From: Raillietiella orientalis
Lineage: Eukaryota
DNA: 64,000 bases
Assembly: GCA_036172245.1 (NCBI GenBank)
Contig: JAYWIR010000008.1
Location: forward strand, 1,426,001 to 1,490,000
Direction: 5' to 3'
Of this stretch, positions 1-64,000 are shown piece by piece; the stretch's first letter is position 1; each line of letters starts with the position of its first letter. The notes beneath the pieces are model-generated. The model made no database searches, was not told the origin of the DNA, and was given only the letters and a program-made list of their open reading frames with translations. A program made the translations under genes and the position numbers.

Positions 1-8892
<8,892 letters not shown>

Positions 8893-8958
8893 GACTCAAT
8901 TTCAGACTTGTTGTTCACACAAAACAGAAGCTAAGTACTTGTCTGAAAATCTACAAAA

Positions 8959-8968
8959 TTCGCGGGAA
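8959..8968 (-). promoter_or_regulatory. Putative E2F site upstream of MCM3
   Basis: Minus strand reads TTCCCGCGAA ~70 nt upstream of the MCM3 ATG, in otherwise CpG-poor DNA. Close to the E2F consensus TTTSSCGC; MCM genes are established E2F targets. Confidence 0.5.
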
Positions 8969-11214
8969 GCAGATCCATCAGGCATACCATTTCTAAATAA
9001 CTATTTTCTGTTTGCAAATTTCATTGAATATTAAGGTGCCTCATTAAAACCGAATATCCTAATGATATTATCGAATTTTCAATCATCCTTGCCATTATTT
9101 ACTTTTATTTCCATATTTTTATTCTAATATTTTAACACCAAATGCTCGGTACATACATATGAAGAGGTATTTATAAATTAAAATGGTGGCTTCAAAAAAG
9201 CACAATATTAATGGTTGTCATAATAAATGTGGACATATCCTCGAAAATAATTTATCATTTTCCATGCATTATTTTCTTCGCATTCATTTTTTTTGCTATT
9301 AGAATTTTATTAATGTAGAAATAACTTAAGTTTGACTTGATATACTTATATCATACCAATGATAATGCATTTACGATTTTCGTATATTTAGCATGAAATT
9401 TGTAAACGAATTTATAGTTATGCTTAAAGGACAAAAATATGTTTATTTCATATGCATCCAAAAGGCTCTTCAGTTATAAAAATGGATTCAAATTCATTTG
9501 CTTAAAGCAATTGCCCTGAGTTCTGAAATTGAAGAACTCAGTTTTCATTTACAGTACTTTCTTTAATTCATTCTTACTTTTCAAGCATTTAACCGTTCAG
9601 CATGGCACTGATGCTTAGCTTATTATGATTTTAACTTTAGTGATTCCTACAGTACCACTATTCAAAAGTTTGCTAAAAAATCTAAAAAATTCCATGATAT
9701 ATTAGTTGAGTATTAACTTCAGAAAGTGTTTAGCACATTAGTTAGTCTACAAAGTTAAGGGGCTACTACTTTTTAACGCTAATGAAACTAATAGTTTACA
9801 ATACGATCATTTCACAAACTAAATTCTTCCTACGCTGTTTAACATCAGAATGATTTCTGTCAAATTATTATTCAGGCAGTATAGAGGAAACAACATTTAA
9901 ATCGAAAACAGAATATGGGACCTGTAATCTTCAAATTAAAAAGCTTATTAGAACATCTCTTACAACTGATTTGTACTTCTGAACTGTAACTCGTGCTACT
10001 TTAATCGTTTTTCTAGGTAGGTATCTGTTTTCAAAGATTTTGATCTTCTGCAATAGTGTTACAGGGCGTCGTTTACTAATTCGAGAAAATCCGAAAGGTA
10101 GTTATGACTTGTTCTTTTCAGTTCCATAACTAATATTGCATTGGACTTTATAATTGCCACATTGCTGCTTATTAACATTGTTCAGCATACTATCAGTTTA
10201 ACTCATCATGGGGAAACTTTTTGTCATACTGGGCCACATATCCATTCGACAAGTGTGTCGTGCATAAAAGTTCACATTGACGAATTGCGGTTTCGTAAGT
10301 CTGAAATGCAAATGACAAAATTTGCGTAAATGTGATAGCTGATTTCTCTCCATCTTTTCTTCCTGCTTTTTGGCTTTTACGTCACATAAGTGCCCTTCAA
10401 TTTCGACGACTCTTCGATTAAGACTCGCCGTCGCCTTACCCGAGTTGTCAGCAGTGGCGATGGAGACGGTCTCCTAGCAAAACGAAGTTGCCTTGGCTAG
10501 GTGACGACGGCATTCGTGAGACGGAGCAATCGCAGAGGGAAAGCAGCATCACTCACAGCCCGAGGAAAATCAAAGTCTCATCTGCGATTTCCGAGACGGA
10601 CCGCACTCCCGAGCGTATTTATGAAATTCCGTCGTGCCCGACGTGTGTTTTCCGTGGACGAGTAAACCCAAACAGATTGCTGACGTCTCCGTGCGAAACA
10701 TTCCTCCTCCGCTTGTAGATGGGGAAACACTTGGCAAAACACGATAAAAGGAAAACGAATTCGCATTCATGTCTTTCGCTGCGTTTGCGGCTTCGGTCCC
10801 TGCAATGTGGATGCCCAATAAAAAGCGAACCGAACGCAATGTTAGGAAACGCGAACTCTCGCTAATTGATCGCTTATTCTTCGCCACGGTGGCTGATTGA
10901 CGGTGATCTTTGCGAGATCCGAGTATGTGCTCGTCTTGTGCAGGCTCGTTCCGATTCTGCCGGACCAGCAACGACGGGTCGATCGTTAAGATCTCATCTC
11001 CGGGAGAGCTCCCTTCCATCACCTCGAATCGGAATTCGCTGAAAGAGCCGCGCGCCGGATGAGAAATATTCATCTCTTTGAATTCCTTACTAAAGCTACG
11101 CATTTAGCAAGGCATTATTTACACAGGTTTAAGACAATAGATCTGAAATTCCGAAACGAAAACAGCTGACTAAACTAAGCACAAGAAGTCGTGAACGATG
11201 CTTTGCAGGTGTCG

Positions 11215-11287
11215 TTGAACTCAGCTTTCCTTAGAAGTAACCTTCCGTGTCTTTGAACTCAACTTTCCCCAGAAGTAACTTTCTGTG
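11215..11287. repeat. Tandem duplication, 38-bp period, ~2 copies
   Basis: ttgaactcagctttccttagaagtaaccttccgtg / ttgaactcaactttccccagaagtaactttctgtg. Confidence 0.8.
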
Positions 11288-13399
11288 CAATGGCGAACCC
11301 CTTTATCTCAACGGAAGAAAAGGCTAATTTGCGATTTTCGAAAACTCCTCCGGGTCGCTAGGAAAAAAAAAAAAAAAAAGGACGCGATGGCTCCATGAAG
11401 CTGTAGGGTTGCCGGCTTCCCATGGCCAACCAAAACCTGATTACTTTATCCACCAGGGGACTGCTGTTCTAGCTCCCCATTTTGTTGAAATGGGTCTCGC
11501 CACACTGGAAAGAAGTTACCCTGACTTCATCAACTTCCCTGCATACATTTCGTTTCAGTGAATCACCATCATCCAACTGATATGTGGACATGGGGTACGA
11601 TGGTGGCAGTTTTTTTATGCAAAATTATCTGCAACTCTTTCGATTAACTCATAAAATCTCATCTCTGTGGGTCATTACGTGCTTAGGGCAGCAAAAGAAT
11701 CACTGCATTTTAGGAAGTTTTCCAAGGACCTTCATTTCCGTAGCCGCGACGGACATGCATTCCTGCTTTCTGAAGACTGGTAGCCAATGTATTAAATTTC
11801 CCAATAAGGACGACACTGCTACATTTCCAAGATAGTTTTAATTTTTGCCTAGACAATCCTGCTAAACTCTCTGTACTGGACTGGGGTTTCAGATTGCAAT
11901 CGAGTGTAATAAGACAATGTGGATAAATCCAGCAAATGAAGCCTGCGCGCTGGATTTATTGCTTCGCACTGTTTGTGCATTTTCTTTTGCTACTTATAAG
12001 GGCGTGACCGTGCTTCTCCCTGTGTGACCTTCCCTTCCTCCCTCGACTGCAACTGGCTTCCCAGAGTGAATCTGATACTCTTGTACCTCCACAGTTTTTC
12101 GAGGACTGTTCCTGTCATTCTCCAATCCTTAAATCACCGTTCTATGAACATTACATTTTCTTCCTGCAGTTTCCTCTCTGTGCTCCAATGAGCTGTTGTT
12201 CCGCTAATGATAAATGAATGGAAAAGAGGTGAGACTTTCAGTGAAACTGATGGAATTAGCAAGATGTAAGTGCTAATTAATTGAAATGTTGAAGAACGTA
12301 TATTTGCGTTATATTCAAAGTTGTCACGAACATGGACAATGGAGGAACTTTTTATGTGTATATTATTTTTTCATATGAAGTCAAAATAGTCACAAAGAAC
12401 CTTGATTCGCAAAAAAATAAAAAAAAATAAAAAAAAAAAGAATTCTGCTTACGGAAGAGTAATAAAGAAAACAAACAAGGAAGGCCCTGCGAGATATTTG
12501 TGACAGTGGAGAACAGGTTTTCCTTAGGTGTGTATACCTTCATGACATCAGCTTGAAACAGACACAGTGAGCTTCAAGATCTTCCAAATTGCCTATGCCT
12601 CGCTTCACTGTCAAGAAAACAAAGACAAAAAGAAAAATAGTAGCAGCAGCAACCTCATTCCTGGCCTCAGATCTGCATAATGAGGCATCACTAGAAAAGG
12701 GAAAACTTGTTATCCACAGATGTCGTTCAGAAGCAGTTCACGTATTTGCTTCTTATTCTGCCTCCTCAAACATGCCGTTTGCAACTGGGAAATACTCTTC
12801 AACATAATGCGCTTCCATTTGAAGGAGTTTATAAAGAGCCTGTTTATAGCTAGACATGGCTGTTGAGATGCTGGAATAGGAAATCAAGTTTCAAACGTAG
12901 GTGTAAACTTGAAATGCGCGTAAGATTATGTCTTGCATTTTCCGTGCAAACTTTCATCCGTGCATCTGCACGTCCACTTTCGTGAAAAGGCCTCTTTCCA
13001 AAGCATGGAGGAAAGTTTGAGCCACTGACATCATCCGAGGGAAGAAGAGTTCCTACTTCATCTCCACCTCACTACTCCATCTTCCGTAATCATAGAGGGA
13101 ACACGTATCGCAAGAGTATTCATCTTTCAAAGGACAAAATAGGTCGATGCATAGGAAATTCTCCTCAGGAAATGCAATATCAACCTGCAGCAGGCTTTCC
13201 AAACAGCGTCTTTCCCTTTTGGATCCATAAAACATCGTGGTTATGCTCTGATAAGCCAACATGAAATGAATAGTTCCGCTAATTTCCAAGAACTATGGAT
13301 GGTTTAAGAGGTGATTTGGAGGATTGGTGAATGGAAGGATAAGTTCCAAAAAAGTGTACATCCAGGGAGGACAGAAGTATTTTAAGAAAGATCTACTGC

Positions 13400-16256
13400 T
13401 GAAGATCTGAACACTGTGGACGGTTTAGCAAAGCAAGGCAAACTGCTGTGCAGAAGTCTTCACTGTAACATGCATGACCCATGTCCAGTAGGGATAAAGA
13501 ATCATTCTGCTATTCATTCCCGAGGAGGTTAACAAAGAGGAAGAACGTGTCTTCGTGATCGGAGGATACGAACCCTTTTCGAACAGATGCAATGCACCTT
13601 ACACCAGAAAATGTAGCCACTTCACTGAAGTCCAAAACGTGGCTTTCCAATCAAGGAGCGGTCGCGGCACATCGTGAGCAAACAGGATATAGGAAGAAGT
13701 CTTCACTCTCGACGATTACCTCTCGGGGAAACTCCAGAACGCATGATGAAACAGAGGAAAACCGCTCGGTCTTGGCATAAGCAGATCTGGAATGCCGAAT
13801 CTTTCCAGGAAGTCTTCCGCTGGTACTTTCCGGAAATCCTGGAACTGGAAGGAGATGGACTCGTTCTCTCGGAGAAGGCAGAATGAGGGAGCGTGGTCAG
13901 AAATGCTTGAAGATGAGGTCTTTCAGAAGTCAGGAAGCCTTCTGAGTGCCGAAAGCCATCATTCGTTAATCCTTGGATAGCTCTCGTTTAGTAATAGGTG
14001 CCAGATTGCAGAACAGGGGGATCTTGGAAATGCCTTCAACTGGAAATCATCTGGAAAAGATTCAGCATCGAAGAAGATGACCAGCTGTTCTGGTGCAGCT
14101 CCAGACTCGCGGGGGGGGGGGGGGGAAATGGGACACTGCTTTCGCAGATGCTTCCGGGATGGGGAATAGGGAGTTTTTCTTTTCCCTTACTGCTCACTGA
14201 TGCGAGCTTCCCACCTCAGATCACGAAGAGCGTAAAGCCATCTCATCTTCAGATTCTAAAGAATTGCAAGATGCAGCGTCAAATCTCCTGCTAACCATCT
14301 GCAACTACGCAAAACGAAACAGCAAGCTCCTCTCAATCTTGGAAAGTGATGTGCGAAAGTGAACATAGATAATCACTGACGCATTTTAAAAGCGATCAAT
14401 GGTAATTTTTTTTACGTGACATTCCTCAAACTCCCTGATGGCTGCAATCCCCATTCTATCCGAGGGGTATCTGGCCACAGACAGTGCCTGAGGCACTTGC
14501 ATCCTCCATGCTTCCGAAAAACAACTATCCGTCCTAAATCCAAGCTTTTACTCAGCACGCAAAGACGCTTGTCGGCAGAGAGTTTCCGTGTTCTGACCTC
14601 GGGACGTGTAAACAGCATGTTTGCCTGGCTTCACATAGGAAGTGAAATCAAAGGAAAAATGGAGAGAAAAAAGAGAGGATAAGTAGCTGCAGAGTCCATC
14701 AAGAAATTCTTGTCAACGGGGCAAGAGGGAATCAGTGGATGGGAAATGCATGGCTTCATTTACGTGGCTGTAACCCATATGAGGGAAAAGCATGGCTGCT
14801 GAGTTTCGAGCATTCAGACACGTCCTGCAGGTGTGAACGGTGAATCCGACCGAGAAGCATCTCCAGAAAACAGCACTTTCCAAGCACATTCCACCCACCC
14901 ATGTCTTGGGTTGCGGAACCCGAAACAAACCTCAGGAGCATCCGAGTTCCCAGTCACTCACCAGGAAAGCGAACCTAGTCAGAAACCGTGGTGTCTTTCG
15001 TCAGCGAAAGGGATATGCAGGTCACTTTGAGAATGGATCGCGACCTACTACGAGGTAACTATGTCGATGTCCTGACCACCACGACTCCCCACTTGGGAAA
15101 AATCATATCTTGCTGAGCAGGGCGTTTCCCTCTGATAGGTGCAGACACAGTTCTCCTCATCAACATGAGGACGGCGTTAAACCAATGGTTTTCTCATTCT
15201 ACTGCGGTTGGTCTCTCCTGGGCTTCATCTCCTCTCAGCCTTTTGGCATCAAAGTGAGCTTCATAAGGCATTTGGCGCTCGCACAGTGGTTTGTCCAGGC
15301 TTGTGGTAGTGACCGTGCCGCTCTGTGCTGGCGGCATCACGTCAGTACGCCGAAGACAGGAAAACAGCCAAGAAGAGGGAGGCCATGCTTCTGGAGAGTG
15401 ACATGGCTTGTCGAACTAACAAGTGGCCTCAGATGAAGGTGGATAGTACAGGGAGGAGGGACACAGCCCGCACAGTGGGAGAAGATTCAGGAATCGAAGG
15501 ACTCTTTTGAAGGACTCACAGTGGGAGTAGAATCCTTCGATCCCTGACTCCTCTCCCACAGTACGGGCTGTGAAATCCCGCGTTTTAGCCCCCTCTCCCC
15601 CCCGTAAATCCCTCTGCTCCTCCAGCCCTGCGTGTTTTTTCACTTTTGTCCACCCCTTTTGTGCATCTGCTCCTCCTCCCTCCTAGAGGAGGCATTTCCC
15701 CGCTTGTTGCACGTTCCGTGGGAGAGCTCGCCTCTTACATGAGTGCTGATTACTTTCCGTGTGTTTACTGAAAGAACGCACAGCTCGGTAATAAGATTCC
15801 GGAAACCCGGCTTCGTGAAGAATGGTTGCACGGGTATTTTCCACATGCCTGACAGCCTGTTGCTTGTTAACTCTGCCGGTCAAAGGACAAGTGCCAAGCA
15901 GGCACAAGTACCGTCTCCTTCTTTTCGGGTATCGAGGCGAGGCACCTGTTTTTTTCGGACAGCTTCGTGCAGAGACCACCGAGAAAGACAGCACCTCCTT
16001 CTGCCGTGGATCAAGAGACTCCCGACATAGTGATGGAAAGGTTTCCTCGAAATTCTGTGAAAGCAAAGGCAAAGTAATCCAAACGTGGTGTTTCCTTCTT
16101 CACGCACGCAACGTCTGTTCTTCTTTGGTGGTAGTAAACGAGCGTCGTCGTGACTGCAGTGACCCAAGAGTAGCCCGAGGCTACCAAAGAGAGCTGCCTA
16201 GTGAAGCAACAAGCAAACTAGTCGAGGAAGCACATGTGAAAGGAGTAATTGATTGA
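13400..16256 (+). mobile_element. Degenerate Ty3/Gypsy pol remnant (integrase recognisable at ~15740-16256)
   Basis: Across a frameshift the translation gives ERTHSSVIRFRKPGFVK/MVARVFSTCLTAC, resembling the integrase zinc-finger segment RFYWPGMxKxVxxYVxxCxxC. This is followed by PSRHKYRLLLFGYRGEAPVFFGQLRAETTEK...RHSDGKVSSKFCESKGK, resembling the rve core (GHKYILVVVDY...IHSDQG..F..FC...GI). RT-like resemblance near 13550-13700 is weaker. Left boundary approximate. Confidence 0.5.
15462..15572. repeat. Inverted repeat, ~40-bp arms with 5 mismatches
   Basis: cacagcccgcacagtgggagaagattcaggaatcgaagga ... tccttcgatccctgactcctctcccacagtacgggctgtg. Confidence 0.85.
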
Positions 16257-16311
16257 AGGAAATCATGAATTCGTAAGCGGGAACTTGCTCTACCCATCAT
16301 GTAGACCGTAG

Positions 16312-16770
16312 GTTCCCCAACTTATTTGGCCTGCAGCCCCTTTTTCGGATAAAAACTTACTCAGCGCCCCCGAAAATGTACCTTCTTTAAGTGAACAAAC
16401 AGGAAGATGTATTGACAAATTTGCGTTATTTTATGTATCTGCATTTCCATCGACTTCCTACAACATAGTCGGAAAGGATGTTCTTGCAAATAAAGCGCGT
16501 TGAAGCCGAAATTATTTATTGGAATCGACCGTGGTAAACATTCGCATTACTCACAGGAAATCGCGATAGCGAAGGACCATATTAAAATAAAAATCATGAA
16601 GAATAACTGTAATGAGAGGGACGAACCTGGTGCTCTACTATCGTCAATTTATTCGTATCCCTGCTCTACATTTGTCAGCTCCCTTCTTAAGTCACCGCCA
16701 TTCGCCATTTGCAGTCGGTTTCCCTTTTTATTTAGCAGATTTGGGATTGCACCGAATCCCACATTCCACT
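16312..16770 (+). mobile_element. Truncated copy of the hAT-type MITE at 28617-29292
   Basis: Aligns to 28621-29079. The central ~380 nt are identical; the first 4 nt of the left TIR and the whole right end are missing. Confidence 0.85.
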
Positions 16771-16791
16771 CAATGTGATGATTTTTCTTGT

Positions 16792-18358
16792 GAGATCGTA
16801 AAGGCACGCACCCACCCGCTAATCTGCTTGTCGTGATGGACGGAAGACGCGCAGGAAATTCCGAGAGGCTTCTTCCATCAAACTTTGGTACAATGTTCTT
16901 CCGTTTCCTTTTCCCGAAACGGATGTTTACCGCGTCTTCGGACACTGCCGTGGCGTGCACACGTGAGAACGGACGTGAAAGAAGTGCGAGCCGGCAGATT
17001 GGAAGCTGCACATTTGGCATTTATTCTGCACGGCGCCCCTTTATCGACATGCAGAGCAGACGGTGTGACTTTGTCGTACTTGGCACCGCCAAAGCTGGGT
17101 GGGTCACCTTCAGGCTGCCATGGAAAGCCCGAGAGCGAGAAGGCACTCAATCTCCGATCAGAAGCTGGTGGCGAGAAAGTTGAGGAAATCATTCCGCAGC
17201 CCGGCCGCCGGTCACCAGTAGTCCGGAAGTGGTCACCGCAAGCGCGGCAGCAGCGCCAACTTTCGTGAAGCGCTGAAGAGGAAAGGACAGGCGGTGGAAT
17301 AGGCGCGTGGAAGGAGCCGTCAAGCCTGGACGACCGCTTTCGTCGTCACCGTACGAACAGGAATTTCGAGGAAACCCATTTGCCCACCTGCGTTGGGACT
17401 TTTGGGGGCCCAACTCTGTTTCTCACGCAGCCTCTGCGCGTGCCATCCGAAAAGCGGATGGCACGGAGGGCTACTGCGCCCCGGCATCCGAGAAGAAACG
17501 GTGGACGTTCCCTCTGCATTTCTACGAGCACTTTCTCGAGAGGTTCTGTATCTTAATCGCTTCTCAGACTCCCGGCTAATATCAGAGTGCAGCTCTTAAT
17601 TGTAGGGAGGATGCCCTCAGGACGATTTTCGAAAAAAGGAGGAACTTTATAATTCTGTTCATCGCATTCAGTGGATGGATGTCGTTCGGGCCAAAAGAAC
17701 CATCGTTGGAATTTTTGCTTGGTTTGTTTTGCCTCTTGCAAACGCAGCACCGAGGAAATTATTTCAGCATTATTTCAGATGCAACCTTCCAATTACTGTT
17801 AAATATCTCGAAGGAGCGAAGATGGAAGTGAAACGCCGAGAAATCCGGAGCTTTCGTCTGGCATCTCGTCTCCGTTGAAGAAAGGCAATCCCATGAGCTG
17901 TTCCTTGCTTCCAAAGGACGTTCATCTTACTGATGTACACAGACTTGCGATGTCTTGGGACGGGGATCTGTACAATCGATCTTTTTTTTGTTTGCTTTTC
18001 AAATTGAATTCACACGTGTTCTTGCGGTGGTATTACGGACGCAGCAAACGCCGAGCTACGGCGGTGCCAAGTAGGACAAAATGACACCGTCTGCTCTGCA
18101 TGTCGATGAAGGGGCGCCGTGCAGAATAAATGCCAAATGTGCAGCTTCCAATCTGCCGGCTCGCACTTCTTTCACGTCCGTTCTCACGTGTGCACGCCAC
18201 GGCAGTGTCCGAAGACGCGGTAAACATCCGTTTCGGGAAAAGGAAACGGAAGAACATTGTACCAAAGTTTGATGGAAGAAGCCTCTCGGAATTTCCTGCG
18301 CGTCTTCCGTCCATCACGACAAGCAGATTAGCGGGTGGGTGCGTGCCTTCACGATCTC
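16792..18358. repeat. Inverted duplication: arms 16792-17089 and 18061-18358, ~970-bp spacer
   Basis: The arms are reverse complements over ~298 bp with 5 substitutions. The ORF track shows the same peptides on opposite strands (e.g. MPNVQLPICRL... at 17020- and 18130+). Confidence 0.93.
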
Positions 18359-18999
18359 GACGGGAAGAATCAGCCCCTGGGCCACGTGACCGCACCAGAT
18401 TTGCATCTTCGGGCGGGACGTGCCGCGTATCACGCGCATTCGTCCCGGAGATGGAACCGCGCATCCGCGGCTGCGCGCGACGAGGGTGAACGCGCGCGTC
18501 TCGGCGAGCATCGCGGAGCTGCGCGCTCGGAGGCTGCGAAGACGCTTGCATCCCTCACGTCTCACGTTTTGCCTGGTGAAAGCCGCACTCGCGAGGAATC
18601 GGAAGGGCAGGCTGCACATCTCATTGGTCTCGAGTAGGGGTCGGAAAGCTTTCCCTGTTTGAAATTCCCGATGAGAAAGATCTTCCTCTTCACGAAGAGC
18701 GAATCGTTTCCCAAATTTAGAGGTTTTTTTTTTTTTTTTTTTTTCCTTCTTTTTTCTTCTTCTTTTTTTTTTTTGCAAGGTTTCCTCGTTCGCACTTCCG
18801 CTTTTGATCGTAGTTCCTTGAAAACGATACCATGAGAGCTACGTGTTTTCATTTGCCGGCGGGGTGAACTCGGCGCAGAGTTGCGATCGGAGAACTTCCG
18901 TAAGCCTTTTCCAAAAAATCGCTTCCTGTGGTGAAGGTCGTTTCCTAGGTGTGTGTATGTGTGTGTGTGTGTCCCCCCCTCCCTCCTGCGTTTTCGTGA

Positions 19000-19279
19000 G
19001 CAAAAGCATTTCGGCGTCTGTGCACGTCGGAGGGCGCGAACATTGCCAACACGCGGCCGCATACCTCTTTGTGCTCCCATGCGGGCGACGCAGGCAGTCG
19101 AAAAACTGTTCCGTGTTCAAAGATGTAACCCGAGAGTGGATGCGTGCCAGTTTCGTAAATGCTGTTGCACGCGGATGTACGTAGGTGGAGGGAACAGTGT
19201 GTTCCTCAGATCTGAAGACGCTGAGATGTCAAGGAACTTGAACGTGATTCTGTAAGTACGAATGGCTCCTTCCTGCGGG

Positions 19280-19315
<36 letters not shown>

Positions 19316-19654
19316 TGTGTGTGTGTTTTTTTGCATGCAGAGAGCGTTTTCCATACGCGGATGCTCTGGATCCGATTGCACTTTTGGGCAGGTCGGCGTT
19401 GAAAGTGAAGATGCCGGCGACGGCAGCTTCCGGATCCGAGGGGGAGCTGATCGTTTCAGTTGTTGAAAACGGACTGGACCGCGAGGTGATGCGCAGCGTT
19501 TTCTGGCCGATGACCAGAGCAGCGCGAGCAGCAGCAGTACGCGATGTCGACAGCAGGAAGAACGAGTTCTTGCTTCCAGTAGGTTCGGGGCAGAGCCCCC
19601 CCCCCCCCGTGCTGGCCTGAAAAGTGGGCTCGTAAGGATTGCGTTCCGAGATGA
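19000..19654 (+). CDS. Candidate spliced exons of an unidentified gene or pseudogene
   Basis: Exon 19210-19252 (cctcag| ... |gtaagt) joins in frame to exon 19341-19578 (ttttttgcatgcag| ... |gtaggt), and possibly to 19625-19654 (stop). Peptide: SEDAEMSRNLNVILERFPYADALDPIALLGRSALKVKMP...NEFLLPWARKDCVPR*. No start codon resolved and no family recognised. Confidence 0.3.
19279..19326. repeat. (GTGC)n/(GT)n microsatellite
   Basis: gtgcgtgcgtgc... followed by gtgtgtgt. Confidence 0.9.
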
Positions 19655-22600
19655 CGGGCAGTGCTTGGAATGCTTGGATTCCGATGCACATTCGCCGATT
19701 GATCTGCGCTCCGTTTAAGGCAGTGGACAGCACGCGTTCTCACGAACTCTTCCAGCATCACTTGGGTTGCGTTGTCTGCCCTGGAATTCGATATTTCTGA
19801 TCTACTTTTTGGTTCCTTGCCATCCGTGTTTGGTTCACACCGTGCATTCGAGAAAATCCAAGATCGACGGCCAGAGTCCCCTCATGGCTCGTTTTTCTCT
19901 TGCTAATCGGAAACACCCGGAACCAATGTTACGTCTTTATAAATAAATACATCGCGCGCTGTTTTTAAGGGAAAATGCTGCCTTTAGGATGACTCCTGCG
20001 TCTTTTGTTCCGTGTTACCCTTTTTTTCCCGTCTCGGTTTGAGAAGTTTGTTTGTTTGAGGCTCCTATTGGATTTGTGAAACGTTTCGATTTTTAACACC
20101 TTTACGTAATCGTGTTGTTCGTTTGTGTATTAGAAGGTCATTCTAAAGTACGACTGCTCGCCTTTTTCCCCTGATTAACCTTTCATTTGTGGCTAAAAGG
20201 ACAAAAGTGAACAAGATTTCACGGTTTATCCGTTTCATCCCGAGAGAAAAAATTCAGTATCACATTTAATTGCGCGCATAGCGTGGATGCTCGGCATTGG
20301 CATGGTGCTGTCGGGAAACACTGTTGCCAGACGCTCTACGCGCGATATTATGGAATCCACGATTCGAAACTTTCGCCGCGAACACTGGGCAGTTTCAGAA
20401 TGGAATAATCGATTATGAAGTGACTTCGCCATGAACACAAAATACTTTTGCTCTGTAACCGCACACTAAGCATGTAACATGCATTGTGCCATCAATTTTT
20501 AGCTGCAATGAGCATGTGAACATACAGAAAGCCCAGTCAAGTGCAATACTTTATTTGTACAATAAGTTGCTCTGCAGTATTAATGTGGAGGTTTCTCCAT
20601 GATATCTTGCGAGTCTTTCTTTCTTTTTTTTTTTTTTTTAGTACTCATTTTTAGCCTTAATAATGAAATTAAATGTGTTTGTTTTGCGCTTAATTTATTT
20701 TAGAAATTTGATATGCACTACATTGTACATACTAATAGTATCATTAAAAAAAAAAAGATATGCTGCATGTGTAATTCTCGATAATTTCTTACAAACTCTG
20801 TATCTACTGAAATCTTTAACTTCAAGGCGACAAATTATGTGAAGGGTCCGGGCAAAGATTTGAACGGATTTAAGGGAGTTCTGCATGAAAGTTGCTCGAA
20901 GTCAGTGAGTTCATTCTAAAAAAAAAAAATATTCCCAATAGGTGACAAATCTGTGTTTATTTCTGGGTCTCCGTTCAGGTACATTAAGCCATATTTTGTT
21001 GACAGTTGTGTATTTGCACCTCGTTGTTCAGGCTTTTCATCAGAAAAGAGTAAAAATGTAGAAGAAGCTGATAACCTCTGGGAATAGGAGACAAGACGTT
21101 AGATTTGAGCTAACGAGGAGCTTTAAACATATGATTGGAATCCAGCAAAATCCAAAAATCTTTCTTCCCTTTTTCTTTCTCTCTTTTTTCGTGGTAAGGC
21201 AGATTTTAGAATGTTTTTTCGGATGCTGACAGCTTGCCCATTGTCCTTTTTGAGCTGCAGAAGAAAACGATTCAAAAAGAAAGTTTTTTTCCTTCGTTCG
21301 TTTGGATTTAAACGTTTCTTGTGGAGATACCAAATGCATTTCAAGTGAAAGAAAAAAAAACAGATCTTGGATTAAATTGTCGTATGACTGGAAAGGGTGT
21401 ACCGTAATCTGTCGTTATGTATAAAAGGTTGTCAAAACAACGAAAAGTATTTGAGTTTTCAAAGCAGGAGGAACACTGCGTAATTATGCGTGGCGCAAAA
21501 CATATTAAAATCATTGATGTTCATCTCGCATTCTTATTAGATATCATTGCGTTCTGATCATTGCTTACACAGATACATTTCGTGGAGGCTTCAGTCGTGT
21601 TTCGTACGGAGAATACTGCGATGCAATAAACGTTCTCCAACCGAAGGAATGAAAGTTTCACACGTCGGCGACGAAACCCGTTCACAAACGTGCGTGCACG
21701 AAATGTTCTCCAACGTGTAGGCTGTACTGTACACATGGCTCCGTTGTGGTCACGTTGGAATTCTTAAGGGGCGTTTCTTGCTCCAGCACTTGAGAAATTT
21801 GGAAACTGCAGTGCTGTCGCCCATCAGCGGAACCTCCTCGGAGTCGCCCACGCTGAAGAAGGAACAGCTCTCTCCCTGCTTCCCTGTTTATTGGGTATTG
21901 AGGTTGCATTGCCATTGTATGCACGGATGGGTTGGAGCGCGGGAAATCTATTTGTGCAGGCTCGGAGGCTGCATACAGAGCTTGCTTCACGCGAATGGAG
22001 CAGTAATGGTGGTGCGGGCCACATCCGGATGCGTTCCGTGTGATCAGATTTCCGGGTCCCTGTTTATGCTCTCATAGCGCAGACGGAGCTCAAGACACCT
22101 AGCACGAACGTGCAGAACTCATTGGGGATTCCAGAATATTGGCTGTGTTTCGTCACAGACCCTGCCCGTAAGTTGAGTCTCAAAGGTCGCGCCTAGCGGT
22201 GGCCAGCCACACGATGGGTCTGTTTGACTGTCTAATAGGGCTTGCTCGAGATGGCCGCCGGACGTGCGTTTGTAGGCAAGGAGGCATCCTGCTTCAGAGC
22301 TTCGCACTGTGCATTTATGTGAAAAATCTGGCTTCTGGAACTCGTTGTCTCCCTGAGGTGGCATGTGGAGGTGCACATTCTTGGTGTCTTCTTCTGTCCT
22401 TTCCAATTCATTTCCAAGTATTCTTATCGCACAGTACTGCCGTTGAGGTTCATTTCTCCGAAAACTCTTGCTGATGTGATCCGCGTGACCAAATTTGATG
22501 CTTCCTCGTCCCCATGATTTGGCGCAGCTGACGGGCCGCCATGTGATTTCAACTGCTCCCGCAGTGACAGCGCCATTGCTCCCAAGGAGCAAGACGCTTT

Positions 22601-25073
22601 GGCCCAGCAGTTCTCCGTCTCGCTTGCACCGGAATCTTGCGAACCGAAGAGCAGTTGCCGGTGAAGTGGGGTTCAGGTGCTTGGCATGTAGTCGCATCCT
22701 TCCCGCGAATTTAACCCATGCAGCCCACACCCAATTCGCCGTGAGTTGCAGCTCATCGTGAAGAGCGTGTGAACTCTTCACAGTTCGCGCCTCGGGTGAG
22801 AGGAGCTTGGGAAGTGGGAGGGAGTCGGGATTCCAGCAGATCTTCTCTTTACAGCACGCTCTGGGAATTCTCGTCCGTGTCGCTCCGCGAAACTGGGGGC
22901 AGGGAGTAAGGAAGCCAGTGCTTCGCAGGGGGGGACCAGGGTCATAGTATCGCCGGCATCCCATCGTTGTCGTCGCGAGAGGGGCTGCAGATTCGACGGA
23001 TGCCCCTAGACAATTGTAAGCGTTCGTTCAGTCCCCAGTTCCAGCTGCCGAACTAGGTCGGAATCCAGGGCGTGCGGAAAGCTCTGGAAGGGAGGGGAAG
23101 AGTGGCTCTGAAGACACGTGACCAGAGGAGCACGAATCCTACAGCATGAAACCCAAGGTGCCGAGGGTCAATTTGGGTTTGGGCAGGGGGGTGGGGGGCG
23201 ATGCTGAGCGCGGTGGTGCTGAGCCTTGCAGTGACACGCAGACGTGGCGGCAGACGCGGCGCTTCCAACGAAGGGAAGGCTAGCGCTTCGCGCTTGATTT
23301 CCGCTGCTGGCGTCGTCATCAGGCCGGATGATGTCCTCCCGTGCTCGAAAGAGATCGCGGGGTGAGATTCGCCCATTCACTTCCGGAGGCATGGGGGATT
23401 CCAAGCTCAGGAGCCTGCCGGCGTCCCGCCTTGGCCGTGATGGCGGTGGCCGTCTTCACTGACGGTCCTCCTCGATCAGGACTGCACCTTCTTCGGGAGA
23501 CGTCAGGCAAATCAGGGTCGCCCCAGCTTCCGGCTGTCGTTCAACCGGGACCCCGCGGATCGGAGAAATCCATCCGGCTCGTTCCTCCCCCTCCTCCTCC
23601 TCTTTCCCCCTCTTTCCACGCTTCTCAGTTGGGAGTGCATCCAGGACTGACCGAGCTTCCACGACTACGCGCGGGACCTTTTTTACCGGACGACTGGAGC
23701 TTGTTTCCTGGCAGCCATCGTCCAGACCGTTCTGGCTGCCCCCTCCATTCCTGTTCTTTCACCGCGTGGGTGGGGAGTTTGGCGCGACGCGCCTTCGGGT
23801 CGCTGGGAGACGGAGGCACGCGGATGCAGCTGGGACAGAGTTTCCAGGGACGCTGCCTCAAGATGTGTCCTTGCAGAGAGGCACGCACCGCGTGGAACGA
23901 AAGAGGAAACGGGGGGTCTCCTTCGTTGCTGAGTGCAGTGCCCGACATGGGCAACGAACGGTCGGACGGTGGGCCCAACTTAGGTTGCCAAGGGATTTCG
24001 GCGTCCGATTTTCTTCTGGGGACGGCGGTGGATGGGGGGAAAGGCGTCTGCATTCCGCAGCGGGACTGATGAGCAAAGGCTCAGGGGCGTGAATCCCCGG
24101 ATCTGCACCGGAGATAGAGCAACAAACGGGAACCGAGGCGTGTCCACTGAGCTGCACCCATTCGACCGTCTCGGTGGTTTCCAAAATGGTTGCTTGGCGA
24201 TTACAGGAACCCTGACAGACATTGCGTGGACTCCCTGCTGGTGACTTTCCGATGCGAGACTGACGGACAGGCAGTAGCAACTCTTCCCAGAGTCCGCGCA
24301 CTTGCCACCTTCCTGAAAATCCTCCCTGTCTTCTTCCGGGAAGGGTGAGCTCTTCGGACGCACACGGGCGAGGCCTTCAGCCGGGGTTCTTCCGATGGTC
24401 GCGGCAGCTCGGTCGGTGCCCTGTGTCTTGCCCCCCGTTGTCCCTTCCCTTCCAGACCCCCATTGACTGTTGGGGTTGTCGAGGAAAGCCCCTGATCTAT
24501 GGATGGGTGAGTAGGGGGAGGGGAGCTGTGGTATCCTCCCGCTGCACGGTTGCCATATCCTGAGTCTCCCCCTGCCCCTCTTGTCGGACACCGCCTCGAG
24601 AGGGTCGGCCGCTCATCGACTCCTGTGGAGCTCCTCCGAGATGGCGCGCGGACATCCTCTCCGTCCTCCCAGAGAACATTCATCCGGACGGATCCCGAAT
24701 GGGGCGTCGCCACATCCAGTGGGGAGTGGTTGGGGACTCGCTTCCCGCTGTTCGCTTCGTCCTCCTCGAGCTCCTCTCAGCAACTGCACGCGTGCACCCC
24801 GGATGGCTCATGTGCCCTCCGTAGCATCCGCGCAGAAGGCCACAACGGAAGTTCGGAAAAGGGAAAACGATGCTCCTTCGAAAGGAGGAAGCGACGCGGT
24901 CAGGAAAATACAGACGGGGGATGGAAGGGGTGGGGGGTGCGGAACGGGAGGGCATCTGCCCGCTCCAGTTCCCCGCGGAATCTGCAGACGCGAGACTCTC
25001 CGCCTCTCTGGAAGCTGAAATCCTGCCTTCTCCTTCCAGGATCTCCGGAGGAACGCGGGGTTAGCTGAGAGCA

Positions 25074-28000
25074 ATGGCACCATGCAGAAGCAGCAGCAAT
25101 GCGGTGGCTGTGGTGGCGATCCTCTTCCTTATCTGGCATAGGGCGTCCTGTGAGCTGTACACCGCAGTGGCCGAGCTGGAGAAGCTGGTGGACACTGAAG
25201 GGAAGTTGGTGAACCTGCTGGGGAAGTACATCGCCTCCGAGGAAGAGCGGCTGGACAACCTTCGGAGGTGGGTGGAGGCGGCGTCGAGCAGTAGGGGGGA
25301 CAACCTTCCTTTTCCTTTCCCCTACCCCTGTTTCGTTTTTTTGTCACCCTCTCGGTGTTGCATCCTTCCACCCTTGCCGCTTTCCGACCTTGGGGAGAGG
25401 ACAGTGGTGGTGGGCACTCGACCCTCTCGTCATTCCGTTTCCCCGGGCAGGTTGGAGGGGCAGCTGTCGTCCCTGCATGAGGAAGCCTCCGACTCCCGCT
25501 TCCTTGCCAACCCCGTCAACTCCTTCTTGCTCGTCAAGAGGTTGACCCGTGACTGGAATCGCCTGTGGGAGATGATCGAGACCAACCACAGTGCAGGTAT
25601 TGGACTGGGAAGAGGAGGGACGATAGGGGCCAGTGGCCCTGCTAGGAGTTTTCGCCAGCGTGTCCAAGGAGCTTCCATTCCCCGACGAAGAGGATCTCAA
25701 GGGCGCAGTGGTCGCCCTGCTGCGCCTGCAAGACACGTACAAACTGAACGCGTCACAGCTTTCCCGGGGGGTCCTCAGCGACTCCAAGACCCACAAGCAG
25801 CTGACCGGTAAACAGCGCTGGGCTTCTGGCACGATCCCCGGTTTACCTCCTTCGCCACAGCTGCCGACTGCTACGAGCTCGCCCGGCAGGCGTACTTGGC
25901 CCAGAACCACCACCACACGGTCCTTTGGGCAGAAGAGGCCCGCAGGAAATGGTTCCAGGAGTCGGACAACGAGACCGACCTCCTAGCAGAGATCCTGGAG
26001 CACCTGGCGTTCTCCTTGTACAAGACGGGTAAGGGACGAGGGGAAGCGGTGGGGGGGGGGGGCAGTAGAGGCGGACCCGACGCGCATCTCCTCTGGGGCA
26101 GGTCGCGTAGAGGAAGCCCTGCGGACCACGGAGGAACTCCTTGCCTTGAAGCCGTTCCATGAGGTCGCCCGCGGCAACATAGCGCACTACGAGAGGATGC
26201 TGCAGAAAAGGGGCGAGGACGGGGGCGTCGGCAGGGTGGCTCCTGCGGAAGAGGAGGTTGTGCAGGTGGAGCAGGACCTGTACCACGCCCTCTGCAGAGG
26301 CGAGACTACCGCCAGCGACCGCGAGCTGGCCAAGCTTCGCTGCCGCTATTTCCACGGGTACCATCCGTTCCTGCGGCTGGCTCCCGTCCTTGAAGAGGAG
26401 GTCTTCGCTCACCCTCGCATTCTGGTATACCGGCACTTCCTATCCGACTCCGAGATAGAAACCGTCAAGCAGCTGGCGCTACCCAAGGTAGGGCGAGCCT
26501 TCTTGAAAGCGGAGGGTGCTCCGCCCCCACTCCTCCCGCCCTTTTTTCAATCCGAGGAGGGCTCTTACTGGGTAGGGACGCTGGTAGCGCGTTTCGGGGA
26601 AGACTGGGGAGGGACCCTGCCGAATCCGGGGAGATCGATTGCCCGTGGGGTAAAAACAGAATCCCCTCCCCTCCCCCACCGTATAGATTCTCCTCTTGCT
26701 TGTGCTTTCGGTAGAAACGATCGTCCCAGGGACAGCTTTTCCGGGTGGCTGTGTCCTCCCTATGGAGTTTTCCAACGAAGAAAAGCACACGGCTGTATGC
26801 CCAATTATTATTATTGGGAGGGACGTCCCTACTTTAAAATCGCCATTACTGCGACTGCTTTAAATACTGCCTTAACTGCTATTTTCGTGGTCTATAATGT
26901 TACTGCTCTTGATAGCAGCATTAATAGTAGCAGTAGGACCAAGATCAGCTAAGCACTGTTTTTATTGGTAGTATTCCTACTGCTGCCTACTACTCTTGCT
27001 TACATGCTCTGTCGACTGCGTTTATTTGCACTAGTACGAGTATTACTACTGTCATTGCTGTTACCTTTGCTATCATTACTGCTGCTGTTAGTTGCAATTA
27101 TTAGTGCCGCTAACACGATCACGTTTGGTTGTTGCAGCTGAAAAGAGCCACGGTGCAGAACCAGTTCTCGGGAGAACTGGAGACGGCAAACTACAGAATA
27201 AGTAAATCCTCCTGGCTGAAAGACGAAGAGCATCCAGTAGTTTCCAAGGTAGATAGATATCAGCCACCTCGCTTTCCCCCCATTTCGCTGTGATGAAATT
27301 CAAGAAACGGAATGAAGCGTTTTCGAGTAAATGATGACATTTTCAACATTCCTCCAGATATCCCAGCGCGTTGAAGACGTGAGCGGCCTCAACATGCGTG
27401 CATCGGAAGAACTGCAAGTTGTGAATTACGGAATCGGTGGTCACTACGAACCTCACTTCGATCACGCCCGAGTAAGCCGATGTTTGTTATGGATTTTTCG
27501 TTTCCCTTCCCCTTCCCCCCCCCCCCTTCCTTCCTTCCTTTTTTTTTTGGTAAATAAGAAATGTTGGCATTTGTTTGATCTTCATCTTCTGAGAGCAACG
27601 CTTTGAATGTGGAGACTTGCAGAATGCACTTCGCGAATGTCTCGGCAGTGTGTCGAAGCTGATTCTCATCTTTTGATTAGGATTTGTAAGTCAGCCATTC
27701 TTACCTTTGTGGATGCAAAAGAAGAAGAAAACAGAGCGAAAATTCTCATTGCTGTTTTTGCGAGTGGGAAGAAAAATTGATGAACGATGGAAAGCATTTC
27801 ACTTTGCATAGCATTTAGGATTGTATGCAATAATGTTGTTTGTGTATATCCATGTATATTTTGTGCATGTATTCACGCAGCTTTTTATTACTTTTGTTTC
27901 TTCCTCTAGTCATCGCGGTAAAGCATCTTCGTAACGATTTTAAATGTTGACTTGTATTTATGTTTGAAATGAAAGAGCATAATCATTCATATCAGTTAAT

Positions 28001-31000
28001 AAAATATTGACAGGCAGAACGTCATGTGATGTAAATTACACATGTTCGTTTCTTTACTTCCTCCTTAGCTGCATATGAGTAGTATCTGTAGTGAGAAGGG
28101 GGAAAAACGGCTCTTATTATTAGCACGCTATTGCTAAAAGTTGAATGTTTTATTATAGCAAATAATATGTGTTTCTTACTTGAGTATTTTGTAATTATTG
28201 TTTTTTTTTGTGTAGCCACATGAAACAAATGCTTTCAAATCCTTGGGACTTGGAAATCGCATAGCTACGTGGCTGAATTACGTAAGGCATTTTTTTTTTT
28301 TTGTTTTCCACCCCACTTTTCCCAGTGTTTTCAGCGAGAGAAATGGTAGGTTTAGTTTCAGTTCATGCTCTTCGAATTGCAATTTTTTTTCCTCTCTTCA
28401 AAGAGATGATAAATGAAATGATGAACCCACAAACTATGATGTCTTCTTGAACAGCTTCACAAATTAATCAAACATTCGAATTGCTTCGAACACATTGTTA
28501 CTCAATATTGTAATAATTACAAGTATTTTACCTTTTAAAGTGGAAAAAACAGAAAAATCACAAAATCATCATGAATAACAAGTATTTTTTGCTTTTAATC
28601 TGAACTCTATAAATCACAGTGTTCCCCAACTTATTTAGCCTACCGCCCCTTTTTCGGATAAAGACTTACTCAGCGCCCCCTGAAAATGTACCTTCTTTAA
28701 GTGAACAAACAGGAAGATGTATTGACAAATTTGCGTTATTTTATGTATCTGCATTTCCATCGACTTCCTACAACATAGTCGGAAAGGATGTTCTTGCAAA
28801 TAAAGCGCGTTGAAGCCGAAATTATTTATTGGAATCGACCGTGGTAAACATTCGCATTACTCACAGGAAATCGCGATAGCGAAGGACCATATTAAAATAA
28901 AAATCATGAAGAATAACTGTAATGAGAGGGACGAACCTGGTGCTCTACTATCGTCAATTTATTCGTATCCCTGCTCTACATTTGTCAGCTCCCTTCTTAA
29001 GTCACCGCCATTCGCCATTTGCAGTCGGTTTCCCTTTTTATTTAGCAGATTTGGGATTGCACTGAACCCACATTCCACTAAATATGAATTAAAAACTTTT
29101 GTGCTGTGGCATATTGAAAATAGGCATTTGTACGAACGGTTTTTTAAAATTTCCCTATCTTCTCCTCTGTATCGTTTCACCTCCCCTCCTATGTTTATTC
29201 AACGCCCCCCAATTGCACTTGAGGCTACTATGGCCCCCCGAATCGTTCCAGCGCCCACCATGGGGCGGCATCGCCCAATTTGGGAAGCACTGCTATAAAT
29301 GAAAGAAAATCTATTTTTAAAAAAGCAACTCAAAACATGCATGAACAGAAAGGCAGGAAGTTTGTGGATTGAATGCGCATGATTTCAGTTTCTTGTGATC
29401 ATTTTTTTTTGTAAGGTACAGCATTCCATATAGTGATATGGAGTGCATGTTCTTTATCTTGTTTAAAGAAAAAAAACCATCCAAAATCAAGGACGAAATT
29501 CGATTCAAATTTGTTGCCTCCGGAATAAGGAAGAGAAAAATTCTGTTATAAGAATTGAAAAATATTACGTATTTGACATAATGCTTGACTACCCAAGAGC
29601 TAAAGCACTCAAGTTTCCATGCTCGACTTTTTTCTCTTCAACCTCTACCATAGTAGATGTAAAATTTTGAATCGTCGGCAACCGCAGTGGTTTTCTTATC
29701 TCAACTGTGAATGAAGGGATCACTGAATTTTTCATGAACTTCCTGGAACAGCTTTCGACGTACGAAATCGTAGTTTAAAAATTGGTTCAAGCGAAGAAGA
29801 ACACAAGTAATTAAGTCTCATTCTTAAGTGCATCTCAAAAGCGTACTTTTCTTGCGAAATTACTGGGAATTAAAGGAATGTATGGTTTTGTTAAAGTGCT
29901 GGAATAGCGTGTGATCTAATGTTCAGTAAATGGTTAGAATATAAGTTATGGAAGTGATGGGGTGATTGATGGTGTTGATAATCGGTTCACAGCAATAGTA
30001 TTGATAGGCTAGATCGAGAGGATGGCAGTATCAGGTATTCGGTTATTCACTGATTTTCCAACGAAATCACTGGCAGTTGAGTTTGAAAAACATCCGTAAG
30101 GAAATCGGCCTGTACTCGCAAATCGAATTGTGTGGGTAATTTTTTTTTCCCCAAAATTCTTTGGTGCGTTTTGAGAGTTGGCTGTGGAAACGTTATGAAA
30201 CCAAAAAGAATTATAGCATCCTTAGAATGTGGTATTACTGTAACAATGCTTTGGTAAAATAGTAAACATAAAACAAACAAACATTTATTTCACTTTACAC
30301 GATACTAAGTCAGTTCCAGAGATAGAAAGGCAGACGTTTCATTCTGTAAGCCTTACATTGATGTGAGATCATCGCAATAAGGATGTAAAATTGAAAATGT
30401 TTTCTCTCGGAAAACATTGGCAGTGGAAAGGCAAATTGTGTTCCGGACACTGAAAATGCTGTTCTGGCACGAATCTGTGCGAGCGAGGATCTAGAAAACA
30501 AAAACAAGTCAAATATCAGTTACTGTGGATTTTCGCGAAAGAAAAGACAACGAAGCGGTGACATTTTGTTAAATAATGTAATTTAAAAACAAGATTGTCC
30601 GAATAAATCCAACCCTTTTAATCTTGAAAAACAGAAATCCCATTTTTTAGCAGTAAAAGGTCTCTCTTCCAGTTTCAGTTTATGATTCATTTGAGAATGA
30701 AAACCTACAATTTGGCTAAAGCAGGCAGGAACTTTCACAATAGCCATTTGACTCTTTATAGATTTTCTCTTAGGTTGGTTGGTAGACGTTGTCAAGGGGA
30801 AGAAAGGTTGTAAGGATCTTTCTCATGATAAGAAACAGTGTAAGGTCTCAAAAAGAATCTGTAACTCGAGTAAGTTGATTTTTGGGAGTTTTGGTTTCAT
30901 TTTTATGCGAGTCTTTTGGTATGTGATGAAATCTCTCATCCACAATGAACAAGTAGAAAAATGAAACACGTGCTTGTTTTACAAGCAATTAGTGCAACTT

Positions 31001-31735
31001 TAAAATGCCAGAACATTAGTTTAGCAGGAAATACACGAGTAGGAAGTTGCTTTATTATTGTACATACCAATCTACTTATGCATATTATTATAAAAGATTT
31101 CGTAAAGGCACTGTTAGCATTGCAAATCCAAAAAACAAAAACAAAATCAGTGTCATTGCTGCATTCTGACAGTAGCAATTAGTTCAAATACCAAATGCTT
31201 AACTAGTGTAATGTAAGTAGATACTGTATTTTGCTAATATATTATTTGCATATGCGAAAATGCGTGTAGATGAGATGCTTTTATCGTCAAAATTTGAAGT
31301 ACTATTTAATCTGTAAAATTGGAACTTTCTTTATATCCATGCAATTTTTGCATACCATGTAAAAGAAAATTTTTTGTTGGAAATTCATCACTGTGAGCAC
31401 TTGATTTGGACCTGTAAAGAAATGAAATGAAATCAACTGGACATATGATTTCAGATGAGTGATGTGGATGCTGGTGGAGCAACTGTGTTTCCAGCTTTGG
31501 GGATCAGTCTGTTTCCCGAAAAAGGCTCTTCTGTTTTTTGGTACAACTTATTGAAAAATGGAGATGGCGATGAGTTAACAAGACATGCAGCATGCCCTGT
31601 ACTTCTAGGAACAAAATGGGGTAAGCTTTTGGGTACAGATTAAAGTGAATCCCACTTTTTTCAGTTTCAAATAAATGGATACATGAATATGGTCAAGAGT
31701 TTCGACGTCCTTGCCATCTTAATCCAAAAGAGTAA
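25074..31735 (+). CDS. P4HA: Collagen prolyl 4-hydroxylase alpha subunit (P4HA family), 10 exons
   Basis: Exons 25074-25267, 25451-25596, 25646-25807, 25861-26028, 26102-26487, 27138-27248, 27358-27471, 28216-28281, 31455-31620, 31665-31735, all GT-AG and in frame. Signal peptide; N-domain ELYTAVAELEKLV and FLANPVNSFLLVKRL; DLKGAVVALLRLQDTY; TPR region; catalytic VVNYGIGGHYEPHFD (HxD), GNRIATWLNY, MSDVDAGGATVFP, RHAACPVLLG, VSNKWIHE. Paralog number cannot be assigned. Confidence 0.95.
26840..27110. repeat. Degenerate trinucleotide low-complexity tract (act/gct/att/agt) in P4HA intron 5
   Basis: attactgcgactgct...agtagcagtagg...ctactgctgcctactact...attactgctgctgtt. Confidence 0.6.
28617..29292 (+). 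mobile_element. Complete non-autonomous hAT-family (Charlie/Buster-like) MITE in P4HA intron 8
   Basis: Imperfect TIRs cagtgttccccaa / ttgggaagcactg. 8-bp direct repeat ctataaat with central TA at 28607-28614 and 29293-29300 (the left copy is offset by an extra 'ca'). No transposase ORF. Second copy at 16312. Confidence 0.85.
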
Positions 31736-32268
31736 GCATTTGTAGTGCTCTATGCATTGCAGAAGCTCCTTTGCAAGAACTATTCAAGTGCTATAATTGA
31801 GGTTCTAAGACAAGAGGTGTACAATGTACAAGTGAGGTCTAAGGATCAATTTCTATTTATCCTTGTTTACGAAAATCAAGACAGTTCATAAAAAGCCCTT
31901 TATAATGATCTGTAAAATAAAAAGAAAAAAAGGGGAAGCTCCTAACATGCATGTCTTCATGTGATTTAAGATACAGAATTACATTGTTACAATTCAGCAT
32001 GCATTATACGTAATCAAAAGTATTGCCTTAACAGATAGAAATACTGTATTTCCAAGCTTTCCAACTTGCTACAGTGTTTTTTCATCAGCCATGTTTTGTG
32101 GCATGCTGTTCATACACATAAGTTGAATTCGTTTTTTTTTTTTTTTTTATCACAATAGAGCTCCAGCCTTTCGATTTTGGTATGTGATATATATGAATTA
32201 ATGACAAAAGTTTTCCATCGCTGTTTTTTGTTCCAAAATGCAAATATCAAGTCATTAAAAACCATAAT

Positions 32269-34484
32269 TCATTCATCTGAGATCCAATCTCCTGCAGTTA
32301 CAGAATTCATATCTTGCACAGCAAATTTACTGCTTTCTTTCAAAGTCATTACTGAATCATCCTCATTGGCAAGCTGAAAGGAGACTTCAGGAACCATGTC
32401 CGCAAAAAAGTTGATTTCCTCTGTGTCATTTAGGTTTTTCTGGTGAACATCATGAACATCCACTTTTTGTTCTTCATTGTTCACTTCTGGTGGCTTTTCC
32501 TCCCAGCTTGACCAATCAACAACTGTAAATTCCTCTCCCGAATCAACAGATACTTGATTTTCTACCTTTGGCTCTGGAAAAATTAAGCACTAATTGAGAA
32601 TTCACTCAGAGCACTCAACAGAAAATGGGACAGCTTTCATTTAAATTCCTTAAAATCTACTTTGCACTTTTTCGTTCCTCTCTCAACATAGATAAAACAG
32701 AAAATGGTGAAACATACTTGATATTCCACAAGCCACAGTTTCCTCTGAAGTAACTTTAGGATGGCCATCAAAAAATATTTTCTGGCTATTTGGTCCCACA
32801 ATAACAGATGGTCCTAAAATGGGAACAAGGTCAGCCAAACAATGAAGAGTAGCAGCTACTAGCTGTTCGTGCTGATCCCTGACTCCTAAAAGAATCTGAA
32901 AAATCCAAATGTTGACAGATACTCCTAATGCTGGCATACCTGTGGTAGAATTTGGCACTTAATTTCATTTGTTGAAAAAATACGTATGAATTTTTCGAGG
33001 TGCTGCAAACATAACATACGAATTTGCACTTCACGGACTGCCAACAATGTCAACAAGTGTGGAAGCACATATTCTCTGAACTCAGATTTAGAAAAATAAG
33101 AATTTACAGAATTCTCATTCCAAGGATTCTTTTGTGTCCCTAAAAGCAGAAAATGCAACAAAACCACCCAAATTTGTGGTCATTCCTGCTTCAGCAATTT
33201 ACCATCACGAGGAGTAAGAAGATGTGGCAATAAATACTTCTGGGCTGCAGGTTCTAATATGATAAATCTGCTTAGAAGCAAAGGTACCATCTGATGACCA
33301 AGCAAATCTTCCTTAACATGATATAATGACTCAGCTGTGGTCCTCAAGATAAAAAATTGATTGTTTGGAAAATAAAAACAATTTGATTACTTGAAAAAAT
33401 GAGCCCTATCTTCAGCTGGAATATCCAAAAGATTAGTAAGTGACATGTGGATCTGCACATATCGGTTGCTGTACATGTAGGTTAATCCTTCAGATAACTT
33501 TAACAACACTTCCTTGATAAGGAATTTACCTGCAAAACACATTTTGTGAGCTTCTTGAAATTAAATCTCACTTCTAAGATTTTCTGTATTATCTTATTTT
33601 TATATCTTCGATCCTGAATTTATTCTGAATATGTCCTAGTTAATGGTATCAATGGTATACATGTGACATCTTGTCTATCTTTCCAAACAACTGCATGTTC
33701 TACCCCCATAACAATGTGATACATCATTTACTTTGGTTGTTGCAAACTGCACTAGCCAAATCCAACAGAAACATTTTGATATAATAATAAAGTTCTTTCT
33801 TTTCTACATTCAAATCGCTAACTAATGGAATTCCAAATAATTTCCACTTCCAATTTTTATCAACAAAAATATGGCTTGCCATTAATGATACCACGTTCAT
33901 GTTGCTCTAGCAAACACAGCAAATGGAGGGCAATTCCTAAATTTATAGGTTAACTGTACCTTGTTCAAAATGAAAGTTAAACCGTCAACAATATTTGACA
34001 ACCCAAAACAAAGACCATCTTCATCAAAATGTGATGTGACATCTAATAAAGGAAATACGTACTCTGTAACAATAAAAAGTGAAGACTGTTTTTCCCATGA
34101 TCCAAATAATTTCACTATAGCTGGATGATGATGCAACCTATGATACTAAAAAATAAGGATAGTTAAATTAAATCAAATACCAGTCAGCTGCAGTACAGTG
34201 CACATGATTCGCCTAGATTCTTTGAATGAAACTTTCAAGCCACAAGAGTCTTTAGTTTTATCAAAATGTGGCTTACATACCTTTACAATATCTCCGGTTT
34301 GTTTACTTGTGTTTTTATTCAGGGGAAACATAAATACGGTTATTTCCTGCTTGCTGGAATTCGGCATAACGCTCGCACCATGATAAACATCACACATTTT
34401 TTTATCAAAGCTCCACTGGATCTTTTTGAAGCAAACATTTTGCAAGGAATAACTTTTGTATGCACTGCTGTTGTGTGCTCCCAT
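32269..34484 (-). CDS. SCYL3: SCY1-like pseudokinase 3 (PACE-1), multi-exon
   Basis: Myristoylation-type N-terminus [46 protein letters not shown] region [79 protein letters not shown]-terminal [18 protein letters not shown]. Exon boundaries at ~33500-33830 and ~32580-32760 are not fully resolved. Confidence 0.9.
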
Positions 34485-34825
34485 TTCTCACAAAACAGGA
34501 CCTTCCATGCTTAACACAAACATAAGAATTGAAGGGCTATGTGTGGCACTTCCCTAAACTTTGTACCATATGGGTAGTCTACTTTCAAGTCCATACCTCA
34601 TACATTTCATAGCCATTCCGTGAAGCATCCCATGACACGTAAAATAACTACAAAAACTGTAACACAATCGTTATGGGGATTGTACTCAATTACAAGATAG
34701 TCACGGCACTACACCGCTAAGCTAATAACGAATCGATCAATCTTTTGCATGAGGCCTTACCGTCGAGCACCGTCTCAATAACCAAAGCTACTTTAACGCT
34801 GCCACACTCAAATTTGACGATAATT

Positions 34826-35195
34826 AAAAGCACCCCATCACGAACTGAGAGGGTACTGTACGTCCTTTCGGTACGGTACTTCCTTTCGGTACACTGCAGC
34901 ACGGTTTCCAACCGCAACGGGGAGGGCCATGCCGACGTTTTCCACGGCGCCCACACCGTGGACAAGTCCAGGCGGCCGGGCAGGTGCCCCGGTGGGCCTC
35001 TGCCCGGCCCGGGATTCCGCGATTCCCGGATCTGATGTGCCACAAACCGACTGTGTCGGGCACGGAATCCCGGGGCTCCCCTCCAGAAAGCAGCCTTCAG
35101 CCACGGTGGAGAGGGAACCGACGGAGGGTTGATGCACGATGACGTGCGGGCATCACCCTAGGCCCAGTCATCGGCAGCACCGGTTTCGACATCCC
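34826..35195 (-). ncRNA. Candidate structured non-coding RNA (family unassigned)
   Basis: GC-rich block made almost entirely of back-to-back stems. Most non-Watson-Crick positions are G-U on the minus strand. A terminal hairpin is followed directly by TTTT. 5' end approximate. See findings. Confidence 0.4.
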
Positions 35196-35336
35196 GTCTG
35201 AAAAAGGCATCTGTTTCACATCACTGATCGAGGAAAATGCAAAATTTGCGTTCCCCCTGAGAATCATCATCCATGGCAAAGAAGACGTCAGTGAAGCTGT
35301 GGAACAGAAGGTGCAGTTGATAAGTTTTTCAGTGTT

Positions 35337-35358
35337 TTGTGTGTGTGTGTGTGTGTGT
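35337..35358. repeat. (TG)n microsatellite
   Basis: tgtgtgtgtgtgtgtgtgtgt. Confidence 0.9.
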
Positions 35359-38300
35359 TATCCTCACAGATATAGCCTTTTGCATCTGTGAATCTGAATT
35401 CTACTGTAGTCTTGATCCAAGAAAGCATTTTTATTTTATTTTTTTGCCAGTTTCCAAACTACTCTCATGACATGATTGCAAACCACATCAAGGAAACCCA
35501 GAAATTGCAGGGATGTGAAACCCAACTTGGGTCCAACTTGGTTTGTTTCTTTACTTTCTAACTGCACTACCAATTGGAACTTTTTGTTTCTGCTCTTGAA
35601 GAAGGATTGACGAATGTATCAGTCCCACGTCGGTCGTCAAAACGGGGAAATAACGAGCAGTTTAACGTTATAAGTGAATCATACTCAGTGCAGCTTCATT
35701 TCGAATTTTTAACTCTTGAACATATATTTTCAATGGCTGCATGCAGCTTTTCATGTTACTCCTCACCTATTTTATATCTCCCACGATTGCACTGTATCTT
35801 GATTTTGAAGTCCAAGTCAACTGACTGCTCACTACTCGCCTCCAGTAGACAAAACATATGAATTCACACACAGGAAACAGCTTGAAACCCATGTGATCGG
35901 GCAGTACTCAGATGATGTGTAGAAAAAGACAAATCGACTGGGTTCGACTTCGAGTTTGAAACTACCTAATCCTATCCTTATCCTTCAGAATGTTCGTGCC
36001 GCTTCCAATGACCATCTCTATCTGTCTGAGACGTTTTGGAAGTAGCATTTTGGCGATTATACATCTTCTGTTTCATAGTTGCACTTTTGTGCAAGGCAAA
36101 TAATTAATGTACATCTGTGTACACCATTTAACTACACTTAGTTATGCGACTGTTATCTCTATTTCGATTTTTGCTTTTTTGAAGCTGGTACGCTTTACAA
36201 AACGTTGACTTAGAAGATATTCATTGATGCGAACCAGTCTGAAAAAAGGAAAACATGTGAATCAATCGGAACGAATAAAATGCAATCCTGAATCTCGGAT
36301 CAAAAATAAATAAGAATGTACAGAGAAAGTATGCCTCTTCAGTTAAAAGAATTCTCTCGGAGAAATGAAAGTCTTCGTAGTGCAATCAGCTACCTACGAG
36401 TAATTGGTAAAATGAAGTAATTTGCCTGAGTATCGTTTTTAGGTTACGTGTGCAGTTTTTATGTGTGATTTTATTTGCCGTGTTCTGCTTGGGACGTGTG
36501 ATCAATCAATCTGAACGAAAACATCAAATTGCCAAAAAGAATAATTTGGGAGACAGCATCTCCGCACAAAGAAAGATTCCTCGGAAACGGATGCTGCAAA
36601 ATCCTCAGAAAGAACATTGGAGATTCCATTCGAGTGCAGCTTCTTGGATGCAATCGAAGTCAAAAGGATTCAAAAGAAATGAAACGTGTGAATCTTACTG
36701 TAAACACCATTTGGCTTTGTATGAAATGTGTCTGGAGTGACACGTTTTCCATGCTAGAAGTAAGTGCTTTTCTGATCTACACATGAGAAGTAAGGAAGTA
36801 CGTACGATTTGAAAAGGGTGATGTAAGAAGAATCCCAGAAACCAGCAGGTACAACAGATAACATGTTTGGGGGTGTACAGCTTGCACACACGTAGGTCTT
36901 GTCGAGAGCTGCGATCTGGGGTTCTCCATTTTGGTTAATGGGACCCTTGAGAAAGCATTAAAAGTGAAGGTCCTTCTGCTCATTTGACAGAAGGATGCAT
37001 TATTTCATTTGCAAATGGAAATGAACTCTAGGCTGGGAGTAAGTCTTCACTGAAAACATCTTTAAGCTCATGCACTACTCATGGGGAGAGCAGTTCTGCA
37101 AATAATGGCATAATGGCAAAGGATGAACCCATTCTTGTTCACATAAGTTTAGCATTGAATTTGAGGATCCAGATTCATCTTGGGTCGTCAATTCTAAAGA
37201 ACAGTTGTAATATTTCGGCCAAAAGCTAGTGTAACTGTAGCTAAGTAACTCAAGTGAATGGTTTTTCACCCGGATATGCCGGGGCATTGATTATTAAAAT
37301 TTTATAAATACAATTTTGTAATAAAGTCTGAAGTTTTTTCGTGATTAAAATGAGGCACTTTTAAAGGCACTGCATGCACTTTAAAATTCCTCCCTATCAG
37401 TGTTGATCAAAGACCTCAGATAGAGCAATTTATGTTTAAAAGACTTTCCTAGATAAAAATGGTTGATTAATTAATGCTTATTGCAAATTCCTAATAATCC
37501 ATGGACTTTTTTCCTCTCGAATGTTTAAAGAGAAACCTTCTTGGTTTCAGTTGTAGGAATTGCTCACTTTTTGTACCTTTGAAAAATGCTGAAACTGAAA
37601 AGGCCAAGTCCATCTGTCTGCTTGCCCTTCCTCTCCTGGAGTGGAGATCTAGAATCGTCTTAGTTACGAGAATTCTTCCAAGGAATCCACTCGGCAACCA
37701 GCGGAGCCATCTCACATGCTAGTTGAAAGTCCTTCGCCATTTCCTTTCCTCGTTAGTTTTAACGACTTCCGAAAATCCACCCAGGATTCATTAGTGGGAC
37801 TCTCAGAATCAGTTCTCGGCTCTTCATTTTTCTTTTTGTCCTTCATTGAGGTTCAACGGGTGGGTTTTTATCCAGCTTCCCTTTGTTCAAAACGTTTCTT
37901 TTCCTGATGGCAAGAGCTAATATTTATTTGGAAACGAGCCGCATCTCCTTATCTGGTGCGATTCGTTACAAGAAGAGGATGCCATTTGGGACTTGTTGCC
38001 TTTCCTTGAATGATGGAAACATAACTTCGTCCCATCGTCCCTTCCAGCACTCCCGAAACTTTAAAAGACTGAGGCTAGCAGCAGTGGACGTTTGATTGTA
38101 GACAAAATTCAGCCGATCTCCATAATTACACCGATATGAAATTCTCGCACGTACAACTAAAGAAGAAAGAAGAAAACATCAATTATAAGATCTCTTCGTT
38201 ATGGCACTGAAAGGGGAAAACAAATCGAAGCGTCGCTTGGGAACCACACCTTTGCAAACGTCGCGTCTCTAACTCTTGTGGGAGAGGAACGTGAATGAAA

Positions 38301-38900
38301 TAATGGTCATTAAGTTCTTTCATTGCTAACCGTAATGGAAACATAAGTAATGAATTATAATAGCCCTAGTTTATTTTTTGCCTTTTAATAAAGGGAACAG
38401 GAAGAGCTCATAGTTTCCTTTCTTCTCTGGTATTGACGTTTTTGGAGTTTAGTTCCATACACTTGCAGCCGCATACATTGAGGTGTCTCAGTGAGTTTTC
38501 CTCTCTGAGACGGTTCAGTCATCAGCAGAACTGGTTGATGGAATGCACAGAGAAGCTAATGGCCCTCATGTGGATCCCGCAGATACATTCCAAGCATAAG
38601 TTTAGGTTCCACCTTAAAGCACTAGGAAAACCATAGTGTGGAACGTTACCCAGGAGTCGTCCTTTCCCTTACTGCACTCTAAACTTTGACGATACCGCAA
38701 GCCATCTTAGATGGAGTATCTAAGCAAGAGTAAACAGCAGCGTGGACTTTGCTGCCACACTTTGTGTTTACCATGAATATTAGTTCCGCACGATGCTCTT
38801 TCTGTATAGGGAGGCATTGCGTACAGAGCTATCTTAGAGCCTGCTGAATCTTTGTGGCTCAGCCAGAATTGCATGCTGGAATTCCTGCAGATGCTAAAAG

Positions 38901-38956
38901 AAGAGGAAAATGCCTCTTATCGAAAGAATGCTTTCGATAAGAGACATTTTCCTCTT
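38901..38956. repeat. Hairpin, 26-bp arms, 1 mismatch, 4-nt loop
   Basis: aagaggaaaatgcctcttatcgaaag-aatg-ctttcgataagagacattttcctctt. Confidence 0.9.
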
Positions 38957-39328
38957 ACTCTTCTTATGAAAGCCTGTGCAACAGCATTTGAGGTGTCCAG
39001 AAATCTGTTCCAAGTGTAACTCAATAGAATTTTGAAACTGTCGTACCATCAAGAAGACAGAAAGAATCACAGAAACCGATGAAAACAGAGGCTCACTGAA
39101 ATCTGGAACTGCTACTTTGAAAAAGAGTCATGAGCAAATAGAACCGATGCGTATGCAAATGTGTGTGTGCTCGCATACACTGATCGGAAGCAGCGTCTGC
39201 AGTATTTCCCGCAAGAATATTTCGGAGGCCTCCTCAGCTTCGAATCCAGCTTCGAAAGCGCAATCGCCATTTCTACGTTCTGGCACTCCTGCATGGTTTG
39301 GAGGCGTTTGGGTGGCAAATTTTTCGCT

Positions 39329-39582
39329 CCACAAGCCAGTTATCCTGTGGTAACTTTTCTGACATCTCTTGCTCAAAACTCATGATCTGTGCGCAAAGTC
39401 AAAAGGATCGTTAGGTCTCGCTTTCGCGGTCCGCATTCGTACTGAAAATCTGGATCAAGCCGGCTTTTGCCCTTCTGCTCTACGCGAGGTTTTTGTCCTC
39501 GCTGAGCCGGTCTCAGGACACCCGCGTTAGCTTCTGACGGATGCACCGCCCCAGTCAAACTCCCCACCTAACACTGTCCTCG
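39329..39582 (-). pseudogene. Dispersed 28S rRNA fragment (domain V region)
   Basis: Minus strand reads GACAGTGTTAGGTGGGGAGTTTGACTGGGGCGG...GAGCAGAAGGGCAAAAG...GATTTTCAGTACGAA...GTCAGAAAAGTTACCACAGGATAACTGGCTTGTGG, conserved LSU sequence. One G is missing from the conserved CAGGGATAAC, and the flanks do not read as rRNA. Confidence 0.93.
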
Positions 39583-40548
39583 GTTTTCGTGAGAGATCCA
39601 ACTGGCCCGCGTCGGAGGCTTTGCAGTTAAGGCTTCCGCGCGTGGCACCATGCGTCGCGGGTTCGAATACTCCGGCAGAAACTGACGCCACTGCGTCGTT
39701 GGGTTCCGAGTTTCTCCTGCAATGGCGCTGGTTGGCCGAAACATTCGGGCGTGGCAACGGCGGTGGATTAAGTCGGAGGCCCCCGATGAAGGCAGGAACA
39801 ATGGGAGTCGACGTTTGGGTCCTTCCAGGAATCAAGGAATGGGGAGTTCCCCCTCCGGTCGCGGACCCCCCTCACAGGGGGGACATCTCCGGTTTCAAGA
39901 TGGAGCAGAAGCCTTCACAGGCACCTATCTAGTTGTTTAACGGAGCGGACCTCCTCCGAGTCGCTGCCTCTCCTGAAGAGTGCAAGGAAGCAAGCGAGAG
40001 CGATTCCCTGCGGGAAGCTGCAGCGCCCCTTCTGAGTTTCGGAAGCGTCCCTTCGGGGTTCTCTTCAGAGGAGTGAACAGGAGCGGTTCCCTTGCGGGTT
40101 CCCTCCGGAGAAGATGAAATGGAGAGGACAGCCCTTCCCATTAGCGGGGTGTCCCTCCGGAGAGAATGAGGAACGAGATTCCTTTCTGGGTTCCCCTTCG
40201 GAGACAACCAGGGTGGGAGTGCGATCCCCCGTCCCCAAGCGTGAGAGGAACGGACTCCGAGCCTTCCCGGATTCATAAAGCGGACCCCCCTTCCGGGGTG
40301 TTCCCTATCTTGAAGAATAACACGCATCCCGAAATCCCGGGTGGCGTGGAACAGGGGCCACGTGCGCCGCGAGGCACGCGACTGGCTCTTGAGGTACTTA
40401 GCAAACCAAAAAAAAAGAAACCTGAAAAAACTGGAAAAAAAAATGCTGGAAAGGAAAAAACAGTGGAGACAGAGAAGAACCCAAAAGGATTTCCATCATC
40501 CCTAAGCCAATAGTAACGATCTCCTCGTGGGGTCTCTACTCCGAATGC

Positions 40549-40579
40549 ACGAAAACTGAGATGAGATCTCAGTTTTCGT
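40549..40579. repeat. Perfect 14-bp inverted repeat, 3-nt loop
   Basis: acgaaaactgagat-gag-atctcagttttcgt. Confidence 0.85.
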
Positions 40580-41749
40580 TCTCGGGCCAATTGGAGTGGT
40601 CATCCAGCTGGGGGCGTGATGTTTCGCGGATGCACGGATCAGAGTGTCCGCCGCCGAACTTGAACTCACCGGGCCGGGAGGCGCTGCAGGCAACCGTGTA
40701 GTGTGCTTGGCCTGGTGGATTCCGGAGGGGTGGGCTCCGCTTCAGCTCTCTGAAGGCTTCTCCCTCCCCCAGCAGCAGCTCCAGCATCGAAAATCTTCCC
40801 TCGATTTCCGAGACCGTTCTTGGGAAGGGCCGGCTCCCAGCCACTGCGGCACGGTTCCCAAACCGAAACCTTCAATGCAAAAGACCGTTCTCCGCGAATC
40901 AAAGATGACTGCATCTCGAGAAAACCGATCCTGTTCCCGGATAAGTCGATTCACGAGAGCTTTCTCAGGTTCCCTCCACCGAGATGATCGAAACAGCCGG
41001 CCGTAGAAGGGAACTGAAGACTACTCTCCTGAGGACAAGGCCTTTGCCTACAAACCTTGAAATAGACGACCCCTAGCCCGAACTCAAAAATCGAGTCAAC
41101 CGCAGATTCCTAAGAGAAAGGTCCCCTCGTTCTCCTCAGCTTTGGCTTTCTCTGCAGTTTCATCATCTTTAAGATTCTTCTCTCTGAGGCGCAGAGTGGA
41201 TGACCGCTGCTGCTTTGTTGGAGGCCGTGTTCCAGCCAGATCAAAGAGCTCGTGGTCTTGTGTTTACCCTGAGAGACGAAGCTTTGCACTCAGTCAAGCT
41301 GAGACTCTCTTTTATCCCCCCTCTGCCCCCTCCCTTCCCCAAAATTAGAAGGCGGAAAGTTCGCTGCTACGCGGCACTCAGATTTCAAGAAGTGAAACCG
41401 AAACACGGCTTTCGAATCGGCTACGTGGAAAGACAAAGGCAGTTAAAGGGAGAGACAATATCCCCTCCCTTTAACCGATAAGGTAAATGAATGAGGGAGG
41501 GAAGGAATGGAGGAGAACCTATCAATTGTGGCGCTTCTTTTGGAGACCTCGTGCAACATAAGCGTCATCCTCCTTCGCTTCTCCTCGCGGGAGGTGCCAT
41601 TCTGCCTCCCGCATTCTGCATCACGGAGGAGGCAAGGCGAGGCTCGAGTATGCCCTTCTTTGCACCTTTGTTGGTATTGTCACTCAGCGGGACACCACCA
41701 CCATCCACCTGACGTGACACAGGATCACCATCGGGGTAGCAGGATAAAG

Positions 41750-44700
41750 TCCGTCGCGAGTGAAGCAGAATCGCCGCTACGACTCCCTCGGGATGTCTCC
41801 GCAGTAAAGCAGGGCGTCTCCAGCTCCTCCGAAAATGATTGCGATCCACAATCGCGTCACGGGAACGCCCTCGCCTCTTTCGCAACCGGTCCTGTCCGAG
41901 AGACGCTTCCCCTCTCCAGCGGTGCTGACTCATGTTGGGTGGGTATCCATGGACCAACGCAACGTGCGGTCACTTGGAGGGAAAGGAGGCGAAGACCGTA
42001 TGAGTGGGGAAAAAGAATGTGCTCCACCTCATCTGTTGTTTTCATCCAAAAGCAGTCCTTCAGGAGAATGCGCAGCGAGCTCACAGCTGGCGTTGGCATT
42101 TCGTGCACAGCCCCCACGTGATGGCGTGACGGAAAGGCATCTCCCCGGGAGAAGCCAAAGCGGAAGCCTTCGCGTCTGCTCTGCCAGCCGGCACAGCTAA
42201 TTTCGCGGTAGGACTCCAGTAGCTGATCCCTTCTGAAATCCACGGAGTCTCCCGCACACTTCCTTACTCCAAAAGAAGTGTCGCTCGGGGGCGCCATCGG
42301 GCAGTATCTCGATCGTGCACGCGCTGCCGTAAAAGGATCCGGAGAGAAAATGCCGATGGATCTGACGAATTTTGAACCCACCGTCGACAGAGCTCTCAGA
42401 AGGCAGGATTTTTCTCCGAGGCCTCCGGGAGGACTTGGTCTCCGGGCTGGACCATGAAGTTGGTCAAGTTGGACACTCAGCTGGTGACTACGGAGCGAAC
42501 CTCATCAATGCATTTGCCGAACGGAACTCCTTGCTTTCGGTTTCTGCTCCCATCCCTCAACTTCCTGTCTCTAGCGTATGTGGAAGTCTCTCTAAGGATG
42601 ATGAATACTCTCTCAGTTTGAGGGATCAGCAAAGAAAGACGCATCTTTGAGCTGCTTTTGTTCACTTCTAAGCACGGAGGGGAGGGGGAAACGTCACGTT
42701 TCGACTCGTTACTCCCCGTCTTCGTTTTGATTCGACGGGATGGATGCAGGAAACTGTGAAATTGACCCATCGGCATATCGACCACTCAACCACTTTAAAA
42801 ATCAGTGAGATCAGATTTTGCTCACTTCATCTCCATTGCCAAAAAGGTTCACTGCAACCGAATCACATCCTGGAAAGTGCGGGAGAGGCAGGAAAGGCTC
42901 TTGAGTTAATCTGCTCCTGCCTCCGCTTCATGGATTTAGGAAACCAGAATGAGTTTGGGCGTAATTTCCTGGAAATTGAGTATCTTGGCGCTAAGAATCC
43001 TGGATCACAGTTTCTCGGAAATCCTCCAAGTGAACCTCCGAGCCCAGTATTCCATTCCTCCTCTCTCTTTCTTTCTCTCCCTCTCTCTGATGGCATTCCA
43101 GTTCGCTTAAAGAAAAAGAAGTTCATGAACGTCAAAGACTTCTGGTATCATTATTTCAATACTGGTTTCTAGGGAAAGGGAAGCATCGAAGAGAGCACAC
43201 CTATCTCTGCTCCTGCTATGGCAATCAATAGCGCAGCAGAGCAGACATGGAAAAGCTTCGAACCGATTTTTTTTCCAGCAGTCATTCTCCCATTTTCCCC
43301 TGCTTTCCTGAAGTAGTTGCTGCTTGCTCCCTCCATACAAAGAAAAAGCTGGTACAGCTCTGCAAAGAACACCGGCATTCATATACAAGGATTCTACTAT
43401 TTGTGATCACCATCTAAGCACATATTCCTGTATTTTGTGCAATAATTTCGAACTTCAATCCCCCAAAAACTGGAGATTGAGATTGTTACACCTTCTCGTC
43501 ATCAGTTACCAGCCTCATCTTGTCGTCTTTGGCTGATTATCGTGACGTCATCTGATCTCCATGTCGTTGGCTCATCTCAGGGGCGTCGGCTGATCATGTC
43601 GATGCCTGTCACTGCATGGTCAGCTCATCTTACCAGCCTCTGGTAAAGTGAAAAACCGCAAAACTACTCTGTTGAAATAATTCGCAACATCGAGAGTGAC
43701 TATCTTAAGATATTAAAATGCACATGTGTTATTAGTTACGCTACTTAATTTTATCGAATTTAGATTCATTTCTTATCTTGGCAATACAAAACCAAGCTAC
43801 TTAATTTTTTTTTTGTAATATTTCTCACGTAAATTCAGAGGGAGGAACTCTTGGTGAAATGCCCGAGACTGCCTGGTGTAGAAGAAATCCATGATTTGTG
43901 TCTCTAGACTACATTCAAATTTATGACTATCAGACACTCATTTTAGTGTATTCTGGCTTGGCAGTATATGAATGAATGAGTGCTGGCAGTATAGTATTAA
44001 TGAATTCTTCATTAATTAGCTTTCACGACAATTGCTAACACCTGTGAAAACTAATTCGTCAAAACTTTACCTGTAAAAACTACTCAACTACTAGCTTTCC
44101 TCTAACCTTTACTACCTGTAAAAACTTTTTAATTTGCCAGCACAAGCTGATCTGCTATTGATCATAATCTGGATCAGAATAGGTACAGTGAAGCCAGAGC
44201 AAATTATTCTGAGAAATTGGTATGCATGTCGGCATCTGTGAAATTCATCCAGCGACTCATTGATCATTAAGCACCTTAAAAAATTCCTGATAGCACATGT
44301 AGCATGATTTCTTACCATTTCAAGACGTTTTCATTTCAAGAGATTAGGACATTAGGACAGTGATTTGGTTGCCATAATTCACATAGACAGTTAAAAACAC
44401 AAAAAAAAATCAAAATCAATCATTCAGTTTATTCGTTCATTTTTCAGATTTAGTTTTCCAAACTACGAATTCAAAATTTATGCCTTTCTGTCACAGTGCC
44501 ATCCTATTATTCCGTCTTAGATGCAAATGCATATTTCGGATTCCCAGCTTAATTTCTTTTAAACAAGGCTTCATTATCTTGTTCGAAGCAACGTGGTACC
44601 CCTGTGGAAATATGATGTGGAATGTTCCACACGTTGCATGCATGTTCGTATTTTGTCGACATGGCATTGGATTTTATGGATTGAAATTGAATGTAAGCCT

Positions 44701-46400
44701 TAAATAGCTTTGAAGACTTAAACCTACTGGAAATCCATTCTCTCAAAGCAGTAACGGTGGATGTCAACGATTGCTCATTTCGCTTCTCAAATTTTCGAAT
44801 TGAAAGATTCCCTGTGGGCGTCTGATGTGTTGAGTATCTCGAATTTCTCCCCAGTTCTTCTCGTACTTGTGATCTCAGGAAACGAGCTCACTCAAGTGTG
44901 CTTGACTTTCAGACTTATTCTCTACGGGTAGCGTGTAGATGAAAAAAACATGTAGACGTGTTGAATTGAATCCGACATTGCAACGCTCGGGACGCAAAAA
45001 GAACAGAATCCTGGATCTGTGCATGGAATAGTTCTCCGTTAACCTGAACAGGCAGCTTTGTAATTGGACTCTGAATTGCATCCATCATAACTGGATACGA
45101 TTCGGAGTGGGTTCGGGACACACTTTTGGGTTTCCCTGCATCTGCGGTAGGGCCTGAAGGATCTTTGCTCCACGGAGAGCACGTTTAGGAAAAATTCTCT
45201 TCCGATGATGCCATCATCACAGCATGCTGGTGCTCACACAGAAATGCAGTTGCTGTTCGATTCGTTCTTGGAGAGCCCCACTTGTTGCGTTGGAATCGCT
45301 GAAGGGTTGGCTCGGCGTTGCTGTATGGATCATTCAGTGGCATCGGACTCACTTCGGTTGGATGAAGCTGCATCCCAGTAGTACATGAGGCAACCTCGTC
45401 TCGTGCTAAGTGCGTGCTCAGCACTTATCCCCTTGTGTTCCGCTGTTCCAAGTTTCGTTGGTCATCGCGGTTATAAATATCGGGATTGTGACACTCCTGG
45501 TGGCAGGTTCACCTACCCAGAAATACCCATCCAAGAATACAGGACATCTTCTGGATCCACTGACGATGCCGAAGCATCCGTCCCATTTCTCTGCATGCCT
45601 CCTTGCATCTCGAGGAAGAGAGCCGCCGTCACCTGTTCTCGCCTAGTCTTAGAGATAGACCTGGTGCGAGGAAAACTCCCCTAAGACAATCGCCCTTTGC
45701 TACCTTCTGTTAACCCACTCGATTTCCCTGGATTCCAGGAGCGTCATCGAGTACGGCCGCATTCGGCTTCCCAGCAGGACTGTGGTGGAATAGAATCTGT
45801 CTCCCGAGCAGATGAACTCTTCTTGTTCCTTCTGCAATTACCTTGGAAAGAAGGATAGCTTCTCTCTTGCCCTCTTGTCACGCTCCTGCACCCCGTAGCT
45901 CCGATAGCAAGTCCACTTCGCCATAGCGATCGCCTTTCTTGCTGCGAGGATAAGACCCTTGCTTGGAATTCTGCGCGAGGGTGCAGGTAGACTGCGCTTC
46001 CTGCTGCAAACCTCGCTGGTTCCTCATTGGGTCTAAGAGGAATGCAAGAGCATCTCTCCACAGAACCAGGGGGGAGCAGTCTCTACATTCCTCAAGGAGT
46101 CGAAAGAGCCTCTCCGGCCGGATCCCCCTTTCTCCTCGCAGCTCTCTCTTGCTGGATGGATTTTCTGCAAGCCGAAGATTGGATTGGAAAAAACGGTGGC
46201 TTCACGACCCGGCATCGAGCTCACAGACGTGTTCCATGAGGCTTCGTGTTCGGAGAAGACTGTCAGTTCCTAAGTAAGACATATTCTCTCGTGGTTGAAA
46301 CTCTTCGGGACTTGTCCTCCTGAGTACATCTGATGGATAGGTCTTTGAATCGTAAATGTTGCCTGATGCCTGCATTTCACGAAATAGGATCTTGCTATTC
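41750..46400 (-). mobile_element. Highly decayed Ty3/Gypsy element pieces (gag-, protease- and RT-connection-like)
   Basis: Minus-strand peptides in gag-PR-RT order: PEEFQPRENMSYL and LRPNEEPARFAA (gag-like, ~46300-46000); PITKLPVQVNGELFHAQIQDS (retropepsin-like V.VNG....AL.DS, ~45060-45000); FSRGDAFPSRHHVGAVHEMPTPAVSSLRILL (like ISxxGIxPDPxKVxAIxEMPxPxxVSELRSFL, ~42150-42060). Interrupted by AT-rich DNA. Confidence 0.35.
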
Positions 46401-48376
46401 TTGCTTTTCAACGACACAGCCACAGCAGCCTTGCTCGTCCTCTATCTTCTCGTGAAAACTTTGCACATTAATTTGATTAGATGTTTGGTTAAAATACTGC
46501 AATGCGCTGAAAGACTGATGCCTCGTGCCGCAATATTAGAAAGGGGATGCATGAACTACAGAAATACTCATTTGTTTTTTTCCTACTAATCCTAAAGTTT
46601 TTGAAATTCTTCCAAGTCATAATTTTTTTGATTATTTGCCACAGGTTCCATTTCAAGGCTACAGTGATTTTTCAACTCTGAGGAAGGCTCAAGATTCAAG
46701 CGGGTAGTTATCACGAAACTGGTGGCATTCGTTGTAATAGTAAAACGCGAGTAGCAAAGAAAATATTAAATCGCAAAAATGTGGAGATCGTTGGCAGTTT
46801 TCACGACTGATGCTCTCGCGAAGAAGAGACTAAGCGCAGTGATGCAGTCAGTGATGTAGTCCCTAAACAACGAGTGTTTTGGAAAGGGTATGTGTTCAGA
46901 ACAAACATATGTGATAGAAATCAGGTGCATTCCCCATTGTACCAGATACCGCATCGGAGATTCTTCTGTGAGTTGGTGGCCATTGCTCACTCTTGCGTGT
47001 GTCACGAAGTGACATTGGAGTGAGAATTACAGTACTCTGTGATTCTTCCCGTCATTAATTAGTGACATCAGAATTAGTGATATCGCTTCCGCGAGGATCT
47101 TTTTTTTTTGTGTGTGTCTCATCTTTTTATATTTTTGAAGACACCAAAGCTAGCAAATTCAAGTTTCCAGTCATTTCAACTTTTCAAAAATCTCAAGTCT
47201 TTGGTGATGGCCTTTTTGTCTTGTACGTTGGGAGTTCACACTGATGTGCAGGCCACTTCCGTCAGTGGTTGAATGTTCATTTGCCTGGTAACAAAGTCTG
47301 CGGACAATGCCAGCCTGTGTTCGGGAAAAACATCCTTCCGTTCATCTTTTTCATCTTCCGGAAAAAGCATCCACGTGTTTATTTTCTCACAAGCTGCGAG
47401 CGATTCTTAGACCAGGGCGCGTCTACGCTTAAGGCAGTAAGAATTGATCTCCGAGCTGCGTATGGCACGGATCTTCCGAATTTGTGTATTGTGTGTGAGT
47501 TTGTGTGTGTTTTTTGCTTTCTTCTATCGAAAACTCGCTTTTGAAAGCAGTTTTGACAACTACGAACAGATTTAAAAGAAGACAATGAACCTAAGATTAG
47601 CTGCATATAATACAACAGTTTCTTTGCATCTCAGTCAATTGAATATGAATCATATAATGTCAAATTATTGTCACTAAGAGCAGTTTTGTTTTTTGTTTTT
47701 TTTTTAAGAAAGAAAGTTTGCTTCAAGTATGATTGCTTGAATACTTGAATCAAGCTTTCTTTCTTTCTGTCTTCCGAATCCATTACTGCTTTAATGGATT
47801 TCGGGCGTTTTGTCATTTGTGCTAAGATTCTAAAGATACCTTCTTTTCTGCTTACCCTTTTTTAGAAGTGACCAACTATTCGTTATTTAGAAATCTTCAA
47901 AATTTTTCCGTTTTTTTTTTCCTTCCCCCCTTCCAATTTGCAATTTGAACTGCGCATTAGCAGACGGTATTTAAACCGATATGTAGTTGTTATGTAATTC
48001 CAATTGTGTAGAATTTTGCCAGAATAAGGATATCAAGTAGAATTTCCCATCAAAACTAGTAGAATCTCTATTTTCCCGTTCGGGTTGTGACCTGACTACC
48101 GCCGGCTTAGTTGTCTCCGTGTTTGCCAAGAGGTTTCGATTCATAAGCTGGTAATGCTTTTATTATCGAAGAATTGATCAGATGGGTGTTTTAGATTAGC
48201 ATAAAATCTTTCGTGTGGTGCATCGGTTAGCGAATATGATGCAAAGGTGATGCTGTGTAAATGCTCTATTTGAAAGGTGGCATTCTCCCCAGTATCGGTC
48301 CAGAAATCCATAATAAGATGCCGATGACTGCATGAAACTGACGTTTATGTAAAGCCGGAATTGGTTGTGATCTGGA

Positions 48377-48553
48377 ATGGGTACGAAACATCGACATAAT
48401 CAATCGTCCAAAAGCTTAATTACTTCCGGTATTTCGTTGGATTTGATAAAATCGTACATACAGTCGAATAATTTAGAAAAGCTAACTAAAGAGGAATTGC
48501 GTTACTTTCTTCAAAAAAAAGGCCTACAAACGACAGGCAAAAAAAAAGTTATG
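48377..48553 (+). CDS. Exon encoding most of a SAP domain; probable 5' coding exon of VMP1
   Basis: MGTKH...NNLEKLTKEELRYFLQKKGLQTTGKKKVM then donor GTATGT (phase 0). Matches the SAP consensus L.KLTV.ELK..LK.RGL.TSG.K. In-frame TGA lies just upstream of the ATG. Confidence 0.75.
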
Positions 48554-49587
48554 GTATGTAAATGCCGAAGATCACGAATTTAGTAGCAGTATAGTGCGTT
48601 TCTGTTTCATAAGAAAAAAAAAAAAATAGAAAAAGAAAAGAAAAGAAAAAAAAAAAAAAAAACGTGGAGTTTGAAGTAGCATGTTCACAGTTGGATTTCT
48701 CAAGTGTTTGTTTATGGTTGATGTGTGTTCATCCTAAATCAGCCTCACGAGTTGATTTCATCATGCATGCATAAGGCAGATCAGTTGGGTTATATTTTGA
48801 ATGAATAATTTTGTGTTAAACTAGCATGGCACCGAATTGAGTCTGTACATTAAAATGCATTCTTTGTTTTGCAGTCTATTTTCACATAGTAACAAATTTT
48901 TTAAATGCGTTTTTTTTGTGTTGGAAATGCATGCAAAATGTTTGCCAAAATAATGTGAAGAATAAGAACATTTCAATGTTTCAAATTTATTTAAGATATT
49001 TTATTTCTGCTATCTATCAGAACATATTTTCGTTTTGTGGTGAGTTATTATTTGGATATTATGTTATAGCAATACTGCTTACACCATTATTCTGTAGAAA
49101 ATGATATGCTTTTAAATTCTTCCCTGATTTTTATTTATTTTGTGTAGAAGCTGTTGTTCACTGATTAACTTTTAAGCATATATATTCCTGTTTGTTATGC
49201 TTCGTACGTAAGCTTAACATTAACTTTTTTCTCTTGTTTTATGATTCCTGCAAGGAAAATTTGTTTCCCTGTCTATTTGTAAAGTCTGCCTGCTAAATTT
49301 ATTTTCAAATACTTCAGACCTGAGGATTTATGATCAAAGAGTAGTATTTTCATGTTCCATAATATTTGTGTCAAAGTTTAAGATTGGGTTAAGGTTTTTC
49401 AAGTTGTTTGTTAGTTTTGAAGTTTATTTGAGAATCACAATACTTACAAAAAAGTTCAGAATGTGTCTTATGTTTGTTATATTTGTTAATATAGAGATAT
49501 TGAATGATAATTTTAGATAATATTGTTGTATAATATTGTGTATGCATTTTAATTGTGTACCTTTTTTTGTTTTTTTTTGGTATTTAG

Positions 49588-51146
49588 ATAAGAAGATTGT
49601 TACACTCTGAGTTCATGAACGAAGAAAAAAGCACTGTGATGGCGATAATCAGCAAAAAAAAAAATCTTGCAGAACAGTCCAATGGAAATCTTTTACCTCT
49701 TCCACCTCAGGACCAAAAAGCAAAAAAGCTTACAGAAAAACATGAGGAAAATTTGGTCCTTTGGAAACGCCCTATCTGTACTTTATACTACTGCTGCTGT
49801 GAATTAGGAATCTTACTTAAAAAAGGTTTTGTTAGGTGAGTCTCTGCCAGTTGATTGCCAAGCTCATTTTTTTTTGCACAGAACTTGGCAATGTCGACGT
49901 TGTATTCTACCTCTTCTTTTTCTAGTCATTGGTGTGATAGGCTTGGCCCAGCTTGAGGGCAGACATCAGAAAGTAAGAATTAATAGCTCAAAAAAAAAAA
50001 AAAATGTATATTTACGTATATTTATGACAACAGGTTCTGCTATCTCTGCAAAAAACCATTGCATTAGCTCTGTACTGGATGGGGCTAGGAATTCTGTCTT
50101 CAGTAGGGCTGGGTACAGGTTTACATACATTTATACTGTATTTGGGCCCACATATCGCCAGAGTAACAATGGCAGCATATGAGTGTGGTACTACCAGTTT
50201 TCCTGAACCACCTTACCCTGATGAGTATGAAAACTGCATTTTTGATTTAATAATCTGTTTTCAAGAATTATTTGTCCTGCTGTTTTGGGAAGTACTGTTT
50301 CCATATGGGCTGTGATGAACAAGGTGCGCTTTGAATCCTTCATGTGGGGAGCTGGAACAGCAATTGGAGAACTACCACCCTATTTCATGGCCAGAGCAGC
50401 TAGGCTTTCTGGAGGGGAGATTAAAGAGGAAAAAGAATTAGAAGTTTTGGAAGATTTGGACAAAAGCAACTCCAAGCTAACACACTTGGTAAATAGAAAA
50501 TGTAGTTTGATCATCACTGCAATTTAGTAGTCTATAATGGACCAAATGAAGTTGATGATGAAGCAGACTATTGAGAAAGTGGGATTCTTTGGAATTGTTG
50601 CTTCTGCTTCAGTAGGTCTTTGCTTTTAGAAAATTATTATGTTGCTATCTTCAGATTCCAAATCCTCTATTCGATCTGGCAGGCATCTTGTGTGGCCATT
50701 TTTTGGTTCCCTTTTGGACATTCTTTGGAGCAACACTGCTAGGGAAGGCTGTTATCAAGATGCATTTGCAGAAGATGGTTGTCATTGTGACGTTTCATAA
50801 GCGCTACTTGGAAAGTCTGCTGGGTTGGTTGGGGAAACTGCCAGTGGTGGGTGCTCGTTTGCAAACATCACTCAGGAAGATTCTGGAGAGCCAGCGTGCC
50901 AAGTTACATCAGCCACTGGGTGAACCAGTTCCTACTGTCAGTATCTAATTTTTCTTTTTTTTTTCGGTGTCTACTCATGATAATTTGTAGGCAGAAGCAA
51001 GCTGGTTAGCAAAAACATTCGAGAAACTTGTCTTAATTATGGTGATTTACTTTTTGATGTCCATTATAAACTCTCTAGCCCAAAGTTATCAGCGACGCCT
51101 TCAGGAAGATGCAAGTGGCCCAACAAAGTTGAAGAGAGTGACTTAA
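49588..51146 (+). CDS. VMP1: Vacuole membrane protein 1 (DedA/VTT-domain ER scramblase), multi-exon
   Basis: Exons 49588-49835, 49882-49972, 50034-50224, 50266-50488, 50531-50611, 50655-50936, 50991-51146. Hallmark motifs [113 protein letters not shown]. Internal ATGs at 49615 and 49639. Confidence 0.96.
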
Positions 51147-54100
51147 TTATCATATGAACAATAACAAATTATGGATTGTTCTGTCACTTTTGCAGAGGAG
51201 TTTAGTTTGCCATTCATGTTGTTTAGATGTGATGGCACCCAGCACCATTATTATGAATGCAGAATTCATTTACCATGTAAAAATTTATTGTGCTGTGTAT
51301 ACATATGTGTACATGGTCTACATGAACATTGCATTTCTAGTAAGTTTTTTGCAGTAAAGAACACAGACAAGCCAAACTTGGCAATAGAGAAAGAAATATT
51401 TATGTTGTCAGGAGGATTGAAATATAATTTTTTTTCCTCCAAACTTGTTCGAAAAGCTACGAATCCTCAGTTTTGCCTGCTGGCATCTGTGCTAGGAGGC
51501 AGACTTGCTAGCATCAGTTGTTGTTTACTTTCATTGTTTTGTTGTAGTTGAAAGGGCATATGAAACAAAGAAACCAGTTCCTTGTGAGTTCCCAGCATTA
51601 CATTCGCCTGCGTGGGTTAAGGGTGATGGATGGCTGAAGAATATTAAATGCTTTCCAACTTGGGTTGTGTTCTAGCTGTTTATGCTGCTGCTGATTATCA
51701 GTCATTGCTTGAAAGTCACTTGAGTGTGCGATTAGGAAGCAGGCAGGACGTGTCTTTTGATCGAGCTGTTGCTTCACCATTCGTTGCCTGTAGAAGCAAA
51801 GCTTTGGTCCAGTGCACGATTATTTTTACTTGGGCAAGAGCAGCGCCCTAGGTGTGTTCACTCCGAGGTGTGTTTTCGAGTGTTTGTGTGTCCATGCATC
51901 ACCGCGGTCTGCTGGGCAACTCGGTGCCCTCTGGGACGTGAGTGGCCGGACCCGTGAAACGGGATGAAAGTCGACCGTCCGAGGGTGGGAGCACGCGGGA
52001 CGCCAAGGCGCACACCGTGCACAGCGGTGCAAAGCGTGGCAGCAGACGGGCGAAGGCAATTCGCTCGCAGTTTGTATTTTCTGAAACAAAAAGGTTTGGG
52101 GGCGGTCCATTCGGGGACGATTGATGTGTCCCAAACCACGCTGGAGGAAACAGCAACGGAAAGTTCGTTGCGCGGGTGGCGTTCCTTCTGCCGAAGTGAA
52201 GTGGGCGTAATGCTGCACATTTGTTGCATCATCCTCTGTGAAGTACGTGCTGGCGCCGTTTCCAGACGGTTCTCACCGTATCTGTACGCTACGCTTTCGT
52301 CCCCCAAACCCAAAGTGCTGATTCCCCTGAATATTTGGGTAACTGGGGCAACAGCCAGGTTCCTCCGTGCGATTAGGAACGGTGCGCCGTAGCTGCGAGA
52401 ACCAACTTGGGAGATGAGAGCATCTAGAAGATCCTAGAATTGCCTTCCAAATCGGACTTGCTTCTCCCCCCAAACCCCAGATTTATTATTATTATCATTG
52501 TAAGGTCCGTTCATGTTGGAAATGCAATTGTTCACCGGGTGGAACACTGTTATGCGTTTGTCTTCAATCACACGGAACGCTTAATTTTGCACAAAAGGCT
52601 TTAATGGAAAAGGATTTGCGCGAGGCAGACCTTGTTGAAAGAGAGTACTTTCTTTGTGTTCCTCACGAATCGCTTGCATCTCAGAGCCGCTCAAAAGGCC
52701 GTTTCGAACGAATGAGCTCATTCCACGGCATGAGCTCCGAAAAGCGTCCACTTACCAAACGACCTGCTTAAATTACCAAGCGTTGGAATGAATTGGGGGC
52801 AAAACGAAGTACTCCCCCTCCCCCCAAAGGATTCTTTTTGCTCCTTCTACCTATTGTGTCGGCGCATGAACTCCAGTTACGAACAATTGTTCCTTTTTCG
52901 TGAAGATTCCTCCCGTGCGCAAATCCAGGATTTTCAAGGGAGCGCTGTTGGAATCTACCTCTTTACTACCGGTGACTCTCTTTTTGAAAAAGGCAACGAG
53001 AGCAAAAAAAGAAAAAAGCTGGACGTGGAAATTTTTAGGTATGTCAGGAAAGCACGCAGGTACCGCCATTTTCCCAGCGATTATCGAGGACCTAAAGCAC
53101 TAGTTGTGCTCATTAGGAAGCAGCTGGCAATACTGCAGTTAAACTTCAGTCAAGTTATACTTCAGTTAGTGATTCAGACAGTTAATAGTAAAGCTATGTT
53201 TACTATTTCAAAAGCCAGAAACAGTCTTGTTCGTTGAAAGCTTCATAAATCTGTTTTAACATACTGCATTTGCCATGCCACTCATCCACCGTTACTGAAG
53301 CAGCGCTGCAGTCAATATGATTTACGAGTTGTTCCTTCCGTGGTCGTATTTTCGCTTATGCGAGCAGCTTGCTGGCGTAAACATCATCCCGTTGATAAAA
53401 TCCGTGTATAGAAAGTGGGAATGAGAGGGCCGAGAGGAAGAGTGGATGTCGTCGTGTCTTTTCAGGAATCTTAGGATGATTCGCATTTCCAGGAGTCCAA
53501 GAACTGCTGTCTTCCGGGGCACTCCAAGGAACCGCGGACGGAAATCCCGGATCCATCCCAAGAAGGGTGGATTTGCGAGCTTGTCCCCCTTTAAGCCGTG
53601 TGTGCGCGCGCCCCAAGCGGGAAGTGCATCCCACGCCCTGTGGAAATCCCCCAGTCCTTTCTTCCGAGCGGTTTTGCCACGGGGCGGTCACTCCGGTCCG
53701 ATTTATTTATTTATTTTTTTCATGGCTGGACATGCCGTCGTTGCCTAAGAAGCTCCTGTCGATTGTTTGTCTTTGGCCCGATCCAGCGCGATGGACAGCT
53801 CCAGCGCCTCGGAGGAATGACGTTTCGTATTCCGTGTTGCTCTTTCTTCGTGTCTGAGCTTGCCTTGTCGTTATTTTCCTCTTGGGCATTTTTCGTTCAA
53901 TCACTCTGCTGCCGTGACCCCTCTGCGGCTTCCACGCAAGTCATGCCGGCTTTACGCCGTGCACGTGAGATACCCGAGGATGCAAACCCATTCGGAGAGG
54001 TGACAAGTCTTCTCCCGTCTTGTTGTGACCGGTAGTGGCCAGGCGTTTCTGTTGGGTGGACCTAACGCACGCTCGAGAGTGTGCACAAGTCGGAAAGATG

Positions 54101-56631
54101 TGCCGGCCGCGGGTGCAGGGTCCCGACGCCCGAAATGACGGGGGTCGCGAAACTGCGGACTTCCTGACCCGCGTGTGCGTGCGCGCGTACGTGTGTGGGG
54201 TGGGGGTGCTCCAGTCAACACGCGCGCGTCTCCGAACTCCCCTTTTTAGGAAGTGAGCGCTGGCAAGGCGTCCCGTGACGCTCATGCTTCATCCCTCGGC
54301 ATTCCTCACGACGAACAGCTTCCGGGCCGGTGGAGACCAGCTCTTCCGAAACCTCCCCTCCGCGCGCATGAGCGTGAAAGGCTCTCTCTCCACAGTGCAC
54401 GCGGAAGGGAGCAGCTGAACATCAGCCGAGACGGTGCCTCTCCCCCCCCCCGTCCCCTCCCTTCCTCCTTTCCGAATAGGCGTGGCCTTCGTCGTGATTT
54501 CGGGACGTCTCCCCTGGCCGCCGCGCTGCCGTTGCGCTCGCGCCGCTACTGCGGAACGCAGAGCCACTCGCTCCCTGATGATACCATCATCGATCCAGGA
54601 GCTTTCACCCCCCCCCCTCTCTCCCCCATCCCCATTCTGCTTTGGCAACTAAGGAACTCTCGCGGGTTGCGAGGCCTCCTAAAGATGATGGCAGTTGACG
54701 GTGCTGCCGCGGATGCCCTTGCTCGCTCGCGGGACGAGGCGTCTTCCGTCGATTCCTGTGGCGGGATCCAGGGAGCAGGGAGATACATGGGAAAGCCGCC
54801 CCTCATTCTCCATCTTCAGGAGCCAAAGTTACTCAGGGGGAGCCGGAAACATCCACGGAGATGAGGGGAGGAGTCGAGGAAGAAGCCTGGGATGAGCGGT
54901 CGGGGGATCTTCGTTTGTTCCGCGCGGCCACCGCGAGTGCTGTACGCAGACGCAGTGTGCGTGCTCTCCGAGCGCGGCGCTGGGGAGCCTTCGAAGCTCC
55001 CTCGCGGAACGGGAAGAAGGAAGAGGAGGAGAAGAAAGCAGCAAAGGGTGTGGCTTCCTACGAATCCTCCCCCCCCCCTCCCTACCCGCTGGGAAGCAGG
55101 GAAGACCTGCCGCATCCTCCCCTCATCCCCTCGCGAGGCTGAGGACCCGTTGGATTTCGGAGGGGGAGGATTGCGGAGAGGCCGGCGTCCGGACTCTTTC
55201 TCTGTGGTGGTGGGCGTCCGCTCTGGGGAGAGGGACTTCTGCTTGGCTGGTAGCCGCCCTTCCGCAGGGAAGGGAATGGGGCGAACACTCTCAAGGCCTT
55301 CTGTTTCCCCTCGGGCGGTCGCGTGCGCCGTTTTCCTCTTTCGATGCCTCTGTCGCTTTCCGGTGGTTCCGTCGTGGCGCAGACTGGGCAGCCCGAGACA
55401 TTCAACGTCTTTGCCCTCTTCCCCTCGATCCCCCCCCTTCCACCACCACGTCCGAGAGACGCATGCAACGACCCCTGCAGGGCTGCCGCCTGACCTCCCT
55501 AAGGTCGGAGTGGGGGAGGGGGCGAGGGAAAGCTGACCACCGTGACCGGAGGCCCCGCCGCCGCGATGTGCGCGAGCGGACGGGGAGCAGCGCCGGGAGA
55601 AGAAGGCGGCATCCTCGTTTGCCACCGAGCGTCTGCAGAGCCGGCGGTTGATCCTTTCGGAGGGGCCGGGAGAAAGGGAGGGAGGAGGAGGAAGACGGCA
55701 CCACCAGCAGCTGCTAGGCGCGCCCAAAGAGTGGAGAAGAAAAGTAGGGATTGGACGCGGGTCAGCCAACCGCCACTCCATCGGAGATCGATAGAGCTAC
55801 GAGCGACGGCCCCTCCCTGCCGATCACAATACCCCCTTCTCCTTCCTGCGCGCGCCTCAGCAGTAGGGAGTCTCCTTCGGCAGCGCGCGCGCGTGAAGAT
55901 CCACGAAATGCGCCTCTCCCCTTCCTCTGAAATCATGCACCGCCCCCCCCCCTCTCCCTTTCAGAAGCAGCCGAAAGGCCTCCCTTCCGTCCGTTCCGCT
56001 CCCCCCGCGAGCACGCCTCTGCCGAGAGAGGGCTGCTGCTCTTCGCTTCTTGCCCTCCGCGGTCTCGGTCGTCAGGAGACTGCGTTCCCTTGGAGACGCA
56101 GGTACGTCTCGGGAACGCGAGGAGGAGTAAGAAGGATCAACCTTTCGGGTTTCCCTCTTCTTCTTCAGCTCCCCTCCCCATCCGTCCTTCAACTTTCCTG
56201 TTGCGCCCAGCCTCCGAAACCTGTCGAAGTCCAACTGTTGTCGTGGAGCAGCGGTTCTTTCCCTGCTCCCTGCGCGACCCGGAGCGCTCGCTGTCCACGT
56301 GGGTTCACACGGCAGGCTGTCCGATTGGAGACTTGATTGATGCCATCTCGGGCGGTGCTCCTGGCGCGCATCCATCCGCGCCCGCCCCGGACGACCGACT
56401 CTGCCACCGCAGGGGCGATGGGGAGGTGGCGGGGGCAGCGCGGAGTCATCCTCTGCCGAAGCTCCAGTTATTTCGACGGCTCTTGCGGGCCAACTCCTTT
56501 GCTGCCCGAATGCAGACAGGCTCTCCCAACGCGGTGCGCGTCACACTATCCTCAAGCAAATGGCCGCCTCGCTGTCCATGCGCGTGCACCCTCCGACTCC
56601 AGCGCCGCCACCGGTCGCGAAGGGAAACGCA

Positions 56632-56652
56632 CGCGCGCGCGCGCGCGCGCGC
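56632..56652. repeat. (CG)n tract with Z-DNA potential
   Basis: cgcgcgcgcgcgcgcgcgcgc. Confidence 0.8.
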
Positions 56653-59286
56653 CCAGGAAAACTCACCATCGGATTGCGACACGCACGGAGGGAGGGGGGG
56701 CGGGAAGAGAGAGAGAGAGAGAAAGGAAGTGATGTTTTCCATGCAGACCACGTGATCTTTGCGTGCCGCTACTGCGGCCGAAGCGCACACGCAGAGACTC
56801 GGTTGTGGGTATTTGGACGCTGGGTGGACGCGCGGACGCAATCGACATGCAACAGATGGCGCCTTCGTGACGGACGCCATTCATCTTCTCGCCTTGCCAA
56901 CCGTCTCGGCGAGACAGCACGAGCGAAGTGAATTTTCAAGCACGCGACGACAACATTGGCGGCAGCAGCGACGCGCACTCGGGAAAGGCGGAACGACCGC
57001 GCAGCCGAAAAGAAAGAGCGGGAGGCAGCGTCGTTCTTGGTCGTCACGGGCAGCCAGCCTTCGTCCTACAGGAAAGTCTCCTCCGCCCGCTGCTGCTGCT
57101 GCCGCCGGAGGAGGGGAGAGTACACTTCCTCCCCGAAGGGATCCGAGCAGGAGACAAGCGCGGTCCACCGTCGGACCTCCAGGATGCATGAAATGGTGAT
57201 ACAAGCGCGTGAGGGCGGCGCGAGCTAATCGACGGAGACTCGGCGGCGGGGTGAGCGCAGAGGTGGCTCTGCGCGGAGGGGCCACCCGGGGAATGGAGGA
57301 AACCCTCCCTCCTTGCGCCTCGTCCCTTGCGGAGACCATCGCGGAGGACAGTGCCGACGGAAATTCGTGGTCTCAAATATTCTGAAAGCAAGGGATCCCC
57401 GGCGACCCCTCTTATCCTTCCCTTAGTTCAGCACCCAGTCGGAGGGGGACGCCTCGCTTAGCAGAACAAGCAGCGACGACGCCTCAGCCTCAAACCAAAC
57501 CCCGAAAATCTCGGGAAGACGTCCTGACCGAGGGAGCCGCCCCAGGGACCGATGATGACGATGACGGACTGCGCGCGCGCTGCTGTCGCCGCCGTTTCCG
57601 TCGGTGCCGCACGCGCGCAGCCTGCGCCCGGAACTATCTCGCCGATGCGTGCTTCAAATCTTCTCAGAGCGTGCTTCACGTACCATCAGGATGGCTGGCG
57701 GGAAGAAGGCCCTCTGGTACTTTCGTCACCTTGCATGGATCCTCAGACCCAGGATTCGCCTCCTGGGATGAGGCCGAAAGTGCACGGGCGCAGACCGCAG
57801 GCGAAATCATCACGCGGGGGGAAACTTCGAACACCACGGCATCCTTGGAAGCTGTCTTTGCTTGGGTTCCGACCCGTTGATGATGCAAGGAGAGGTTCCT
57901 TTCGGGTGCTCCATCGCACGCACGCACCGAAAGCGTACGTACGTGACGCTTTTTCTATTAATTTCGAGATGCGATTTTTCATTTTGCTTTTCCCCTCTCC
58001 TCCTCCACCCCCCCTCAGAAAAAAGAAAAGAAAAGAAACAAGAACAAAAAAAAAAAATAAAAATAAAAGAAGGAAAAACAGAGCGACAACTCTGAAAAAA
58101 CTTTGCCAGATCCAAACGCTGAATCCCTACGAAGGAGAAGCAAAAAGGTCACGCTCTTTTCTCAGGGGCGCCTCCAACCTTGGAAGACGCGCTGGTCCAC
58201 CACCAACGTCTCCGGGCAATAACTGCACAATGAGGCAGCAACACTTCCAAACATTTACGGAAAAGCGGAGGAACAAGCGTGGTCGCAAGGGGTGAAATGC
58301 ATGGAAATAAACTCTTCTCCATTCAATAAATAAATATATATTTTCGTTTGCGTATTGGTCAGCTCCGTCATCCGTTTACGAGTTGGTTATTCGGTGGCAT
58401 GCAACTTCCTCGAAGCAATTCCGCATCACCACAGGATGGCGACTGACAGTACCGTGAGACAAGAAAGTCGGAACAGAATGCTGCTGTCGTTTGTGTGTGA
58501 AGGGAGGGGGAGGCGGCAGGGGGGGAGCGGGGGGGGGGGGTAAACAAGATCACAGAGATACTCTTTGCTGCTTTCGGATGGATCGAATAACACCTGTAAG
58601 ATGTGGTGGAATGCTCCCTGATCAGCAAACGGAGTCTTCAAAGGCGTTTCATCACATCGCAAAGAATTCGCGGAGAGAATGCCGGCGGAAGCTGAGGGGG
58701 GGGGGGGGGGCAGGGAGGGGGGACGGGAACTGGCGAACGCAAAGGCCACGTGCAATTGTGAGAACACAATCACAGTTACTCTGAGAAGAACCAAAACGCG
58801 CCACCCAACTCGCCAGGTACTTTTTTTTTTTCTCTTCCATACATGCCATTCGTGTTCGAGGTTCATCAGAGAGAGAGATCAATGCAACCAAAGTGCACCT
58901 TCATCACAGTTCCTTTTCAGATTCTGTGGGGCCACACATAATCCGTATTTTTTATTCCTATGGAAAATGTGGTCATGCGACTAAGAAAGAGCGCTTATAT
59001 AAAATATTTTTGAATCAATTATCACAGTGGCTATCGTTTCAGAAGGCATCGCTGATACGACAGAACAAAAAGGTTTGGGAAACTTTGGGTCAGGGATTCC
59101 GTTTTTGAAAACTGCGAATCGTTAAGGAGAATGGATCGAGGAATCAGAGTGGATCGTAAACCTGCAATGGGGTTCTTCCCCCTACTCTGTACTGCACTTA
59201 GAACGTGTAATAAACTTTCAGTGGTAAGCTTCCACTGAATCAAGTAAAGGCCAGGGGCTCATCAGTTCGAATCGCTTCTTCCCTTT

Positions 59287-61866
59287 TCAAGAAGGAAAGA
59301 GTTTGTTCCTGGTACGATCGGGAGCCGTTTCTGGGAAGAGGCAACACCTTGAATCCAAGTTTTCCAACGTTCGAACATCAGGAAAGTTCAGTACACTACT
59401 CTGACTAGTAGGAAAGTGACTTCCTTCCCTGTGATAGCACAAACGGCAATTTTCTCTATCGGGAACCGCTGCACAGTGGCCTTCGTGTTGATTAGGACAC
59501 TCGGCCAAGTTTCCTTCGAAACAAATGTTGTTAGGTGGAAAAAGCTGCACATCGAAGCTGTTCCCAGCACTTTGGGAGCTACAGGTGCTACCATACTTCA
59601 AGATGCAGCTGCCATCTTTCTCTGGACGCTTGCACATTGCGTCTGCAGAGCACCTACCCATCACCTGTTCCGATGAAACACCAGAAGACAGTGCATCATA
59701 TCTGTTCCTCAAGGTGTGATAATAGATCTCTTCATAGATATGAGGCGGAATCAGTTCGAAGCACTGAGGAGGAAACATGGTACAGTTGTTGTCTCCAGAG
59801 TATTGCCCGATTTCGGGGACACACACACTTTTGTTCCCGGAAGGACGATGGTGGTGACAGCCACCACCCATCTGTTGGTCAATGATACATCCGTGCTCGG
59901 GGGGTATGTGGACTGCGGGATAATGCACAGAGCTCTCCACTCCAAGGGAACCCTTCTGAGGTATTAGCTTGCCTAGCATAGCGTTTTCTGCGCTGCATCC
60001 GCTAAACTTGGGTTCATGCAAACCAGAGTAGAATCTGCACGTCTCCTTGTGCCCACCGTAGCACTTGATAGTGTACGACGATCCACATGACTGACTCATT
60101 TGTGATGTGGCAGCCGAAGAAGAATCCAGAATTTCTTTCTTGCCGAAGAGCTCACTTCCATTGAACAGGCGAAGCAGACAGTCAAAGCCTTTATTCCGTC
60201 GGGTATTTTTATCAAGAGGGAAGAATCCAAGAGACCCGACAAACAAAAGCAAATATGCTAATAGTACTTCGAGGACACGGAGTGAGAACTGATATATCCA
60301 CCACGGCCACGGTCGCGGGTACACAGGTGGAATTTCCAGATTAACCACCTCAAAAATACCGTACAGCAACGTAAGGGATATCACAAATGCGAGTATCGAC
60401 GATGCCAAAGTAATATTAATAGCCATCGTCAACCTCGAATATGAGGGTGCGGGGCCAGGAGCTCCTAAATGGCTCGAAGCAAACTTTTTGAGAATCAAAT
60501 TGCGCTTCATACGGGAAATGCTTCTTCTAAGCTTTGGGTACATAAAACAGTAAACTGCTGCCAAGATGATGAACCACAGTATGAGGAGCAGATGGCAGAT
60601 CTTGGCCAGAACGATGGTTTTTGGAACCCAGAGTTGCAACACATTTCCAAGGACTGTTAGCACGACATACAGGGAACTGCTGATGATGAGTATCGGGGAA
60701 CAAAGCGTGCATCGATCCAAGAGCTGCACTTTGGTAACAGACAGCACAGAATGGAGAACCGTTGTGAAGGCAATCAGCAGGCATGGGAGACCCAGATTCA
60801 AGATAAACACGACCAGAGCATGTGAGCAGCTTCCTTTCAAATTGTACGCATCATGGAAGAACATGGCTGCACGTGCAATACCGAAAATGAATGTGATTGT
60901 ATTGAGCACTAGATACGTTGCACCTGTAACCAAACTGGATTCTGAACGGAACACCACATTATAAGCAGAGTACACTGACAGCAGCACAAATAATACTGCC
61001 ACGCTATACACGTGGAATTCCCATGCCACACCCCACTCTTTGATTGCTTCTTCGTATAGGGGCAGCTGATTCCAGTGAATCACTTTGCGTTCAGTGACAT
61101 TCAACTCGGCTGCGGGAGGCCTTTTCTTCTCAGAGTAAGAAACTGTGTCCGCCAGAACCCATTTCGGTTTGTCATGCTCCTTTTCGTATGCCACCTCGTT
61201 TGCATCCAAATAAGAAAACGTTCGTTCAGAATCACTTATTGCAACGTTTATTTTTGGAACAGTGATTCCTGCCACTGCTTCCGAGTACACAATGGGAGTT
61301 GGTAGGAATACGGGAAAATCTGCATGAATGCTTTGCTTATTATCAGCATTTAAGGATGGAAACAAGGCATGCACTGGTGCTTGGGTTTCCAATGGTTTCT
61401 GAGAAATGACCGGAGGCAACTCCTTGGGATCATCGTAAGCATTTACGGAAGCGTTCCTGATATCTTCTGACGAGGGTTCTCCAAGACTGTTTGCAGCATC
61501 TTTGACAAACCAATTTAAATCCGGAAAAGGGGTGAGGAACTGGGTGGGTCTCGAACTCGGTTTGAAATCGACGGAGTCCAGAGGAATTTTCTGGAAAACT
61601 TTTGGGGAGTTGATGAAGATCTTGTGTGTTGAAGAAGATGCATTTGGCAACGGCTCTTGCAACTCCGAAGATTTCAAAGGGGAATTCGAGTTGTTGCTAT
61701 CAAAGGCGACTTTGTTGAAGATGGCAGCAATACGATCTTCCAGATGAGACTGCTCTATTCCTGCTTCCCTGGGAACCCCAAGAAGACCGGAGGGAGAATC
61801 TTGCTGCTGTTTTATACACAAACATTCAAGTGTGACGAAAGCGAGAATAATGATCAAGGCTTTCAT
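59287..61866 (-). CDS. Proline-rich transmembrane protein 3/4-like multipass membrane protein (859 aa, single coding exon)
   Basis: Long intact ORF. Signal peptide MKALIIILAFVTLECLC, Pro/Ser-rich ectodomain, ~7 hydrophobic helices starting WGVAWEFHVYSVAVLFVLL and ending PWPWWIYQFSLRVLEV (motifs I recall from the PRRT3/PRRT4 family), then a Cys/His/Ser-rich tail. Confidence 0.8.
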   Translation of the reverse strand: MKALIIILAFVTLECLCIKQQQDSPSGLLGVPREAGIEQSHLEDRIAAIFNKVAFDSNNSNSPLKSSELQEPLPNASSSTHKIFINSPKVFQKIPLDSVDFKPSSRPTQFLTPFPDLNWFVKDAANSLGEPSSEDIRNASVNAYDDPKELPPVISQKPLETQAPVHALFPSLNADNKQSIHADFPVFLPTPIVYSEAVAGITVPKINVAISDSERTFSYLDANEVAYEKEHDKPKWVLADTVSYSEKKRPPAAELNVTERKVIHWNQLPLYEEAIKEWGVAWEFHVYSVAVLFVLLSVYSAYNVVFRSESSLVTGATYLVLNTITFIFGIARAAMFFHDAYNLKGSCSHALVVFILNLGLPCLLIAFTTVLHSVLSVTKVQLLDRCTLCSPILIISSSLYVVLTVLGNVLQLWVPKTIVLAKICHLLLILWFIILAAVYCFMYPKLRRSISRMKRNLILKKFASSHLGAPGPAPSYSRLTMAINITLASSILAFVISLTLLYGIFEVVNLEIPPVYPRPWPWWIYQFSLRVLEVLLAYLLLFVGSLGFFPLDKNTRRNKGFDCLLRLFNGSELFGKKEILDSSSAATSQMSQSCGSSYTIKCYGGHKETCRFYSGLHEPKFSGCSAENAMLGKLIPQKGSLGVESSVHYPAVHIPPEHGCIIDQQMGGGCHHHRPSGNKSVCVPEIGQYSGDNNCTMFPPQCFELIPPHIYEEIYYHTLRNRYDALSSGVSSEQVMGRCSADAMCKRPEKDGSCILKYGSTCSSQSAGNSFDVQLFPPNNICFEGNLAECPNQHEGHCAAVPDRENCRLCYHREGSHFPTSQSSVLNFPDVRTLENLDSRCCLFPETAPDRTRNKLFPS

Positions 61867-64000
61867 GATTTATTCTTAATCATCATTTCGCTGGAAGATG
61901 TAGCCTGGTGCCTCATCTTAATAAACAATCGTGTCAAACAAGCACAGTCGGGTCGAACTCATCTGCAGCCATGATCTCTAGGGAATCTGGAAAAAGATTT
62001 TTCTGATTACTCCTCCTCATCCGTGAATGCATTCGCATTTTTAAAGACAACGCAGACAACGCAAAACTGCCGTGACAGTAAGGAAAATCCGTGCATTTTC
62101 TCAAACGTAAACAGTCCTCGAAACGTAGATATTGAAAGCAACGAGGGTGTCGTTCCCACTTTTTCTTTTTCCTGCCAAGGCTGTAGTATCTCATGTGCGC
62201 CGTTCTTGGTCGGCAGCTCAAAGATCAGTTCAGTCCCTAGCAATCAACTGATGTGCATGCTTGTTTGGAGAGAGACTCAGCAATGCATTCTTTGGAATGA
62301 AACGGATGAGGGATGCTGAAAATAGGGGCTAATGTACGAAACATACATGGAAGAGTGTTGCGAGGTAATTTCTTGAATGCACTATAACAGGCGGCATGAA
62401 TAGAAAAACAGGGAATTGGAACCGCGGACAGTCTACTCTTAGAAATCAGCATTTGTTTGTCAGCAAATATGCCACTTTATCTCATGAAGCATAGATGACT
62501 TTCCTATCTATCTACTTGAAGATCCATTAGTACCTTTAAAAGAATACCAAAACTGACCAATTTAGCCATTGCATAAAGATACGAGGAGCAAATTTCTGAA
62601 ACAAACAAAGAAAGAAAGAAAGAAAAAAAAACCCAGTAAGATACTCACATATTTGCGCTTTTTACAACGTGTTTTCAAAAGCCCAGGAGAAAGTCTGATC
62701 GCAATCTAATCTGATACCACCATCTTGCGCTACACCAAAAACCTATCTACAGAAATCAACGCATTAGCATATCTGCGAAAAAGAAAAGAGTTGGGGTATT
62801 CTGGGCTAACAACTAATAATGACACGCAAGACTGACAAGCCACGGAAATTCGATGTTTGGGAAGAACAAGATTTATTTCTCCAGGGTAACTAAAAAAGGA
62901 AGAGAGAGAGAGAGAGAAAGAAGTTTCAGCAGCACGCTTCCAGATTTCAATAGGAAATGCAGTTTCTGGGTACATTAATCAATGAACATAAGTGATGAAA
63001 TTTATGATAAAATCTGCGCAAAGAATAATGAGAAACTGGTGTGGATTCCAATGAATGGAAACGAAACTTACGTTGAATGGGATTTCTTCGAATAAATTAG
63101 GGAAGTTACACAATGGTCTGTAAACGTATTAAGTGACGTTCTTGTGCATCTGTGGAATTTATCAGATACGAGCAGGAGGAAAAAAAAAAAAAAATTCACC
63201 GAGGCTTGTGATTCTAAACATCAGGACGAAAACCGAATTTAAAACTGCATCTATTCGAACAAGTGTCGAGAACCAATAATATCCACGTTAAAAGAAAATC
63301 GACTGCAAGGAAGAATTGGAAGATGCGAAGGAAAAAAAAAAAAAAAAAAGGTTGGAAAAAAGTACGAGGTCACATCCACGGAGCTGCGAAACGGTGGCAT
63401 TCGTGGAGACATCGCGTAAATGCAACGCAGCCAAAAGATTCGAAAGAGTAAACAAAAACACCGAGGTAAAGGTTCGCACAATGCGTGCTTTACACTGAAG
63501 ACATCAATACCTCTTAAGCAACTTCTGGCTGATTATTAAGATCAGAAGGGATCGTGTTGCCTCTGATTGCAAAAAGGATGGAACAAGTTGCACCAAGGAA
63601 GGGAATACAAATTAATTTTGCGCGGAGACAGGATTCAAGAGTGAATTCGTAAATTTGTCAGTACGAGATTGGATTCCCATTCTTCATTTGGACTGAAACA
63701 TCACTCCTCATTTCTAAACCTCTTAAAAGATTTGGGGAAGGGGGGAGAAAGAGAGAGAGAAAGGGGGGGGGAGGAAAGGGGAGGATAGGAAGAGTTTTTT
63801 TTCTTCTTTTTTTCCATTTTTACGCTGAGATGTTATGTAAAAAATAGGAAAAATCAACTGCAGCAACAATGAATTTTAAGTCTCATGAGATATGAGTTCA
63901 CTAATTGCGATAGGGAAACCATTAACCATCCCATTTCTTATTCTTTGATGCCCTGGCCAATTACATGCGAGGCCTCAAAGGAAGAAGAAGAAGAAGAAGA

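Follow-up and report, generated by a model that had tools for sequence, protein, structure and literature searches.

The window (the whole 64-kb stretch of DNA that was analysed) carries on its forward strand a gene model of eight exons with GT-AG introns, which gives an open frame of 482 codons closed by a TAA stop at 51144-51146. Coding exon 1 (48377..48553) comprises the start codon, a basic N-terminal stretch and SAP helix 1 with its loop, and it ends in phase 0. Across intron 1 (48554..49587), exon 2 (49588..49835) opens with IRRLL, predicted to form SAP helix 2, followed by a low-complexity linker and the conserved LVLWKRP region. The first hydrophobic segment lies in exon 3 (49882..49972), as defined by the gene model and the full-length alignment with Popillia VMP1, and the conserved GLGTGLHTF ... 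PEPPYPDE region in exon 4 (50034..50224). Exon 5 (50266..50488), also a conserved region, was placed by the gene model and alignments, and exon 6 (50531..50611) by the gene model and the Popillia VMP1 alignment. Exon 7 (50655..50936), coding for ...FWTFFGATL, would contribute part of the VTT domain, and exon 8 (50991..51146) includes the stop codon. An alternative 3′ end of exon 7, 4 nt downstream, is possible together with a different acceptor. The neighbours in the window, an MCM gene and a prolyl 4-hydroxylase alpha gene, are all of animal type.

Of the 1894 candidates for a match to exon 7, 1774 are VMP1-type proteins at E<=0.001, with teleost sequences about 65% identical. Among the 120 best matches, 87 are named VMP1, the rest being 'hypothetical', unnamed or otherwise named, and all but one (119/120) carry the VMP1_C and/or VTT Pfam families. 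The homology of the joined model to VMP1 is full-length, with 52% identity over 399 residues to a teleost protein (P0006, E 4e-146) and 55% identity to P0073 (E 4e-140). The Pfam VTT_dom profile (PF09335), whose cut-off is 33.9 bits, scored only 19.4 bits on exon 7 alone (E 0.0016, profile positions 85-112 of 123), a shortfall to be expected from one isolated exon. Of eight full-length fish VMP1s in the same local scan, seven also stayed below the cut-off, at 26.8-30.5 bits, and one (P0007) reached 36.3. Phospholipid scramblase activity is a known property of mammalian VMP1 (PMC8077175).

The reading frame of exon 1 begins at an ATG (48377; context tctggaATGG) two codons downstream of an in-frame TGA. 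It runs for 59 codons to ...GKKKVM at position 48553, where a GTATGT donor follows. Exon 1 by itself matches the Pfam SAP family (PF02037) with 24.8 bits (E 1.7e-5), above the gathering cut-off of 23.9, so that the SAP assignment of the initial annotation is upheld. Residues 32-59 cover profile positions 1-28 of 37, and a score only 0.9 bits over the cut-off is thus expected. The ORF that reads through the donor (48371-48583) matches the same family with 26.4 bits over profile positions 1-29. Between 40 and 48.3 kb of the window, upstream of exon 1, we found no convincing coding ORF to which this exon could belong, and no tandem repeats at a score >=100 were detected in the 38-64 kb region.

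The predicted junction between exons 1 and 2

With 1034 bp, intron 1 is far longer than the six others (41-61 bp). It has the GTATGT donor, a T-rich tract and a TAG acceptor (...tttttttttggtatttag) ending at 49587, and the 20-nt tract upstream is 80% pyrimidine. Exon 2 begins with IRRLLHSEF and continues with no stop into VMP1, passing two ATGs in the same frame, one at 49615 in a weak context and one at 49639 in a strong context (actgtgATGG). Exon 1, its donor, the acceptor, the IRRLL opening and the stop-free run all agree with what had initially been described.

The SAP consensus at helix 2 reads ...G.K..LI.RL. The pattern [LIVM]x[RK][LIVM] directly after an AG occurs at a single site, 49588, out of the 63 between the donor and the VMP1 ATGs; over the whole window and both strands, 45 of 7807 AG sites show it. 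We also scored AG sites with two HMMs of our own, sapA and sapB, both built from one narrow repeat family (sapA also includes Popillia), and both ranked 49588 first among the 171 sites in 48554-51300. The joined peptide obtained 34.6 bits with sapA versus 24.1 for exon 1 alone (+10.5), and 20.8 versus 15.9 bits with sapB (+4.9). In the whole window, sites scoring at least as high as 49588, this site itself counted, were 4/7807 with sapA and 24/7807 with sapB. The arrangement exceeds chance expectation, and the pattern and the HMM ranks both favour the earlier proposal that the SAP domain is completed over the junction. Exon 1 is likely to be spliced to exon 2 to give a SAP-VMP1 product and, with the comparative evidence given below, the fusion is very probably real.

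Predicted SAP-VMP1 proteins in other lineages

A similar arrangement was found in an unrelated environmental genomic contig (L009), whose VMP1 exons are 46-50% identical to those of the window. As in the window, SAP coding sequence immediately precedes VMP1 on one and the same strand, in an open frame and with canonical splice sites. The SAP ORF of L009, ~1.5 kb upstream of VMP1, matches Pfam SAP with 36.9 bits (E 2.6e-9, profile positions 2-29 of 37). When the window and all 11 loci were scanned in six frames, this ORF and exon 1 were the only sapA matches at E<0.01. The L009 SAP exon ends with ...GNKKDL at a phase-0 GTCAGT donor, and the next exon opens with IERL behind an 80% pyrimidine tract; of the 107 AG sites in this interval, that of the exon start alone shows the [LIVM]x[RK][LIVM] pattern. 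The domain is therefore interrupted between the same codons in both loci: the SAP exon stops at profile position 29 in L009 and 28 in the window, and a phase-0 GT donor and then I-x-R-L follow. Our HMMs barely reward the L009 junction, with 26.6 versus 23.3 bits for sapA (18 of 919 sites as high) and 13.2 versus 13.8 bits for sapB (343 of 919). The two loci also differ in the position of helix 2: in L009 it has a 75-nt mini-exon of its own, with a second intron of ~1.2 kb behind it, whereas in the window it is part of the first VMP1 exon. Unlike in the window, the coding sequence of L009 is GC-rich, and its SAP domain starts at residue 5, without a basic leader.

A protein of Popillia japonica named 'SAP domain' (P0003) harbours PF02037 and the VMP1 families in one chain, its SAP domain spanning residues 40-71 on re-scan (31 bits). 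The three P. japonica isoforms in its cluster (KAK9754085.1, KAK9754086.1 and KAK9754087.1) all carry an N-terminal SAP domain. The joined model aligns with Popillia in a single HSP (residues 31-470 versus 39-482, 42% identity, E 7e-111), which starts at the first SAP residue and is gap-free over the SAP domain and the junction. In the pairwise comparison of exon 1 with the N-terminus of P0003, 12 of 26 residues are identical (28.5 bits, E 7e-6), and the SAP region of the window is thus similar specifically to that of a known SAP-VMP1 protein. This homology and the split layout of L009 underpin the assignment of exon 1 to VMP1, as first suggested. The window product and the Popillia protein both have a short basic N-terminus ahead of SAP and a Met a few residues past SAP helix 2, a possible conventional VMP1 start, but their overall identity is only ~40-42%. 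The gene models of Popillia seem to be imperfect, as ~24 residues of the VTT region are duplicated and one stretch is aberrant.

Two arthropod clusters of the ESM Atlas, named 'SAP domain-containing protein' and 'vacuole membrane protein 1-like', also combine the two modules: VMP1_C is present in 88% and SAP in 57% of the members of one (69 proteins), and in 86% and 66%, respectively, of the other (80 proteins). No SAP domain was detected at the reporting threshold in a third arthropod cluster of 200 members, and a search of the ESM Atlas with the Popillia N-terminus alone returned no usable match. The arthropod proteins share with the window the order N-terminal SAP, linker and VMP1 core.

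Arthropod SAP-VMP1 proteins were thus already in public databases, contrary to the statement in the initial annotation that no SAP domain is known in VMP1. The idea of a lineage-specific chimera does not hold either, given the three Popillia isoforms and the two arthropod clusters. A small SAP gene fused to VMP1 by loss of its stop, also envisaged initially, is unlikely to have happened recently, since lineages whose VMP1 cores are only 46-50% identical share the split layout. The occurrence of the architecture in arthropods and in at least one further distant eukaryote indicates that the SAP exon is probably old and no local accident. Our literature searches found no paper describing SAP-VMP1, and it appears never to have been studied. 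Since the predicted product joins an architecture that is already in sequence databases under automatic names, this locus alone contributes one more member and an observation on gene structure rather than a novel type of protein.

Canonical VMP1 (vertebrate VMP1/TMEM49, Drosophila Tango5 and C. elegans EPG-3) resembles the window product over model residues 79-477 (50-52% identity to teleost sequences, E ~1e-140), which contains the conserved motifs and a putative VTT-domain segment. PF02037 was absent from 119 of the 120 best exon 7 matches, which are mostly teleost VMP1s and start at a Met near the position of the internal ATGs of the window, and from nine long teleost isoforms or relatives that we re-scanned. 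Of the eight loci with a VMP1 N-terminal region (L001-L007 and L009), only L009 yielded SAP in the six-frame scan; L001-L004 and L007, which are transcript-like contigs, have an in-frame stop 5′ of their Met. A teleost N-terminal motif (..GAEGELPQRRLG..) visibly resembles Popillia ...TGTKNELLQRLG and was considered as a vestige of SAP helix 2. We rejected this as unsupported, as our SAP HMMs gave ~0 bits on 75 distinct N-termini (maximum 2.5), versus up to 4.9 for shuffled controls.

Searches for close relatives of exons 1 and 2 identified none among sets of 66 and 74 word-sharing candidates, and none of the 320 stretches that matched the exon 2 pattern in a metagenome scan was confirmed. Exon 1 had four matches among 1.84 billion representative proteins, all of them multi-repeat proteins and none a VMP1, so that its similarity to the Popillia SAP region is not significant at the scale of the database; one (P0123) was rejected as SAP, as it is a non-SAP 229-residue repeat. 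Against PDB sequences, exon 1 gave spurious His-tag-like matches to its MG.KHRH start only. The SAP domain of Popillia has one match of solved structure, the SAP domain of Hcc-1 (PDB 2do1), the nuclear mRNA-export factor SARNP. This match covers both helices (residues 40-75 versus 9-44) and is weak and not significant (E 0.28).

Possible roles of the SAP extension

We consider it likely that the region is one gene, a VMP1 orthologue of an old SAP-VMP1 architecture, in which a phase-0 splice joins the SAP exon to 49588. Its product, predicted at 482 residues, would comprise a SAP domain (approximately residues 32-68), which intron 1 interrupts after position 28 of the Pfam profile, then a linker of ~80 residues and a multi-pass VMP1 scramblase core. 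As the N-terminus of VMP1 faces the cytosol, the SAP domain would be on a flexible tether on the side of the cytosol or nucleoplasm. By binding DNA or chromatin there, it could retain some of the scramblase at the nuclear envelope, with the inner nuclear membrane and the ER that re-coats chromatin after mitosis as candidate sites. The basic KKK/KKGL patches pointed out initially would be a candidate NLS. Transcripts from inside intron 1, or leaky scanning to 49615 or 49639, could in addition give SAP-less VMP1 of 414 or 406 residues.

VMP1 is intensively studied as an ER scramblase with roles in autophagy, lipoprotein secretion and viral replication, to our knowledge almost entirely in systems without SAP on VMP1. 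The presence of a chromatin-type module at the predicted cytosolic N-terminus of VMP1 in many arthropods, in the animal of the window and in a further distant eukaryote hints at an unexplored role at the nuclear envelope or in connection with chromatin. Tethering of the putative scramblase to chromatin or the nuclear envelope is plausible, and we propose it tentatively, with a fairly low probability. In concept, SAP-VMP1 is similar to the LEM/HeH proteins of the inner nuclear membrane, such as MAN1, LEM2 and yeast Heh1/Heh2, which carry a small helix-extension-helix module for nucleic-acid binding on their nucleoplasmic end. This is an analogy only, and those proteins, unlike VMP1, are structural nuclear-envelope factors and not lipid scramblases.

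Just short of an even chance, in our estimation, the SAP domain is joined to VMP1 without acting as a chromatin tether. It would then be a protein-protein or RNA-binding handle, or a regulatory N-terminal extension of an ER scramblase, for instance for partner recruitment or turnover. The SAP region is indeed short and strongly diverged, as seen from the 12 of 26 identities between the window and Popillia, and the sole solved-structure match of the Popillia SAP domain, to Hcc-1, is weak. The passages of the VMP1 literature considered here describe ER functions and no nuclear role. Conversely, SAP domains are best known as DNA- or chromatin-binding modules, and a small module on the nucleoplasmic end of a membrane protein is reminiscent of the LEM/HeH proteins.

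A more far-reaching version of the chromatin tether seems improbable to us. SAP-VMP1 might be the ancestral invertebrate form of VMP1, with the phase-0 intron that splits SAP kept in the window, in L009 and probably in beetles, and with the SAP exon lost in vertebrates. The SAP domain would bring part of the ER scramblase of the cell to chromatin or to the inner nuclear membrane, for instance for nuclear-envelope re-formation or for the lipid balance of the two nuclear-membrane leaflets, and alternative starts would give the ER form. If true, this would represent an unrecognised nuclear function of a heavily studied autophagy and lipid protein.

That exon 1 is instead a separate small SAP gene or part of an intron-retained transcript ending in ...VMVCKCRRSRI and a stop, with VMP1 made only from the ATG at 49615 or 49639 of transcripts lacking the SAP ORF in frame, is quite improbable. 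The Pfam SAP score of the read-through ORF, the strong context of the 49639 ATG and the existence of SAP-less VMP1 transcripts in other organisms would fit such an arrangement. However, the read-through product lacks SAP helix 2, which VMP1 exon 2 supplies in frame, and no other downstream exon candidate completes the domain. L009 has the same split layout before VMP1, and the annotated Popillia proteins have SAP and VMP1 in a single chain. It is even less probable that the SAP ORF arose by chance or is decaying as a relic, with no protein made from it any longer. Its Pfam score is barely above the cut-off and our searches found no close relatives of exons 1 and 2, but the start codon, the frame of 59 codons, the canonical donor and the in-frame helix 2 codons are all intact. 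A six-frame scan found it to be the sole SAP-like ORF in the 64 kb, and it immediately precedes VMP1 on the same strand, like the SAP ORF of L009.

For annotation, a single SAP-VMP1 gene would place the first coding exon 1 kb upstream of the others with three quarters of the domain, where it is easily missed or called a separate small gene.

The SAP-VMP1 gene model

The locus most likely represents one gene for a SAP-VMP1 protein, with a predicted splice from 48553 to 49588, because its first exon encodes a SAP match, the frame stays open through canonical splice sites, the product resembles a Popillia japonica protein and the SAP domain is split at the same position in an environmental contig, L009. 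The window is eukaryotic DNA. From an ATG at 48377, with an in-frame TGA two codons upstream, the frame extends over 59 codons to ...GKKKVM at 48553 and is followed by GTATGT. A T-rich tract closes with TAG at 49587, and the codons from 49588 read IRRLLHSEF, then Met at 49615, a second Met at 49639 and conserved VMP1 sequence. An eight-exon model with canonical GT-AG sites throughout was assembled in Python on the plus strand (48377-48553, 49588-49835, 49882-49972, 50034-50224, 50266-50488, 50531-50611, 50655-50936 and 50991-51146). It comprises 482 codons and a TAA stop, and its introns measure, in order, 1034, 46, 61, 41, 42, 43 and 54 bp. Re-reading of the sequence and this model bore out all coordinates, peptides and phases that the initial annotation had proposed for the locus.

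No gene-like sequence to which exon 1 could belong was found on the plus strand upstream of 48377. Translation probably starts at 48377, as suggested by the ATG context (tctggaATGG) and by a similar short basic N-terminus in Popillia. A SAP-less VMP1 isoform might be produced from 49615, in a weak context, or from 49639, in a strong one. Judging from its sequence, the VMP1 core is that of an ordinary family member: its identity is 50-55% with teleost VMP1 and with P0073, the VMP1 protein used as a query.

The predicted SAP domain across the first intron

Exon 1 alone matched Pfam SAP (PF02037) with 24.8 bits (E 1.7e-5), above the cut-off of 23.9, in agreement with its earlier assignment. The match, at residues 32-59, covers only profile positions 1-28 of 37, and therefore the encoded domain stops short of its last helix; exon 2 alone gave no Pfam match. 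Two SAP HMMs were made in Python from 18 Pfam-verified SAP repeats of proteins P0124-P0126, with (sapA) or without (sapB) the Popillia SAP, and exon 1 was scored when joined to the frame following every AG in 48554-51300 (171 sites). With both models, which are narrow and stem from one repeat family, limiting the weight of their scores, 49588 ranked first, at 34.6 bits versus 24.1 for exon 1 alone with sapA and 20.8 versus 15.9 with sapB. Across the 7807 AG sites on both strands of the window, 4 with sapA and 24 with sapB scored at least as high as 49588, itself counted in. The pattern [LIVM]x[RK][LIVM] follows 45 of these 7807 sites, and between the donor and the VMP1 ATGs it follows a single one of 63, that at 49588. 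Rank and pattern both support the initial proposal that the domain is completed across the junction.

The top match of exon 1 in a search of 1.84 billion proteins was P0123, a 6458-aa representative whose score was due to 27 copies of a ~229-residue repeat (NLEESILREIDDFMEKEILKK...). This repeat is not SAP, and the exon-1 match list is uninformative on VMP1.

Predicted SAP-VMP1 proteins in arthropods and in an environmental contig

Searches with exon 1 or exon 2 yielded no close relative of either. Exon 7 retrieved 1774 VMP1-type proteins, and among the best 120, one carried both PF02037 and VMP1 families, P0003 ('SAP domain [Popillia japonica]', 487 aa). On re-scanning, its SAP lay at residues 40-71 (31 bits), and none was detected in nine other proteins (eight long fish isoforms or relatives, and P0073). 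Unlike the window's model, vertebrate VMP1 proteins among the matches listed are without SAP. The joined model aligned with P0003 in a single HSP (31-470 versus 39-482, 42% identity, E 7e-111) that starts at the first SAP residue and runs gap-free over the junction; exon 1 alone shares 12 of 26 residues with P0003 (28.5 bits, pairwise E 7e-6). In the Popillia cluster, all three isoforms combine SAP and VTT. The ESM Atlas clusters examined were the nearest named ones to one of these isoforms: SAP and VMP1_C were present in 57% and 88% of an arthropod cluster of 69 members and in 66% and 86% of one of 80, and SAP was absent, at the reporting threshold, from a further arthropod cluster with 200 members. 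SAP-VMP1 is therefore common in arthropod predictions, not universal.

In each of the three Popillia models (P0003, P0127 and P0128), ~24 residues of the VTT region occur twice in tandem, and an aberrant stretch stands in place of an expected 17-residue segment. The repeated residues probably reflect a duplicated or alternative exon of which the gene models kept both versions.

A metagenome scan with P0073, which looks insect-like because it has a ..LQRLGHKM.. motif in common with Popillia, returned 11 loci. When these and the window were scanned in six frames with sapA (E<0.01), only the exon-1 ORF and one ORF of L009 were detected; L009 is the only locus with a SAP match among the eight that include a VMP1 N-terminal region (L001-L007, L009). 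It is a genomic contig, with VMP1 exons 46-50% identical to those of the window and a SAP ORF on the same strand, ~1.5 kb upstream of the first of them (Pfam SAP, 36.9 bits, E 2.6e-9, profile 2-29 of 37). The last residues of this ORF are ...GNKKDL, and a GTCAGT donor follows in phase 0. The helix-2 pattern follows one of 107 downstream AG sites, which is preceded by an 80% pyrimidine tract and opens a 75-nt exon starting with IERL; this exon has a phase-0 end, followed by GTGAGC, and two phase-0 acceptors open the VMP1 frame. IERL thus lies on a separate exon, whereas in the window IRRL opens exon 2, which runs into VMP1. Together, the two layouts show that the SAP split coincides to the codon in genomes very distant from each other (GKKKVM|IRRL and GNKKDL|IERL). 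The narrow HMMs gave the L009 junction no reward: the score rose by only 3.3 bits with sapA, for which 18 of 919 sites scored as high, and fell by 0.6 bits with sapB, for which 343 of 919 did. This junction is therefore based on the known SAP consensus and on the pattern.

The gene of the window is most likely orthologous in architecture to the arthropod SAP-VMP1 proteins and the L009 gene. The earlier idea of a lineage-specific chimera does not hold, since the Popillia isoforms and the ESM Atlas arthropod clusters make SAP-VMP1 a known architecture at the database level, recorded under automatic names, of which this locus appears as a further member.

In five transcript-like contigs (L001-L004 and L007), the start codon is preceded by an in-frame stop, which speaks against SAP being universal in VMP1. 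Four of them, L001-L004, are related, metatranscriptome-like, begin with MSGE[AV][KR]M[ST]RRR and are predicted SAP-less VMP1 forms with an Arg-rich N-terminus. Teleost VMP1 proteins (P0004-P0122) have a conserved N-terminal motif, M-A-E-x-G-A-E-G-E-L-P-Q-R-R-L-G, resembling the loop and helix 2 of the Popillia SAP (T-G-T-K-N-E-L-L-Q-R-L-G). HMM scoring versus shuffled controls gave no support to its being a SAP vestige.

Possible role and genomic surroundings

A literature search limited to one library found no paper describing SAP-VMP1. In the VMP1 abstracts, 'SAP' meant severe acute pancreatitis where explained, and none mentioned the SAP domain. In passages of two papers, 'inner nuclear membrane' appears a single time per paper: PMC8077175 has it in the title of a reference, and 10.1101/2024.06.07.597858 in the legend of a figure about CLCC1 and nuclear-pore assembly; neither instance concerns VMP1. 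Two points make the architecture interesting: the intron within the SAP domain has a conserved position, and no functional study was found.

The N-terminus of VMP1 is cytosolic, and SAP is a helix-extension-helix module that binds DNA or chromatin. On a tether of roughly 80 residues, the module could retain a fraction of the scramblase at chromatin or the inner nuclear membrane. Such retention seems rather unlikely to us; the main alternative would be a role of the SAP module that does not involve DNA.

The GC content of the window is strongly mosaic (30% to 64% in 2-kb windows). An MCM-family helicase gene occupies ~198-8362 on the minus strand (MCM P-loop domain 196 bits, MCM lid 86 bits, MCM_OB weak); towards its 3' end (198-1610) ORFs nearly abut, which fits very short introns. 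Prolyl 4-hydroxylase alpha-type exons at ~25065-26949 on the plus strand (P4Ha_N 60 bits; TPR_P4H 22.9 bits, under the cut-off), located in a 60% GC block, indicate an animal genome. An isolated eukaryotic LSU rRNA fragment (39366-39558, minus strand; Rfam RF02543, 166 bits, model 2621-2802 of 3401) is located outside any rDNA unit in the window, bordering a GC-rich block (39900-46300, 45-55% GC) whose neighbourhood is otherwise AT-rich. This block has long stop-free ORFs in several or all frames of both strands, the four longest without a Pfam match, and has the look of repeat or foreign-type DNA, not of genes. Blocks of this kind, of up to 64% GC, are also found at 22-27 kb and 54-58 kb. Finally, P0130 is an uninterrupted single-exon ORF of 860 codons (59290-61869, minus strand) without a Pfam family at E<=0.001. 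Its start resembles a signal peptide (MKALIIILAFVTLECLC); a long region that looks extracellular comes next, then a hydrophobic core of multi-pass type and a tail rich in Cys and His.
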